The notes below the pieces were generated by a model, which had not been told where the DNA came from, did no database searches, and was given only the letters and a program-made list of their open reading frames with translations. Below, one piece after another: positions 1-64,000 of a DNA stretch of 64,000 nucleotides (its first letter is position 1; each line of letters starts with the position of its first letter). The translations under genes and the position numbers were made by a program. This DNA is from an uncultured virus (IMG/VR IMGVR_UViG_3300022660_000083) (lineage: Duplodnaviria > Heunggongvirae > Uroviricota > Caudoviricetes), in IMG/VR virus record IMGVR_UViG_3300022660_000083. One strand, written 5' to 3'.

Positions 1-72
1 CCTGTAGAATATGTTGATTGGTCTAGTATGGGATCAATTGATTTTTCTACAGGTATTGCAAAAACTAATTAA
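1..72 (+). CDS. 3' end of an upstream gene (PVEYVDWSSMGSIDFSTGIAKTN*), probably part of the SipW operon
   Basis: Frame-1 open reading ends at TAA 70-72, 2 nt before the next ATG. Confidence 0.6.
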   Translation, partial: PVEYVDWSSMGSIDFSTGIAKTN

Positions 73-74
73 AA

Positions 75-566
75 ATGAAGAAGAAATTAACATTTAACAA
101 TATTATCACGATTGTATTGTTAATAGCAATATTTCTAATTTTAACTTTATTATTAACTGGACATAGATTATACTATGTTAGAACAAATAGTATGGATCCA
201 GATATTCCACAATGGTCTTTGATTGTTGATAAAACATATAAAAACAAAGATATTTTTTATGATAAGGTATCTGTTGGAGACGATTTAACTTATAAAACAG
301 AAAGTGGTACTGTTGTTACACATCGAATTGTATTTATTGATGAAATAAATGATGTAATAACAACGCAAGGTATTAATGGTGATGCTGCGTTAGATAAGAG
401 TATCTCATTTAGTCAAGTATTAGGTGTTGTTACATTCTCAATACCAATGCTCGGATATTTAGTTGTTTTATTAAAAACATGGTATTTTTGGACAATGCTA
501 GTATGTTTAATTATGATTGGATTAATAATTAAATTTATCATAAAAGAATCAAAAAATAATAAATAA
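75..566 (+). CDS. sipW: Signal peptidase I, SipW/ER-type (S26)
   Basis: N-terminal TM, catalytic Ser motif VRTNSMDP, GD box, VTHRIV His motif, TQG..D, C-terminal TM. Confidence 0.85.
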   Translation: MKKKLTFNNIITIVLLIAIFLILTLLLTGHRLYYVRTNSMDPDIPQWSLIVDKTYKNKDIFYDKVSVGDDLTYKTESGTVVTHRIVFIDEINDVITTQGINGDAALDKSISFSQVLGVVTFSIPMLGYLVVLLKTWYFWTMLVCLIMIGLIIKFIIKESKNNK

Positions 567-592
567 TAAATCTTTAAGAAAGGAGGTATTAT

Positions 593-1345
593 ATGACTAA
601 GAAAATTAAAATTAGTGCACTATTTTTGCTGCTATTTTTAATTGTTTGTTTCGCAACTTATCAAACATATTCATATTTAACTGATTCAAAATCAGTGTCA
701 TATGAATTTGAAATTGGTGAAGTAAATGGTGAAGTAAATGTAACTGGGGCTGAAAATGTCGAAACAGAAGTTATCAATAATGATTTAGTTTACATTCACT
801 ATATTGATGATTTTATAACAAACAAATATGGTTTACTTGATAAAGTAGCATCACAAATAAAAGTAGATATTGCAATAAATAATGATTTTAATACTAGAGT
901 TAAAATAATGCTTCCAGAACTTACTGATTTAGAAGGATTAGTATATTTGGTTATTGATGATACAGATGCTACAAAAGATTTAGAAATTAAACTTCAAATT
1001 TTAAATGGAAAATTACAATATGGATATTTAGCTGATGGTGCAACATCAGTTACATCATGGACAGATTTATTAGATATTAGTAGCTTAAATGCTTCTTCAA
1101 ATAATGAAACGTTTAGAACTTTAATTAATAATTATAATAAAGAAAAATTAGTAAATCTGTATGAAGATAACAAATATAAAACAGGAAATATGAATTTTAG
1201 AGTATTACTATGGGGAGATTATTATAGTTTATCTAATACTAATAAGTCACAATATTTAGATAGATCATATCAATTCACTCTTACTGCAAAGGTAATACAA
1301 GCAATAGATGATTATGGAGGTGAGTTAGATTATGAAAATGATTAA
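593..1345 (+). CDS. Secreted protein with SipW-class signal peptide (TasA/CalY-like)
   Basis: Basic N-terminus, hydrophobic core, then TYSYLTD; C-terminal FTLTAKVIQA strand; RBS AGGAGG; directly after sipW. Confidence 0.65.
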   Translation: MTKKIKISALFLLLFLIVCFATYQTYSYLTDSKSVSYEFEIGEVNGEVNVTGAENVETEVINNDLVYIHYIDDFITNKYGLLDKVASQIKVDIAINNDFNTRVKIMLPELTDLEGLVYLVIDDTDATKDLEIKLQILNGKLQYGYLADGATSVTSWTDLLDISSLNASSNNETFRTLINNYNKEKLVNLYEDNKYKTGNMNFRVLLWGDYYSLSNTNKSQYLDRSYQFTLTAKVIQAIDDYGGELDYEND

Positions 1346-2033
1346 AAGTAATTATTTTTTATTATTTTTGCTATTTTTAATCTTTGTTATAATTAGTACT
1401 ATTACAACTTCACTTGCATGGTTATCAATTGAGGGAAGTAAAGATGTTACCGCTAAACCTGGTACATTTAGTGTAAGTACAACATTATCAAAAAATGTAA
1501 ATGATACGAAAGAAGAAATTGAACCAATTAATGGTGTTTATAAATTAAATGGTTTATCAAGTGAAAATAACGAAAATGCTAAAACTATTTTAGGTAATGA
1601 ATATTTAACTCAATATCAAAGACCTTTAATTGATAGTATTAGTTTGAATATTTCTTTAGATGCTGAAATACCAGGATATATGAGAGTAAAATTACAAGAT
1701 GAATGGATTGTAACAAGAAAATATATTAACTTTGATAGAGAATCAACAGAGATTATTTTTAAAGATCAATCAACTCATCAACTTTACAAACTTGCACCTG
1801 GATGGGTTTATGATAATGATACAAACTTTTTCTATTATTATAACTTAATAGAAAAAAGTGATGGTCCAATTGATATTCCATTCATTGTAAGTGGAGATCC
1901 TTATGCACCTAAAACAAGTTCATACTATGTAGAAACTTGTGAAGTTAATATTTCGGTAAGTGTGCAAGTAGTTCAAGCAAATAGATTTGAAGCACTTTGG
2001 GGTATTGCAAGTATACCTGGGGCTACTATGTAG
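1332..2033 (+). CDS. Secreted protein with SipW-class signal peptide (TasA/CalY-like)
   Basis: Hydrophobic leader then TTSLAWLS; YMRVKL motif; C-terminal VSVQVVQA; overlaps the previous gene. Confidence 0.65.
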   Translation: MKMIKSNYFLLFLLFLIFVIISTITTSLAWLSIEGSKDVTAKPGTFSVSTTLSKNVNDTKEEIEPINGVYKLNGLSSENNENAKTILGNEYLTQYQRPLIDSISLNISLDAEIPGYMRVKLQDEWIVTRKYINFDRESTEIIFKDQSTHQLYKLAPGWVYDNDTNFFYYYNLIEKSDGPIDIPFIVSGDPYAPKTSSYYVETCEVNISVSVQVVQANRFEALWGIASIPGATM

Positions 2034-2045
2034 GAGGTGCTTTAA

Positions 2046-5000
2046 ATGAAGAAAAATTTAAATTTAATTAAAAAAATAACCTTTGGATTATTATCCCTAA
2101 CAATATGTGTATTTACTTTTTCAATTGGTACGGATGATTTAGTTTCTTCAAAAAATAAAATTATTCTTAGTGCTGATACATGGAAAAGTGAATTAGTAGA
2201 AATTAAGAGTTATACAGATTCTAACAACATTAAGTTTGTAGATATTAGTGAGTTAGTAGAATTAGATAAAGATGGATTAGTAACTGCCGTTAAAGATCCT
2301 ACAACAGAAATTGATGCAAATACGAAGATTATAATAAATGATGGGTTAGGAATCTATTATTTCTCAGAAATTTGTAATGAAGAATTTGCAAACGGAACAG
2401 CAAATGCTTATTACCAAACTTATTTAAGTAGTAAATATATTCTTGGTGCAAATATTGATTATGAAGATGCATCAAAAACATTTAAAATGTTAAGACCAGT
2501 TGGATGGAAAGAAGGAATTCCATTTAGTGGAGAATTTGATGGTGATGGGCATACTGTGTCAAACATTTTCTATCGTCCATTTGATAATGAACAAGAAGTT
2601 GTAAATGATTATCCAGGTATGGTATATTTATCATGGTTTTCTCAAAATACTGGAACAATTAAAAATATTGGGATTATTAATCCTAATATCATTCAATATG
2701 ATATTTATGATCATGCGATATTCGTTTCTCCATTTGTTGGAGCAAATGATGGTATAATTGAAAACTGTTATGTTCAAGATTTAAGAGGAAATGAATCTGG
2801 TATATCTGCTGAAGGTGGATATGAAATTTCTATGTTTGTATCTTTCAATAATGATAAAGGAATAATTAGAAATTGTTATACAGCTTCTAACAGAATTTCT
2901 GCTACTTCAGTTACTATGTCAGACTCTGGTCATAGACACCCATTTGTTGCACAAAACAACAATGCTACAGGTATTACAAATTGCTATTTTGATAGTGAAG
3001 CATTGACAAAATATACAACTTATGATACTGCACTAATCAGTGGTGTAACAGCTCTTACAACAGCTGAATTTTTAGATACAGCAAAATTTAAATATACTGA
3101 TAATTCTGATAAACAAATTTGGTTTTCAAATGCAACATATCCTACAACGTTTGCGGCATATTTAAAAATAACTTATCCTGTATTAAGTGGATTTGCAGTT
3201 GATAATGATGGATATTTTGTAATTGAAAAAACAAGTCAATTTATTTATATGTCAGAATTAATTGATGAGTATCAAATATTTAGAGAAGCAAAATATTTAC
3301 TTGCTAATACAGTTGACTTAAAAACAGTAAAACCAAATTCTTATGTGTTTACGCAAAAAGTATTTAGTGGAACAATAAAAGGTGGTCCAAAAGGTAATAG
3401 TAATTATAATGTTACTTTAGCTGATGGATCTATATCACAAAAAAATTCGATTTTAAATTTAGAAATTAATCAAGGTAATTCATATCAGGGTTATCGTTGT
3501 TATGGGTTATTTAGCGTTTTAAATGGAACAGTTGAAAATATTAATATCGTTAATGCAACGATTACAGAATACGATATTGAAACTGTCAATATGAATGAAA
3601 TTAATACAGTAGGAACTGTTTGTGGATTAATGATTGGTGGAAACATTAAAGATGTTGATGTTTACTCAACTATCTCGATGGAACAAGAAAAAGATTCACC
3701 AACGTTCTTAGGTGCTCAATATGTTGGTGGAATTGCAGGTACTGCAACAGCTGGTAAGATTGAAGCTTCAACTGCAAGTGGAACTATTAAAGCCTCAACA
3801 TATACTCCAACTTCAAACTCTATGGCAGAAGAATTATCACATTCAATTGGTGGTATTTTAGGTAAAGCTTTAGGAAATGATGGAGTTTCAAATTGTTTAA
3901 ATAATATTTCTATTACAGGTATTAATTATACTTCTAATCCTGGAAATAGTATTAAACAATATCTTGGGGGAGTAATTGGAAGTGGACATATTAAAAATAC
4001 TTTTGAATTACAAAACAATGCTAATATTACAGTTGGATCAATTTCAACTGGTACATATTATTCTTTAGTATATGTAGGTGGAATAATTGGTAGAGTAAGT
4101 AATGCGGAAGAATCAAATGGTGTTTATAATAATAATGCAAACATTAGATATTATGTAAATGACAATAATTATAAAGCATACATTTCTGGTGTTATGAATG
4201 TTATTGATGAAGAAATTGCACCATATGATACTTTCAATACTACTGAGACTTATGCGAATATTCAAAATTTAATAAATAATCAAACACCATATGAATTTAC
4301 AAGTTTAACAAGTGGTGGTACATTATATATTGAAAATTATTTATCAGCAACTAAATATCCTGCCAAATATCAAGTTATAACTACAATTAATAATGGTATT
4401 GACATTAGAGCAGCAGGACTTGTTTATTCTTATTTAACGAAAATCAATGTTGTAGGTGCTTATAATTTAAATGATCATTATGAATGGGATAATGGAAAAC
4501 TAAATAAAGTTGAAAATGATCCACAGTTTATTGACATATCAATGATGGATGAATTTGCTCCTACATTTAATGCAGATAATATGGTTACTTATCTAAATAG
4601 AAACTTACATTTAGACACAAATTATCTACATTCAACATCAGATGTATTTGACATAAATAGTACAAAACTTATGTCAACAATTAATTTGGAAAGAGTTTAT
4701 AACTATAGAAATGTTAATTACATAACAAATAAAATAGTTAACTCTTATATGTTACAATTATCTGGATGTATAAATGGAAGAAACTTTAATTTAAAGAATA
4801 TTAGAAATGATGGAGATATTAAAGTTTACTTTACAGAAAATACTTATTCTAATATGACAATGAATAATGGTACATATTATGATTATTTTGGCGATTTTAA
4901 AAAATTAAAAGTTTATGGCGTAATGGAAGAAGTAAGTTTAAACCATACCGCTAAAGATATTTATAATGGGGGAAATATAACTGTTTCATCAGATGGAACA

Positions 5001-8000
5001 ACAAATAGATATTTGTCAAACTTTAATTTATACATTGGTGGTATTTGTTATAAAAATGTTGGTAATGACCCTGCAGCAGAACAAGAGTTAATGATTGAAA
5101 GCGGATATGTAGGAAGTTTACACAATAGTATAAATAATGGAGAAATAAGAGTTACAAGTGGAAACATTTTAACTTCTACTCAAACTCAAGCAGGTGCTTT
5201 TTATGGAGTATCTAGAATTGGTGGTATTTGTGCTTTTAACGCATCTACTATTTCTTCTACATTTAATTTAGGAAATATCTATAACATAAATTATATATTT
5301 AGCACAGATGGTACCGGAGGAGGATATTCAGCAAACTTCGAAGTTGAAACTGGAGGATTCTGTTTCGGTCAACAAAATGAAGTTTATAATGCTGCTGGTG
5401 ATTATACAAGAGCAAGTATTATAGACTCAGCAAATAATGGAACAATTGTATCTTTAAATACAAGAAATTCGAATGTTACTTGGGTAAATGCTTCTGGTTT
5501 TGTTGCGAGAAATGACCGATGTGAAGATGGGGAAACAGTAGATAATACGGAAACAAGTAAGAACCCTCATGAACAAAAGATAGAGTATAGTATTAATTAT
5601 GGAGATATTTATTCATATAATTCATATGCGAATGATAATATTACAGGTAGTTCTGAACCACAATCAAAAGCTGCTGGATTTGTTTGCTTAGGAGCTTGTA
5701 CAATTGTCGATGTAATAAACTATGGAAATATTTATTGTAGTGCAATAGCTGGTGGAATGTATGGAATTGTATACTTTGACCGTATGAGAAATGCAGGCGC
5801 AAGTCAAAATAGTCCTATCTATATTGCTAACTCAATTAATTATGGTAAAGTTGATATAATATCACGAACAGATACAAATAGAAATGCTTTATATACTATT
5901 AATAAAGGAGCAAATACTTTAACTTTAGTAAATGCTCATACTACAAGTGCGAATTCAACTCATTATCCTGTTGGTGCTTTAATTGGAATGCTTAGATCTA
6001 ATAATAATCAAAATGACTTATATGCTTTAAATATTAAAAACTTAGTAAACTTCTATGATAGTGTTGATATTATTGGAAGAGTTTACCAAATGTATCAATA
6101 TCCCGAAACTCAAATTAGAGTTGATACATTAGAATACATGGCGACAACTAAAACAGCAGATTATTCTCCTGCACCGTTTAACACTGACAGAACAAATTAT
6201 AATTACGGTATTAAAGCTTACAGTAAAGATACCGCAACTGGAAATCCAAATTTAACCAATAAATGGTCTAAAGAATGCAATGGTGGAATTTTTAATGAAA
6301 GTTATACTTTAAGAACACCTCCTGCATACGTTGATGAAAACGGAAATGTTGTAACTGAAATTGCTTTAGCGGATAAAAATAATACTGACAACTTTATTGC
6401 GGATTATATTCAATTTGTCCCGTATAGTAAAGTTAATGATTATTTGGTTCAAAAAATTGGTTTAAAAGACACAGTATTAAAAAATGCTTGGGATCTTGCT
6501 GTTAATAGTACAAGTGTCATTAAATCGATTATTGAAATAAAAAATAAAAATAATACTGGTTCTTTACAAGATATTTATGAAGAATTAGTAGAAAACGAAG
6601 AAGCAAAATTAATTTCTAGTAAACAAGAAATTATTCAAATCTTTGCAAATGAAATTAAAAAAGGTTCAATCACAAGTAGTGATTTAAATAATATAATCAA
6701 TATTTTAACTAATAATGGTAATGATTTATCTAACTTATCTAATGATTCTTTAAATAATATTTATTCTGATTTATTATTAGATAGCGACTTATTAAATACT
6801 CAAATTGGTTCAGAAAATAAAACAGTGTTAGATGTTTTATATGAATATCTTGTGGAAAATAAAGATAGTTTTGTTACTGCAGAAGGTGATACAAATGATC
6901 CGATTAATTCGATTTTGGGTAATTTTGCTGATCAAGCTTCTTCTGATGCAGAAAAACAACTTGTAATTAATATTTTTTCATCATTGATAAATGACGATGA
7001 TACATTACAAAATTATCTAGATTCTTTATCACAAGCAGAAAAAGAAGAATTAGCTAATAGAATATATCCATATGTAATGACTAATGATGAAGTTATTCGT
7101 GCAATTGGAGAAGAGTATTATGATAGTTTAAATATTACAACAAGTGATGAATTGAATACTCTTGTAACTAACTTAATCACTGCAAGACGAAATAGTAATT
7201 CCACATTAACGGACTATCCTATAACAGATGAAGAATATATAGATATGTATAATAGTTTCTATGTTGAAAATTATACAAATGCACAAGTACAAACGGCGAT
7301 TAATAATTTGACAAATGCTCAATTAAGAACTTTTATTGATTCAATTAATGCTGGTGTTTCAGATACTTCCTCAAATCTATACCAATTTATGGATAGTGGT
7401 AGAAACAATTCAACTGGAATTATATTACCAGCAACTTCAACAAATTATGTTGCAGTTGTAAACTCTACAACAGGTGTTTATTCATCTGGTTCTACAGCTG
7501 GTACTGGGGAAATTTATTCTGGTTCTTATTCAACTATTGCTAGTGCAACCCCAAATAATAAATATGAGGTTTTAATAGTTGAAGATGATTACTATACAAC
7601 ACAAAATTATGGATCAACATATAACTATTGGACATATGATAATAGCACTTATAGAGGTCAATCAAATAGGTGGTTACCAGATAATGATACTTATTATGGT
7701 ATTTTATATTCAGGACAAGCAAACACTTTAAATGGTGGTTTAACTTTTATATCTACTGGTGTTTATGCTACAAGAGCACAAGCTAATAATGGTGGATTTG
7801 GCCAACCAACTAGATATAATTATTCTGCTATACAAGTTTGTACTTTTATTGATTATGGTTCAAGTGCCATTGCTAAAAATGATGGAGATTTAACCAAAGT
7901 AGCTTTAAGTCAAATGTTAACTTATGCAAATAATAATCAAAATACTACATATTTACAAACATATTTATATAATATGTATGTTAATAGTCAAACAACAACT

Positions 8001-11000
8001 GGTAAATCTGAGTTTTTAAAATTATTATTTGGAGATCAAACTGTTTCTTTAAATGAAGCGTTAGATTATATTCAAAATGAAGCAACTAATGCTGTTGCGA
8101 CAGATGTTGAAAATTATGCTAATTATATTTTAGATAATGTTTCAGATACCTTATCTCAAGGTAATATTGTTAAATTATTTAAAGGTACAAATGGTTCTAA
8201 TTATACAAATGTATTATTTGAAATGATTAGAGCATATGATGCTTCTAATTATGAATTAGTTAAAGATTTAGTTGATGATTTATATGAATTAAGAACTGGT
8301 CTTACTAACTCACAAAGAACAAATATTAATAACAACATAGTTGATATTTTATCAGATGATAGTATAACTAATCAAGATAAATTAGATGTAATTAATTATT
8401 ATTCAGATGATTCTACAAAAGAATATGCGGTTTCTTATTTAATTAAAAATGGATTATTGAATGATGAACAATTATCAAATACTCTTTTAGAGTTATTAAA
8501 TAGTGACATTACATTATTACAAAACCAAAGTATTAATCAATATTTAAATGATGAAATATTTAGTTCTGTTATTGCAGTTTTAATTAAAGGTGATGAAGAC
8601 TTATTTAAACAATACACTGGTTTAACTAGTTCAACTACTATTATTGAGGATTTAGAAAATTTAGGCATTGATTCTGCAATAGTAACTGATAATACTGGTA
8701 TTTATGCTCTTGCATCATCGCATGGTATCTTAAATGGTCTATTCTTACCAGATAATATTGAATTAATTAAAATGGATTATTATTACGAAGATGATGAAAA
8801 TAACTTAGTTAATGATCCAACATGGCGTGGTGGTACTACTGATAATCCTAATTATTATGATGAAAATAATACAACATGCGTCAACTATAAAGTTTATTAT
8901 GAAATGAAACAATTAAAGAAATCTATTGCAACTATTATCTTTAACATGGAATTAGTTGATGAAACAGTAGATGATAATGGAGAACAGTTAGAATATGAAA
9001 ATGTTTTAACTAATAATCCTGAAACAGATTATATTTGTAATGAAAAAGATCAATATGGAAGTTTAGTAAATGAAGTTTATTTCTATGTTCCTATTAATCA
9101 TAATATTTTATCTAAAGATAAGATTTATATTAATATGATTCTTGGAAGTTATGAATTATCTTATGGCGCAACATTTGATACTGATACTGACAAATTAGAA
9201 ATAACTGTCCCTGATACATTAAGCGTTGGACAAAAACTTTCAGATACATTTGTTGTTCAAGCAGAAGATGATAAAGTAAAAACAGAATATACATTATATA
9301 TTGTTATTACTAAAGCTTCATACTTAGATCCAGTAAACAGTGTTTCTGCAAATGGTGCAAATGCGACTTATACAGAAATTGATACAACACCAGTTGACTC
9401 TGATGTTGTAACTACTGATGTTATTGTAACTACTGATGTTTTAGGTTATAACGGTGTTCTTCGTGTGACTTATGGTACAGTAAACTTAATTAATAGATCT
9501 AATTTATTACAATATGTTAATGTTTATAAAACTGAAGGAACTGATATTAAAGCTGCTTTAGAAAATAAAGAATTATTAATATTAGATGAAAATTATTATT
9601 TTAATAATGTTTTAAATAATGGTATTGTCGTGATTCCAAATTATGATGAAGATGATACTGGATTTAATAGCCAAACAAATGGTTATGATAATGGTACTGT
9701 ATTCTTTGATTTAAGTATTGATAATAATATGCCAGGTGGTACTTATTTAATAGAAATTTCTTTAAGTAAAACTACTAAGTACTATGTATTATTTGATAAG
9801 GCAAAGAGTACAAATTCTCAATTAGAAAGTATTACTTATAATGGGCAAACATTTATAAATTCTGTTGATGGAACAGATAATTCTGCTAGTCATGCTAAAC
9901 ATGCTTATGGTACTGTTCTTACAGAAAGTGATTTAAAATCTATTACAGAAGGCAAACCGAATTATCTAGATGAAATTGTTATTGCTCCACTTGCAACTTA
10001 TGTAATTGATAGCGTAACTGTTACAGAAGATGCTGGTGTAAAAACATATCAAATAGTATATACAGTTACTGCTGAAGATGGTGTATCAGAAAGTACATTT
10101 ACTCATTATATAAGTGAAGATACTTATAATACGAATATTCAAAAAGTTTATATTAATGGTGGAATTGTTATAAATGAAGAAATCACGAAACCGGATAGTG
10201 GTTATGTTTATACTGATTCTTTTGCGAAAGATGAAACACCATCATATAAATTTGAATATGATTTATCAGGTTTCTATACTACTTTAAATTCTGAGTACTT
10301 TAATGTTGTATTCTATGATGAAGCTGGTGTAGAAATAAAAGATGAAACTACACTTGAATTATTAAATTCATATTATTCAATTAATATAATTGAAGGAGTT
10401 TCATTCGAGGTAAGCTTCTATCAAGAAGCTGAATCATTAGCTTATTATTTTGGACTTGTATATGGTAATAAAGTTACATTTAGTAATGGAAATGATATTT
10501 CATGGAATGTTAAATTCGATATTGTAGAATTAATTAAATTAAAAAATACTAATTCATACTTTGATAATGTTACATTCTTATCAGAAAGCGTTGTTTCAAG
10601 TATTAGAACAATGATAACAATAGAGGATATTTCTATTGAAGACTATACAAAAATGTTATCAGATCCAACAAGAGAAATTGTTTCATTACCTGGTCAAATT
10701 CATTACAATAAATATGCAATTGAAACAAATAAGCAAGATGCATTTTACATGATAGGGTTAGTTAATAAAACTCAATTAGATTATTATATGCCAACATTTG
10801 ATTTACCGGATGGTGCATCAGTTTATCGTACTGAAACTATAAATGGTGCTATTTATAAATATGTTCCTTATTATATAGATAATCAACAAGAATTAACAGC
10901 TTTCTTAATTAGTGAAGATGGAAATACAATTTTAGATTCTTTAGGTAATCAAATTGCGGTAACAGTAAATGGTAATCAAATTGTATATGATGGTAAAACT

Positions 11001-11690
11001 TATACATTAAGTCCTGTTGTGGGACAACAATATGTAGAAGTAATGATTAATGATGTATTAACCACTATTGAAAACACTACATTACGTACTAATTATAATG
11101 AACAAGGATGTTATGATGAAGACAAAGAAGTGTTTACTTATGTAAATTATCGTGTTTATTCTGAAATTTATGAATATGGTCATGATGAATATGAAACAAA
11201 TAAATATTATACTGATTATCATGTTGCAACTCAAGATTTAACTAATAATATTAGATTTAGTATTATTATTGATTATGAAGAAGGATGTACAATAGTAGAT
11301 GCGGTATATAATGTTTATGTAGAATTTACTTGTTATGCTTTACCAGAAGGAAAATCTTCTGATAATAGAAGTGATTTCTTATTATATAATCGTGCTGGTT
11401 TATTTGCATATTTTGATGAAGATAGAATATTAGAACATGGAACACTACAATCGAATATTTCTGGATGGTATGGCGTTTATGTAGCTTTATCTGAAGGTTA
11501 TACTTATTCATTTGAAGTTACCGATAGAGGAAAAACTACTTCATATACTGAAGGAGATGAATTCTTGATTGGTTCAAGTATTACAGCTCGTACTGTAAGC
11601 ATCCATATTACAATCACGAATGCTTCTATTGAAGATGAAGATTGGGGAGTTCATGTAAAAGATGAATCTTTTATCAAACCTACTGCATAA
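2046..11690 (+). CDS. Giant (3214 aa) secreted/surface protein: GLUG-like repeats, central helical region, C-terminal beta-sandwich domains
   Basis: N-terminal signal/TM; FSGEFDGDGHTVSN, repeated VGG(I/V)xG and NxGxI motifs; VQAED and VTAEDG motifs; RBS AGGAGG. Confidence 0.75.
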   Translation: MKKNLNLIKKITFGLLSLTICVFTFSIGTDDLVSSKNKIILSADTWKSELVEIKSYTDSNNIKFVDISELVELDKDGLVTAVKDPTTEIDANTKIIINDGLGIYYFSEICNEEFANGTANAYYQTYLSSKYILGANIDYEDASKTFKMLRPVGWKEGIPFSGEFDGDGHTVSNIFYRPFDNEQEVVNDYPGMVYLSWFSQNTGTIKNIGIINPNIIQYDIYDHAIFVSPFVGANDGIIENCYVQDLRGNESGISAEGGYEISMFVSFNNDKGIIRNCYTASNRISATSVTMSDSGHRHPFVAQNNNATGITNCYFDSEALTKYTTYDTALISGVTALTTAEFLDTAKFKYTDNSDKQIWFSNATYPTTFAAYLKITYPVLSGFAVDNDGYFVIEKTSQFIYMSELIDEYQIFREAKYLLANTVDLKTVKPNSYVFTQKVFSGTIKGGPKGNSNYNVTLADGSISQKNSILNLEINQGNSYQGYRCYGLFSVLNGTVENINIVNATITEYDIETVNMNEINTVGTVCGLMIGGNIKDVDVYSTISMEQEKDSPTFLGAQYVGGIAGTATAGKIEASTASGTIKASTYTPTSNSMAEELSHSIGGILGKALGNDGVSNCLNNISITGINYTSNPGNSIKQYLGGVIGSGHIKNTFELQNNANITVGSISTGTYYSLVYVGGIIGRVSNAEESNGVYNNNANIRYYVNDNNYKAYISGVMNVIDEEIAPYDTFNTTETYANIQNLINNQTPYEFTSLTSGGTLYIENYLSATKYPAKYQVITTINNGIDIRAAGLVYSYLTKINVVGAYNLNDHYEWDNGKLNKVENDPQFIDISMMDEFAPTFNADNMVTYLNRNLHLDTNYLHSTSDVFDINSTKLMSTINLERVYNYRNVNYITNKIVNSYMLQLSGCINGRNFNLKNIRNDGDIKVYFTENTYSNMTMNNGTYYDYFGDFKKLKVYGVMEEVSLNHTAKDIYNGGNITVSSDGTTNRYLSNFNLYIGGICYKNVGNDPAAEQELMIESGYVGSLHNSINNGEIRVTSGNILTSTQTQAGAFYGVSRIGGICAFNASTISSTFNLGNIYNINYIFSTDGTGGGYSANFEVETGGFCFGQQNEVYNAAGDYTRASIIDSANNGTIVSLNTRNSNVTWVNASGFVARNDRCEDGETVDNTETSKNPHEQKIEYSINYGDIYSYNSYANDNITGSSEPQSKAAGFVCLGACTIVDVINYGNIYCSAIAGGMYGIVYFDRMRNAGASQNSPIYIANSINYGKVDIISRTDTNRNALYTINKGANTLTLVNAHTTSANSTHYPVGALIGMLRSNNNQNDLYALNIKNLVNFYDSVDIIGRVYQMYQYPETQIRVDTLEYMATTKTADYSPAPFNTDRTNYNYGIKAYSKDTATGNPNLTNKWSKECNGGIFNESYTLRTPPAYVDENGNVVTEIALADKNNTDNFIADYIQFVPYSKVNDYLVQKIGLKDTVLKNAWDLAVNSTSVIKSIIEIKNKNNTGSLQDIYEELVENEEAKLISSKQEIIQIFANEIKKGSITSSDLNNIINILTNNGNDLSNLSNDSLNNIYSDLLLDSDLLNTQIGSENKTVLDVLYEYLVENKDSFVTAEGDTNDPINSILGNFADQASSDAEKQLVINIFSSLINDDDTLQNYLDSLSQAEKEELANRIYPYVMTNDEVIRAIGEEYYDSLNITTSDELNTLVTNLITARRNSNSTLTDYPITDEEYIDMYNSFYVENYTNAQVQTAINNLTNAQLRTFIDSINAGVSDTSSNLYQFMDSGRNNSTGIILPATSTNYVAVVNSTTGVYSSGSTAGTGEIYSGSYSTIASATPNNKYEVLIVEDDYYTTQNYGSTYNYWTYDNSTYRGQSNRWLPDNDTYYGILYSGQANTLNGGLTFISTGVYATRAQANNGGFGQPTRYNYSAIQVCTFIDYGSSAIAKNDGDLTKVALSQMLTYANNNQNTTYLQTYLYNMYVNSQTTTGKSEFLKLLFGDQTVSLNEALDYIQNEATNAVATDVENYANYILDNVSDTLSQGNIVKLFKGTNGSNYTNVLFEMIRAYDASNYELVKDLVDDLYELRTGLTNSQRTNINNNIVDILSDDSITNQDKLDVINYYSDDSTKEYAVSYLIKNGLLNDEQLSNTLLELLNSDITLLQNQSINQYLNDEIFSSVIAVLIKGDEDLFKQYTGLTSSTTIIEDLENLGIDSAIVTDNTGIYALASSHGILNGLFLPDNIELIKMDYYYEDDENNLVNDPTWRGGTTDNPNYYDENNTTCVNYKVYYEMKQLKKSIATIIFNMELVDETVDDNGEQLEYENVLTNNPETDYICNEKDQYGSLVNEVYFYVPINHNILSKDKIYINMILGSYELSYGATFDTDTDKLEITVPDTLSVGQKLSDTFVVQAEDDKVKTEYTLYIVITKASYLDPVNSVSANGANATYTEIDTTPVDSDVVTTDVIVTTDVLGYNGVLRVTYGTVNLINRSNLLQYVNVYKTEGTDIKAALENKELLILDENYYFNNVLNNGIVVIPNYDEDDTGFNSQTNGYDNGTVFFDLSIDNNMPGGTYLIEISLSKTTKYYVLFDKAKSTNSQLESITYNGQTFINSVDGTDNSASHAKHAYGTVLTESDLKSITEGKPNYLDEIVIAPLATYVIDSVTVTEDAGVKTYQIVYTVTAEDGVSESTFTHYISEDTYNTNIQKVYINGGIVINEEITKPDSGYVYTDSFAKDETPSYKFEYDLSGFYTTLNSEYFNVVFYDEAGVEIKDETTLELLNSYYSINIIEGVSFEVSFYQEAESLAYYFGLVYGNKVTFSNGNDISWNVKFDIVELIKLKNTNSYFDNVTFLSESVVSSIRTMITIEDISIEDYTKMLSDPTREIVSLPGQIHYNKYAIETNKQDAFYMIGLVNKTQLDYYMPTFDLPDGASVYRTETINGAIYKYVPYYIDNQQELTAFLISEDGNTILDSLGNQIAVTVNGNQIVYDGKTYTLSPVVGQQYVEVMINDVLTTIENTTLRTNYNEQGCYDEDKEVFTYVNYRVYSEIYEYGHDEYETNKYYTDYHVATQDLTNNIRFSIIIDYEEGCTIVDAVYNVYVEFTCYALPEGKSSDNRSDFLLYNRAGLFAYFDEDRILEHGTLQSNISGWYGVYVALSEGYTYSFEVTDRGKTTSYTEGDEFLIGSSITARTVSIHITITNASIEDEDWGVHVKDESFIKPTA

Positions 11691-11722
11691 TTTATAAAGT
11701 GAATTTAAATAATAAAAATAAA

Positions 11723-11769
11723 AAATAAGATATTCCTAAAATTTAAGGAATATCTTATTTGCTTTTTTT
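11723..11769 (+). terminator. Intrinsic terminator
   Basis: Perfect 15-bp inverted repeat AAATAAGATATTCCT/AGGAATATCTTATTT followed by a T-run. Confidence 0.85.
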
Positions 11770-11787
11770 AATATAATTTGTTATAAT
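11759..11787 (+). promoter_or_regulatory. Sigma-A promoter of pyrG
   Basis: TTGCTT-17 nt-TATAAT with extended -10 TG. Confidence 0.7.
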
Positions 11788-11812
11788 ATATTGGTCTTGG
11801 AGGTAAATTTTT

Positions 11813-13417
11813 ATGAAAAATACAAAATTTATTTTTATTACAGGTGGTGTAGTTTCATCTTTAGGTAAAGGTATTACTTCATCATGTATTGGTAGATTAC
11901 TTAAAAATCGTGGTTTAAAAATCTTTATGCAAAAATTTGATCCATATCTAAATTATGCTCCAGGAACATTATCTCCTTTCCAACATGGTGAAGTTTATAT
12001 TACACATGATGGTGGAGAAGCTGACTTAGACCTTGGACACTATGAAAGATTTACTAATGAAAATGTTACTAAACATAGTGATGTTACTAGTGGTATTATT
12101 TATTCAAGTGTTATTGAAAAAGAAAGAAGAGGTTATTATAATGGAGGAACTGTACAAGTAATTCCTCATATTACTAATGAAATCCTTTCTTATTTACATA
12201 AAGCAAAAGAAACTGGTGCTGATGTAGTACTTACTGAAATAGGTGGTACTGTTGGGGACATGGAAGGTCTTCCATATTTAGAAGCTATTCGTCAAGCAAG
12301 ACGTGACTTTGGATATGAAAATACATTCTATGTGCATTGTACACTTGTTCCATATTTAAAATCAGCTGGTGAAATTAAAACTAAACCAACACAACACAGT
12401 GTTAAAGAATTAAAGAGTATTGGTATTACTCCAGATATGATTATGTTACGTTCTGAAGTAGATGTACCTAAATATGAAAAGAAAAAAATTGCTTTATTCT
12501 GTGACGTAAAAGAAGAAGCTGTTATTGAAGCCAAAGATGTTGATATTATTTATAGATTAGTTAATAATTTCCATGATCAAGGTGTAGATGATATTATTTG
12601 TGATCATTTTAAATTAGAAACTTCCCCTTGTAATTTAGGACCATGGAATGAAATGATTAGTCGCATCGAAAACGCTAATGGTGAGGTTAAAATCGGCCTT
12701 GTAGGTAAATATATTTCACTAAAGGACGCTTACCTTTCAGTTTATGAAAGTTTAGACCATTCAGCTAATTCAATGGGTAAAAAATGTAAGATTAAAAGAA
12801 TTGAATCAGACAGTATTACTGCTGCTAATATTGATGAATTACTTGGAGATGTTGATGGTATCTTAGTTCCTGCAGGTTCAGGAAGCCGTGGTGTAGAAGG
12901 AGCAATTCTTGCATCAAAATATGCAAGAGAAAAAAACATTCCATACTTTGGTATTTGTTTAGGTATGCAAATTGGTTTAATTGATGTTGCTCGTAATGTC
13001 TGTGGTTTAACTGATGCTACATCTACAGAATTTGATGTTCAATCTAAACATAAGATTGTTGAATATTATCCAATTCAACCTGTTGAAAGAAATAATGGAA
13101 CAATGAAACTTGGAGATACTGACATTAAATTAGTAGAAGACTCTAAAGTATTTAATTGTTATGGAAAAGCTGATATTGTTGAAAGACATCAACATAAATA
13201 TGAGTTTAATAATGAATATAAAGAATTATTAGAAAAAGCAGGAGTTAAATTTGTTGGTACTGCTGTAAATACAGGTTTTGTTGAAGCAATTGAAATTGGT
13301 GATTTAGATTGGTATGTGGCTTGTCAATACCATCCACAATTTAATTCTAGACCAAATCACCCTCATCCTTTATTTGATGGATTTATTGCTGCAGCTATAA
13401 AAAAACAAGAAAAATAA
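11813..13417 (+). CDS. pyrG: CTP synthase (divergent glutaminase domain)
   Basis: TGGVVSSLGKG, QHGEV, DLDLGHYERF, EIGGTVGD, KTKPTQHSV, GICLGMQ. Confidence 0.95.
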   Translation: MKNTKFIFITGGVVSSLGKGITSSCIGRLLKNRGLKIFMQKFDPYLNYAPGTLSPFQHGEVYITHDGGEADLDLGHYERFTNENVTKHSDVTSGIIYSSVIEKERRGYYNGGTVQVIPHITNEILSYLHKAKETGADVVLTEIGGTVGDMEGLPYLEAIRQARRDFGYENTFYVHCTLVPYLKSAGEIKTKPTQHSVKELKSIGITPDMIMLRSEVDVPKYEKKKIALFCDVKEEAVIEAKDVDIIYRLVNNFHDQGVDDIICDHFKLETSPCNLGPWNEMISRIENANGEVKIGLVGKYISLKDAYLSVYESLDHSANSMGKKCKIKRIESDSITAANIDELLGDVDGILVPAGSGSRGVEGAILASKYAREKNIPYFGICLGMQIGLIDVARNVCGLTDATSTEFDVQSKHKIVEYYPIQPVERNNGTMKLGDTDIKLVEDSKVFNCYGKADIVERHQHKYEFNNEYKELLEKAGVKFVGTAVNTGFVEAIEIGDLDWYVACQYHPQFNSRPNHPHPLFDGFIAAAIKKQEK

Positions 13418-13456
13418 AAAAATTTACAAAAATATTACAAATAATGAGCATATTAT

Positions 13457-13485
13457 TAGACATTTAGAAAAAATAAGTGTATAAT
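13457..13485 (+). promoter_or_regulatory. Promoter of tRNA-Glu
   Basis: TAGACA-17 nt-TATAAT, 10 nt before the tRNA. Confidence 0.7.
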
Positions 13486-13495
13486 AATATAGCCT

Positions 13496-13572
13496 GGTCT
13501 GTTGGAGAAGCGGCTTAACTCACATGCCTTTCACGCATGCACTCACGGGTTCGAATCCCGTACAGATCACCA
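13496..13572 (+). tRNA. tRNA-Glu (anticodon UUC)
   Basis: Acceptor GGTCTGT/ACAGATC, anticodon arm CATGC-CTTTCAC-GCATG, T-loop GGTTCGAATCC, encoded CCA. Confidence 0.97.
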
Positions 13573-13584
13573 TAAGAAAAGCAT

Positions 13585-13616
13585 AGGTTTGATACGAAAG
13601 TATTGAACCTTTTTTC
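13585..13616 (+). terminator. Intrinsic terminator after tRNA
   Basis: AGGTTTGATAC-GAAA-GTATTGAACCT stem then T-run. Confidence 0.8.
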
Positions 13617-13658
13617 TTTTACATAAAGGTTTTAATTCCCTATGTGTAAATGAGTATC

Positions 13659-13704
13659 AGAGCCTTGTAGGAGTGTCACTAGACGCTTTTGCAGGGCTCT
13701 TTTT
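13659..13704 (+). terminator. Second long hairpin/terminator
   Basis: 19-bp stem with GU pairs AGAGCCTTGTAGGAGTGTC/GACGCTTTTGCAGGGCTCT then TTTT. Confidence 0.7.
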
Positions 13705-13720
13705 CTTTTGTCTTTCAACC

Positions 13721-13799
13721 TTTTAACGATTACACCTACTTTTTAACGATTAGGGGCAGTTTTTAACGATTACCTAACAATTTAACGATTTAATCGTTA
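13721..13799. repeat. Phased direct repeats TTTTAACGATTA (20-bp period) ending in an inverted pair
   Basis: Copies at 13721, 13741, 13761; variant at 13780; TAACGATT-T-AATCGTTA palindrome at 13783-13799. Confidence 0.9.
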
Positions 13800-13848
13800 T
13801 AAAGTTGATGCTTCTATAAAATTTTACAAATAAATATCGCCAAATCAC

Positions 13849-13877
13849 TTGTAATAAATGATTGTAAATGATATAAT
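13849..13877 (+). promoter_or_regulatory. Promoter of the R-M operon
   Basis: TTGTAA-17 nt-TATAAT with extended TG; TAAATGAT repeated at 13855 and 13865. Confidence 0.6.
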
Positions 13878-13918
13878 ATGATAGATAATGTCCAACAATG
13901 GAAAGCGAGGTATAATGT

Positions 13919-14119
13919 ATGGAATTTAGCGAAAAGGTTTTATATGTTAGAGCAACATTGAAGCTATCACAAACTCAACTAGCTAAAGAGTTGCAAGTTG
14001 GTGTAGCAACAATCAATCGTTGGGAAACAAAGAAAACATTACCAAATAAAAGAGATGCGTATGCATTTGACTTATATTGCAAAAAACATCAAATTAGTTT
14101 TGATGGAGGTGCAAATTAA
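13919..14119 (+). CDS. XRE-family HTH regulator, probable R-M controller (C) protein
   Basis: LSQTQLAKELQVGVATINRWE helix-turn-helix; first gene of the MTase operon. Confidence 0.8.
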   Translation: MEFSEKVLYVRATLKLSQTQLAKELQVGVATINRWETKKTLPNKRDAYAFDLYCKKHQISFDGGAN

Positions 14120-15372
14120 TGAAAAAACTTACAGTTATTGATTTGTTTAGTGGTGCTGGAGGATTATCTGAAGGTTTTTACCAAACTGGACATTTTGATT
14201 TTTTGGCTCATGTTGAATGGGAAAAACCTATGGTAGAGACATTAAGAAATAATCTTGTCAAACGTTGGGGGTATGCTCCTGAGAGGGCAAAAAAATCTGT
14301 AATACAATTTGATATTCAAAAAACACAAGAATTACTTTGCGGAAATTGGTCTGAAGAAACTAGAAAAGAATATGCAAGTAATAATCATCCTATGGTCATG
14401 GAGCAAGGCATTGATGGTTTAGTTGATGAAAGAGGCGTTGATGTGATTATAGGTGGACCTCCGTGTCAAGCATATTCTATCGCAGGACGTGCTCAAGACC
14501 CTAACTCGATGAAGGATGATTACCGCAACTTCTTGTTTGAAAGCTTTGTGAAAGTCGTTAATCATTATAAGCCACAAGTCTTTGTATTTGAGAACGTACC
14601 TGGTATGTTAAGTGCAAAGCCTGGAGATAGATTAGTAATCGAGAGAGTATATGAGGCCTTTGAGGAAATTGGTTACACTATAAGAAATCCTCAAATAATG
14701 TCAAAATCAATTTATTCGTCTTCGGATTTTGCTGTTCCTCAAGAACGTCATAGGGTTATCATATTCGGTGTGAGAAAAGACTCAAATATTGAGCTTGAAG
14801 CATTATACTCAGCATTGGATGGTCAAAAATCCTCTTCCCCAAAGAAAACGGTTCGAGATGCGATTGGGCATATGCCAAAGTTCAAACCTCTAGACCAACC
14901 AAGAAAAGAAGGTAGAGGAAATGTATCTCATGAATTGATTGGTGATGTAGAAATTTCTCTTCACATCGCAAGATACCATAACAAGAGAGATATGGATGTT
15001 TTCTACCAATGGATAACTAACAATATGAACTATATTGATAATAACGAGAAATTGTTATTTTATAAGTCTGTAACAGGAAAAACATCTAACCATAATAAAT
15101 ATAGAAGCTTGGAATGGGATAAACCTTCTCCAACGATTGTATCTCACCTATATAAAGATGGATTGATGTTTATTCATCCAGATGTAGAGCAATTAAGGTC
15201 TATCACTATTCGTGAGGCTGCAATTTTACAAACATTCCCTATGGATTTTGAATTTGTAGGTTCTAGTGCATATTGTTTCAAAATGATAGGTAATGCAGTG
15301 CCTGTTTTATTTGCGAAAAATATTGCAGAAGCAGTTTATAAAGTAATGGAGGAAAGCAATGAGGCAGTTTAA
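14119..15372 (+). CDS. C5-cytosine DNA methyltransferase (M1)
   Basis: Motifs DLFSGAGG, GGPPCQ, ENVPG, QERHR, IGNAVP. Confidence 0.95.
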   Translation: MKKLTVIDLFSGAGGLSEGFYQTGHFDFLAHVEWEKPMVETLRNNLVKRWGYAPERAKKSVIQFDIQKTQELLCGNWSEETRKEYASNNHPMVMEQGIDGLVDERGVDVIIGGPPCQAYSIAGRAQDPNSMKDDYRNFLFESFVKVVNHYKPQVFVFENVPGMLSAKPGDRLVIERVYEAFEEIGYTIRNPQIMSKSIYSSSDFAVPQERHRVIIFGVRKDSNIELEALYSALDGQKSSSPKKTVRDAIGHMPKFKPLDQPRKEGRGNVSHELIGDVEISLHIARYHNKRDMDVFYQWITNNMNYIDNNEKLLFYKSVTGKTSNHNKYRSLEWDKPSPTIVSHLYKDGLMFIHPDVEQLRSITIREAAILQTFPMDFEFVGSSAYCFKMIGNAVPVLFAKNIAEAVYKVMEESNEAV

Positions 15373-16093
15373 TATTTTAGTGGCTTGTGAGGAAAGCCAA
15401 AGAGTTTGCATTGAGTTTAGGAAATTAGGGTTCAATGCGTTCAGTTGTGATTTGCTTCCTTGTAGCGGAGGACATCCCGAATGGCATTTCCAACAAGATG
15501 TTCTTCAAATTATAGAAAACAAAGGTGGCATACTTCAAAATGGACAAGAAATACGAATAGAAGGAAATTGGGATTTGATGGTTGCCCATCCGCCTTGCAC
15601 ATATTTAGCAGTTAGTGGTGCAAAATGGTATTATCATCCTGAAGATAAACATTTGCCAATCGACCAAAGAAGACCACATCCAAAATTCCCGAATCGAGCA
15701 CAAGACCGAGAAGATGGTGCGAATTTCTTTATGGCATTAGCAAACGCTGACATTCCTCGAATAGCCATAGAAAACCCCGTAGGTATTATGAATACTCGAT
15801 TTAGAAAACCTGATCAAGTTGTTCAACCTTTTTGGTTTGGAGATAGAGCATCAAAAATGACCTGCTTATGGTTGAAGAATTTGCCACCTCTTAAACCGAC
15901 GGAGATGGTTGAGCCTGGTGAATATATAGAATTTGGTAGTGGAAAAAGACTTCAAAAGTGGTACTCTGACGCTTTGACAAAAAGCAAGTCAGCTGAAGAA
16001 AGAAGAACGCTTAGAAGTAAGACTTTCCCTGGATTTGCAAGAGCAATCGCAGAACAATGGAGTGAGGTGTTAAAAAATGAAGATTTATCTTAG
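15359..16093 (+). CDS. Short phage-type C5-cytosine methyltransferase-like protein (M2 position)
   Basis: LVACEES motif-I variant, AHPPC catalytic motif, IENP; only 244 aa. Confidence 0.75.
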   Translation: MRQFNILVACEESQRVCIEFRKLGFNAFSCDLLPCSGGHPEWHFQQDVLQIIENKGGILQNGQEIRIEGNWDLMVAHPPCTYLAVSGAKWYYHPEDKHLPIDQRRPHPKFPNRAQDREDGANFFMALANADIPRIAIENPVGIMNTRFRKPDQVVQPFWFGDRASKMTCLWLKNLPPLKPTEMVEPGEYIEFGSGKRLQKWYSDALTKSKSAEERRTLRSKTFPGFARAIAEQWSEVLKNEDLS

Positions 16094-17990
16094 AAAAATA
16101 GATGCTCAATGCATTAATAAGCAGATTAGTTATCCAAAAGATATCTTAAGTGAATTTTTAGATGATAAAGCTAACCACGATAGCATCGAATGTGTTGGCA
16201 AAAACAGTGGACACAAAGAAACGGTAAGACTTCTGCTTGCAACTGACCCAAGATTTGATAACAGTATAAAGAAAGTTTTGGCAGCTGAAGGTGAATATGC
16301 TGAAGGCGATTTAATGGTGATGTATAAGTTACGTAACCGTTATCTTGTTGAGTTGGTTAAAAAAAGTGATGCAAGATATAATGCATTTTTAGTTTTGTTC
16401 GCTGAAAACGACAGACATCTTTTAGCTAGTCTTGATGATGTAGTAAATGATGATAAGGAAGATTTAAGCGTTCTTAATCATAATTTTTTCGGTATGCATA
16501 TAACACAAAGAAACAGCGCTGTTTCTCGCGGTGAAATTAGTATCGGATGGAGTTTGTTGGGTGATTTAAGCGATATTGAAACAAAAGAAGAACTTGCTAA
16601 TAGATTTGACGTAGCCTTTCCTGACAAAAAGCCTAGAAGTAAAGCACAAGATTTATCTCAAGTATGGACTTTCATAAACACGATGACCATTGGAGATTAT
16701 GTGGTATTTAGTGATGGTACAAACGCACATATTGGTGTTATTAAGTCCGACTACTTTTATGAGGTTGATGAGAGTGTACGTGATATTGATTATGTAAACA
16801 ACCGAAAGGTTGAATGGTTAAAGACGGTATCAAGAGATGTTTTGCCAAAGTTATTAAAGAGTGCATTATCTGCTACAAGAAGCGTGTTCTCGTTAAATAA
16901 TTATAAATCCATTATTCTTGAACTTTTAGATAAAGAGGTTCTAGATTATGATGAAGAAGAAATTGATGCAGTCGAGGAGGATGTTATGGAAGAACAGAAG
17001 CCATATATAGAATTGAAATTTACTACAAATATTAGTTGTGATTTTGAACGCAACAGAATAGTATTTGGTGCTCCAGGTACAGGTAAGAGCTTCCAACTTG
17101 AAGAAGATAGAGAAAAAATCATCGAAATGGGTGGTGGATATGAGCGAGTAACATTCCACCCCGAATATACATATTCAAGTTTTGTTGGTTGCTATAAGCC
17201 GGTATCTACAAAAGGAAAAATTGAATATAAATACGTGCCTGGTCCTTTCATGCGAGTATTAGTCAATGCTCTTCGTAGCGGTTTAACTGACAATCCAAAA
17301 CCTTACCTTCTTGTCATAGAGGAAATCAATCGTGCTAAAGTGGCAGCTGTATTCGGTGAAGTTTTCCAATTGTTAGATAGAGATAGTAAAGGTACAAGCG
17401 ATTATGAAATCAACGCAAGTGAAGATGTGAAGCAATATCTTTCTGACGAACTTGGTGGTAGTCTTGAAAGCTTCGATAAACTTCGTATTCCTAACAATAT
17501 GTTCATTTGGGCTTCAATGAATAGTGCGGATCAAGGGGTATTCCCTATGGACACTGCGTTCAAGCGTAGATGGAGTTTTGAATATAAAGGAATTGATGAA
17601 AACGAAGATAAGGTTGGCGGAAATGTAGTTCTTGGAGAGGGCGATTACGCATTTGAAGTAAATTGGAATACTCTTAGAAAAGCAATTAACTATGTTCTTG
17701 CTCACACTTATCATATCAATGAAGATAAACTTATGGGGCCTTTCTTTGTTAACGAAGATGTATTTGCTTTCGACGAAGATGGTATGATGAAGAACCCCGA
17801 AAAGTTTAAAAAAGTATTTAAGAGCAAGGTTATCATGTATCTTTATGAAGATGCTGCTAAACAACAAAAGCATAAGTTGTTCTGTGGTTGTGATAGCACT
17901 AAGTATTCTTCCATTTGTGATGCGTTTGATAAAATAGGTATAGATATTTTTGGGGCAGATTTCAAAGAAACCTATAATAATTTGAGGTAA
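16077..17990 (+). CDS. McrB-like AAA+ GTPase subunit (LlaJI-like system)
   Basis: Walker A GAPGTGKS, TFHPEYTY, Walker B IEEINR, NxxD motif MNSAD, MDTAFKRRW. Confidence 0.9.
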   Translation: MKIYLRKIDAQCINKQISYPKDILSEFLDDKANHDSIECVGKNSGHKETVRLLLATDPRFDNSIKKVLAAEGEYAEGDLMVMYKLRNRYLVELVKKSDARYNAFLVLFAENDRHLLASLDDVVNDDKEDLSVLNHNFFGMHITQRNSAVSRGEISIGWSLLGDLSDIETKEELANRFDVAFPDKKPRSKAQDLSQVWTFINTMTIGDYVVFSDGTNAHIGVIKSDYFYEVDESVRDIDYVNNRKVEWLKTVSRDVLPKLLKSALSATRSVFSLNNYKSIILELLDKEVLDYDEEEIDAVEEDVMEEQKPYIELKFTTNISCDFERNRIVFGAPGTGKSFQLEEDREKIIEMGGGYERVTFHPEYTYSSFVGCYKPVSTKGKIEYKYVPGPFMRVLVNALRSGLTDNPKPYLLVIEEINRAKVAAVFGEVFQLLDRDSKGTSDYEINASEDVKQYLSDELGGSLESFDKLRIPNNMFIWASMNSADQGVFPMDTAFKRRWSFEYKGIDENEDKVGGNVVLGEGDYAFEVNWNTLRKAINYVLAHTYHINEDKLMGPFFVNEDVFAFDEDGMMKNPEKFKKVFKSKVIMYLYEDAAKQQKHKLFCGCDSTKYSSICDAFDKIGIDIFGADFKETYNNLR

Positions 17991-17994
17991 GCTT

Positions 17995-19461
17995 ATGGAT
18001 TTTATTTCGGTTTACATTAGAGAGCAAAAGAGATATACAAAAAATGAATTGCTCAAAATGTTCCGTTTTAATGAAAATGAAATCGAAAAGTTCCTAAAAG
18101 AATTAAAATCTTACGGCATCTTGAAAGCTGTAAAGAATGAACCTGGACAAAAAGACTTGACGGAATTAAACGAAGAAGACATTGAAATTACGGACGATAC
18201 ATTGGCAAACGATGAGTTGTATTACGTCTTCACTTTTGTTGGGGTAATTACTTTCGGTAATAGGGTCTTAAAGTGCTATCCAAAATATATTAGTTCATTA
18301 GAGCCCTACGAAGAAGTAAAGCAAGTTTTGAAAGTCTTAAATAGATACTCGGCCTCAGAACAGATGATAAAAATGTTCAATGGGGATGAGAAAAAGGGCT
18401 CATTCAATCTTCTTTCGGTAATACTGTACTTGATGCAAGACTACTATGAAAATGGGATTTATTCCAATTCAGAGGATGTAGTCGAAATTAATGGCGAAGG
18501 TAATATTCTGTGGAATCAAACGATTAGTGATGGTTTTGCTATCATAAATGAAAATGAACCTTACTATGTTGAATTGTTTACGCAACATTCAATTGATGAT
18601 GAATATGATTACTTTACACGTCTTCATAAGGTTATATTAACTGAATGCTCTAAACAACTTGATGAAGCAGGGTTATTAGGATTGTTTGAATTCGATTCAT
18701 TAGAATTAAGCGAAGAAACATTAGATGACTTTGGAGAAACGGAATACATACTCTATAAACTTCAAAGTGAACTCAATGTGCAATATAATACTCGTAGACA
18801 ACTTTTGCTTAAGTCTATATATGCGTATGTTTCGCAACAAAAAACACTTACAGACCAAAGCTGTATCAGCTTGTTTGGTACTACAAGCTTCAATCTTGTA
18901 TGGGAAAAAGTATGTGCAGAAGTATTCGACAATAAACTTTCTACACCTATTGGTAAGATTAAACTTCCTGTACCTTTGTGTCCTAACTACAAGAAGGAAG
19001 TCAAGTTAATAGATATTATAGAAAAGCCTCAATGGGTAGGAAACGGATCTAATGGTTCATTCGTTAAAGAAAGCCAAGAAACTCTTACACCTGACCTTAT
19101 TGGTGTTTATAATGTTGACGGTGAGTGGTATTTTGTGATTTATGATGCGAAATATTACTGTATTCAATTAGAAGAAAATAAAGTTTTGCGTGGACAACCA
19201 GGTATAGGGGATGTCACGAAGCAATATCTTTATCAACGTGCATATGGCAAATTCATTGCAGACCATAGCATCAATCGTATTAGAAATTGCTTCTTAATGC
19301 CTACAGAAAAAGATGAAGTTGTGGAGTTGGGATACGCTCGACTTGAAATGCTTGAATCTTTAGGACTTGAGAACATAGCAATTAGATTAATGCCTGCAAA
19401 ATATATGTACCATTGCTACTTGGAAAATAAACGCTTAACCTTTAAAGATGCGTTGTTGTGA
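17995..19461 (+). CDS. LlaJI-family / McrC-like restriction endonuclease subunit
   Basis: FNLVWEKVC, LTPD...YDAKYY PD-(D/E)xK motif, PGIGDVTKQYLY; follows the McrB-like gene. Confidence 0.85.
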   Translation: MDFISVYIREQKRYTKNELLKMFRFNENEIEKFLKELKSYGILKAVKNEPGQKDLTELNEEDIEITDDTLANDELYYVFTFVGVITFGNRVLKCYPKYISSLEPYEEVKQVLKVLNRYSASEQMIKMFNGDEKKGSFNLLSVILYLMQDYYENGIYSNSEDVVEINGEGNILWNQTISDGFAIINENEPYYVELFTQHSIDDEYDYFTRLHKVILTECSKQLDEAGLLGLFEFDSLELSEETLDDFGETEYILYKLQSELNVQYNTRRQLLLKSIYAYVSQQKTLTDQSCISLFGTTSFNLVWEKVCAEVFDNKLSTPIGKIKLPVPLCPNYKKEVKLIDIIEKPQWVGNGSNGSFVKESQETLTPDLIGVYNVDGEWYFVIYDAKYYCIQLEENKVLRGQPGIGDVTKQYLYQRAYGKFIADHSINRIRNCFLMPTEKDEVVELGYARLEMLESLGLENIAIRLMPAKYMYHCYLENKRLTFKDALL

Positions 19462-19473
19462 GGAGGATAAAAT

Positions 19474-20349
19474 ATGGCAAGAGCAAAGAAAATTAAAAGT
19501 CCCACTCAATTAGAACTTATTGAACCTACCTTCAATGCAATAGTGGAACTTGGTGGTTCTGCAACCATTGAAGAAATTAGAGATAAAGTTATTGAGATGC
19601 TTCAATTGTCGGATGAAATCGTTGATGAACCTCATACGGGAAAGGCCACTCAACAAACGGAGTTGGAGTATCAATTAGCATGGGCAAGAACTAGATTAAA
19701 GAGCTATGGTGCAATCACAAATAGCTCACGCGGAGTATGGATTATCACCCCTGAATTTAGTGATAAAAAAGTTTCAAAAGCCGAAGTGGTAGAACATATA
19801 AATGCTACCAAGGCCAAAGCAAAAAATAAAACTACAACAAATCAAGATACCGTGGTTTCTGATGTAGTAGTTGAGGAATTGCCCGAAGAGTTAGAACCGT
19901 GGAAAATTGAACTTGCGGAAACTCTCCACAATATGAACCCATATGCATTTGAAAAATTAGCCATGTTGCTTTTGAGAGAATGCGGATTTAGTCAAGTTTC
20001 CGTAACTAAAAAGTCCGGTGATGGCGGAATCGATGGCACAGGCAAACTCAAAATAAATGGTATATTTAGCTTTAATGTTGCATTCCAATGCAAGCGTTAT
20101 AAAGGTAGTGTAACTGCTGGTGATATTCGTGATTTCCGTGGTTCTTTAACCACCGATATTGAAAAAGGTATCTTTATTACCACGGGCACTTTTACTCGTG
20201 ACGCTCGTAAAGAAGCATCTAATGCGGGTAAGCAGCAAATTGACCTTATTGATGGCGAAGAGTTTATTAATAAGTTGATTGAATACCGTTTAGGAGTAAA
20301 AGAAAAGCTTGTTTATGAAGTAGATAAAACTTTCTTTGACACGATTTAA
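19474..20349 (+). CDS. mrr: Mrr-family (type IV) restriction endonuclease with N-terminal winged helix
   Basis: LAWARTRLK...SRGVW N-domain; FEKL, SGDGGIDG, QCKRY, GIFITT, LIDG. Confidence 0.9.
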   Translation: MARAKKIKSPTQLELIEPTFNAIVELGGSATIEEIRDKVIEMLQLSDEIVDEPHTGKATQQTELEYQLAWARTRLKSYGAITNSSRGVWIITPEFSDKKVSKAEVVEHINATKAKAKNKTTTNQDTVVSDVVVEELPEELEPWKIELAETLHNMNPYAFEKLAMLLLRECGFSQVSVTKKSGDGGIDGTGKLKINGIFSFNVAFQCKRYKGSVTAGDIRDFRGSLTTDIEKGIFITTGTFTRDARKEASNAGKQQIDLIDGEEFINKLIEYRLGVKEKLVYEVDKTFFDTI

Positions 20350-20353
20350 TATT

Positions 20354-21070
20354 ATGCTAACCATTACTGAAATCAAAACATACATAGCCAATGCTATAGA
20401 AATCTTCAATGAATACTTTGAGGGCTTTGAAGCACCAAAAATTGTGGTTGTATCTGCTTCGAGAAGACAAGCAGTGCGTAACAAGGTGCTTCAAGAGTGT
20501 GGTGTTCCCTATAAAGAAGATATGTACGGGACAGATGGCGAAGTGATAGACGGTCCGCTTGGAAGGCAGATTTTACTTTACCAATCGATGATGAAATCAG
20601 AACGACAAGTCTATCATGCACTTTGGCACGAGTTCGGTCATATCCTTTTTGGAAACGAAAAGCAATATTGTATTGATTTTTCCATCGACACGCCAATGCG
20701 TTCAGGCTATGCTGTTCTCAACGAACTGATGGCAGAATATATTGCTCACTATGTAAGTGGTGGAGAGGGATTTGGAATATACAATCCTAATATGTATCTT
20801 CAAATGGCTTTCCAAGAACAAGGAACAATCAATCCGTATTGGTTAAGCAGATACATAGCTATCATTCTTGGAGATAATACAGTTCGTGATGAATTCGTCC
20901 AAGCAGGAGCAGGTTATGTTCCACCTGAAGTTTGGATTTACATCGTGAAGATGTTTAAGAAACTCAATACTCAATTGAAAAAGGATGAGTTTTGGAAAGC
21001 ATCTCCCAAATTTATAGAAGATTTCGGCAAGTTGTTTGACGAGATGTTCCATTTAGTTTATATAGGATAA
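20354..21070 (+). CDS. Putative zinc metallopeptidase-like protein
   Basis: HEFGH (HExxH) with downstream NELMAE; start codon uncertain. Confidence 0.6.
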   Translation: MLTITEIKTYIANAIEIFNEYFEGFEAPKIVVVSASRRQAVRNKVLQECGVPYKEDMYGTDGEVIDGPLGRQILLYQSMMKSERQVYHALWHEFGHILFGNEKQYCIDFSIDTPMRSGYAVLNELMAEYIAHYVSGGEGFGIYNPNMYLQMAFQEQGTINPYWLSRYIAIILGDNTVRDEFVQAGAGYVPPEVWIYIVKMFKKLNTQLKKDEFWKASPKFIEDFGKLFDEMFHLVYIG

Positions 21071-21090
21071 AATTGAAAAGGAGGACATCT

Positions 21091-21696
21091 ATGGGTTTAT
21101 ACGGAACTCAAACATTAATCGTTGTTTGTAAAGACGAGATGTACATAAATCAACTACGTAAGCTGGTTGAAACAAAAGACGATAGTGACTCATCGGTAAC
21201 AGGAACACAAGACGGTTCTATTCAAATCGTTGCGTGGGATGAAAAAACATGGTTAGCACAAAAGAAAGCCGGCAATATTAGCAATAAAGTCTTGTTTATT
21301 GGTGATGTAAAAGGCGTTAACAAGTTGCTACCTATTATCGATATTCAATTCAACGAATATGGAGTAAAATATGGTTGGGCGGGCAATCAAGCTGCTATAT
21401 GGATAGAACCAAAGGAAATCGGTAACGAAGAAACTTATTTGGAGTTCTTGAAGAAGTTGAACGAACTACCCATCCCTGAAAAATATAGAACGGAAATATC
21501 CGAGTCAACAAAAGTTACTGCACCTGTGGCAGTTGGAAAGCAAAATCTTTGGAATCAGCTTGCGGCATTTGGTGTTAATGCTTTTCTAACGGTTAAGGAC
21601 TTGTTCAAGGATAAAACTCAAGTTAAAAATCAAATGTTTTTCTATGGCATTATCAAAATGTACTTTAACGATTTAGAAAAGTATATGAATGCATAA
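21091..21696 (+). CDS. Hypothetical protein
   Basis: RBS AGGAGG then ATG 21091; tightly coupled to the next gene. Confidence 0.7.
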   Translation: MGLYGTQTLIVVCKDEMYINQLRKLVETKDDSDSSVTGTQDGSIQIVAWDEKTWLAQKKAGNISNKVLFIGDVKGVNKLLPIIDIQFNEYGVKYGWAGNQAAIWIEPKEIGNEETYLEFLKKLNELPIPEKYRTEISESTKVTAPVAVGKQNLWNQLAAFGVNAFLTVKDLFKDKTQVKNQMFFYGIIKMYFNDLEKYMNA

Positions 21697-21706
21697 GGTG
21701 ATTAAC

Positions 21707-23206
21707 ATGAAAGACAAAACACCATTTAATGACGGTTGGGACTTTATGTCTAGCCACATGGGTGCTGATATTGTTGCTCGTGGTGCGGTTAGTGATTTTA
21801 TTGCCGTGACACAACAAAACCAACAAATCGTTCTTGAAAATACACATAGAATTGCAATTAACGAAGCTATAGACCAACTAACGAGAAGTGTTAATGAACA
21901 TCCATACATAAATTTAGGGGTTGAGCAATTGAAAGGTTATGTTGCAGAAGAAATTGTTGCAGGAACCTTTAACATTGATGCAATAAGACAAGGCTCTGAA
22001 CACAGAGCATATTCCTTCCCTAATGAAAGTGGATATGGCAGCATAGATATTGACACCAACTTTGGCAAAACATATAGTTTGAAGTTTACCAATGAAGCTG
22101 CAAGAGCTGAGTCGTTTCAAGCGGTGATAGATACCGAGACTGGGTTGCCTAAATATCATGGACAAGAACGTTTGATTGCGGATGACCAACTTGAAGAGGC
22201 ACAGTATTGGGCTAGAAGAAGAGCAGCAACGGAAGCCATAAAGCGTCCTGGTGTTGCAGAAGCACATCGTGAAACAGGCGAACACTTAACCTCAACAGTT
22301 TCTGACGGAGAAGGTGTCAGTTCAAGAAAACTAACCGTTGATGAGGCAAGAGATGCTGCTAAACACGCCAAAAAAGGAAGTTTTGAAGCAGAGGAACTAG
22401 GCTATTCAAAAGAAGCTTTGTTATCAGAAGTAAGAATTGATTACATCAAGAAAGCCGCAAAAGCAGGACTTACGGCTGCAACTCTTACTGCAATACTTCA
22501 GCTAGTTCCCGAACTCTATAAAGCCATTGACTACTTAATCAAGAATGGCGAACTAAATGTCAATCAAATAAAAAAGAGTGGAGTTAAAGTTTTAACAGCT
22601 AGTGGTGAGGCCTTCTTGAGAGGCTCCATTGCTTATCTTGTTCAAATGGCAATTCAAGAAGGTTTACTTGGTGAGAAGATGAAACAGGTTGACCCAACTC
22701 TTGTTGGTGTAGCTGTAACAGTTATTTTAGGAACAATTAAGAATAGTATTCTAGTTGCTCTTGGAAAAATGACTGTTTCTCAAATGGGTATGCAATTTGT
22801 AGATACGATTGTAGTTTCATCTGGGTACTTGTTATCTATGAAGTTAGGAGCAGTCATTCAAGCTGCATTGCCACAACTTCCTGGTATTGGATTCGCCATT
22901 GGTAGTCTTCTTGGATGTTCGCTTGCTTTGGTGTACAACGTTGCCAAGAACAAGTTAATTTCTTTCTGCGTGGACACAGGTTTTACTTGCTTTGGTTTAG
23001 TAGAACAAAATTATGAATTGCCAGAAGAAATTTTAAACAAGCTTGGTGTTGATTTGATTCCAATACAACGAGCAGAAGTAACTAGAACACAAATTTCTAG
23101 ACCGCAAGTTACCACAACAGTGGATACCGTACAATACGAAACAATCGACATCCAAATTTTAAGAAGAGGTGTCATTGGAGTAAATAAAGTCGGATTCGTA
23201 TTTTAA
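21707..23206 (+). CDS. Hypothetical protein with hydrophobic Gly/Ala-rich C-terminal helices
   Basis: Soluble N-half (KGYVAEE..TFN, D..SLK); C-half has several membrane-like helices. Confidence 0.7.
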   Translation: MKDKTPFNDGWDFMSSHMGADIVARGAVSDFIAVTQQNQQIVLENTHRIAINEAIDQLTRSVNEHPYINLGVEQLKGYVAEEIVAGTFNIDAIRQGSEHRAYSFPNESGYGSIDIDTNFGKTYSLKFTNEAARAESFQAVIDTETGLPKYHGQERLIADDQLEEAQYWARRRAATEAIKRPGVAEAHRETGEHLTSTVSDGEGVSSRKLTVDEARDAAKHAKKGSFEAEELGYSKEALLSEVRIDYIKKAAKAGLTAATLTAILQLVPELYKAIDYLIKNGELNVNQIKKSGVKVLTASGEAFLRGSIAYLVQMAIQEGLLGEKMKQVDPTLVGVAVTVILGTIKNSILVALGKMTVSQMGMQFVDTIVVSSGYLLSMKLGAVIQAALPQLPGIGFAIGSLLGCSLALVYNVAKNKLISFCVDTGFTCFGLVEQNYELPEEILNKLGVDLIPIQRAEVTRTQISRPQVTTTVDTVQYETIDIQILRRGVIGVNKVGFVF

Positions 23207-23232
23207 GAATAACATATTAAAGGAGGTAGAAA

Positions 23233-25134
23233 ATGGCAAAAAAATATGCTGATTTAAAGGAATATCTTAATGACCAATGCTATGATATGCTTATGCGTAG
23301 AGCTAAAGGTTTGATATTCGGTAATTTAGATAAATTTGACCTTACCTCCGATTATATACCAAATCCAACCGAGAGGGATATTGATGACGTGGTCATCACG
23401 AGTCTGCATACCGAGGCAGGACAAAATGATGATGTATATATTCATTGTAATGCTTATGCTGAAGCTATCTTTTCGGGTTTTGCTTATGGCAGAAGAAGGA
23501 ATGATGTAGATTCTGACACAAAACGTATTTGGCTTGCCGTAAAATTCAAGGCGAAATTCACGGACAAGTTTGAAAATATGCGTATTGTGGATATTGGTCC
23601 AATTGATGAAAAAGAGGCTTTTGTGTTGAACAGGTGCTCCACAAAGAGTTTTGTTCCCTACATAAGCGAAGAGTCGCTTGACCATCATGCAACTGAATTT
23701 TTGAAGAAGTATTGCCCTCAAGCATTAGAAACACCAATGCCTCTACCAATAGAAGATATTGTAAAAGCAATGGGGTTAAAAGTAAAGGTTGGCAATCTTA
23801 AAGGTGGTGCGTTTGGACGTTGTTATTTTGCCGATAAAGAAATAAAGAAAAAGGATGGCACAAAAGGAATCATTAGACGAGGAACGATTCTTTGCGATGA
23901 TGATGCTTTCTTTTTAAGTGGTATCGGCTCAACAAACAACACCATCATTCACGAATGCGTACATTGGGAATATCATAGACGATTCTTTGCATTGATGCGT
24001 TTATTAGATCCTTCACTATCAGCTATTGTTTGTACTACTTTGGAAGAGGATGTAAAAGGGTCTAAGAAAAACACCGAAGATTTTAGGTGGATGGAGTGGC
24101 AGGCAAATGCTTTAGCTCCTCGCATATTGATGCCGGCTGATATGATGAAGCTCAAATATGAGCAAATCAAAGCCGAAGTTGTTGCAAGTGGCGAAACCGA
24201 CCTTCGTGAGATTTACAAGCAAACAATTAATAAGTTAGCAGATTTCTTCCAAGTAACTATTACTTCCGTAAAAATCAGGTTGATAGAACTTGGGTATAAC
24301 TATCTTAAGGGTATTCACGATTATGTAGATAACAACCCTACAAAACCGTACTTGTACAATGCTAAAGAGATAAAACCAAATCAAATCTTTTCTGCAGGAC
24401 TTTATGATGTTGTAGCAAGCGGAATTGTTAACTCAGACTTAAAAACCTGCTTGCAAGCAAAGACCATTGTTTATGCTAGTGGATTCTTTGTTATCAACAA
24501 TAAGAAATATACATATAAAGACCCGATTACAGGAAGACAAGAATTAACCGATTATGCGTTAGAGCATATGGATGAATGTTGTCTTGTGTTTGATGCTGAG
24601 CCAAAGGAAAAACGTTCTTTTGATGACCGTTATTATTCAATGTGTTTCCTTTGTCGCAGCCAAAACTCTCAAGAAGCATACACAAGAACGGTTAAATCAA
24701 ATGATTTTAATAATCGACAATTAAGAAAATCTCTTGAATTATGTGATGTAATAGAAGAAAATCAAGAAGCGTTGGAACTTGTAAAGCAGCTTGTTGGCGA
24801 ATTTAAAGATATGCTTCAACTGCTTATGAATAACTATGGTTATAGCAATCGTGAAATGAAAAAGTATACAGGAATTGATGACCATAAAATAGCGGCATTT
24901 CTCAATGGCTCAAAAGAACCAACAAAATATGAAGTTGTTGCAATAGTGGCAGGTATGCAGTTGCACCCTGTTGTTGCCGAACATTTTATAAGTAAGTCGG
25001 GCTTCAACCTTACCACTACTATTGAGCGAGATGCTATGTATCGTTTCTTAATAAATCAATGTTATGAAGAGGGGTTAGACTCTTGGAATCAACGTTTGCG
25101 AGAATGCGATAAGGTAGAATGGCAGCTTCCATAA
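23233..25134 (+). CDS. ImmA/IrrE-family metallopeptidase fused to a C-terminal HTH
   Basis: TIIHECVHW, WMEWQANALAPRILMP; C-terminal YSNREMKKYTGIDDHKIAAFLNG helix-turn-helix. Confidence 0.85.
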   Translation: MAKKYADLKEYLNDQCYDMLMRRAKGLIFGNLDKFDLTSDYIPNPTERDIDDVVITSLHTEAGQNDDVYIHCNAYAEAIFSGFAYGRRRNDVDSDTKRIWLAVKFKAKFTDKFENMRIVDIGPIDEKEAFVLNRCSTKSFVPYISEESLDHHATEFLKKYCPQALETPMPLPIEDIVKAMGLKVKVGNLKGGAFGRCYFADKEIKKKDGTKGIIRRGTILCDDDAFFLSGIGSTNNTIIHECVHWEYHRRFFALMRLLDPSLSAIVCTTLEEDVKGSKKNTEDFRWMEWQANALAPRILMPADMMKLKYEQIKAEVVASGETDLREIYKQTINKLADFFQVTITSVKIRLIELGYNYLKGIHDYVDNNPTKPYLYNAKEIKPNQIFSAGLYDVVASGIVNSDLKTCLQAKTIVYASGFFVINNKKYTYKDPITGRQELTDYALEHMDECCLVFDAEPKEKRSFDDRYYSMCFLCRSQNSQEAYTRTVKSNDFNNRQLRKSLELCDVIEENQEALELVKQLVGEFKDMLQLLMNNYGYSNREMKKYTGIDDHKIAAFLNGSKEPTKYEVVAIVAGMQLHPVVAEHFISKSGFNLTTTIERDAMYRFLINQCYEEGLDSWNQRLRECDKVEWQLP

Positions 25135-25142
25135 AAAAATAA

Positions 25143-25289
25143 TGCGGAAATTTTTACGCACTTTACAACTTAATAAATAATAAATCAGGCTCTATGTCTT
25201 ATGAAAATAAGGCGTAGGGTCTTTTTTTATGCCCAAAATAGACCAAAACAATGAAAAACGTCAAAATCGAGTGCGGGGATTTTTACGCA
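25143..25289. promoter_or_regulatory. Two operator-like sites TGCG-N10-CGCA (25143-25160, 25272-25289)
   Basis: TGCGGAAATTTTTACGCA and TGCGGGGATTTTTACGCA, 16/18 identical, upstream of TGaTATAAT near 25310. Confidence 0.6.
25187..25228 (+). terminator. Intrinsic terminator
   Basis: AGGCTCTATGTCTTAT/ATAAGGCGTAGGGTCT stem then T7. Confidence 0.8.
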
Positions 25290-25533
25290 GTGTCTCAATT
25301 CGACTTTGATATAATACACGCAGAAGCAGGAAGTAGCTAGCCTGTTCGGTATCCAATTCTAGATATTGCGTGGATACCCAAATTACATATCGCAAGCCAA
25401 CTGTCGCAATCAGAGGGCTGCACAAATAAAGATGGAATGTCTAAAAAACGCCACCTTCTTTTTGTTGCACCCTTTTTCGACAAAGTTGGCCTTGAAGCAT
25501 CTCCATCTTTACAGACGATGGAGGTGTTTTTTT

Positions 25534-26127
25534 ATGTCTAATTTTATTCTTAAGGACGAGTACGCAAACGAAGATGAATGCAAAGCGGCTATTGCCAAAT
25601 ACAACGAGGGCAAGAAACCCGAAGAGGAAATGCGTTACTGTTCCTACCTTAACACTCTTACCAAAAAGAGAATGTATGTGCCTTGTACCATTGAGTATTT
25701 CTTTGCTTGGCGAAACATGATGGCGGAAGAACACAGGAAACGTGACCTTGAAACGAGATGCCTTGTTCCTTCCACACGCTATTCCTACCACAAGAAATGT
25801 ATGGAAGATTGTGCTCATTGTCCGTATGGGAAAGACCATCGTGACGGTGGTGCTCTATCTCTAGATAAGTTTAGAGAAGAAAACGAGTATGAAATAGCGG
25901 ACGAGCATATCAGCCCACTTGAAGAAATGATTGAAGAACAACGCAGAGAGGCACTCGCTTATGAAATATCCCTTCTAGATGAAGAGAGTCAGCAAATCTT
26001 GAGTCTTTTCAACAAAGGATATAGCGAACCCGAAATAGGGCGTTTGTTAGGTCTTACAAGGGATACCGTTAAGTACCGAAAAGCAGTGTTGATTGAGGAC
26101 TTGAAGAAAAAGTTGAAAAATTTTTGA
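25534..26127 (+). CDS. Phage-encoded sigma-70-family (region-4 HTH) transcription factor
   Basis: RBS GGAGG then ATG 25534; Cys cluster (RC..KKCMEDCAHC), LSLD, C-terminal GYSEPEIGRLLGLTRDTVKYRK. Confidence 0.75.
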   Translation: MSNFILKDEYANEDECKAAIAKYNEGKKPEEEMRYCSYLNTLTKKRMYVPCTIEYFFAWRNMMAEEHRKRDLETRCLVPSTRYSYHKKCMEDCAHCPYGKDHRDGGALSLDKFREENEYEIADEHISPLEEMIEEQRREALAYEISLLDEESQQILSLFNKGYSEPEIGRLLGLTRDTVKYRKAVLIEDLKKKLKNF

Positions 26128-26128
26128 T

Positions 26129-26172
26129 TTTTTCACCCGTTTCATTCTCGACTTCCCATTTGACTGTTGAAG
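26129..26172 (+). promoter_or_regulatory. 44-bp element, copy 1 (candidate phage-sigma promoter)
   Basis: 39/44 identical to 61321-61364. Confidence 0.7.
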
Positions 26173-26218
26173 AGCAGGAAAAGCACCTCTCTTCAATAAT
26201 CAAAAGGAGGTCAGAGAG

Positions 26219-26407
26219 ATGACTACAAATGCTGAAGCAGCAAGAGAAAAACCCGTAGCAAGTATGGTTGATTTGTTTGATTCACTTATGACAATCAGTT
26301 TTCTTACTAAGGCTCTTGCAAAAAGTGTGCTGTTGCTATCAACAGAAAAAGATGTGAAAGGAGGAAATGAGAATGACGAGAAAGCACTCAATTTTAGCTC
26401 CAAGTAG
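26219..26407 (+). CDS. Small hypothetical protein
   Basis: RBS AAGGAGG; first gene of the replication operon. Confidence 0.6.
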   Translation: MTTNAEAAREKPVASMVDLFDSLMTISFLTKALAKSVLLLSTEKDVKGGNENDEKALNFSSK

Positions 26408-27530
26408 CAAGGAATGGTTCTTTTGCGGTTATGCCACGAGATTCTTAGCCGTAAAGGAAGAAGAAACCAATGATGCAAGTGAGTTCGGGACTGAATGTCA
26501 CGATTTGGCTGCTCACTACATCCGTAAAAGTCTGAAGCTTGAAGATTTTGACTCAAAGGATAATACACCGATAGAAGAAATCAAAAAAGGGTTCAAGCAT
26601 TATTCAGACGAAATGGAAAGACTCGCAAACGGCTATGCAAATTTCGTTATAAGCACAGTTGATTACGAGGCAAAAAGAACAGGTGAAAAGCCTGTGGTTC
26701 TAATTGAGCAGTTGCTTGAAATGGACTACGCTCCAAATACTCACGGAACGCTTGATTGCTGCATTTTGGCAGGTGATACGCTAACTATTATTGACAATAA
26801 GACAGGTTTTATCAAGGTCACAGCCTTTGATGAAGAACTTGGTGAAATCAATAGCCAATTAGGTATCTATGCTAACCAAGCCTACAAGAACTACAAGGCT
26901 TTCTATCCTATCAAGCACATCCGTTTGGTGATTTATCAAGAGCGAATCCACAACATTTCAGACTACACGCTTACGGCTGAAGAGTTAGTGCGTTGGGAAC
27001 GAGAAAGACTTATCCCTGCCGCTATGAATGCCTTGAGTGATGAGCCTGTTGCAAGAAGTGGTGTTTGGTGCAAATACTGCCCAGGACGTAACTGTTGCAA
27101 AAAGCGTGCGGAGGACATGATGCAAACGGTAGTGAAACTCAAAAAGCCTGACCTAATGACTGACGATGAAATTGAAGAAATATTGCCAGCGTTAGATAGC
27201 ATCATTTGTTACTGCGAAGACATCAAAGCCTATTGCTTGAAGAAGGCAGTAGAAGGCGGCAAGAAGTGGAAGGGTTACAAGCTCGTTGAATCGGTAACCA
27301 AACGCAAAATTACGGATGAGGCAGCAGTTGTAAGAATTTTGACCGATAACGGCTACGATCCTTACGCTCCAAGAAAACTTATGTCCATTACGGAATTGCA
27401 AAAACTTGTCGGCAAGGCTCAATTTACCGAACTTATCGGTGGGTATGTTGCAAAGCCAAAAGGACAAGCAGTGCTAGCTCCTGAAACTGATGCTAGAGAA
27501 GAAATTATTATAAACAAGGAGAGTAAATAA
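26373..27530 (+). CDS. DUF2800-family (Cas4/PD-(D/E)xK-like) exonuclease
   Basis: HSILAPSS, GTECH, HGTLD, IIDNKTG, QLGIYA, WCKYC. Confidence 0.8.
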   Translation: MTRKHSILAPSSKEWFFCGYATRFLAVKEEETNDASEFGTECHDLAAHYIRKSLKLEDFDSKDNTPIEEIKKGFKHYSDEMERLANGYANFVISTVDYEAKRTGEKPVVLIEQLLEMDYAPNTHGTLDCCILAGDTLTIIDNKTGFIKVTAFDEELGEINSQLGIYANQAYKNYKAFYPIKHIRLVIYQERIHNISDYTLTAEELVRWERERLIPAAMNALSDEPVARSGVWCKYCPGRNCCKKRAEDMMQTVVKLKKPDLMTDDEIEEILPALDSIICYCEDIKAYCLKKAVEGGKKWKGYKLVESVTKRKITDEAAVVRILTDNGYDPYAPRKLMSITELQKLVGKAQFTELIGGYVAKPKGQAVLAPETDAREEIIINKESK

Positions 27531-27532
27531 CT

Positions 27533-28495
27533 ATGTTAAATATCGTTACGGGTGTTGAAAAGACACCAATCAAAATTTGTATCTATGGTGCTGAAGGTGT
27601 AGGTAAAACTTCCCTTGCAGCGAATATGCCTGAACCACTTTTTGTTGATACCGAGGGTGGTACTTCAAGGCTTAATGTCAGACGTATCAAATGCACTGCT
27701 TGGGACGAGCTTATTGCTATTGTCAAAGAAGTAATTGCAACTCCAAGCGTGTGTAGAACTCTTGTAATCGACACTGCAGACTGGGCAGAAAGCCTTTGTG
27801 TGGACTTTGTTTGCAATAAATATCGTAAAGCCAATATAGAAGATTTCGGTTACGGCAAAGGCTACACCTACCTTGCAGAAGAGTTCGGTGAGTTCTTGAA
27901 ATTACTTAACAAGCTCGTTGATGTAGGAATTAATCCTGTGGTCATTGCACACGGAAAACCTCGTAAGTATGAGCTTCCTGAAGAACAAGGACAGTTTGAC
28001 CGTTGGGAAATGAAACTCTCAAAGCAGGTTGCTCCTCTAATCAAGGAATGGTGCGATATGCTGCTTTTCTGCAACTATAAGACTTTTGTGGTTACTACCG
28101 AGAACAATACCAAGAAGGCTCAAGGTGGTAAGCGTGTCATGTACACCACACATAACCCTTGTTGGGATGCAAAAAATCGCTTTAATTTGCCCGATGAAGT
28201 GGACTTGGCTATCAGTTCCATTGCTCACTTGTTCGAGGCACACGAGCCAAAACAGGCGGCAACAACGCCAAATGTGAGCCAAGAAAGACCTAACATCACC
28301 AAATTAAAGAAGATGCTTGAAGATGAAGGGGTGTCTGCCGATGACCTTCAAAAGGTAGTTGCAGAGCGTGGTCATTATGATTTTGGTCATACCATTGAAG
28401 ATTATGCCGATGACTTTATCACAAGATGGGTAGTTCCTAATTGGAAGAAGATTGTAGAGGCAATCAAAAACACTAAAAACGAAGGAGATAACTAA
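27533..28495 (+). CDS. Phage AAA_24 / Sak4-like ATPase (recombination)
   Basis: YGAEGVGKT Walker A, DTEGG, VIDTADW, GYGKGY, AKNR. Confidence 0.85.
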   Translation: MLNIVTGVEKTPIKICIYGAEGVGKTSLAANMPEPLFVDTEGGTSRLNVRRIKCTAWDELIAIVKEVIATPSVCRTLVIDTADWAESLCVDFVCNKYRKANIEDFGYGKGYTYLAEEFGEFLKLLNKLVDVGINPVVIAHGKPRKYELPEEQGQFDRWEMKLSKQVAPLIKEWCDMLLFCNYKTFVVTTENNTKKAQGGKRVMYTTHNPCWDAKNRFNLPDEVDLAISSIAHLFEAHEPKQAATTPNVSQERPNITKLKKMLEDEGVSADDLQKVVAERGHYDFGHTIEDYADDFITRWVVPNWKKIVEAIKNTKNEGDN

Positions 28496-28497
28496 TT

Positions 28498-28986
28498 ATG
28501 AATAACAATGAAAATATGTTCCTTGATTGGAACGATAGTATTGAAACCGATGGTCAGGAGTTTGTGTTGCTCCCTGAAGGAGATTACAACTTTGTAGTTA
28601 CGAACTTTGAGCGTGGACGATTCCCTGGTGGTCCTAAAGTCCCTGCTTGTAATAAGGCATCGATTACGGTGCAAGTTACTACGCAAAGCGGTATTGCCGT
28701 TGTTAAGTTTGACCTTCTTCTTTATAGAAGTCTTGAATGGCGTATCTCTTCCTTCTTCCGTTGCATCGGTCAGAAGAAACACGGTGAGAAACTTACTATG
28801 AATTGGAACACCGTTGTAGGTTCAAGAGGACGTGCTCATTTCAAACAAAGAACTTACACCAATCAGTATGGTGAGGAAAAGGTGGTCAATGACCTTGATA
28901 AATTCTATGACTACAAGGACGAGTATTTCGCAAATGAAAAGCCTGTCCTTATCCCTCTCGACTCTGACGAAGATTTGCCGTTTTAA
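28498..28986 (+). CDS. Phage single-stranded DNA-binding protein (DUF669-like)
   Basis: FVLLPEGDY motif, acidic tail DSDEDLPF. Confidence 0.75.
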   Translation: MNNNENMFLDWNDSIETDGQEFVLLPEGDYNFVVTNFERGRFPGGPKVPACNKASITVQVTTQSGIAVVKFDLLLYRSLEWRISSFFRCIGQKKHGEKLTMNWNTVVGSRGRAHFKQRTYTNQYGEEKVVNDLDKFYDYKDEYFANEKPVLIPLDSDEDLPF

Positions 28987-28998
28987 GAGGTGAGCCTT

Positions 28999-30576
28999 AT
29001 GGAATTACGACCTTATCAAAAAGAAGCTGTAGATGCGATTAGAGGACAGTGGAATAGTGGTTTCCAAAGAACGCTTTTAGTCCTTCCTACAGGTACAGGA
29101 AAAACGGTTGTATTCTCTAAGGTTGTTGAAGAAGAGGTAAAAGACGGTAGCAATGCCTTGATTCTCGCACACAGGGGTGAGCTTTTAGAGCAAGCCTCTG
29201 ATAAGTTGCGAGTTGCTAGTGGGTTGGATTCTGCTTTGGAAAAGGCGGAGTCCACATCCATTGGCTCTAATCTTCAAGTTACCGTTGCATCTATTCAAAC
29301 AATATCCCAAGAGAAACGCCTTACAAGATTTCCTAAAGATTATTTCAAAACAATCGTGGTTGACGAGGCTCACCACTCAATGTCAGACAGTTATCAAAGA
29401 GTCCTTCAGTATTTCGACTCGGCAAATGTGCTAGGTGTTACTGCTACTCCCGATAGAGCCGACCAAAAGAGCCTCGGTAAATTCTTTCAGAGCAAGGCTT
29501 ATGAATACTCAATGCACCGAGCAGTAAAGGACGGTTACTTGTGTCCTGTGAGAGCACAAATGATACCTCTTGAACTTGATATCAATAGCGTTGGACTTTC
29601 TAACGGTGACTATGCCGTAGGTGAAATCGGTGGTGCGTTAGAGCCTTACTTAAACCAGATAGCACTTGAGATGCTCAACTATTGCAAAGGCAGAAAAACG
29701 GTGGTCTTTTTACCTTTGGTAAAAACTAGCCAAAAATTTTGTGACTTACTTAATGTTCACGGTCTTAAAGCGGTGGAGGTAAACGGCAATTCGCCTGACC
29801 GAGAAGAGATACTTCGTGACTTTGAAAATGGTGAGTATGACGTGCTTTGCAACTCTATGCTTTTAACGGAAGGTTGGGATTGCCCTTCGGTAGATACCGT
29901 AGTGGTTTTAAGACCGACAAAGGTTAGAAGTTTATATCAACAAATGGTCGGTAGAGGTATGAGGCTTAGTCCTGGCAAAAAGGAACTATTGCTTTTAGAT
30001 TTCCTTTGGATGACAGAGCGTCACGATTTATGCAGACCGTCAGCACTTATTTCCAAAGACGAGAACATTGCCAAACGCATAGACAAAATGGTAATGGATA
30101 ACGGCAACGGTGTGGACTTAATGGATGCAGTTGAAACTGCTGAAAAGAATGTCATTGAAGAGCGTGAGGCTGCACTTGCTCGTGAACTTGCTGCTATGAA
30201 GAAACGCAAACGTCAATTCGTAGATCCGCTTGAATATGCTCTTTCAATATCGGCAGAAGACCTTGCAAATTACGAACCTACATTTGCATGGGAGATGGGA
30301 CCTGTTACAGAAAGACAAAAGGTATATCTCGAAAAATGTGGAATTTTGTCGGATAGTGTCACTTGTTCAGGTCATGCTTGCATGATTATCAATAAGCTCC
30401 GTTCAAGACAGGACGAGCATCTTGCTACACCGAAACAAATCAGATTACTTGAAAAATACGGTTTTTATCATGTTGGTACTTGGGACTTTGACAGTGCCTC
30501 AAAGATGATTACTCGTATTGCAGCTAACAATTGGTTCTTGCCTAGAAACATTGATGCAGCAAGCTACCAACCATAA
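28999..30576 (+). CDS. SF2 DEAH-box helicase
   Basis: LRPYQ, PTGTGKT, DEAHH, TATP, LTEGWD, QMVGRG. Confidence 0.92.
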   Translation: MELRPYQKEAVDAIRGQWNSGFQRTLLVLPTGTGKTVVFSKVVEEEVKDGSNALILAHRGELLEQASDKLRVASGLDSALEKAESTSIGSNLQVTVASIQTISQEKRLTRFPKDYFKTIVVDEAHHSMSDSYQRVLQYFDSANVLGVTATPDRADQKSLGKFFQSKAYEYSMHRAVKDGYLCPVRAQMIPLELDINSVGLSNGDYAVGEIGGALEPYLNQIALEMLNYCKGRKTVVFLPLVKTSQKFCDLLNVHGLKAVEVNGNSPDREEILRDFENGEYDVLCNSMLLTEGWDCPSVDTVVVLRPTKVRSLYQQMVGRGMRLSPGKKELLLLDFLWMTERHDLCRPSALISKDENIAKRIDKMVMDNGNGVDLMDAVETAEKNVIEEREAALARELAAMKKRKRQFVDPLEYALSISAEDLANYEPTFAWEMGPVTERQKVYLEKCGILSDSVTCSGHACMIINKLRSRQDEHLATPKQIRLLEKYGFYHVGTWDFDSASKMITRIAANNWFLPRNIDAASYQP

Positions 30577-30591
30577 AGGAGGTATTTCTAG

Positions 30592-32601
30592 ATGGAAAAC
30601 ATACTAGAAGCATTAAAACATATAAACGTTGCATCCCTTTCCTATCAAGAGTGGGTTAATGTCGGCATGGCACTAAAAGCCGAAGGATATGACTGCTCGG
30701 TGTGGGATGAGTGGAGTCGCAACGATTCAAGATACAAGCAAGGAGAGTGTGAAAGGAAATGGCGTACCTTTGGTGGTTCGTCAAATCCTATCACAGGTGG
30801 AACGATAGTACAAATGGCAAAGGAAAACGGCTATGTTCCGCACTCTTTTGCAGGTGACGGATGTATGGAGTGGAACGATGTCATTGAGTATGACGGAAAC
30901 GGTGCTACTTACGAAATTGAAACACCCATGTCTGCGGTGAATCAGCTTATTACCTTTCTTGAAACTCTCTTTGAACCTAACGAAAAAGTCGGATATGTAA
31001 CAAACGATGTATGGCAGGATAGCGATGGCAAGTGGATGCCTTCAAAGGGTGTTTATGATAGGACGGCAGCCGAGCTTATCTCTTCCCTTAAAAAGCATGG
31101 TGACGATTTAGGTGCGACTATCGGGGATTGGAAAGAAGAATGCGGTGCTTGGATACGGTTTAACCCTGTTGAAGGTGGAGTTAAGAATGAGAACATCACT
31201 CGTTTCACTTATGCTCTCGTTGAAAGTGACGATATGCCTATATCTGAACAGGATGCCATTTACAGAAAACTTGAACTACCGATAGCAACTCTTACGCATT
31301 CAGCAGGAAAATCTCTTCACGCTATCGTGAGGGTGGATGCCGAGAATTATGAGGAGTACCGAAAGAGGGTTGATTTCCTTTACGATTTCCTTGAAAAGAA
31401 CGGTCTTAAGGTAGACAAGCAGAACCGAAATCCATCAAGACTTTCTCGTATGCCAGGAGTTACAAGAAATGGTCAAATGCAGACACTTATTACTACAAAT
31501 ATAGGTCGTAAATCGTGGGTTGATTGGCTTGATTTTGTAGAGGGTGCAAATGACGAACTGCCTTCGCTTACGAACCTTGCAGACGAACTGAAAAGTCCAC
31601 CGAAATTGCCTGATGAACTTATAGAAGGAGTGCTTAGATGTGGTCATAAAATGCTTATTTCAGGTTCATCCAAAGCAGGTAAAAGTTTCTTGCTTATGGA
31701 ACTTGCTATTGCCTTGTCGGAAAGCTCTACTTGGCTAGGGTTTAAGTGTAAAAAATCAAAGGTTTTATATGTGAATTTGGAGATTGACTCCGCTTCGTGT
31801 ATCAACCGTTTTTCAGAGATTTACAAGGCACTAAAAATCACACCCAAGCACAGTGCGGATATTTCCATTTGGAATCTTCGTGGTCATGCAGTGCCGCTTG
31901 ATAAACTTGTACCGAAACTCCTTAGAAGAATCAATAACCTTCACTATGATGCGGTAATTATAGACCCTATTTACAAGGTTATTATGGGTGATGAAAACAA
32001 TGCAAGCGAGATGGGTGCATTCTGTAATCAGTTCGACAAAATTTGCAACGAAACGGGATGTGCGACTATTTACTGTCATCATCATTCCAAAGGTGCTCAA
32101 GGTTTCAAAAAGGCTATGGATAGAGCAAGTGGAAGTGGCGTTTTTGCAAGAGATCCCGATGCACAGCTTGATATGATTCAGCTTGAAACGAGCGAGGAGT
32201 TCTTAAACGATTATGCCGAGGACACAACATCTACTGCTTGGCGTTTAGAGAGTTCTTTGCGTGAGTTTCCCAATTTTAAGCCTCGCAATTTTTGGTTTCA
32301 GTATCCCATTCATACGCTTGATAAAAATGGCGAACTTGCAAAGCTCTACTCTGAAGGTGATCCAAAAGGCAACCTTACAAAGAGTGGTAAACGCAACCAA
32401 ACCCCTGAAAGCAGACGTGAGGAATTTGACCGAGCTTTTGATATCTTGGTTGAAGAAGACGGTAGCTGCTCGGTTGAAGAGTTAGCTGAGTATTTAGGTC
32501 TAAAAGAACGCACTGCTAGGGAGCGAATTCGAGAGTTTCGAGCCGATTACAAATATAAAAATGGGCGTGTAAAAAGAGGTGCAGATGAAGGCGATGAATA
32601 G
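30592..32601 (+). CDS. Primase-helicase (PriCT-2 + AAA_25 RepA-like)
   Basis: YQEWVNVGMALK..WDEWS, HSAGKSLH, SRLSRMPG, GSSKAGKS, IIDP, HHHSKG. Confidence 0.85.
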   Translation: MENILEALKHINVASLSYQEWVNVGMALKAEGYDCSVWDEWSRNDSRYKQGECERKWRTFGGSSNPITGGTIVQMAKENGYVPHSFAGDGCMEWNDVIEYDGNGATYEIETPMSAVNQLITFLETLFEPNEKVGYVTNDVWQDSDGKWMPSKGVYDRTAAELISSLKKHGDDLGATIGDWKEECGAWIRFNPVEGGVKNENITRFTYALVESDDMPISEQDAIYRKLELPIATLTHSAGKSLHAIVRVDAENYEEYRKRVDFLYDFLEKNGLKVDKQNRNPSRLSRMPGVTRNGQMQTLITTNIGRKSWVDWLDFVEGANDELPSLTNLADELKSPPKLPDELIEGVLRCGHKMLISGSSKAGKSFLLMELAIALSESSTWLGFKCKKSKVLYVNLEIDSASCINRFSEIYKALKITPKHSADISIWNLRGHAVPLDKLVPKLLRRINNLHYDAVIIDPIYKVIMGDENNASEMGAFCNQFDKICNETGCATIYCHHHSKGAQGFKKAMDRASGSGVFARDPDAQLDMIQLETSEEFLNDYAEDTTSTAWRLESSLREFPNFKPRNFWFQYPIHTLDKNGELAKLYSEGDPKGNLTKSGKRNQTPESRREEFDRAFDILVEEDGSCSVEELAEYLGLKERTARERIREFRADYKYKNGRVKRGADEGDE

Positions 32602-32771
32602 TGCCGATTTTGCAAAATTTACATTTACAGAAAGGGCTTATATATATTTACTGTACGTAAATGGTGTGTGACACCCTCTAAGGGATAGGGCTAGAGCTTA
32701 AGCCCTATCCCCATAGAGTAAGTCACTAGGGGCTTTCTGGAAAAAAACTTACAAAAAGGAGATGTAAAAAA

Positions 32772-33197
32772 ATGAAGATATTTTTGCTAATGAATCCACC
32801 GACAGTTACTGCCCAAGAAAGCAAGATAGCGGTGGTCAAAAATAAACCCGTTGTGTATAAGACGGAAAAAATAAAACAAGCCAAGCGTGAAATTATAAAA
32901 CATCTAAAACCGTTCAAACCTGATGTGCCGCTTGAAGGTCCGATAGAACTTAAGGTTGTGTGGCTGTTCCCTAGAGGTAAAAGTCATAAGCACTTTGAAT
33001 GGCGAACCACAAGACCTGATACAGACAACCTTGAAAAATTGCTCAAAGACTGTATGACGGAGATAGGCTTTTGGAAAGATGATGCTCTTGTGGTAAGCGA
33101 AACGGTTTATAAGATTTGGTCGGACGAGCCTACGGGAATATCCATTGAAATAAATCGTCTTGGCAAGTTTGCGGAGGGGCTATATGACGGAAATTGA
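32772..33197 (+). CDS. rusA: RusA-family Holliday junction resolvase
   Basis: RPDTDNLEKLLKD and WKDDALV motifs. Confidence 0.85.
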   Translation: MKIFLLMNPPTVTAQESKIAVVKNKPVVYKTEKIKQAKREIIKHLKPFKPDVPLEGPIELKVVWLFPRGKSHKHFEWRTTRPDTDNLEKLLKDCMTEIGFWKDDALVVSETVYKIWSDEPTGISIEINRLGKFAEGLYDGN

Positions 33198-33417
33198 CCT
33201 TGCATATGAAAACCTCGCAAATGCAATCATTCTACAAGCTATAAAAGACTTTAGAAGATGTATCAAGGTGGTTAAACGCAACGGACGAAATAAAGATAAA
33301 GCCGTAGAAGAAATGCGTGAGATAGTGGCGTTTATAAAATCACCGTGGTTTAAGACACTTACAAACCTTGAGCCAAGCATACTACTTAAAAAATTAAAGG
33401 AGGAGGTTAACGAATGA
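33184..33417 (+). CDS. Phage hypothetical protein
   Basis: YENLANAIILQA..D motif; RBS GGAGG. Confidence 0.7.
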   Translation: MTEIDLAYENLANAIILQAIKDFRRCIKVVKRNGRNKDKAVEEMREIVAFIKSPWFKTLTNLEPSILLKKLKEEVNE

Positions 33418-33827
33418 CAACGAAGGAATACCTTTTACAAGTCAGGAAACTTGAATACAAAATCAGTCGCATGAAATTAAGGTCGGAAGAATATGAGCGT
33501 TTGTCACATTCGATTTCTAGTCCCAAGTATGATAGTGAGCCTGTCAGTGGTACGAGAAACCTCGAAGCACCGTTTGTTAAATGGATCATGAAGAAATGCG
33601 ACCTTGACCGAGAGATTGAGGCTCTTGAAGAAAAGCTAATAAATCTCAAAGCCGAGATAATGCTAACCATTGAAACGCTTGATAACGAGGACTACAAAAA
33701 CGTTCTTGTGATGCACTACATAAATGGGATGCCTTGGGAAGACATAGCAGACAAGTTATATGTGTGTAGAGCAACCGTTTTTAATTGGCACAAACAAGCG
33801 TTGCAAAGACTAAAAATACCTTCATAA
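33414..33827 (+). CDS. RinA/ArpU (DUF1492)-like late transcriptional activator
   Basis: MTTKEYL start, C-terminal HTH WEDIADKLYVCRATVFNWHKQAL; last gene before the packaging module. Confidence 0.8.
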   Translation: MTTKEYLLQVRKLEYKISRMKLRSEEYERLSHSISSPKYDSEPVSGTRNLEAPFVKWIMKKCDLDREIEALEEKLINLKAEIMLTIETLDNEDYKNVLVMHYINGMPWEDIADKLYVCRATVFNWHKQALQRLKIPS

Positions 33828-33832
33828 AAGTT

Positions 33833-33897
33833 TAGACTTCGTTAGACTAAAATAAACCTTGATAGACGGTGTTTTAGTGTCAAGGGTGTGTTATAAT
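33833..33897 (+). promoter_or_regulatory. Late promoter with four TA(G/A)AC repeats at 10-bp period
   Basis: TAGAC 33833, TAGAC 33843, TAAAC 33853, TAGAC 33863; TGTTATAAT 33889-33897. Confidence 0.7.
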
Positions 33898-33927
33898 TAT
33901 AATGGGCGAAAGCTACAAAGAAAACAC

Positions 33928-33960
33928 AAGGCTCACGGAGATAATCTGTGGGCTTTTCTT
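33928..33960 (+). terminator. Terminator-like hairpin in the late leader
   Basis: AAGGCTCACGGA/TCTGTGGGCTTT followed by T-rich tract. Confidence 0.6.
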
Positions 33961-33983
33961 ATGCAATGAAGGAGGTTGTGGTT

Positions 33984-34334
33984 ATGCCTACAAAACCAAA
34001 GAAACCATGTGCCTTCCCTAGTTGCCCGAAGCTCACGCACGATACATATTGTGAAGAGCACGCAGCTCTAAGACAAAAGCAATATGATAAGTACAATCGA
34101 GCACCGAACCATGACAAAAAGTATGGGAACAATTGGAGACGCATTCGTGCGTTGTATGTAAAGAAACATCCTTTATGTGAGCGTTGCTTAAAAGAAGGAC
34201 GTGTCACACCTGTCGAGGAGGTTCATCATATCGTACCTCTTTCTCGTGGTGGCACTAACCAATTCACAAATCTCATGTCACTTTGTCAAAGTTGTCATAC
34301 GAAAACTCACTACGAACTTGGTGATAGAAAATGA
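33984..34334 (+). CDS. HNH endonuclease (terminase-associated, HK97 gp74-like)
   Basis: CxxC, VHHIVPLSRGGTN, LCQSCH. Confidence 0.9.
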   Translation: MPTKPKKPCAFPSCPKLTHDTYCEEHAALRQKQYDKYNRAPNHDKKYGNNWRRIRALYVKKHPLCERCLKEGRVTPVEEVHHIVPLSRGGTNQFTNLMSLCQSCHTKTHYELGDRK

Positions 34335-34420
34335 CCGTAGGGGGATGCAAATCTCTACGACTAAAAATCTCAACACCGAGCCTGGGGTTTCGTGTGCAAA
34401 AATCGGTATTCAAACGGGGT
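34335..34420. other. Probable cos/packaging initiation region
   Basis: Intergenic between HNH and TerS with G-runs (GTAGGGGG...CTGGGG); call rests on position. Confidence 0.4.
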
Positions 34421-34455
34421 AATAGGCAAAGGCAAAAACAAGGAGGTGTTAGCCT

Positions 34456-35001
34456 ATGGCTAAAGACGGCACAATGCGTGGCGGTGCAAGACCAAATACA
34501 GGTCCGAAAAAGAAAGCATTAGCAGATAAAATCGTAGAAGGTAAAGCAACGCTTGAAGATGGTGCGGTGATTCTTCCCGAACCCGTAGACATTGAGGGTG
34601 TAGATATGCCACCTATCAAGGATTTTTTAAAGGCGAAGCAGAAAAACGGAAAGGATATGTGTGCCGAAGAGGTATATAAAAGCACATATCTTTGGCTAAA
34701 GAAAAGAAGATGTGAAAAACTCGTGTCAACGCAGCTTTTGGAACAGTATGCAATGAGCGTTTCTCGTTGGGTACAGTGCGAAGAGGCTATATCCGAGTTC
34801 GGTTTCCTTGCCAAGCATCCAACAACGGGTAATGCAATGCAAAGTCCGTATGTGGCAATGAGCCAAAATTATATGAAACAGGTCAATCAGGTCTGGTATC
34901 AAATCTATCAAGTGGTCAAGGACAACTGTTCAACAGATATTGGTGGTGCAAGTCCTCAAGACGATTTGATGGAACGATTATTACAAGCAAGAAGAAAGTA
35001 A
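34456..35001 (+). CDS. terS: Terminase small subunit (P27 family)
   Basis: RGGARPNTGPKKK N-terminus, KHPTTG..SPYV; position. Confidence 0.8.
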   Translation: MAKDGTMRGGARPNTGPKKKALADKIVEGKATLEDGAVILPEPVDIEGVDMPPIKDFLKAKQKNGKDMCAEEVYKSTYLWLKKRRCEKLVSTQLLEQYAMSVSRWVQCEEAISEFGFLAKHPTTGNAMQSPYVAMSQNYMKQVNQVWYQIYQVVKDNCSTDIGGASPQDDLMERLLQARRK

Positions 35002-35027
35002 GGTCACCTAGCAAGGCGGCCTTTTTT
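35000..35027 (+). terminator. Terminator-like hairpin
   Basis: AAGGTCACCT-AGCA-AGGCGGCCTT then TTTT. Confidence 0.55.
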
Positions 35028-35041
35028 AATTGGAGGTTGCA

Positions 35042-36292
35042 ATGCTAAAAACTATTGAATTGTTCGCGGGCATAGGTGCGCAGGCACAAGCCTTAAAAGA
35101 AAGCGGGCTAGACTTTGAGGTTGTGGCGATCAGTGAGGTGGACAAATACGCTCTTGAGGGGTATCGAAACCTACACGGTGATGTCAACAATCTCGGTGAT
35201 ATTACAAAAATCGACAAATTACCACAAGCTGACCTTTGGACTTATTCATTCCCTTGCACCGATATTTCAATTAGTGGAAGAATGAAAGGTTTTGATAAAG
35301 GCAGCAAAACGGGTTCTTCTCTTTTATGGGAAGTGCAAAGGTTACTTGAAGTGGCAAACGAGAATGGTGAGCTACCGAGATTTCTTTTGATGGAAAACGT
35401 AAAGAACATTGTATCAAAAAGGTTCTTGCCCTTATTTCAGGAATGGATAGATTATCTTTCAGGACTTGGATACAAGAGCTTTTACAAGGTTCTCAACGCA
35501 AAGGACTATGGTGTTCCGCAAAATCGTGAGCGTTGCTTTATGATTTCGGTTCGTGATTATGATGGTGAGTTTGAGTTCCCAAGCACAGAAAAACTGACTA
35601 CCAAACTTGGAGATTTGCTTGAAGAGGATGTGGATGAGAAATATTTTCTTTCCAACAAACTCATTACTTGCTTTTCTGATATGAAGAACCGAAACGGACT
35701 CATTCGTGGGTTAAGGTTTAGACCTAAAGGCAAACACGAAGATTATGCTTGGACGATTACCACACACGCCGGCTCTCGTGCAACGGACAACTTTATCATT
35801 GAATCTATCCCTGCGGCACTCCGTGGAAGGCTTAACGATAAAGGCGAATACATCCAATGCCTAGAAATTAGAAAAGATGGTAACACGAACACCATCACAA
35901 CCGTTCAAAAGGACAATGTGGTGATAGTTCCCGAAGATACTAAGAAAGGTTATGCTCTTGCCCGTGTGGGTGATGGTATCTATACCAACCGAGTCGCATA
36001 TAAGCGTGGAGTTGTGCAGAAAGAAAAGATACCAACACTCAAAACCACACCTACGGATATTGCCGTTGTGGTGGAAGATCCAAACGAACTCATTTCCATA
36101 AGAAGACTTACTCCTAGAGAGTGTTTCAGACTTATGGGATGGAAAGACAGTGAGATTGACAAGGCTTTCTCTAGTGGAGTATCGGATACGCAGCTTTATA
36201 AAATGGCGGGCAACTCCATTGTGGTTAACTGTCTTACAAGAATATTTGAAAGCCTAAAAAATTTGATAGAAGGAGATAAGAACAATGTTTGA
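35042..36292 (+). CDS. Orphan C5-cytosine DNA methyltransferase
   Basis: ELFAGIG, YSFPC, MENV, PQNRER, RRLTPRECFRLMG, AGNSIV. Confidence 0.93.
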   Translation: MLKTIELFAGIGAQAQALKESGLDFEVVAISEVDKYALEGYRNLHGDVNNLGDITKIDKLPQADLWTYSFPCTDISISGRMKGFDKGSKTGSSLLWEVQRLLEVANENGELPRFLLMENVKNIVSKRFLPLFQEWIDYLSGLGYKSFYKVLNAKDYGVPQNRERCFMISVRDYDGEFEFPSTEKLTTKLGDLLEEDVDEKYFLSNKLITCFSDMKNRNGLIRGLRFRPKGKHEDYAWTITTHAGSRATDNFIIESIPAALRGRLNDKGEYIQCLEIRKDGNTNTITTVQKDNVVIVPEDTKKGYALARVGDGIYTNRVAYKRGVVQKEKIPTLKTTPTDIAVVVEDPNELISIRRLTPRECFRLMGWKDSEIDKAFSSGVSDTQLYKMAGNSIVVNCLTRIFESLKNLIEGDKNNV

Positions 36293-37067
36293 AAAAGTAA
36301 ACCCTAGCCATCCCGACAAGGTGGCAGATAGAATCGCAGGTGCAATTGTTGACCTAGCGTATGCACAAGACGAAAATGCAAGAGTGGCAGTAGAGGTTCT
36401 CATTGGACACGGCAAATGCCACATTATTGCAGAAACTTCGACATATATCGACAAAGCAGATGTCAAAGCAGCGGTTAAACGCATCGCAGGAAATATTGAC
36501 GTTGACTATGTAGAAGTTCCTCAAGACAAGCACCTTGCAAATAACCAGGAAGGCAAAATCAGGTGTGGTGATAATGGTATCTTCAAAGGTGTGCCTTTAA
36601 CCAAAGAACAAAAGGAACTCTCAAAAATTGCTCATGATATTTACGCACGATTCACTCACGATGGCAAGTACATCTTAAACGGTGAGCGTTTGATTATTTG
36701 TCAAAGCAATGCAACCACCGATGAACTTCGTGGCTTGTATCCAAATGCCGAAATCAATCCTATCGGTGATTGGACAGGTGGTACGAATGTTGATACAGGT
36801 GCTACCAATAGAAAACTTGGTTCTGACATGGCAGACTCGGTAACGGGTGGTGGTCTTCATGGTAAGGACTTATCCAAAGCCGATGTGAGTGTTAACATCT
36901 ACGCTTTCTTAAAAGCACAGGAAACGGGCGTTGCCGTAGAACTTAGTTGTGCTATTGGTGACGAGTATATTGATAATCGTCCGTATGAAGAGATTGTAGC
37001 AATTGCAAGAGAGTTTATCTTTGACCTCGGCGGCTTTGAAAAGTTCGCAGAATGGGGCTTGGTGTAA
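36285..37067 (+). CDS. metK: Short S-adenosylmethionine synthetase-like protein
   Basis: HPDKVADRI, GDNG, DTGATNRKL, GGGLHGKDLSKAD; 260 aa, shorter than cellular MetK. Confidence 0.8.
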   Translation: MFEKVNPSHPDKVADRIAGAIVDLAYAQDENARVAVEVLIGHGKCHIIAETSTYIDKADVKAAVKRIAGNIDVDYVEVPQDKHLANNQEGKIRCGDNGIFKGVPLTKEQKELSKIAHDIYARFTHDGKYILNGERLIICQSNATTDELRGLYPNAEINPIGDWTGGTNVDTGATNRKLGSDMADSVTGGGLHGKDLSKADVSVNIYAFLKAQETGVAVELSCAIGDEYIDNRPYEEIVAIAREFIFDLGGFEKFAEWGLV

Positions 37068-37091
37068 ACAAAAGTTAGCGAGGTGATACCT

Positions 37092-37409
37092 ATGAATGAA
37101 TTAGTAATAGACGTTGGAGTCTATACACTCCTACATATCAACTTGTCGGAAATGGATTTTACGGGTATCAAGGAAGTCGTATTTACAGTTAAAAACTTTT
37201 CTTTCGTGGATGCTCCCATAGTCATTGAAAGAGTGTTCACGGAGGCAGGTTTTTATGAGGTGCTTATCACACCTGAAGAAAGCGTAATGCTAGCCAAAGG
37301 TGCGGAGTACGATTTCAATCAAATATTGACGGATGGGACTAGGCTGAAGCTCACCGACAATGGAAAAATCATATTGCGAAAAAGCGTAGGTGATGACATT
37401 GGCGGATAG
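37092..37409 (+). CDS. Hypothetical beta-rich protein, possible BppU-N-like adaptor
   Basis: Alternating beta-strand pattern, YD...DG motif; precedes fibre-like genes. Confidence 0.45.
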   Translation: MNELVIDVGVYTLLHINLSEMDFTGIKEVVFTVKNFSFVDAPIVIERVFTEAGFYEVLITPEESVMLAKGAEYDFNQILTDGTRLKLTDNGKIILRKSVGDDIGG

Positions 37410-37797
37410 TTATAACAAAAGACGAACCACACAACGCATCAACATACCACCTCCTAAAAAGATAGAGGTGGAGTGTTCGGGTACTTGCCCTGATATCACA
37501 ATCAGCCATGTGTATCATTTGGCAAAGATGCGTGAGTTCGATATTAGACTTGATACGAAAGTTCCAAAAGCGTTATCCATTCTTCCACAAGTAACAAATA
37601 ACAATGTATCAACGGTTCAAGCACGAGAAGAAGGCAGAATTTATGTTGAGGTCGGTGAGACAGCATCTTTTGCCACGCTTGAGCAGTTAAAAGGACTAAA
37701 CACTAAGACGGTGTTTGTTGATGAACTTACCGACACAAAAATACAAGGCTTGAGCAATGAAGATATTATTATGCTCAGAAAAGGAGACAAAAAATAA
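37390..37797 (+). CDS. Hypothetical protein of the fibre cassette
   Basis: ORF overlaps both neighbours; start codon uncertain. Confidence 0.6.
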   Translation: MMTLADSYNKRRTTQRINIPPPKKIEVECSGTCPDITISHVYHLAKMREFDIRLDTKVPKALSILPQVTNNNVSTVQAREEGRIYVEVGETASFATLEQLKGLNTKTVFVDELTDTKIQGLSNEDIIMLRKGDKK

Positions 37798-38717
37798 TGG
37801 CACAGAAAAGAACACAATATGTAAAGACGGCAGACGGTCTTGAAAAGCAGCTCATTGCATCGGCAGCGGATATCGTTGAGATTGATGCGATTGACGGTTT
37901 GTCTGCAACTAATGTACAGGATGCACTTGTAGCAATTAAAGACATCGCAGATAACGGTGGTGTTACGGGTGTCAAAGGTAATGCGGAAACTACCTATCGC
38001 AAGGGTGATGTTAATATTACTCCTGCGAACATCGGTCTTGGCAATGTAACAAACGATGCCCAAGTTAAAAGAAGTGAGATGGGCGTGGCAGGTGGTGTTG
38101 CTACTCTTGGTACGGATGGCAAAGTTCCTTCAACTCAGCTACCTTCGTATGTTGACGATGTTTTGGAATTTACCAACAAGGCAGCCTTCCCTGCGACAGG
38201 TGAAACGGGCAAAATCTATGTAGCAAAAGATACCAACCTTACTTATCGTTGGAGTGGTTCTAGCTATGTTGAGATTTCAGTTTCGCTTGCACTTGGTGAA
38301 ACATCTTCAACCGCTTATGCAGGTGATAAAGGTAAAGCTCTTGCTGATAGATTGACTACTGCCGAAGGAAATATCACATCTAATGATACCGATATTGCAG
38401 CCCTTCAAGGTAGAGCAACTAAACTTGAAGATGGTACTACTCCTGCAGGAAAGGCTACCAAACTTGCAACGGCTCGCAAGATTTCCCTTACGGGTGATGC
38501 AACGGGCAATACAACCTTTGATGGTTCGGCAGATAAAAGCATTGCAGTAACCCTTGCAAATACGGGAGTTACGGCAGGTACTTATTCAGCCGTAGCAGTT
38601 GATGCCAAAGGTCGAGTAACCGCAGGTAATCAAATCGTTGAATGGGGTACGAGTGGACAGACTGAACCTAGTGCAAACTTAGCTGTTGGTGGTTTATTCT
38701 TTATGCTCGTGGAATAA
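37797..38717 (+). CDS. Phage fibre-like protein
   Basis: GLGNVTN, GVATLGTDGKVPSTQLPSYVDDV, ATKLATARKISLTGD, GVTAGTYSAVAVDAKGRVTAG fibre motifs; short coiled coil. Confidence 0.75.
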   Translation: MAQKRTQYVKTADGLEKQLIASAADIVEIDAIDGLSATNVQDALVAIKDIADNGGVTGVKGNAETTYRKGDVNITPANIGLGNVTNDAQVKRSEMGVAGGVATLGTDGKVPSTQLPSYVDDVLEFTNKAAFPATGETGKIYVAKDTNLTYRWSGSSYVEISVSLALGETSSTAYAGDKGKALADRLTTAEGNITSNDTDIAALQGRATKLEDGTTPAGKATKLATARKISLTGDATGNTTFDGSADKSIAVTLANTGVTAGTYSAVAVDAKGRVTAGNQIVEWGTSGQTEPSANLAVGGLFFMLVE

Positions 38718-38727
38718 GGGGGCTTTT

Positions 38728-39297
38728 ATGTCTACTTATACACCAAAAAGGAAAACCTCGACAGGGGTTGAGGAAGTTGCCTTCCCTATAAGCTCAGTGG
38801 AGGGACTTCAAGAAAATCTTGATACCCTTCACAACAAAACGATAGCAATGCCAATGATTAGAGTTGGTAGTGTTACGGATATAAACGGAACAATGATAAT
38901 CAACGAAGATAATCCTTTGGTTATTTCTGTTGAGATTATTGATGGTAAGTTGCAAGTTGGTGATGAGGTTCAAATCTGCACAAGACAATTATTTACTTAC
39001 GATGCAGGTAGACGTCGCAAGATGCGATTACGTAAGCAGTGGTATGTACCTATTACCGAGTCAAATGTAAACGAAAGGTTTATTTTTGTATCTATAGCAG
39101 AGTCTGCAACAATGCATGGTCAAAGGCTTTTTAGAACGGATAGTGCCTCACTTAGCACCAAAACACTGTCACCGTTATATGTGCGAGTGCGAAGACCTGT
39201 ATTTAATGATGGTACAGAGGTCGATGGTTTGTTCTCTAACATTGCAACGTTGTGGAAAAGATACAACCGTGGCACAAGCGAAATTTATATTAAATAA
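38728..39297 (+). CDS. Hypothetical protein, possible distal fibre or receptor-binding subunit
   Basis: N-terminus resembles that of the upstream fibre (KTxxG[LV]E); ISSVEGLQENLD repeat-like motif. Confidence 0.55.
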   Translation: MSTYTPKRKTSTGVEEVAFPISSVEGLQENLDTLHNKTIAMPMIRVGSVTDINGTMIINEDNPLVISVEIIDGKLQVGDEVQICTRQLFTYDAGRRRKMRLRKQWYVPITESNVNERFIFVSIAESATMHGQRLFRTDSASLSTKTLSPLYVRVRRPVFNDGTEVDGLFSNIATLWKRYNRGTSEIYIK

Positions 39298-39300
39298 CTC

Positions 39301-39410
39301 TTCAAGGGGGAGCAGGCTTGATAACTCTGTCGGCGTGTCTGACGGAGTAGGTGTTAACTCGCTGCGAAAGCGGAGAGTAGGTTCTAGCGTCCCCTTTGAA
39401 TTATTTTTTT
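39301..39410 (+). ncRNA. Candidate structured element: three-way junction closed by an 11-bp stem and followed by a T-tract
   Basis: Outer stem 39301-11/39390-400, hairpins 39324-48 and 39357-78 (GAAA loop). Confidence 0.55.
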
Positions 39411-39423
39411 ACAAGGAGGCAAT

Positions 39424-40713
39424 ATGAAAACAACTACGGAAATGACACTTGTTGAAATTGGCAAGTTGATACCTTACATAAACAACGCAAGAACGCATAG
39501 CGATGAGCAAATCACAAAACTTCGTTCAAGCCTTCGTGAGTTCGGTTTTATCAACCCTGTCATTATCGACAAGGAATATAACATAATTGCAGGTCACGGA
39601 CGAGTGAAAGCGGCAAAGGCAGAAGGCATAAAAGAAGTACCTTGTGTTTTAGTCGACCACTTGACCGAGGCACAAAAGAAAGCCTACATCATAGCTGACA
39701 ACCGAATGGCACTTGATGCAGGATGGGATGAAGAAATTTTGAAAGTTGAGTTAGAGGCACTTGAGGGTGAGGCGTTTGACCTTTCTCTTACAGGCTTTGA
39801 CGAAGACGAACTTTCTGACCTTTTCAAAGAAGATGAGGCAGAAGTAGAAGACGATGACTATGACCTTTCTGCTGCACTTGAAAAAGCTGCGTTTGTAGAG
39901 CGTAGTGACAGGTGGATAGTTGGAAGGCACGTCCTTTATTGTGGTGATGCTACAAGCAAAGAAGATGTAGATGCACTTATGGACGGAAAGAAAGCGAACC
40001 TTGTGCTTACAGATCCGCCTTACGGTGTTTCTTTCAAATCGTCTAGTGGACTTACCATTAAAAATGATTCTATTAAAAACGAGGAGTTCTATCAGTTCTT
40101 GCTTGCAGCCTTTAACAATATGGTTGCTCATTGCGAAAGTGGTGCGGCAGGATATGTATTCCACGCAGATACCGAGGGGCTTAATTTTAGACAAGCATTC
40201 GTTGATGCAGGTTTCCACTTGGCAGGTTGTTGCATTTGGGTAAAAGACTCTCTTGTATTAGGTAGGTCTGATTATCAATGGCAACACGAACCTGTGCTTT
40301 ATGGATTTCTTCAAAACGGAAAACACAGGTGGTTCTCTGATAGAAAGCAGACTACCATTTGGAACTTTAAGAAGCCTAAGCGTAATGAAAACCATCCAAC
40401 AAGCAAGCCACTTGATTTGCTTTCATACCCACTCCAAAACAGTTCTCAAGAGAATGCCATTGTTGTGGATACCTTCGGTGGCAGTGGTTCAACGCTTATG
40501 GCTTGTGAGCTTTCAAATCGCATCTGTTACACGATGGAACTTGATGAAAAATACGCATCGGTTATCCTTAGACGATATGTAGAAAACACGGGTGATGCCG
40601 AGGGTGTTTATTGTATCAGGAACGGTGAGCGAGTGAACTATCTTGACGTAGTCAAGGAAGTCGAAAAAAGATGTGAAAATTCTGATAATTCTAGCTCAAA
40701 TGACTTGATATAA
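39424..40713 (+). CDS. ParB-like N-domain fused to an N4/N6 DNA methyltransferase
   Basis: NNARTH, IIAGHGR, ADNR; TDPPY, HPTSKP, DTFGGSGST. Confidence 0.92.
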   Translation: MKTTTEMTLVEIGKLIPYINNARTHSDEQITKLRSSLREFGFINPVIIDKEYNIIAGHGRVKAAKAEGIKEVPCVLVDHLTEAQKKAYIIADNRMALDAGWDEEILKVELEALEGEAFDLSLTGFDEDELSDLFKEDEAEVEDDDYDLSAALEKAAFVERSDRWIVGRHVLYCGDATSKEDVDALMDGKKANLVLTDPPYGVSFKSSSGLTIKNDSIKNEEFYQFLLAAFNNMVAHCESGAAGYVFHADTEGLNFRQAFVDAGFHLAGCCIWVKDSLVLGRSDYQWQHEPVLYGFLQNGKHRWFSDRKQTTIWNFKKPKRNENHPTSKPLDLLSYPLQNSSQENAIVVDTFGGSGSTLMACELSNRICYTMELDEKYASVILRRYVENTGDAEGVYCIRNGERVNYLDVVKEVEKRCENSDNSSSNDLI

Positions 40714-40742
40714 TTCTCTTTTTGAGCAATATATATAGTACC
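40698..40742 (+). promoter_or_regulatory. Promoter-like motif, copy 1 (shared with 61912-61956)
   Basis: AAATGACTTGATA-N13-GAG-NN-ATATATATANTACC. Confidence 0.55.
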
Positions 40743-40761
40743 CTTTAAGGAGGTACAAATT

Positions 40762-40980
40762 ATGAGCGAAAAAACAATTGCAGAGTTATGGCAGGAACTC
40801 AAAGATACCTGCGAAAAAACAAATACAAGGCTTTCTGGTATGGAGTACCTTGTTAAGAAGTATTACATGGAATCACTTGGTTGGGATGAGAAAAAAGCAC
40901 TTGAATATGCGATTAGCTTATTCCACAATGGCACAATCCAGCAAATCAAATTACTTGGCAAGGATGGTGAAGAAATATGA
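40762..40980 (+). CDS. Hypothetical protein
   Basis: RBS AAGGAGG; ATGA overlap with the next gene. Confidence 0.7.
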   Translation: MSEKTIAELWQELKDTCEKTNTRLSGMEYLVKKYYMESLGWDEKKALEYAISLFHNGTIQQIKLLGKDGEEI

Positions 40981-41360
40981 AACCTTACATACTTGAAAGT
41001 TTAAGAGAAAGATACCCCGTGGGTACAAGGGTGGAACTTATAAGAATGGACGATATTCAAGCTCCTCCAATCGGTACGAAAGGTACTGTAAAAGGGGTGG
41101 ATGATATCGGTTCAATCCTGGTTCAATGGGATAACGGTTGCACCTTGAATGTGGTGTATGGAGAGGACGAATGTAAGGTCTTAGAACCCACAAGAATATG
41201 TCCTTTCTGCAAGGAAACCTACACAGATTATCCTGCACTTTCAAGGACGGATAACAAAACCGAGATATGCCCAACTTGTGGTGTGCGAGAGGCACTTTTA
41301 CATTTCGGGGTTAAGAAAAACAAGGTTGAGGAGTTTATCACAACCTACATTAAAAAGTAA
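40977..41360 (+). CDS. DUF4314-like protein with C-terminal Zn ribbon
   Basis: YPVGTRVEL..MDD..PPIGTKGTV..VDDIG..WDNG; CPFC..ALSR.DN..ICPTC. Confidence 0.75.
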   Translation: MKPYILESLRERYPVGTRVELIRMDDIQAPPIGTKGTVKGVDDIGSILVQWDNGCTLNVVYGEDECKVLEPTRICPFCKETYTDYPALSRTDNKTEICPTCGVREALLHFGVKKNKVEEFITTYIKK

Positions 41361-41375
41361 TTAGTTAAAGCGTAT

Positions 41376-41406
41376 GAGAAAGTCGGCTAAAAGGTCGGCT
41401 TTTTCT
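41376..41406 (+). terminator. Intrinsic terminator
   Basis: AAAGTCGGCT/GGTCGGCTTT stem then T-run. Confidence 0.6.
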
Positions 41407-41432
41407 CTTGTTCAAAAATGGAGGTGGAGGAC

Positions 41433-43034
41433 TTGAGAAAGCTTAAAAAATATACGCCAACGAAGTTCAAAGCAAAAGACTCCACCTACGATAAAGCATC
41501 TGCAGATTACGCAGTAAACTTTATTGAATGTCTATGTCATACGAAAGGAACATGGGCTGGTGAGCCCTTTGAACTAATCGATTGGCAAGAACAAATTATA
41601 CGAGATATCTTTGGAACGCTAAAACCCAATGGATATCGACAATTCAATACTGCTTACATCGAAATACCAAAAAAGCAAGGTAAATCAGAACTTGCGGCAG
41701 CCGTAGCATTGCTACTTACTTGTGGTGATGGTGAGGAACGTGCCGAGGTATATGGATGTGCGGCAGATAGACAACAAGCAAGTATCGTTTTTGAGGTTGC
41801 TGCAGATATGATACGAATGTGTCCTGCACTCAATAAAAGGTGCAAGATACTAACCGCAGCTAAAAGAATTATATATTTGCCTACAAACAGTTTCTATCAG
41901 GTGTTATCAGCCGAGGCTTATTCAAAGCATGGTTTCAACATTCACGGTGTTGTCTTTGACGAGTTACACACGCAGCCAAACCGAAAACTCTTTGATGTTA
42001 TGACAAAGGGTTCAGGTGATGCTCGTATGCAACCGTTGTATTTCCTTATCACAACCGCAGGTACGGACACAAAATCTATCTGCTATGAAACGCACCAAAA
42101 AGCAAAGGATATCTTGGAAGGACGAAAGCACGATCCAACATTCTATCCCGTTATTTATGGTGCAGAAATGGACGATGATTGGACAGACCCAAAGGTGTGG
42201 AAGAAGGCGAACCCTTCTCTAGGTATTACTGTTGGAATAGATAAGGTGAAGGCGGCTTGCGAAAGTGCAAAACAAAATCCTGCCGAGGAAAATTCATTCA
42301 GACAGCTTCGTCTTAATCAATGGGTTAAGCAAGCGGTTAGGTGGATGCCGATGGAAAAGTGGGATGCGTGTTTGAAAAAGTTTACTCCTGAAGATTTGGA
42401 AGGTCGAGTTTGCTACGGTGGACTTGACCTTTCATCTACTACGGATATTACGGCTTTCGTGCTTGTATTCCCACCAACCGAAACGGACGAGCATTACTAC
42501 ATCTTACCGTACTTTTGGATACCCGAAGACAATATGAACTTGCGTGTGGATAAAGACCATGTTCCTTATGACCTTTGGGAAAGACAAGGACACATTGAAA
42601 CCACTGAAGGCAACGTTATTCACTATGGCTACATCGAGCATTTCATTGAGGAACTTGGCAAAAAGTACAACATCAAAGAAATCGCATTCGATAGATGGGG
42701 TGCGACAATGCTTGTGCAGAACCTTGAAGGGCTAGGCTTTACAGTTGTTCCTTTCGGTCAAGGGTTCAAAGATATGAGTCCACCGACAAAGGAACTAATG
42801 AACATCGTACTTGCAAAAGAAATCAGCCATAATGGACACCCTGTGCTTAGATGGATGATGGACAATGTTTGTGTAAGGGTTGACCCTGCAGGAAACATCA
42901 AGATGGACAAATCAAAGTCTACCGAAAAGATAGACGGTGCGGTTGCTACGGTAATGGCACTTGATAGAGCGATACGAAATAAAAACGGGACTTCTGAGTC
43001 GGTTTACGATTCACGAGGTCTTTTATTTATCTAG
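41433..43034 (+). CDS. terL: Terminase large subunit
   Basis: IPKKQGKSE Walker A, FDELH Walker B, ITTAG, GLDLS, KIDGAVA; TTG start after GGAGG. Confidence 0.95.
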   Translation: MRKLKKYTPTKFKAKDSTYDKASADYAVNFIECLCHTKGTWAGEPFELIDWQEQIIRDIFGTLKPNGYRQFNTAYIEIPKKQGKSELAAAVALLLTCGDGEERAEVYGCAADRQQASIVFEVAADMIRMCPALNKRCKILTAAKRIIYLPTNSFYQVLSAEAYSKHGFNIHGVVFDELHTQPNRKLFDVMTKGSGDARMQPLYFLITTAGTDTKSICYETHQKAKDILEGRKHDPTFYPVIYGAEMDDDWTDPKVWKKANPSLGITVGIDKVKAACESAKQNPAEENSFRQLRLNQWVKQAVRWMPMEKWDACLKKFTPEDLEGRVCYGGLDLSSTTDITAFVLVFPPTETDEHYYILPYFWIPEDNMNLRVDKDHVPYDLWERQGHIETTEGNVIHYGYIEHFIEELGKKYNIKEIAFDRWGATMLVQNLEGLGFTVVPFGQGFKDMSPPTKELMNIVLAKEISHNGHPVLRWMMDNVCVRVDPAGNIKMDKSKSTEKIDGAVATVMALDRAIRNKNGTSESVYDSRGLLFI

Positions 43035-43045
43035 GAGGATAAACA

Positions 43046-44362
43046 ATGGGATTTTTCAGTTCGATATTTAGGGCGAGAGATAAGCCCAAAGTAGAAAATA
43101 AGACGGTAGGTAGTGCCTATTCGTTTTATATGGGTGGCTCTTCCGCAGGTAAGAATGTAAACGAGCGTAGTGCAATGCAAATGACTGCCGTATACTCGTG
43201 TGTACGTATTCTTGCCGAGGCGGTTGCAGGGTTACCTTTACATCTCTACCGATACAAAGCAGACGGTGGAAAGGAAAAAGCAATCGACAACAACTTATAT
43301 CATCTCTTGCACGATGAACCCAACAAGGAAATGAGTTCTTTTATTTTTAGGGAAACCTTAATGACTCACTTGCTTTTGTGGGGTAACGCTTATGCTCAAA
43401 TCATAAGAAATGGCAAGGGTGAGGTTGTTGCCTTGTATCCTTTGATGCCCAACAAAATGAAAGTAGATAGAGATGAAAATGGCGAACTCTACTACGAATA
43501 CACACGAAGCACAGAAGAAGCACCTACGATGCATGGAACAACGGTTATTTTAACACCGAGAGATGTTCTTCACATCCCTGGTCTTGGCTTTGATGGACTT
43601 GTTGGTTATTCACCGATAGCAATGGCTAAAAATGCGATAGGTCTTGCAATAGCAACCGAGGAATATGGTGCTAAATTCTTTGCAAATGGTGCTGCACCTA
43701 GTGGTGTGCTTGAACATCCAGGCACAATTAAAGATCCTGCGAGGTTAAGAGAAAATTGGAACTCCACCTTTGGTGGCTCTGCCAATTCGGGTAAGGTAGC
43801 AGTTTTGGAAGAAGGTATGAAATACACACCGATTTCCATTTCACCCGAACAAGCACAGTTTCTTGAAACACGCAAATTCCAAATTAACGAAATAGCTCGA
43901 ATTTTCAGAGTTCCGCCTCATATGGTTGGTGACCTTGAGAAGTCGAGCTTTTCAAATATAGAACAGCAATCGTTGGAGTTTGTGAAATACACGCTAGATC
44001 CGTGGATTGTTCGATGGGAACAGGCACTTTCTAGGTCTTTGCTAAACGCAGATGAAAAGAAGGAGTATTTCTTTAAGTTCAACCTTGAAGGCTTACTTCG
44101 TGGAGATTACGCATCTCGTATGAGTGGTTATGCAACAGCTCGTCAAAACGGATGGATGAGTGCAAATGACATACGAGAGCTAGAAAACATGGATAGGATA
44201 CCTACCGAGCTTGGTGGAGACCTATATCTAATCAATGGCAATATGCTTCCGCTTGGCGATGCAGGAGCTTATGCAAATAAAAACAAGGAGGAAAATGCCG
44301 ATGAAGAAGTTTTGGAATTGGAAAAACCAGGACGAAACGCAAGAAAGAGTCCTAGAACTTAA
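43046..44362 (+). CDS. Portal protein (HK97 family)
   Basis: AVYSCV, LLWGNAY, GYSPI, IARIFRVPP, NIEQQ, NDIRELEN. Confidence 0.95.
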   Translation: MGFFSSIFRARDKPKVENKTVGSAYSFYMGGSSAGKNVNERSAMQMTAVYSCVRILAEAVAGLPLHLYRYKADGGKEKAIDNNLYHLLHDEPNKEMSSFIFRETLMTHLLLWGNAYAQIIRNGKGEVVALYPLMPNKMKVDRDENGELYYEYTRSTEEAPTMHGTTVILTPRDVLHIPGLGFDGLVGYSPIAMAKNAIGLAIATEEYGAKFFANGAAPSGVLEHPGTIKDPARLRENWNSTFGGSANSGKVAVLEEGMKYTPISISPEQAQFLETRKFQINEIARIFRVPPHMVGDLEKSSFSNIEQQSLEFVKYTLDPWIVRWEQALSRSLLNADEKKEYFFKFNLEGLLRGDYASRMSGYATARQNGWMSANDIRELENMDRIPTELGGDLYLINGNMLPLGDAGAYANKNKEENADEEVLELEKPGRNARKSPRT

Positions 44363-45014
44363 CGGAACGATAGCAGAGGTTTCTTGGTTTGACGATGATA
44401 TTACACCAAAGATGTTCAAAGACGAGCTTTATGCAGGAAGTGGTCCGATTACCATTTGGATAAATAGTCCTGGTGGTGACTGTATTGCTGCCTCGCAAAT
44501 CTACTCGATGCTTATGGACTACAAGGGTGATATCACAGTTAAGATTGACGGAATTGCTGCTAGTGCTGCTTCGGTTATTGCAATGGCAGGTACGAAAGTA
44601 ATCATGTCACCTACGGCTCTTTTGATGATTCATAATCCTTCAACCACATCTTCGGGTGACCACCAAGTAATGACAAAGGCAATAGAACTTTTGGAAGAGG
44701 TAAAAGAGTCTATTATCAATGCCTACGAAATTAAGACGGGTTTGTCAAGAACGGTGCTTAGTCACATGATGGATGCGGAAACATGGATGAATGCAAAAAA
44801 GGCAGTAGAGCTTGGGTTTGCTGATTCTATCTTAGAAGACGAGAAGAAAAACAAGCCTACCGATGAAGCGTTTATGTTCCAAGCACAGGTTTTTGAAAAA
44901 GAACTAATCAACAAAATTTCAGCAAAACAAACGGTAACTCTACCTACCGAACCAAAAGGTAGAAATATCTCAATGCTCAAAAACGAGCTAAACAAAATCA
45001 AAAAATATATTTAA
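44301..45014 (+). CDS. ClpP-like head maturation protease
   Basis: INSPGGD, AASAAS, MIHNP, ETWM..AVELGFAD. Confidence 0.92.
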   Translation: MKKFWNWKNQDETQERVLELNGTIAEVSWFDDDITPKMFKDELYAGSGPITIWINSPGGDCIAASQIYSMLMDYKGDITVKIDGIAASAASVIAMAGTKVIMSPTALLMIHNPSTTSSGDHQVMTKAIELLEEVKESIINAYEIKTGLSRTVLSHMMDAETWMNAKKAVELGFADSILEDEKKNKPTDEAFMFQAQVFEKELINKISAKQTVTLPTEPKGRNISMLKNELNKIKKYI

Positions 45015-45028
45015 CGGAGGAATTTAAA

Positions 45029-46228
45029 ATGACTATTACTGAACTTAGAGAAAAGAGAGCGAATACTTGGAAGGCTATGGAAGGTTTCCTTGATTCGCAC
45101 AGAAACGATCAGGGTGTACTTAGTGCAGAAGATGATGCTATTTACACCAAGATGGAAAAGGAACTTGAAACCTTTACTAACGAAATCAAGCGTATGGAAA
45201 GAAAAGAGGCAATGGAGGCAGAGCTTAATAAGCCTGTCACTGCACCTTTGACTGCAAAACCTATGAACACTAAAACCGAGGATGAGAAGGTAGGACGTGC
45301 ATCCAACTCTTATAAAAAGTCCTTCTGGAATGCTATGAGAGCAAAAACGGTTCGTCCTGATGTTGCCGATGCACTTAGAGTAGGTTCTGACCCTGAAGGT
45401 GGATACCTTGTACCTGATGAGTACGAAAAGACCCTTGTAGAAGGTCTTGAAGAGGAAAACATCTTTAGAAAGATTGCAAAGGTAATCACTACGTCTTCTG
45501 GTGATAGAAAAATTCCTGTTGTTGCATCTAAGGGTACTGCATCTTGGGTGGACGAGGAAGGTCTTATCCCTGAAAGCGATGATGCATTCACTCAGGTATC
45601 TATCGGTGCGTACAAACTTGGTACTACGATTAAGGTATCTGAAGAGCTTTTGAACGATTCCGTGTTTGACCTTGAGTCTTACATTTCTAAGGAGTTTGCA
45701 AGACGAATTGGTAGCCGTGAGGAAGATGCGTTCTTCAATGGTGACGGTGTTGGTAAGCCTATCGGTATCTTCAATGCAACGGGTGGTGCAGATGTGGGTG
45801 TAACTACTGCGAGTGCAACTGCTATCACTGCCGATGAACTTATCGACCTTTTCTATTCCCTTAAAGCACCTTATAGAAAGAATGCCGTATGGGTTCTTAA
45901 CGATGCAACCATTAAGGCAATCAGAAAACTTAAGGACAACAACGGTAACTACTTGTGGCAGCCTGCACTTACTGCTAATACGCCCGATACCATTCTTGGT
46001 AAGCCTGTATTCACTTCGAGCTATGTTCCTACCATTGCGGCAGGTGCAAAGACTATCGCATTCGGTGATTTCTCTTACTATTGGGTAGCTGATAGACAGT
46101 CTCGTAGTTTCAAGAAGCTTACTGAACTTTACGCTGCAACTGGTCAGGTCGGCTTTGTTGCTACTCAAAGAGTGGACGGTAAACTTATCCTTTCTGAGGC
46201 AATCAAGGTACTTGCACAGAAGGAGTAA
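45029..46228 (+). CDS. Major capsid protein (HK97 fold)
   Basis: N-terminal coiled-coil delta domain, GGYLVP, VSEELL.DS, GDG..KP.GI, FGDFS, RVDG. Confidence 0.95.
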   Translation: MTITELREKRANTWKAMEGFLDSHRNDQGVLSAEDDAIYTKMEKELETFTNEIKRMERKEAMEAELNKPVTAPLTAKPMNTKTEDEKVGRASNSYKKSFWNAMRAKTVRPDVADALRVGSDPEGGYLVPDEYEKTLVEGLEEENIFRKIAKVITTSSGDRKIPVVASKGTASWVDEEGLIPESDDAFTQVSIGAYKLGTTIKVSEELLNDSVFDLESYISKEFARRIGSREEDAFFNGDGVGKPIGIFNATGGADVGVTTASATAITADELIDLFYSLKAPYRKNAVWVLNDATIKAIRKLKDNNGNYLWQPALTANTPDTILGKPVFTSSYVPTIAAGAKTIAFGDFSYYWVADRQSRSFKKLTELYAATGQVGFVATQRVDGKLILSEAIKVLAQKE

Positions 46229-46248
46229 TCAAATAGGAGGTGGCAGTT

Positions 46249-46566
46249 ATGATGGCTAGAGATTTACTTGCAAGGGTGAAAGAAAATTTAATCATTACAT
46301 TCAATGACGATGACAGTCTTATTCTCGGTTTCATAACTGCCGCCATATCCTATGCGGAAAGTTATCAACACTTAACCGAAGGCACATACAAGCACTTCCC
46401 AATGCCGCCTACCACACAACAAGCTGTCATTATGCTAGCATCCTACTTTTACGAATCTCGTGATGGTAGTACGGGTGGGTTCTTTGCTAACTCACCTCAA
46501 GCAGCAGACCAAGTGTGGAAGACGGTAAATATCTTATTGCGACTAGATAAGCGTTGGGAGGTGTAG
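46249..46566 (+). CDS. Head-tail connector (gp6-like)
   Basis: VKENL...DD.LI, QAVIML..YFYESR; position. Confidence 0.85.
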   Translation: MMARDLLARVKENLIITFNDDDSLILGFITAAISYAESYQHLTEGTYKHFPMPPTTQQAVIMLASYFYESRDGSTGGFFANSPQAADQVWKTVNILLRLDKRWEV

Positions 46567-46568
46567 GT

Positions 46569-46904
46569 ATGGCTTTGGGACAAATGAATAAACCTGCATT
46601 GCTCTGCGAAAAGGTGTTTGTGACCGATTCTGAGGGCTTTTCTACGCCCAACGTTTGCATTTTAGCCAACCTTCGAGTGTTTGTTGAAGGACGTCACGGA
46701 AGCGAAAGGTGGGCGAATTTGGCGGCTTTTAGCGAGGCAACCGAACTGTTCCGTTTCAGGAAAATACCTAACCTTAAAATCACAACTAAGCAATACATCA
46801 TTTTTGAAGATGAAGAGTACAATATCCTTTCGGTTGAGGACATCAAAGGAAGGAATATGTATATTGAAGTTTTGGCAAAAAAGGTGGTGGCATCGGGTGG
46901 CTAA
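46569..46904 (+). CDS. Head closure / head-tail adaptor
   Basis: Position and FRFR...YNILSV pattern. Confidence 0.8.
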   Translation: MALGQMNKPALLCEKVFVTDSEGFSTPNVCILANLRVFVEGRHGSERWANLAAFSEATELFRFRKIPNLKITTKQYIIFEDEEYNILSVEDIKGRNMYIEVLAKKVVASGG

Positions 46905-47310
46905 ATGTATTTGCAAATTGCCTGAAGACTTACTTAAAAAGCTCTCAAAACTAGGCAGCAAAATGGATGACGTTAGTGAAGTTGTGCTTGAGGCTGGCGG
47001 TGAGGTTGTTTTGGATAAAGTTAAAAGCAATCTTGAAAGCGTACTAAGTGGTGAATCTACAGGTGAACTTGTAGGTTCGCTTGGCTTAACCAAAGTTAGA
47101 GTTGGCAAGGATGGTAATCACAACATCAAGGTTGGTTTTGCCGAGCCAAGAAAAGATGGTAAGTCAAACGCTATGATAGCCAATATCCTTGAGTATGGCA
47201 AAAGCGGACAAGAGGCTCGACCTTTTCTTAAACCTGCAAAGAAGCAATCAAAGAAAGCGTGCATAGATGTTATGACACGAAAACTTGAGGAGGAGCTAGA
47301 TAAGATATGA
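46897..47310 (+). CDS. HK97 gp10-family tail completion protein
   Basis: TGEL..SL, LEYG..ARPFLKPA; GTG start. Confidence 0.85.
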   Translation: MAKCICKLPEDLLKKLSKLGSKMDDVSEVVLEAGGEVVLDKVKSNLESVLSGESTGELVGSLGLTKVRVGKDGNHNIKVGFAEPRKDGKSNAMIANILEYGKSGQEARPFLKPAKKQSKKACIDVMTRKLEEELDKI

Positions 47311-47648
47311 GTATTTTAGCAGATGTGAAATTGCTGTTTGAACCACTAGACTTGCCTATTGAAACGGGCGTGTATAAAGGTGATGCAGTGGACTCTTATA
47401 TCGTTCTTGTTCCTATGTCGGACGGGTTCGTTCTTCATGCGGATAACGTGCCAAACGGTGAGGTGCAAGAGCTACGAATTTCACTTTATTCAAAGAGCAA
47501 TTATAGGAAAATAACAAACCAAATCGTGAAACTTCTTTTAGAAGCAGATTTTACGATTACTGACCGAAGATATATCGGTTACGAAACTGAAACAGGATAC
47601 TACCACTATGTGGTAGACACCGAAAAAAATTACGAACTGGAGGATTAA
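47307..47648 (+). CDS. Tail terminator-like protein
   Basis: YETETGYYHY motif; position before the major tail gene. Confidence 0.7.
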   Translation: MSILADVKLLFEPLDLPIETGVYKGDAVDSYIVLVPMSDGFVLHADNVPNGEVQELRISLYSKSNYRKITNQIVKLLLEADFTITDRRYIGYETETGYYHYVVDTEKNYELED

Positions 47649-47653
47649 AAATT

Positions 47654-48256
47654 ATGGCAACAATCGGTCTTGATAAACTGTATTATGCAAAAATTACCGA
47701 AGCTGAAAATGGTGATGAAACCTATGGTACTCCCATTCAGCTTGCTAAGGCTATCTCGGCAGACCTTTCGGTAGAACTTGCTGAGGCTACTCTTTATGCT
47801 GACGATGGTACGGCAGAAGTGGCAAAGGAATTCAAATCAGGTACTCTTTCGCTTGGTATTGATGATATCGGCAACGTGGCAGCATCCGACCTTACGGGAG
47901 CAACCATTGATAAAAACAATGTAGTGGTTTCCGCATCAGAGGATAACGGTTCACCTGTAGCCATTGGTTTTAGAGCTAAGAAAGCAAACGGTAAGTATCG
48001 TTATTTTTGGCTTTATAGGGTTGTGTTCGGTATCCCTGCTACAAACCTTGCTACAAAGGGTGACAGTATCACTTTCTCTACACCGACCATTGAAGGAACG
48101 GTTCTTCGTAGAAACAAAGCAGATACTCGTGGTAAACATCCTTGGAAGGCAGAGGTTACCGAAGGCGATACTACAAGCACAACTACAATTACCAATTGGT
48201 ACAAAGAGGTTTACGAACCTACTTATTCAACTACGACTACAGGAGGTAGCAACTAA
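47654..48256 (+). CDS. Major tail protein (phi13 family)
   Basis: IGLDKLYYA, LYADD, VAIGFRAKKANG.YRYFWLY. Confidence 0.9.
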   Translation: MATIGLDKLYYAKITEAENGDETYGTPIQLAKAISADLSVELAEATLYADDGTAEVAKEFKSGTLSLGIDDIGNVAASDLTGATIDKNNVVVSASEDNGSPVAIGFRAKKANGKYRYFWLYRVVFGIPATNLATKGDSITFSTPTIEGTVLRRNKADTRGKHPWKAEVTEGDTTSTTTITNWYKEVYEPTYSTTTTGGSN

Positions 48257-48639
48257 TGAGTGCAGATAGAACAGCAACTATTACTATTGGCGGTGAGGAA
48301 TATACGCTTATCCTTACTACGAAGGCAACAAAGGAAATCGCAGGAAGATACGGTGGTCTTGAAAATCTTGGTGATAAGCTCATGAAGAGTGAGAACTTTG
48401 AACTTGCGATTGGTGAAATCGTATGGCTTATTACCGTTCTTGCAAATCAGTCTATCCTTATTCACAACCTTACAAACAAGGATAATCAGAAGGAACTTTT
48501 AACCGAGGATAAGGTGGAACTTTTGACAACGCCTTTCGACCTTGCTACCTATAAAGCAGCAATTACCGAGGCTCTTTATAAAGGCACAAAACGAAATATT
48601 GCAAGTGAGACTAGCGAAAAAAACGCACAAGTCGGGTAA
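48256..48639 (+). CDS. Tail assembly chaperone (gpG-like)
   Basis: Position between the major tail and tape measure genes; slippery site A AAA AAC at 48618-48624. Confidence 0.8.
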   Translation: MSADRTATITIGGEEYTLILTTKATKEIAGRYGGLENLGDKLMKSENFELAIGEIVWLITVLANQSILIHNLTNKDNQKELLTEDKVELLTTPFDLATYKAAITEALYKGTKRNIASETSEKNAQVG

Positions 48640-48827
48640 GTGACGAAGAGTTATTTACTCGACTTTTATATTACGGCTTAGCACATCTCCACCTTTCGCA
48701 GGATGAGGTGTGGTTTATGCCTTTCGGTCTACTCCTTGACCTTTGGGAATGCCATAAACAATTTAACGGAATGGCAAAGCCTAGAGTGGAAAGAGATATA
48801 GACGATATTATCCCGTATGGAATTTAA
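48621..48827 (+). CDS. -1 frameshift extension of the tail chaperone (gpGT-like)
   Basis: Open -1 frame KRTSRVSDEELFTRLLYYG...IIPYGI*, with no RBS or start at its 5' end. Confidence 0.75.
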   Translation, partial: KRTSRVSDEELFTRLLYYGLAHLHLSQDEVWFMPFGLLLDLWECHKQFNGMAKPRVERDIDDIIPYGI

Positions 48828-48846
48828 CAACAAGGAGGTGAGGTAA

Positions 48847-51588
48847 ATGGCAGACAATTTCGGATTAAAAATCGGTCTTGAAGGCGAAAAAGAGTTCAAA
48901 GCGGCACTTGCTGAAATAAACCAACAGTTCAAAGTTCTAGGCTCGGAAATGCGACTTGTCGAGTCAGAGTTCGGTAAGAACAACACCTCCGTAGAAGGCT
49001 TGACTGCACGAAATCAAGTCTTAAGCAAGGAAATTGAAGCACAAAAGCAACGCATCGAGGTTTTAAGACAAGCGTTAGCCAATGCAACCGAGTCTTTTGG
49101 TGAAACGGATAAAAGAACACAAGCATGGCAGATCCAACTGAACAACGCTCAAGCTGAACTAAACAATATGCAGCGTGAGCTAGACCAAAATAATGATGCT
49201 TTGGAACGAGCTGCGGATGGTCTTGATGATGCCGAAAAAGAAGCTGACGATTTTGGTGATGAGGTTGAAGATGCAGGAAAACAAAGTGAAGATGCAGGTG
49301 GCAAGTTCGATGGTCTTGGTACTACTTGTAAAGCAGTAGCAGCCACGCTTGCTGCCGCCTTCGCTGCCGTATCTGCCGCAGCTATTTCTGCAGGTAAAGC
49401 ACTTGTAGATATGACAACTGAAGGTGCGGCTTATGCTGATACAGTCTTAACCGAGTCAACAGTTACAGGCATTGCAACCGACAAACTCCAAGAATATATG
49501 TACGCTGCCGAACTTGTGGATGTTTCTACTGAAACCTTAACCAAGTCAATGGCAAAGCAGATAAAGAGTATGAAAGCCGTTCAAGACGGAACAAAACTCT
49601 CTGCCGAGGCATACGAAAAACTTGGTGTTGAGGTCTTGAATGCAGACGGTAGTCTTCGTGATAGTGATACGGTCTATTGGGAGGTTATCGATGCATTAGG
49701 AAAGCTAGAAAATGAAACCGAGCGTGATGCTTTAGGTATGCAAATTCTAGGTAAATCGGCACAGGAACTTAATCCGCTTATTGAAGCAGGTGCAGAGAGA
49801 ATGAAAGAACTCGGCAACCAAGCAAGAGAGGCAGGATATGTTGTCGGTGACGATATGCTTAATGCTTACGGTGCTCTCGATGACCAAATTCAATATCTTA
49901 ACGTTGGAACTACGGCAGCAAAGAATGCTCTAGGCACAGTACTTTTACCAATTCTTACTGACCTTGCAACAGACGGTGTTGACCTTCTTGGTGAGTTCAC
50001 GAACGGAATTCTAGCAGCCAATGGTGACATAGGTGCGATGTCTGATGTCATCGGTGATATCTTACCGAAAGCACTCGATATGGTTATGGCGTATGTGCCT
50101 GAACTGTTAGAAATGATAGGAGAGGTTGTTGGTTCGTTAGGTCAAGCAATAGTGGATAATTTACCTATTATTGTTGATTCAGCAACGCAAATAATCTTCT
50201 CAATTCTAAATGGTCTGATAGCAGGTTTACCAAAAATAGCAGACGGTGCTTTGCAGCTCGTTTTAGGACTAGTTGACGGAATACTAGCACAGTTGCCGTT
50301 GCTAATTAAAGTGGCGGCAGAGGTCATTGTTACGCTTGCAAACGGCATCGCAAAGTCCATACCGAAACTTATACCAACGCTTGTCAAAGTGGTAGTGGAG
50401 GTATGCACAACTCTAGTTAAAAATTTGCCTTTAATTTTAGATGCGGCACTTCAACTTATTATGGGTCTTGCTCAAGGTATCCTTGATGCCATTCCTGTTT
50501 TAATTGAGGCTCTGCCTGAACTTATCCAAGCAATTCTTGATTTTATCATTGATGCAATACCTCAAATTATAGACGCAGGAATTCAGCTTTTGACATCCCT
50601 TGTCGATGCTTTGCCTGTTATTATTGCAGCCATTGTAGAGGTAATTCCACAGATTATTTCAAGCATTATAGAGGCGGTGCTTACTGCAATTCCAATGATT
50701 GTTGAAGCAGGTATCGAGCTTTTGACTTCGCTTATTGATGCTTTGCCGACCATTATTTTGACGATAGTGGAGGCTATTCCTCAAATTATCGAAGGCATCA
50801 TTACTGCGGTTATAGCAGCTATTCCTCAAATTATAGAGGCAGGTATTACGCTTCTTACATCTTTGGTAGGTGCATTGCCTGATATTATAATCGGCATTAT
50901 TGAGGCAATACCTGAAATTATAAACGGAATTATAAATGCGTTACTCGACAACATCGGTCTTTTGATACAGGCAGGTGTTGAACTGTTTATGGCGTTGATT
51001 ACAAATCTCCCAACCATAATCATTGAGCTTGTAAAAGCAGTACCTCAAATCTTATCTGCATTGATAGAGGCTTTTGGTAAAGGAATCGGCTCTTTTGTAG
51101 ATATCGGTGCGAATCTTGTAAAAGGCTTGTGGGAAGGTATACAAAGTCTTGCTACATGGCTTTGGGATAAGGTTTCAAGTTGGGCTAGTGACCTTTGGGA
51201 TGGTATTTGTGATTTCTTTGGTATCCATTCACCGTCAAGAAAAATGGCGTGGATCGGTGACATGATGATGGAAGGTTTGGCAGGTGGTATTGACGAGTCT
51301 GCAGGACTTGCAATTAAGTCTGCTACCGATATGACAGACGATTTGAACTCCGTGTTTAATGATTTGTCGGCAGACCTTACGACTGCCTTACCCGAAGCAA
51401 TAGATGTTAACGCAGTGAAATCAACAAGCCTTGATGGTGTGAAAAACGGAGGTGCTAGTGGCTTTGTGCTGCAACTTAGCATTGGTACTTTCAATAACTA
51501 CACAAACGAGGATATTACTGAACTTACAAACGAAATAATGCAAACTGCAGGAGCATTTATGAAACGCAAGGAGGTGTTGTTGGGATGA
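48847..51588 (+). CDS. Tape measure protein
   Basis: N-terminal coiled coil, hydrophobic IPQII/LPxII repeats, FFGIHSPSR. Confidence 0.92.
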   Translation: MADNFGLKIGLEGEKEFKAALAEINQQFKVLGSEMRLVESEFGKNNTSVEGLTARNQVLSKEIEAQKQRIEVLRQALANATESFGETDKRTQAWQIQLNNAQAELNNMQRELDQNNDALERAADGLDDAEKEADDFGDEVEDAGKQSEDAGGKFDGLGTTCKAVAATLAAAFAAVSAAAISAGKALVDMTTEGAAYADTVLTESTVTGIATDKLQEYMYAAELVDVSTETLTKSMAKQIKSMKAVQDGTKLSAEAYEKLGVEVLNADGSLRDSDTVYWEVIDALGKLENETERDALGMQILGKSAQELNPLIEAGAERMKELGNQAREAGYVVGDDMLNAYGALDDQIQYLNVGTTAAKNALGTVLLPILTDLATDGVDLLGEFTNGILAANGDIGAMSDVIGDILPKALDMVMAYVPELLEMIGEVVGSLGQAIVDNLPIIVDSATQIIFSILNGLIAGLPKIADGALQLVLGLVDGILAQLPLLIKVAAEVIVTLANGIAKSIPKLIPTLVKVVVEVCTTLVKNLPLILDAALQLIMGLAQGILDAIPVLIEALPELIQAILDFIIDAIPQIIDAGIQLLTSLVDALPVIIAAIVEVIPQIISSIIEAVLTAIPMIVEAGIELLTSLIDALPTIILTIVEAIPQIIEGIITAVIAAIPQIIEAGITLLTSLVGALPDIIIGIIEAIPEIINGIINALLDNIGLLIQAGVELFMALITNLPTIIIELVKAVPQILSALIEAFGKGIGSFVDIGANLVKGLWEGIQSLATWLWDKVSSWASDLWDGICDFFGIHSPSRKMAWIGDMMMEGLAGGIDESAGLAIKSATDMTDDLNSVFNDLSADLTTALPEAIDVNAVKSTSLDGVKNGGASGFVLQLSIGTFNNYTNEDITELTNEIMQTAGAFMKRKEVLLG

Positions 51589-52316
51589 ATTATTTTGTTT
51601 ATAACGGTGTTCGTTCTACCGATATGGGAGTGCGAATTATGTCGAAAAATGTATTCTCTGCACCCAAGTATGACTTGACCTTTCAAGCAATACCAGGAAG
51701 AAATGGTGACCTAATCAATCCGAATGGTCGCTTTCCTAATGTAACGGTGAGTTATACTTGTTTCCTTCCTGCAAAAAGCATAAGTGAGCTTGCAGAGAAA
51801 ATAATGAGTTTGAAGGCTTGGCTTTATACCGAACCCGATAGATACCACATCTTGACGGATAGTTATGACACGTGCTTTCAACGCAAAGCAGTCTTTAATA
51901 ACAAACTTGATATTGCTGATGAGATAAATAAAATCGGTACATTCACCGTGAATTTTTCTTGTCAGCCTTTTAGGTTTTCTATTGCAGGACAAAAGAAAAG
52001 TAGCCACACGGCTACGAGTTTTTCACTTACAAATCCTTATCCTTTCACTGCCAAACCATATCTAAAAATAAGTGGTAGTGGAAGCGGAAGAGTTATTGTT
52101 CAGTCGAGTTCGTATAACGCAATATGGTCATTCTTAGATATTGACGAGTATGTTGAATGCGACTCTGAAATGATGAACTTTTATAAGGATACAATTCTTA
52201 AAAATGACACGGTTGAGGGTGACGGTTTTCCACTTTTACATCAAGGTAAGAACACCATTACTTTTGACGGTGGAATTACAAAAGTCGAAATTATACCGAG
52301 GTGGGTGAGCATATGA
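51585..52316 (+). CDS. Distal tail protein (Dit)
   Basis: YNG..S, IPGRNG, F.CQPF, FPLL..GKN.I, PRW end. Confidence 0.85.
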   Translation: MNYFVYNGVRSTDMGVRIMSKNVFSAPKYDLTFQAIPGRNGDLINPNGRFPNVTVSYTCFLPAKSISELAEKIMSLKAWLYTEPDRYHILTDSYDTCFQRKAVFNNKLDIADEINKIGTFTVNFSCQPFRFSIAGQKKSSHTATSFSLTNPYPFTAKPYLKISGSGSGRVIVQSSSYNAIWSFLDIDEYVECDSEMMNFYKDTILKNDTVEGDGFPLLHQGKNTITFDGGITKVEIIPRWVSI

Positions 52317-55300
52317 TTCCAATTCTTTATAAAGAAGATACAACTAACTTTTCTACCTATGGTATTGGCACTTTGACGGATACGATTTCTTGTGAAGTGA
52401 CCGAAGAGCGAAACGGTGTATATGAGTGCGTGATTAAGTATCCTGTAACAGGTGTGCATTTTGGTGAGATTACAAAGGAAAGGCTTATAAAAGCAAAGCC
52501 CAATGACACATCGAATCCTCAAGCATTCCGCATTTACAGGATAACAACACCACTTAATGGCATCGTGAAAATCCATGCACAACACATCTCGTATGACCTT
52601 ATAGGAATTCCTGTGCCGATTTGTTCAACAGCACCTATGATGCCGCAGTTACTTGTGGATCAGTTATTTGCATCGGCACTTGTTCCTCACAACTTTACAT
52701 TCAAAACCGAATATACGCTGCCTCAAAGGTGTGAAATCGCAAAACCTAAGAACTTAAGAGCAGTGCTTGGTGGTTCAGGTGGTTCTGTTCTTGATGTGTG
52801 GGGTGGTGAGTTTGAATGGGATAACTTTGAGGTTATTCATCACAAGGAACGTGGTGCAAATAACGGTGTTGTCATCGAGTATGGAAAGAACCTAACCAAG
52901 CTAGAACAAGATAGCGATATTAGTGAAATCTACACCGACCTTTTGCCTTATGCAGTGTCTACGGATGAAGAAGGAGTGGAAACGGTAGTTACACTTGTTG
53001 AACAGACTCTACCGATTACCAAAACAACGCTAAAACAAAAGAAGATACTCATTAAGGACTTTACCGACTCATTTGAAATGGGTGAAAGTATACATCACAA
53101 CGAGCTAAGGTTAAAGGCGAAAGATTATATATCCAACAACCCACTTGGCGTGGAAACACCGTCACTTACGATTTCCTTTGCAGCTCTTTGGAAACAACCT
53201 GAATATCCTGCGTTACTTGAGCGTGTTTCTCTTTGCGACACAGTAATGGTAAAGCATATTGATTATGGCGTTTCGGTGAAACAAAAGGTCATTAAAACGG
53301 TCTATGATTCGTTGCTTGAAAGGTATATATCTATCACGCTTGGTGCAGTTAAGTCTAACTTTATAAACGAGGTATCTAGCACCAAAGTGGCAATGCAAAC
53401 TGTAACGCAAACAGTGGATAGAATGCCTACGCTAGTAAATGCTGCAATCAATAACGCAACAAAGCTCATTACAGGTCAAAAAGGCGGTTATGTCATTCTC
53501 AACGGTGATAGCGAAACAAGTATGCCTTATGAGTTGCTTGTTTTAGACCAACCGAATATTGCTGATGCAGTTAATGTATGGCGTTGGAACGTTGGTGGAC
53601 TTGGCTTTTCATCTAATGGCTATAATGGTCCTTACGAAACGGCTATCACATCAGACGGTCAAATTGTAGCGGACTTTATTACCACAGGCACACTTTTAGC
53701 AGACATCATAAAGGCAGGAATTATCTCTTCTAAAGACGGTTCTTCCTATTGGAATATCGATACGGGTGAGGTGGTAATTAAAGCCTATGCAACAAGTGAT
53801 GCTCTAAATAAAGCAGTAGAAGGGCTTGAAGGTAGCATTGAAAAGGTGGAAACAACCTTCACTCAAAGAGCAACGAGCATTGAGGCAAGAGTAACTACCA
53901 ACGAAACAAACATCTCATCCTTAACCGTATCGGTTGGTAAGGTGGAAACGAGGGTAAGCACTGCCGAAGGTAATCTCTCTTCGCTTACAACCGATGTTAG
54001 TGGAATTAAAACCCGTGTATCTAGTGTGGAAGGTGACGTGTCAACCATCGAGCAAAATGTGTCTAGCATAACTACAAGAGTGGCAAATGCTGAAGGAGAT
54101 ATCTCTTCCCTTGAAACAAGCGTTAGTGGTATTTCCACAAGGGTATCTACGGCTGAAGGAAACATATCTAGCCTTACGCAAACGGTAAATGGCTTTAACA
54201 CTAGAATTTCTACGACTGAGGGTAATATCTCAACCATTTCTCAAAGTGTATCAAGCCTTACAACACGCATAGCTACTGCAGAGGGAGATATTTCAACTCT
54301 TGAGCAAACAACAAGTTCACTTTCTGCAACAGTAGCCACAAAAGTTGGTAGCGAAGGTGGTAGCACTTCGTCATTCGGTTGGAGTTTGACGAGTAGTGGT
54401 TTTTACCTTTATTCCAATAGCTCAACCGTTATGTCCGTCACAAGTTCAGGTCTTTCGGTGAGTGGTTCAATTACTGCGACATCAGGAACGATAGGTGGCT
54501 TTACCATTGGATCTACCAAACTATACAAGACCAAAACTGCTTATAACAACACAACTGCAGGTGTTTATCTTGGAACGGACGGTATTGGACTAGGTGCAGG
54601 AACTTTCTATGTAACCTCGGCAGGATATCTTTATGCGACAAGTGGCAAAATCGGTGGTATGAGCTTAAACGCAAGTCAGATGTATTCTGACAACTTTATT
54701 TTAGGTACTGTTTACGATGCAAACGACTCTTCAAAATCCTTTACCACGCTTTCTTTTGGTTCTACGGACGGCACAACCTTTACGGCTACAACCGTTCTTA
54801 CGAATAGTGGATGTTATATGTATTCCTTGTCTAGCGATTACATTTATTGTGGTGTTATTCGTGCAATGTCCATAAGAGCAGATGCAGGTGTAAGTTCAAC
54901 CACAGGTTTCTATTTTGGTTATTCGGGTGGTTCTGTTACTTACAGTGCAAAGCTTTCATGGAGTGGACAGATGCTTTACTTGAAGATTTATAACGAGGAC
55001 GGAGTTCAAACTGCTCTTACTGAGGCAAAGACATTCGTTGTTCATTATGCCTGTATTTGGGGTGGAGATACCACTTGGAATGCTACTGTATCAAAAGGTT
55101 CAAGCTCCACATCCATTGACACGAATGCCTTTTGGGGTATTGATTATGCAACCTTTAACTATTCAAGCTCAAACAAGTCGCAGCACACCTACTATTTCAC
55201 GATATCGGGAACTAGTGCTGCTACAACGATTACTGCTAGAGGACATATTGTGCCGTGGAGTGATAATACCTACGATTTAGGTTCTGCCGCTTATAAATGG

Positions 55301-55681
55301 CGTAATATTTACGGACAAGCAGGTGTGGTTAACACTTCTGATAGAAACGAGAAATTTGACATTCTTCCAATGGCAGAGGTGTACGGACAAATCTTTGATA
55401 GACTTCTTCCTGTTACCTTCAAGTATGTAGATAATTCCAATGAAAGAACGCATATAGGTCTTGTAGCCCAGGATGTAAAAGATGCAATCTTGGATGTGGG
55501 ACTTACTACAAAAGAGTTCGCAGGATATTGCGAGTGGAAGAACGAGGACGAAACTATCGGTTGTGGTCTTAGATACAGTGAGTTTGTTGCTATCAACATT
55601 TACGAAATTCAAAAATTAAAAGCTCGTGTAAAAGAGCTAGAAGAAAAATTAAAAACGGAGGAAACAAACAATGAAACTTAA
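52313..55681 (+). CDS. Tail hub/spike protein with coiled-coil stalk and C-terminal S74-type intramolecular chaperone
   Basis: EERNG..YP, WGGE..DNF, YGKNL hub motifs; 21-aa repeats; YDLGS..WRNIY, TSDRNEK, HIGLVAQD, LRYSEF. Confidence 0.85.
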   Translation: MIPILYKEDTTNFSTYGIGTLTDTISCEVTEERNGVYECVIKYPVTGVHFGEITKERLIKAKPNDTSNPQAFRIYRITTPLNGIVKIHAQHISYDLIGIPVPICSTAPMMPQLLVDQLFASALVPHNFTFKTEYTLPQRCEIAKPKNLRAVLGGSGGSVLDVWGGEFEWDNFEVIHHKERGANNGVVIEYGKNLTKLEQDSDISEIYTDLLPYAVSTDEEGVETVVTLVEQTLPITKTTLKQKKILIKDFTDSFEMGESIHHNELRLKAKDYISNNPLGVETPSLTISFAALWKQPEYPALLERVSLCDTVMVKHIDYGVSVKQKVIKTVYDSLLERYISITLGAVKSNFINEVSSTKVAMQTVTQTVDRMPTLVNAAINNATKLITGQKGGYVILNGDSETSMPYELLVLDQPNIADAVNVWRWNVGGLGFSSNGYNGPYETAITSDGQIVADFITTGTLLADIIKAGIISSKDGSSYWNIDTGEVVIKAYATSDALNKAVEGLEGSIEKVETTFTQRATSIEARVTTNETNISSLTVSVGKVETRVSTAEGNLSSLTTDVSGIKTRVSSVEGDVSTIEQNVSSITTRVANAEGDISSLETSVSGISTRVSTAEGNISSLTQTVNGFNTRISTTEGNISTISQSVSSLTTRIATAEGDISTLEQTTSSLSATVATKVGSEGGSTSSFGWSLTSSGFYLYSNSSTVMSVTSSGLSVSGSITATSGTIGGFTIGSTKLYKTKTAYNNTTAGVYLGTDGIGLGAGTFYVTSAGYLYATSGKIGGMSLNASQMYSDNFILGTVYDANDSSKSFTTLSFGSTDGTTFTATTVLTNSGCYMYSLSSDYIYCGVIRAMSIRADAGVSSTTGFYFGYSGGSVTYSAKLSWSGQMLYLKIYNEDGVQTALTEAKTFVVHYACIWGGDTTWNATVSKGSSSTSIDTNAFWGIDYATFNYSSSNKSQHTYYFTISGTSAATTITARGHIVPWSDNTYDLGSAAYKWRNIYGQAGVVNTSDRNEKFDILPMAEVYGQIFDRLLPVTFKYVDNSNERTHIGLVAQDVKDAILDVGLTTKEFAGYCEWKNEDETIGCGLRYSEFVAINIYEIQKLKARVKELEEKLKTEETNNET
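53879..54319 (+). repeat. Seven 21-aa (63-nt) coding repeats, consensus I.TRVST.EG.ISSL...VS.
   Basis: Read directly from the translation. Confidence 0.85.
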
Positions 55682-56066
55682 AGACATTTTAGTGGCAAAC
55701 GAGCCTTTGAAACGCTTATGCGATAAGAGGCTTGTAAACTACAAGAAGATGCGAGAACTTGCCAAATTATATAGGGCGGTTAAGCAAGAGGTGGAGTTCT
55801 ACTCAGTAGAGGAAAAGAAAGCAGTTGATATCTATGCAGAATTAGATAAAAACGGCACACCTATTTTTCTTGAAGATGGTAGGCTTCGCTTAAAGGATAT
55901 GGAGTCCAAGATTGCTTTTGAAAAGGAAATCGAAAAGCTCCGTGATACCGAGGTTGACGGCATTGAACCGATTATTCTTTGTGAGAAGGATTTTCGTTCA
56001 GAGGACGATTTGCCTACGGTAAATGAAATGCTAGCTCTTGAACCGCTTGTGGTATTCGAGGACTAA
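55671..56066 (+). CDS. Phage hypothetical protein
   Basis: RBS GGAGG; follows the tail spike gene. Confidence 0.7.
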   Translation: MKLKDILVANEPLKRLCDKRLVNYKKMRELAKLYRAVKQEVEFYSVEEKKAVDIYAELDKNGTPIFLEDGRLRLKDMESKIAFEKEIEKLRDTEVDGIEPIILCEKDFRSEDDLPTVNEMLALEPLVVFED

Positions 56067-56079
56067 AGGAGGAAGAATT

Positions 56080-56340
56080 ATGGGTGAAACTATTGTAACC
56101 ATCGCATCGATTATCACTGCCATAGGCGTAATTTTCGGTGTCATTTTTGCCATCTATAAATGGTACTTAAAGCAAGAAAAGCAGGATAAGGACATCAAGA
56201 TAATCAAGGAGGAGCAGTTCCTTCTTACTCAAGGTGTCCTTGCTTGCCTTAAAGGTCTACAAGAGCAAGGCTGTGACGGACCTGTAACAATTGCAATAAA
56301 GCAACTAGAAAACCACATCAACAAACAAGCACATAAATAA
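56080..56340 (+). CDS. Holin-like single-TM protein
   Basis: N-terminal TM then coiled coil, GC.GPV; lysis-module position. Confidence 0.6.
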   Translation: MGETIVTIASIITAIGVIFGVIFAIYKWYLKQEKQDKDIKIIKEEQFLLTQGVLACLKGLQEQGCDGPVTIAIKQLENHINKQAHK

Positions 56341-56354
56341 TAGGAGGAATTATC

Positions 56355-56735
56355 ATGAACGAAATTTTAATGAACATCATATCTGTTTTAGTAACTGCGG
56401 TTATTTTGCCGCTTATCTCTTTTGCAGGCTCGAAGCTGATTACTTGGCTTAACACCAAGATTAAAGACGAGAACGGTAAAATTCAGCTTACAGTAGCCAC
56501 CACAATCGTCACGAATGCCGTTAGAAGCGTCTTTCAAACTTATGTGGACACTCTTAAGAAGAACGGTACATTCGACCTAGAAAGCCAAAAAATCGCCCTT
56601 ACAAAGGCAAAGGACGAGGCTCTTGCTCAAATGACTGATGATATCAAGGAATACATAACCAAGAACTATGGTGACCTTGAGGCTTGGCTTACTACGCAGA
56701 TTGAGGCAACAATTAATATCTTAAAGAATAAGTAA
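56355..56735 (+). CDS. Holin-like protein (LL-H type)
   Basis: One N-terminal TM, AV..V.Q, QIEA.I C-terminus. Confidence 0.65.
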   Translation: MNEILMNIISVLVTAVILPLISFAGSKLITWLNTKIKDENGKIQLTVATTIVTNAVRSVFQTYVDTLKKNGTFDLESQKIALTKAKDEALAQMTDDIKEYITKNYGDLEAWLTTQIEATINILKNK

Positions 56736-56741
56736 CGAACT

Positions 56742-56778
56742 ATCCCACTTAGTCAATACGGCTTGGTGGGATTTTTTT
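56742..56778 (+). terminator. Terminator ending the late operon
   Basis: ATCCCAC...GTGGGAT stem then T-run. Confidence 0.8.
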
Positions 56779-56812
56779 ATTGCAAAAATTCTCTGCATAT
56801 ATGGCTAATGGG

Positions 56813-56841
56813 TAGAAAAATTCATGTTTTTATGGTATAAT
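56813..56841 (+). promoter_or_regulatory. Sigma-A promoter of the accessory cassette
   Basis: TAGAAA-17 nt-TATAAT with extended TG. Confidence 0.6.
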
Positions 56842-56871
56842 AGTTAAAACATCAAAGAAAAAGGATAAGTT

Positions 56872-57342
56872 ATGGATAATCTTGTATGTTCTTTTTTTGG
56901 TCACAGGGACGTTGAAATCACACCTGAATTGACTGAAAGAACCACAAAGGAAATAAAAAACGCCATTGTCGAAGGTTGTCGAATTTTCTACTTTGGTGGC
57001 TATAGTGATTTTGATAGCTTGTGCTATTCCATTGTTACACAAATCAAAGAGCAAAGACCTGAGTTAGAGCTGCAAAGAATATATTGTGTCTCTCAAGAAA
57101 GATACCTACGTAAAAAAGTGAGGTATTTCAACAGGAGCGATTATGATGATGTCATTTATCTAATGCCTTCTTTCGAGGGTTGGTATAAAAGTATTTATTA
57201 CCGAAACTGTGCCATGATAGACAACAGTGACTACATTATTTTCTATTGCGAAGAAAATCCAAATTCAGGTGCTTATAAAGCTTATAAATACGCTCTAAAG
57301 CATAAGAAATCAATAGCAAATTTATTTAGAAAGTTAGATTAA
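56872..57342 (+). CDS. SLOG-superfamily (DUF1273/YspA-like) protein
   Basis: CSFFGHR, FYFGG..DFD, RNCAMIDNSD, SGAYKAYKYA. Confidence 0.75.
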   Translation: MDNLVCSFFGHRDVEITPELTERTTKEIKNAIVEGCRIFYFGGYSDFDSLCYSIVTQIKEQRPELELQRIYCVSQERYLRKKVRYFNRSDYDDVIYLMPSFEGWYKSIYYRNCAMIDNSDYIIFYCEENPNSGAYKAYKYALKHKKSIANLFRKLD

Positions 57343-57359
57343 GCAGAGGAGGTGTTGCC

Positions 57360-58451
57360 ATGCCATTAAGAATAATTAGAAATGACTTGTTACAGATGGA
57401 GGTTGATGCCATTGTTAATCCTACCGATAGTAAATTATCGGGTTCGGGTAGTATTGATTTAAGAATCCATCAAGCAGGAAAAGAAGAATTAAAAAAAGAA
57501 CTACTTAGCATTGGTAAATGTGACATAGGTGATGCCATATTAACTAACGCATACAATATGTCATGCAGATATATCATTCACACAGTAGGTCCGATATGGA
57601 ACGGTGATTCTAAAGCATTTAAAGTCCTTGAAAGTTGTTATAGGAATTGTTTGGAGTTGGCAATATCACAAGACATAGAAAGCATTGCGTTCCCTTTGAT
57701 AGCCACAGGTTCATTTGGGTTTCCTACAGACAAAGCTATTCAAATTGCTATCAATACCATTAATTCGTTTTTACTTGACTACGATTTAGACGTATATTTA
57801 GTTGTTTATAACAGTGAGGCGTTTGGTATTTCCAAAAAGCTAGTAGAGGATGTTAAATCTTACATAGAAGACGATGTTGAAGAAGACGAAAGAATAAAGT
57901 TTATTCAAGAATTGTTATCTTACTATGAATTTAATGAAACTCCACTTGCTAAAAAAATAGTTGGAAAGATAAAAGTAAGTGATGCCATTGAAACTTCATT
58001 TAAGTGTTGTGCTCCAATGGCGGCGGATTTTTGCGAAAGTATAGAGGAAGGTAGCTTAGAGGATCTAATTCCTGAGCTTGATAAAATTAAATGGACAAAT
58101 GAGGACTCCTTTACATATAAGTTGTTCAAGATAATTGATGACAACAATCTTAAAGACTCAGATGTATATAACGCAGCTGGTATTAGTAAAATGGTGTTCT
58201 CTAACATTAGAAAAGGCATAATTCCTAAAAAGAAAACCGTATTCCAACTTTGCTTGACTCTTCCAATAGGAATTACACAAGCTACCGATTTGTTGGCTAG
58301 TGCAGGATATACTTTCGTATTAAGCGATAAATTTGAGAAGACCATAAAGAAAATTATTGAGGCGAAAAACACGAAGAAACTTACCCGAATAGATGTCATT
58401 GATTTGATACTTTATGAGTTAGGATTACCCGTATTTAACAACGCTTATTAA
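57360..58451 (+). CDS. Macrodomain protein with C-terminal HTH-like region
   Basis: DAIVNP, GSGSID..IH, IIHTVGP, SIAFPLIATGSFGFP; VYNAAGISKMVFSNIR. Confidence 0.88.
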   Translation: MPLRIIRNDLLQMEVDAIVNPTDSKLSGSGSIDLRIHQAGKEELKKELLSIGKCDIGDAILTNAYNMSCRYIIHTVGPIWNGDSKAFKVLESCYRNCLELAISQDIESIAFPLIATGSFGFPTDKAIQIAINTINSFLLDYDLDVYLVVYNSEAFGISKKLVEDVKSYIEDDVEEDERIKFIQELLSYYEFNETPLAKKIVGKIKVSDAIETSFKCCAPMAADFCESIEEGSLEDLIPELDKIKWTNEDSFTYKLFKIIDDNNLKDSDVYNAAGISKMVFSNIRKGIIPKKKTVFQLCLTLPIGITQATDLLASAGYTFVLSDKFEKTIKKIIEAKNTKKLTRIDVIDLILYELGLPVFNNAY

Positions 58452-58530
58452 AAGTAAATTTAGACTTTACCATTTAATTGAAATAAAATGATATACTCTC
58501 CTTGTAAAACAAACGAGGAGGGTATTTTTT

Positions 58531-59196
58531 ATGACCAGAACAATTAAAGTAACAGGAAAAAGTAATGTCCAAGCAACCCCAGACTATACAAGAATTAGTC
58601 TTTCTATTTCAGACACGTTGGAAGAATACGATTCATGTTTGGCAAAATCCGTTGAGGATATGAACATTATCGTAGAGTGCATCAAGGCATTTGGTTTTGA
58701 GAGAAAAGAACTAAAGACATCGGGTTTTGAAATAAATAGAAAGACCGAGGGCTACCGTGACAAAAACAATGATTGGAAATATCGTTTTATTGGGTATGAA
58801 TACACGCAAAATCTCAATTTCACTTTCAAGAACGATAACCAAAGATTAGGACAAATTCTCTATGCATTGGCTCACTTGTCTATCATCCCTGAAATCAATA
58901 TCTCTTATTTTTGTAGTGATGTAGAAACAATCAAGAATCAACTGTTAGAACTTGCAATAAAAGATGCCAAGAAAAAGGCAGAAATCTTAACAAATGCATC
59001 AGGAGTAAAGTTGTGTGAAATTATCGACATTGACTACTCTTGGATAAATGTTTCGTTTGAAACTGATGACATGAAATTTTGCAAGCCAATGATGTTTGAA
59101 GAATGTTGTGATGCTGCTCCGTCATATAATGTTGATTTTGAACCCGATGATGTTTCGACAAGTGATAGTGTAAGAATAACATTTAGAATCGAGTAA
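58531..59196 (+). CDS. SIMPL (DUF541)-domain protein
   Basis: RTIKVTG...PD, LAIKDAKKKAE.L..ASGVKL, V.ITF.I end; no signal peptide. Confidence 0.8.
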   Translation: MTRTIKVTGKSNVQATPDYTRISLSISDTLEEYDSCLAKSVEDMNIIVECIKAFGFERKELKTSGFEINRKTEGYRDKNNDWKYRFIGYEYTQNLNFTFKNDNQRLGQILYALAHLSIIPEINISYFCSDVETIKNQLLELAIKDAKKKAEILTNASGVKLCEIIDIDYSWINVSFETDDMKFCKPMMFEECCDAAPSYNVDFEPDDVSTSDSVRITFRIE

Positions 59197-59207
59197 AAGG
59201 TGTAAAA

Positions 59208-59471
59208 ATGGATAAAAAGAAAATCGAAGAAATAGTAACAAAAGTGGTAGCATATTTAGAAACATTGCCTCTAGGAACAGAAATTTCTACATGGCAAGCA
59301 ACAAAAGAAGGTTATGGAATCAAAGATTTAGAAGATTGTGATTTCTTTGGAATAGATAAGCAAGTAAGAGTGGCTGCAAAAAAGGTTGGATTGAAATTGG
59401 ACAGTTCAAAGTACAACAATTGTGAGGTCGGATTGCCTTTCAACATTCCGTTTGTAATAAGAAAGAAGTAG
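59208..59471 (+). CDS. Hypothetical protein
   Basis: 87-aa ORF in the operon, GLPFN..F motif. Confidence 0.65.
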   Translation: MDKKKIEEIVTKVVAYLETLPLGTEISTWQATKEGYGIKDLEDCDFFGIDKQVRVAAKKVGLKLDSSKYNNCEVGLPFNIPFVIRKK

Positions 59472-59482
59472 GAGGTACACGA

Positions 59483-61066
59483 ATGATTGGTGCAATTATT
59501 GGTGATATCGTTGGCTCAAGATTTGAGTTTAACAATATAAAAACGAAGAAATTTTATTTATTTGATAAGAAATGCTCTGTGACGGATGATTCTGTTATGA
59601 GCGTGGCAGTGGCGGATATGTGTTTGAATGGTTATGTTCCAAACAATAAGAAAATGATTATTCAGACATTCAAAAAATGGGGACAAAAATATCCTTACGC
59701 AGGTTATGGTTCTCGTTTTTATCATTGGGTTTTATCGGATGAATCTATGCCATACAACTCTTGTGGTAATGGCAGTGCGATGAGGATTTCTGCCATTGGT
59801 TTCTTTGCAAACACTGCGGAGGAAGTAGAACTTTATTCAAAAGCAGTAACTGAAGTAACGCACAACCATCCCGAAGGAATAAAAGGTGCTTATGTTACGT
59901 CTATGTGCATTTATCTTGCTAGAAAAGGTGCGTCGAAAAAAGAGATAAAAGAGTTTGTAGAAAAGTATTATGATATTGATTTTGACTATGAAACATTGAG
60001 AAGAACATATAAGCACGAGGCTGAAATTTGCCAAAATACTGTACCTCAAGCAATTTATTGTTTCTTGATTAGTAGCGGTTTTGAAGATTGTCTTAGAACT
60101 ACGATTTCTATTGGTGGTGATTGCGATACTACGGCTGCTATTTCGTGTGCGATTGCAGAGGCATATTACGGTATCCCTAGCGAAATAATCGAACAAGTTA
60201 TGGAATACATACCTGATGACATGAAAGAAATCATACTGAAATTTGACCGTCAAATGCTAGAATCCTCAATTAGTAGATATGGTAGAATTTTGAAATTTAT
60301 TAAGCCATTGGAAGAGTATCCTGATAAACTTGCAAGATGGCAAGAGGGTGAAAGTAAAAAGGATAAAGACGGTAAAATCGTTTTAACTTTGGGCTTTCCA
60401 ATCTACGAGTCTGATGTTGTTGAATTTATGGAGGCAGTTCGTTCGTTCTTTGTGTATGACTACGTCAAAGTAATTGAATCATATGGAATCAAATATGAAA
60501 ATATTGATATTCACGCACTTGATTTAGCTAAGTATGATGACAAGTTGGTTTTGGCAATGCTTACTGCAATTATTCGCTCTGATAGAGTTAACGAAGGCTT
60601 GATTATGGATATGATAAAAAATGGTTCTATCTTAAAGTTGCTTTTAAGATTGCAAGATTTTGATGAACCATTGCTAAAAGAAGATATAATTACCAAAATT
60701 GATTATTCGTATAGTTGTTTTGGTGACTTTTCAAAGAATGAAGGTTTCGTAATCGATATTCTTTCAAAAGAAAAAGTTAGAATCGAATACAGTTCTCATA
60801 ATATGGACGGTATAAAACCTGTTGTGGTTCTTGACGAGTCAGATTCCAAGACTTTGATAACCAAACTTTACAATTTGAACATTTTAGAGTGGCTAGAGGA
60901 CTACGAACCAAAAGATATGATAGTTCTTGATGGCGAGTCTTGGCGAATGGAAATCGACACTTATAATTTAGGACATATCCATAAAGGTGGAAATAACGCC
61001 TTCCCACATAATTGGCATTCGTTTAGAAACTTTAGAAGATGGATTTTAAGTAAAATGAGAGTTTGA
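59483..61066 (+). CDS. ADP-ribosylglycohydrolase (ARH/DraG family) with two extra C-terminal domains
   Basis: GAIIGD..GS..EF, TDDS, GNGSAMR, THNHPEG, GGDCDT; DUF6508-like IRSDRVNEG; LDGESW..GNNAFP. Confidence 0.9.
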   Translation: MIGAIIGDIVGSRFEFNNIKTKKFYLFDKKCSVTDDSVMSVAVADMCLNGYVPNNKKMIIQTFKKWGQKYPYAGYGSRFYHWVLSDESMPYNSCGNGSAMRISAIGFFANTAEEVELYSKAVTEVTHNHPEGIKGAYVTSMCIYLARKGASKKEIKEFVEKYYDIDFDYETLRRTYKHEAEICQNTVPQAIYCFLISSGFEDCLRTTISIGGDCDTTAAISCAIAEAYYGIPSEIIEQVMEYIPDDMKEIILKFDRQMLESSISRYGRILKFIKPLEEYPDKLARWQEGESKKDKDGKIVLTLGFPIYESDVVEFMEAVRSFFVYDYVKVIESYGIKYENIDIHALDLAKYDDKLVLAMLTAIIRSDRVNEGLIMDMIKNGSILKLLLRLQDFDEPLLKEDIITKIDYSYSCFGDFSKNEGFVIDILSKEKVRIEYSSHNMDGIKPVVVLDESDSKTLITKLYNLNILEWLEDYEPKDMIVLDGESWRMEIDTYNLGHIHKGGNNAFPHNWHSFRNFRRWILSKMRV

Positions 61067-61088
61067 TTAATAATGCAAGGAGACGAAA

Positions 61089-61238
61089 ATGAGTGATAAG
61101 AAAATTACAATAGTGTATTCAGAGCCGGCGGATTATTTTCCAAAGAGCACAAGGAAGAAATATAAACTTGGGGAGTATGCAGAACAACCCACAAACGAAC
61201 AGAAGAAACCTACGAAGAAAACACCAAAAAAGAAATAA
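61089..61238 (+). CDS. Small basic protein (49 aa), not in the ORF track
   Basis: RBS AAGGAG; MSDKKITIVYSEPADYFPK...KKK*. Confidence 0.6.
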   Translation: MSDKKITIVYSEPADYFPKSTRKKYKLGEYAEQPTNEQKKPTKKTPKKK

Positions 61239-61256
61239 GAAAAAGTTTTATATTAC

Positions 61257-61288
61257 GAGCTGTAGCTTAACTGCTATGGCTCTTTTTT
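61257..61288 (+). terminator. Intrinsic terminator
   Basis: GAGCTGTAGC/GCTATGGCTC then T6. Confidence 0.8.
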
Positions 61289-61320
61289 ATGCCTTGAAAA
61301 AAATTTAAAAATTTCAAAAC

Positions 61321-61364
61321 TTTTTCACCCGATTTGCTCTCGACTTCCCATTTGACTCTTGAAG
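61321..61364 (+). promoter_or_regulatory. 44-bp element, copy 2
   Basis: 39/44 identical to 26129-26172; directly upstream of the RBS of the 61378 gene. Confidence 0.7.
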
Positions 61365-61377
61365 GAGGCCGAGAGCT

Positions 61378-61773
61378 ATGACAACAGAACAAAGAAATAA
61401 AATTTATGAATTACGAGAAGGTGGACTAGGATATAAGGCCATTGCTAAAGAATTATCCTTGTCACCAAGTGCGGTTAGATGTGTTTGCGATACCAAGAAA
61501 AAAGACGATGCCCCTGCAGGGGTTTGTAAGAATTGTGGAGTAAAAATAAGGTCTATCAAAGGCAAGAAAAAGCGATTGTTTTGCTCTGATAGATGCAGGA
61601 TGATGTGGTGGAACAATCATAAAGACCAGGTCAACCGAAAAGCATATTATACCTTCATTTGCAAGGGTTGTGGCAAAGAGTTCAATTCTTACGGAAACAA
61701 CCAAAGAACCTACTGTTCTATTGCGTGCTACTCCAAGTCAAGACGCAAGGAGGCGAATGGTAATGAAAGATAA
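61378..61773 (+). CDS. HTH + double Zn-finger protein of the recombinase operon
   Basis: GLGYKAIAKELSLS HTH; CKNC..FCSDRC, CKGC..YCSIAC. Confidence 0.75.
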   Translation: MTTEQRNKIYELREGGLGYKAIAKELSLSPSAVRCVCDTKKKDDAPAGVCKNCGVKIRSIKGKKKRLFCSDRCRMMWWNNHKDQVNRKAYYTFICKGCGKEFNSYGNNQRTYCSIACYSKSRRKEANGNER

Positions 61774-62032
61774 TATTATTCGTTTCTATATGGCACTTGC
61801 ACCTCTTCAAGCAATGGAACGAAAAGGTATAATCACTCACGCTGAATTTCTCAAAGCGGAGGACTTTTTGGCTAAAAAATATTATCTAAAAAAACACAAT
61901 ATTTATAGGCAAAATGACTTGATAAATAATTCAAAAAGAGTGATATATATACTACCGCAAGAGGAGGTGCAAAATGATACAAAAAACGATAACGACAATA
62001 GAACCGTTACCACAGTTAGAAAGGTTGATTAG
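61763..62032 (+). CDS. SHOCT-like small protein
   Basis: M..KGIIT..EF..A...L.KKY; RBS AAGGAGG 9 nt upstream. Confidence 0.65.
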   Translation: MKDNIIRFYMALAPLQAMERKGIITHAEFLKAEDFLAKKYYLKKHNIYRQNDLINNSKRVIYILPQEEVQNDTKNDNDNRTVTTVRKVD

Positions 62033-63287
62033 AGTTGCTGCTTATGCAAGAGTATCAAGCGGAAAAGATGCAATGCTACATTCCTTATCGGCTCAAATCA
62101 CTTACTACCAAAACTACATCGTTTCACATCAAGGTTGGGAGTTTGCAGGGGTTTACGCAGATGAGGCTTTAACGGGAACAAAGGATAACCGAGAAGAGTT
62201 CCAAAGGCTTATTCAAGATTGCAAAGACGGAAAGATAGACCTAATCATTGTTAAGGCGATTTCAAGATTTGCAAGAAACACGGCAACATTGCTTGAAACG
62301 GTAAGGTTATTAAAAAGCCTTAAAGTGAACGTCTACTTTGAAGAACAAAACCTTTACACAATGAGTGCTGAAGGCGAGATGGTGCTTACATTCCTTGCTT
62401 CATTTGCTCAAGAAGAAAGCAGATCCGTAAGTGAGAATATGAAGTGGCGTATCAGAAAGGATTTTGAACAAGGGCTTATTTGGGGTTCAAAACCTCAACT
62501 TGGATATAGGGTTGTGGATAGACGCTTAGTTCTTGTTCCTGAAGAGGTTGACCTTGTGAAAAGGATATTCAGTCTTTACTTAGACGGTTATGGTTTCCAA
62601 GCAATAGCAAACATTCTTAACGCAGAAGGCTTAACAGGTATTCACGGAGTTAGGTGGTCGAAAATGACTGTTGACCACATTCTTAAAAACTACAATTACA
62701 CAGGTGACCTGATATTGCAAAAGACTTTTAGAATTGACCACTTAAGCAAAAAGAAAAAGAAGAACAACGGTGAGGTAGACCAATTCCTAGTTGAAAATGC
62801 ACACGAACCTATCATTTCCAAAGAAGACTTTATGCGTGTCCAAGAACTTATCGAACAACGAGCAAGGTACTTTAAGACCAAGAAGAAACCTAACACAATT
62901 CACCCTTTTACAGGAATAATAAAGTGTGGGATTTGCGGTAAGGGGTTCAGACGAAAAACGCAAAAGCCTCGCATATGGTGGGCTTGCAGCACATTCAACA
63001 CACAAGGTAAAGACCATTGCAGTGGCAAGTCAATTCCTGAAGAAACGCTTATTGAAGAAACAAAAAAGGTTCTTGGCGTTGAGAGTGTAACGATAGACAT
63101 TATAAAGAAAAAGCTAGACCACATCGAGGCATTTGACGGCAACAAGCTAGTGTTTTATTTGAAGAACGGCAAGGTTGTAGAAACCACATGGAAAGACCGT
63201 TCAAGAAGACAAAGTTGGACACCTGAAATGAAGGAAATTGCACGTCAAAGAGCTTTAGAACAACATCGCAGAAAGGAAGGTAAATAA
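61974..63287 (+). CDS. Large serine recombinase 1
   Basis: AAYARVSS catalytic Ser, YADEALTG, SRFARN, AQEESRSVSEN, Zn ribbon CGICG. Confidence 0.95.
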   Translation: MIQKTITTIEPLPQLERLIRVAAYARVSSGKDAMLHSLSAQITYYQNYIVSHQGWEFAGVYADEALTGTKDNREEFQRLIQDCKDGKIDLIIVKAISRFARNTATLLETVRLLKSLKVNVYFEEQNLYTMSAEGEMVLTFLASFAQEESRSVSENMKWRIRKDFEQGLIWGSKPQLGYRVVDRRLVLVPEEVDLVKRIFSLYLDGYGFQAIANILNAEGLTGIHGVRWSKMTVDHILKNYNYTGDLILQKTFRIDHLSKKKKKNNGEVDQFLVENAHEPIISKEDFMRVQELIEQRARYFKTKKKPNTIHPFTGIIKCGICGKGFRRKTQKPRIWWACSTFNTQGKDHCSGKSIPEETLIEETKKVLGVESVTIDIIKKKLDHIEAFDGNKLVFYLKNGKVVETTWKDRSRRQSWTPEMKEIARQRALEQHRRKEGK

Positions 63288-63288
63288 T

Positions 63289-64000
63289 ATGGCAAAGGTT
63301 ACAGTTATACCGTCAAAAGTTAATCCTATAACGCTAACACCGATAGGACAAGTAGTAAAGAGAAAGGTTGCTGCTTATGCTCGTGTTTCCACCGATAGCG
63401 ATGAACAGTATTCTAGTTACGAAGCTCAAGTTACCTATTACACCAATTTCATAAAAGGTAAGCCGAATTGGGAGTTTGTAAAGGTATACGCAGACGAAGG
63501 CATTTCAGGAACAACCACAAAAAGACGTGACGATTTCAATGAAATGATTGAAAAGGCATTAAACGGTGAGATAGACCTTATCATTACAAAATCAATATCC
63601 CGTTTTGCAAGAAACACCCTAGACACAATAACCTATGTTAGAAAGTTAAAAGCGGCAGGGGTTGAGGTTTATTTTGAAAAGGAAAACTTGTGGTCGCTTG
63701 ACGATAAAACTGAGTTCTTGCTTACCATAATGGCATCCATAGCACAAGAAGAAAGTCGCAGTATTTCACAAAACGTCACACTTGGCAAGAGATGGAGTAT
63801 GAAGGAAGGACGAGTTAGTTTCGCTTACAAGAATTTCTTAGGATACGACAAGGTGGATGGCAAGATAGTCATTAACGAAGAACAAGCGAAAATCGTAAGA
63901 CTAATTTATATGATGTTTCTTAAGGAAGGTAAAACCTGCACAGGCATTGCAGAATACTTAAAAAGCGAAGGGATACCGACACCTTCGGGAAAGTCCTGCA
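63289..64000 (+). CDS. Large serine recombinase 2 (truncated by window end)
   Basis: ATG 63289; AAYARVSTD, YADEGISGT, KSISRFARN, AQEESRSISQN. Confidence 0.93.
   Translation, partial: MAKVTVIPSKVNPITLTPIGQVVKRKVAAYARVSTDSDEQYSSYEAQVTYYTNFIKGKPNWEFVKVYADEGISGTTTKRRDDFNEMIEKALNGEIDLIITKSISRFARNTLDTITYVRKLKAAGVEVYFEKENLWSLDDKTEFLLTIMASIAQEESRSISQNVTLGKRWSMKEGRVSFAYKNFLGYDKVDGKIVINEEQAKIVRLIYMMFLKEGKTCTGIAEYLKSEGIPTPSGKSC

Follow-up and report, generated by a model that had tools for sequence, protein, structure and literature searches.

An uncatalogued three-fold RNA three-way junction directly behind the gene of a basic Ig-like C-terminal domain of fibre-like phage proteins: a candidate scaffold or cap for trimeric fibres

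Introduction

The phi29 pRNA, a phage RNA with a three-way junction, serves virion assembly, and autogenous control through structured operators is common in phages. In the type III toxin-antitoxin systems (ToxIN, CptIN, and TenpIN), as with the AbiF ncRNA, a protein gene lies beside an RNA with repeated protein-binding units. ToxIN forms 3:3 triangular complexes, and the repeats of the type III systems are pseudoknots located upstream of the RNase toxin (ToxN, CptN, or TenpN). Fibre trimers decide which hosts a phage infects. The genes of the Tfa proteins are usually found directly behind the fibre gene, and a three-fold partner at the distal C-terminal end of the fibre is known from Tfa of Mu, gp25 of Pam3, and T4 gp38 as well as from the intramolecular chaperones of T5, K1F, and GA-1. 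PMC9608196 describes trimeric chaperones of the Tfa type binding to the distal end of the fibre, and transient caps are proposed in PMC10579305; in the parts of both papers considered here, the fibre assembly helpers are all proteins.

Here, we describe an RNA family of gut phages together with a candidate fibre-tip binding domain, both of them uncatalogued. Both were found in a stretch of 64,000 nucleotides from an uncultured virus of the Caudoviricetes (IMGVR_UViG_3300022660_000083), which is referred to below, at its full length, as the window; loci from other sequences carry numbers preceded by L. The new RNA motif and its gene linkage are established, and from them we infer a mechanism, discussed below, for the assembly or capping of fibre trimers.

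Genomic setting

The window contains a prophage. The order of its packaging region is HNH, small terminase, C5 methyltransferase, a MetK-like gene, four extra genes (encoding proteins of 108, 135, 306, and 189 aa), the element, a ParB-methyltransferase, DUF4314, and large terminase. The genes around the element are as follows.

37083..37797, + strand: 108-aa and 135-aa fibre cassette genes, with no family match; probable anchor and adaptor
37797..38717, + strand: 306-aa fibre or head-decoration-like protein, third gene of the cassette (PHROG head decoration, E 5e-30; PHROG tail fibre, E 2e-18)
38728..39297, + strand: 189-aa protein, a short N-terminal segment followed by a basic Ig-like C-terminal domain; proposed partner of the RNA
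38848-39294, + strand: the basic Ig-like C-terminal domain, residues 41-189
39424..40713, + strand: ParB-N6/N4 methyltransferase, the downstream neighbour, outside the module of the RNA

The four-gene fibre cassette (37083-39423) is an insertion in the packaging operon, between MetK and the methyltransferase, and is a long way from the tail genes. In locus L147, the same cassette precedes lysis genes, indicating that it moves as a unit. Other, unrelated inserts found in the same packaging region (L134, 1286-1672; L055, upstream of the methyltransferase) suggest a hotspot for cargo. A single-sequence model of the 306-aa protein had a pLDDT of 34. The relative PV036447, with a matching gene order, is filed as an Anaeroplasmataceae phage of the “Ca. 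Heliusvirales”, and the window is tentatively linked through gene order and protein similarity to PV036447 to this group, in which methyltransferase and SAM synthetase are common according to the part of PMC11283538 considered here.

Elsewhere in the window, we noted a restriction island (14119-20349) composed of a C5 methyltransferase, an AAA (McrB-like) protein, a LlaJI-type endonuclease, and Mrr, as well as an ORF of 3214 aa (2046-11690) that matched nothing in Pfam at E 1e-4. Macro-domain, SIMPL, and ADP-ribosylglycohydrolase/DUF6508 genes (57360-61066), possibly ADP-ribose counter-defence cargo, separate the tail genes from a serine recombinase. A tRNA gene located 3' of CTP synthase (13496-13569) is a possible edge of the integrated region, and a terminator-like hairpin (41376-41405) within the late region immediately precedes the gene of the large terminase.

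Structure of the element

The element occupies the gap between the 189-aa gene and the methyltransferase and is made up of the following parts.

39301..39400, + strand: whole element, a three-fold pseudo-symmetric RNA three-way junction, recognized by sequence, fold, and covariation
39301..39313, + strand: 5' strand of helix P1, beginning 3 nt past the stop of the 189-aa gene and ending in repeat module 1
39314..39323, + strand: junction linker 1, 10 nt
39324..39333 with 39339..39348, + strand: P2 hairpin, 10 pairs and a 5-nt loop
39349..39356, + strand: junction linker 2, 8 nt
39357..39365 with 39370..39378, + strand: P3 hairpin, with a GAAA tetraloop
39379..39386, + strand: junction linker 3, 8 nt
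39387..39400, + strand: 3' strand of P1, with G39389 bulged
39401..39410, + strand: U-rich tract 3' of P1, the probable 3' end through intrinsic termination
39413..39419, + strand: Shine-Dalgarno sequence of the ParB-methyltransferase gene, outside the structure

The original prediction, made from the letters of the window, had described three helices with two hairpins, alike linkers, a GAAA loop, a T-tract, and a ribosome binding site, and all of them were located where it had placed them. The pseudo-three-fold symmetry that it had proposed could even be extended: the end of P1 is a third copy of the four-pair module present in both hairpins, which makes the symmetry fully three-fold, and the motif GAGY / AG-led linker / A / RCTC occurs in three copies in the element. 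The self-similarity of the three units was 31, a value that none of 200 shuffles reached (mean, 24.9; maximum, 29). Along similar lines, the folding z-score of the element was -3.38, and none of 200 shuffles equalled its fold. The folding energy was -44.1 kcal/mol for the plus strand versus -25.3 kcal/mol for the minus strand, and the GC content was 54% versus 37% in the window. In the minimum-energy fold of the single window sequence, part of linker 1 pairs with linker 3, unlike in the alignment consensus, where every linker is unpaired. The only ORF across the element is a 103-aa frame that overlaps both neighbouring genes. Stop-codon readthrough was considered and rejected, given that an in-frame stop follows soon after in the window and that one of the subtypes described below (subtype B) often has a double stop.

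A function at the RNA level had been predicted from the G-U pairs and the GNRA loop. Throughout 27 RNAs, we counted 63 G-U pairs versus 4 A-C mismatches (21 versus 3 in nine representatives), and 16 of the 27 had GNRA or UNCG loops. The excess of G-U over A-C, together with these loops, agrees with the prediction and indicates that the molecule is RNA, read from the coding strand. The 10 nt located 3' of P1 hold 4 to 9 T in all of the 27 RNAs counted. One RNA run (5% of words) provided seven contigs, none of which spanned the element.

With Rfam 15 at the gathering threshold, the window yielded only a tRNA elsewhere, and the region 39150-39550 had no match up to E 10. Six homologues (L104, L115, L116, L132, L135, and L138) had Rfam matches far below the gathering score only, and the element can be regarded, as predicted, as an undescribed structured RNA. 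Neither the window nor the six homologues matched the models of the SAM riboswitches (SAM-I to SAM-VI and SMK), and there was no Rfam ribozyme match that would point to the self-cleaving three-way-junction ribozymes (hammerhead and kin). A terminator scan did not pick up the element as a simple terminator. Strings of the element were absent from the part of the PMC10690425 and PMC8040213 supplements (candidate structured RNAs of Fremin et al., 2021 and 2023) covered by a text search, and literature searches, with most subscription papers outside their scope, showed neither this RNA nor a fibre chaperone made of RNA. Given that the Fremin and bioRxiv data were covered in part, the motif may exist as an unnamed candidate in PMC10690425, PMC8040213, or bioRxiv 10.64898/2026.10.21.760802.

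Relatives and covariation

We analyzed 28 distinct RNAs belonging to ca. five lineages, namely, subtype A (which includes the window), subtype B, L118, L147, and L149. Because a whole-family MAFFT alignment misplaced the subtypes and L149, covariation was counted per subtype. Within subtype A (10 sequences), 13 of the 32 pairs had changed on both sides (4/13 in P1, 5/10 in P2, and 4/9 in P3), and 94% of the cells were paired (96.9% in P1). None of 500 shuffles had a pairing as high, and slid controls remained at or below 49%, bearing in mind that relatedness alone can beat shuffles. RNAalifold, unprompted, recovered the same junction from the alignment. The 15 close sequences of subtype B were 99.5% paired, with just 2 of 25 pairs changed on both sides. 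Together, the covariation, the RNAalifold result, and the pairing in subtype B indicate that the homologues keep the entire junction. Homologues with the outer stem only would have spoken against the prediction, as would a match to a known family.

The G and C closing the junction were invariant, and the last linker base was A in 28 of 30 modules (10 representatives), values that have to be read knowing that the descriptor itself required some of these bases. The identity among the copies within a molecule was 10.9/13 in subtype A and 10.8/13 in subtype B, versus 8.0/13 across subtypes; from one subtype to the other, the copies have changed in concert. The three copies of L118, L147, and L149 (7.3 to 8.3 of 13), each of which is a lineage of a single sequence, are without such concerted change.

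A model built from subtype A alone (R1) matched at the expected place in L118 (E 7.5e-5), in six subtype B loci (E 0.002 to 0.07), and in L147 (E 0.52), while L149 was missed both by R1 and by the first descriptor. We also used a motif-plus-helix score trained without L147 and L149 and a background of 1.09 Mb. L147 scored 50.6, exceeding all of this background; the score of L149 (36.0) was the best of its own locus and fell at the expected place, and it was equalled ca. 32 times in the background. In both of them, the three-way junction is not the minimum-energy fold. P2 and P3 of L147 (5555-5590) are near-identical tandem copies, a hint that the arms originate by duplication. In L149, a stretch located 3' of P1 (5508-5585) could base-pair with linker 1 and with the beginning of P2; the result would be a pseudoknot or another fold, not seen in the other lineages.

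A first DNA pattern retrieved 15 viral loci, one of which was the twin of the window, and none of the other 14 reached a strong descriptor score. The reverse search with the subtype A pattern, of a kind that detects close variants only, gave 13 viral matches, comprising six loci with the domain and seven coding repeats without the fold; the sole INPHARED match was a domain locus as well.

Linkage to the upstream gene

Searches with the 189-aa family provided 43 loci (L096-L138), three of which (L123, L133, and L137) stop within the gene and were therefore not counted. In the remaining 40, the junction was found right after the stop (39 by descriptor; L134, which ends inside the RNA, was counted through R1). 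L024, L139, L147, and L149 also carry it, so that the RNA was directly 3' of the domain gene in 44/44 loci with DNA behind the gene, a count that is heavily redundant (ca. five lineages), includes two weaker cases that are the most distant ones (L147 and L149), and covers the genomic context of a minority of the 258 domain clusters described below. Searching with the methyltransferase, we obtained 80 viral loci, 14 with the four-gene cassette and 66 without it. None of the 66 cassette-less loci had the domain, a strong junction match, or an R1 match. Among them, MetK lies at ≤60 nt from the methyltransferase start in 52, another gene or a gap precedes the methyltransferase in 9, and 5 have no upstream DNA. 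The identity of the RNA tracked that of the domain (rho, 0.91) more than that of the methyltransferase (rho, 0.42), both values coming from 55 non-independent pairs and the methyltransferase N-terminus being near saturation. The linkage to the gene that starts at 38728, raised in the original prediction, is borne out by the two counts (44/44 and 0/66). The element belongs to the upstream 189-aa gene, not to the downstream methyltransferase.

The anchor of the junction lies 15 nt past the stop in 24 of 28 RNAs (16, 16, 18, and 21 nt in the others), and the distance to the next start varies from 30 to 47 nt (26 measured). B. subtilis terminators also sit a few nucleotides past stop codons, according to the part of PMC7858274 considered here, which weakens the argument from the stop-to-junction spacing. 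The cassette of L147, where the domain forms the end of a 549-aa protein, precedes a short ORF that reads as holin-like, followed by an endolysin. L149 lacks the other cassette genes, and its domain is the terminal part of a 700-aa collagen-like tail protein. From L149, the single case and the weakest match, we would argue that it is the domain, and not the complete cassette, that the RNA accompanies.

The C-terminal domain

Residues 41-189 were modelled as a beta-sandwich (pLDDT, 87) whose fold matches were generic Ig-like only (best VIA Z, 6.7; best viral Foldseek E, 7e-4), with no Foldseek match against the PDB at E 0.001. Generic Ig-like matches of a predicted model are no proof of a new fold. 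By sequence, the domain was without a Pfam or PHROG family, a PDB sequence search gave nothing better than E 0.12, and the ESM Atlas had no usable match. A trimer prediction for the 189-aa protein scored 0.28 versus a mark of 0.42 and weighs neither way.

A profile search detected 258 domain clusters at 50% identity, and the statistics on distant homologues come from the matches listed, 150 of these 258 clusters. Among the matches listed, 107 of 143 proteins were longer than 300 aa, and the domain was at ≤5 residues from the C-terminus in 136 of 142; there was one domain per chain in 230/230 proteins matched. Also among the matches listed, the domain was net positive in 120/133 (median, +5), the N-terminal parts were net negative in 101/102, and positions R45, K/R100, R153, R155, and R156 were basic in at least 95%. 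The single cysteine, Cys84 (window 38977-38979), is kept in 99% of the distant homologues listed and adjoins the conserved Gln82. Host proteins of the domain bear BspA-type LRR, collagen-like, or YadA-head segments. Collagen-like repeats (7/143 hosts among the matches listed) and the YadA head (1/36 scanned) are trimeric folds. Domain identity across the lineages was 33 to 53%, and genome searches with the domain profile (ca. 1,400 genome slots, overlapping) found no carriers beyond the starting genomes. The conserved Arg/Lys patch could serve host teichoic acid binding instead of RNA.

Proposed role and alternatives

The computational results are that three equivalent modules form a conserved three-way junction on the coding strand and that this junction is tightly linked to an unnamed basic Ig-like domain that is single and C-terminal in fibre-like proteins. 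Repeated sites for the upstream protein, or for a trimer, were among the functions first suggested for the element and are now the leading hypothesis; from its sequence, P1 with the T-tract as a terminator is a plausible part of the picture. We propose, with a probability of about 0.42, that the RNA ends the fibre mRNA and that its three arms bind three tip domains, scaffolding or capping the trimeric fibre. Transcripts would partly end at P1 and the U-tract, and trimming may release a stable RNA of ca. 100 nt. Each RNA module would bind one domain via the conserved Arg/Lys patch, giving three proteins per RNA, and the three chains would be brought into register from the C-terminus, or the finished tip would be capped. 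Tfa proteins and intramolecular chaperones, themselves trimers acting at the distal C-terminal end, do a job of this kind. Afterwards, the RNA would be either released or retained on the particle; its retention on the virion as a fibre-tip cap, taken on its own, seems doubtful. We put forward, tentatively, that a gut-phage fibre family may have replaced a protein trimerization chaperone by an RNA, with a junction that would grip three C-terminal domains, template the trimer, and perhaps stay as a tip cap. If true, this would be a new way of building a protein oligomer in bacteria, in which the symmetry of an RNA matches that of the fibre; the domain would be portable, ending hundreds of different fibre-like proteins, and the RNA would possibly be a component of the tailed virion.

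All of the linkage and charge evidence is also compatible with the main rival, feedback, in which surplus assembled fibre trimer would bind the junction, stabilize P1, and alter termination or mRNA stability. The RNA would then be a sensor of finished trimers, limiting fibre or downstream expression. The U-rich tract found 3' of P1 in 27/27 RNAs fits such a role, as do the marginal junction folds of L147 and L149, which a ligand could tip, and the possible pairing of linker 1 with sequence further downstream in L149. However, the downstream genes vary (the methyltransferase, a short holin-like ORF before an endolysin, or a structural gene), the ribosome binding site is outside the fold, an operator located 3' of a stop codon cannot block the initiation of its own gene, and no alternative fold conserved across lineages was seen, so that we regard feedback as unlikely though by no means far-fetched. 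It is improbable that the element is an ornate intrinsic terminator or 3' stabilizer that arose by local duplication and travels as a passenger of the fibre cassette, without a protein partner. The strong P1, the U-tract, and the stop-proximal position are indeed typical of Bacillota terminators, and the near-duplicate P2 and P3 of L147 would agree with duplication. Nevertheless, a terminator has no need of the inner arms, whereas here the pairs of P2 and P3 covary; the length and the end bases of the linkers are preserved in all three copies in lineages whose domains are only 33 to 53% identical; and the terminator scan does not pick up the window element.

A self-contained fold, AU-rich flanks, and stable tetraloops are what could be expected of an independent small RNA that would be released by processing from the fibre mRNA, at its 3' end, and would act on a host factor, for instance, as a decoy for a symmetric host or defence protein. 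Its chances appear slim, given that the element was never found apart from the domain gene in the reverse searches (close variants only). The original prediction had also contemplated SAM sensing or control of the methyltransferase, and a SAM-sensing or other riboswitch could take its ligand from the nearby MetK-like gene, since MetK-like and methyltransferase genes flank the cassette and the element has a terminator-like tail. This possibility, which we now consider very unlikely, does not agree with the lack of a match to the Rfam SAM families, the absence of the element from the 66 cassette-less methyltransferase loci (including the 52 with MetK close to the methyltransferase start), the correlation with methyltransferase identity, which is lower than that with domain identity, or the unrelated genes that the RNA precedes in L147 and L149. 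The element does lie at the right-hand border of a cassette that some relatives have and others lack, as would a DNA-level signal (a single-stranded junction or recombination site) for cassette swapping. Still, the ratio of G-U (G-T at the DNA level) to A-C, the RNA tetraloops, and the strand asymmetry of folding all point to RNA, and there is a single copy per window with no left-edge partner; a recombination signal, another of the functions initially suggested, is thus hardly credible. Even if the role were merely regulatory, an uncatalogued RNA family and an uncatalogued candidate binding domain would remain.

Comparison with known systems

The proposed scaffold or cap would place a three-fold partner at the distal C-terminal fibre end, likewise the site of action of the Tfa-type and intramolecular chaperones of the phages named at the outset. 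Like the Tfa genes, this RNA is found directly behind the fibre gene (44/44 loci). However, the Tfa and intramolecular chaperones are proteins (with a helical trimerization domain), whereas the element is an untranslated RNA, and, unlike in the Tfa systems, the proposed partner on the fibre side is an unnamed Ig-like domain whose sequence has no match in Pfam, PHROG, or the PDB. The phi29 pRNA is not symmetric, is encoded by a gene of its own, and assembles into a ring on the packaging motor, while the element is three-fold, lies behind a fibre gene, and has no Rfam match. Compared with the type III toxin-antitoxin RNAs, the three modules here form one junction, located downstream of a fibre domain without a toxin family match. 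Finally, the element shares with the intrinsic terminators of Bacillota both a GC-rich stem a few nucleotides past the stop and a U-tract, but where the loop of an intrinsic terminator has 3 to 8 nt, P1 encloses a two-hairpin junction of 73 nt that is under selection.
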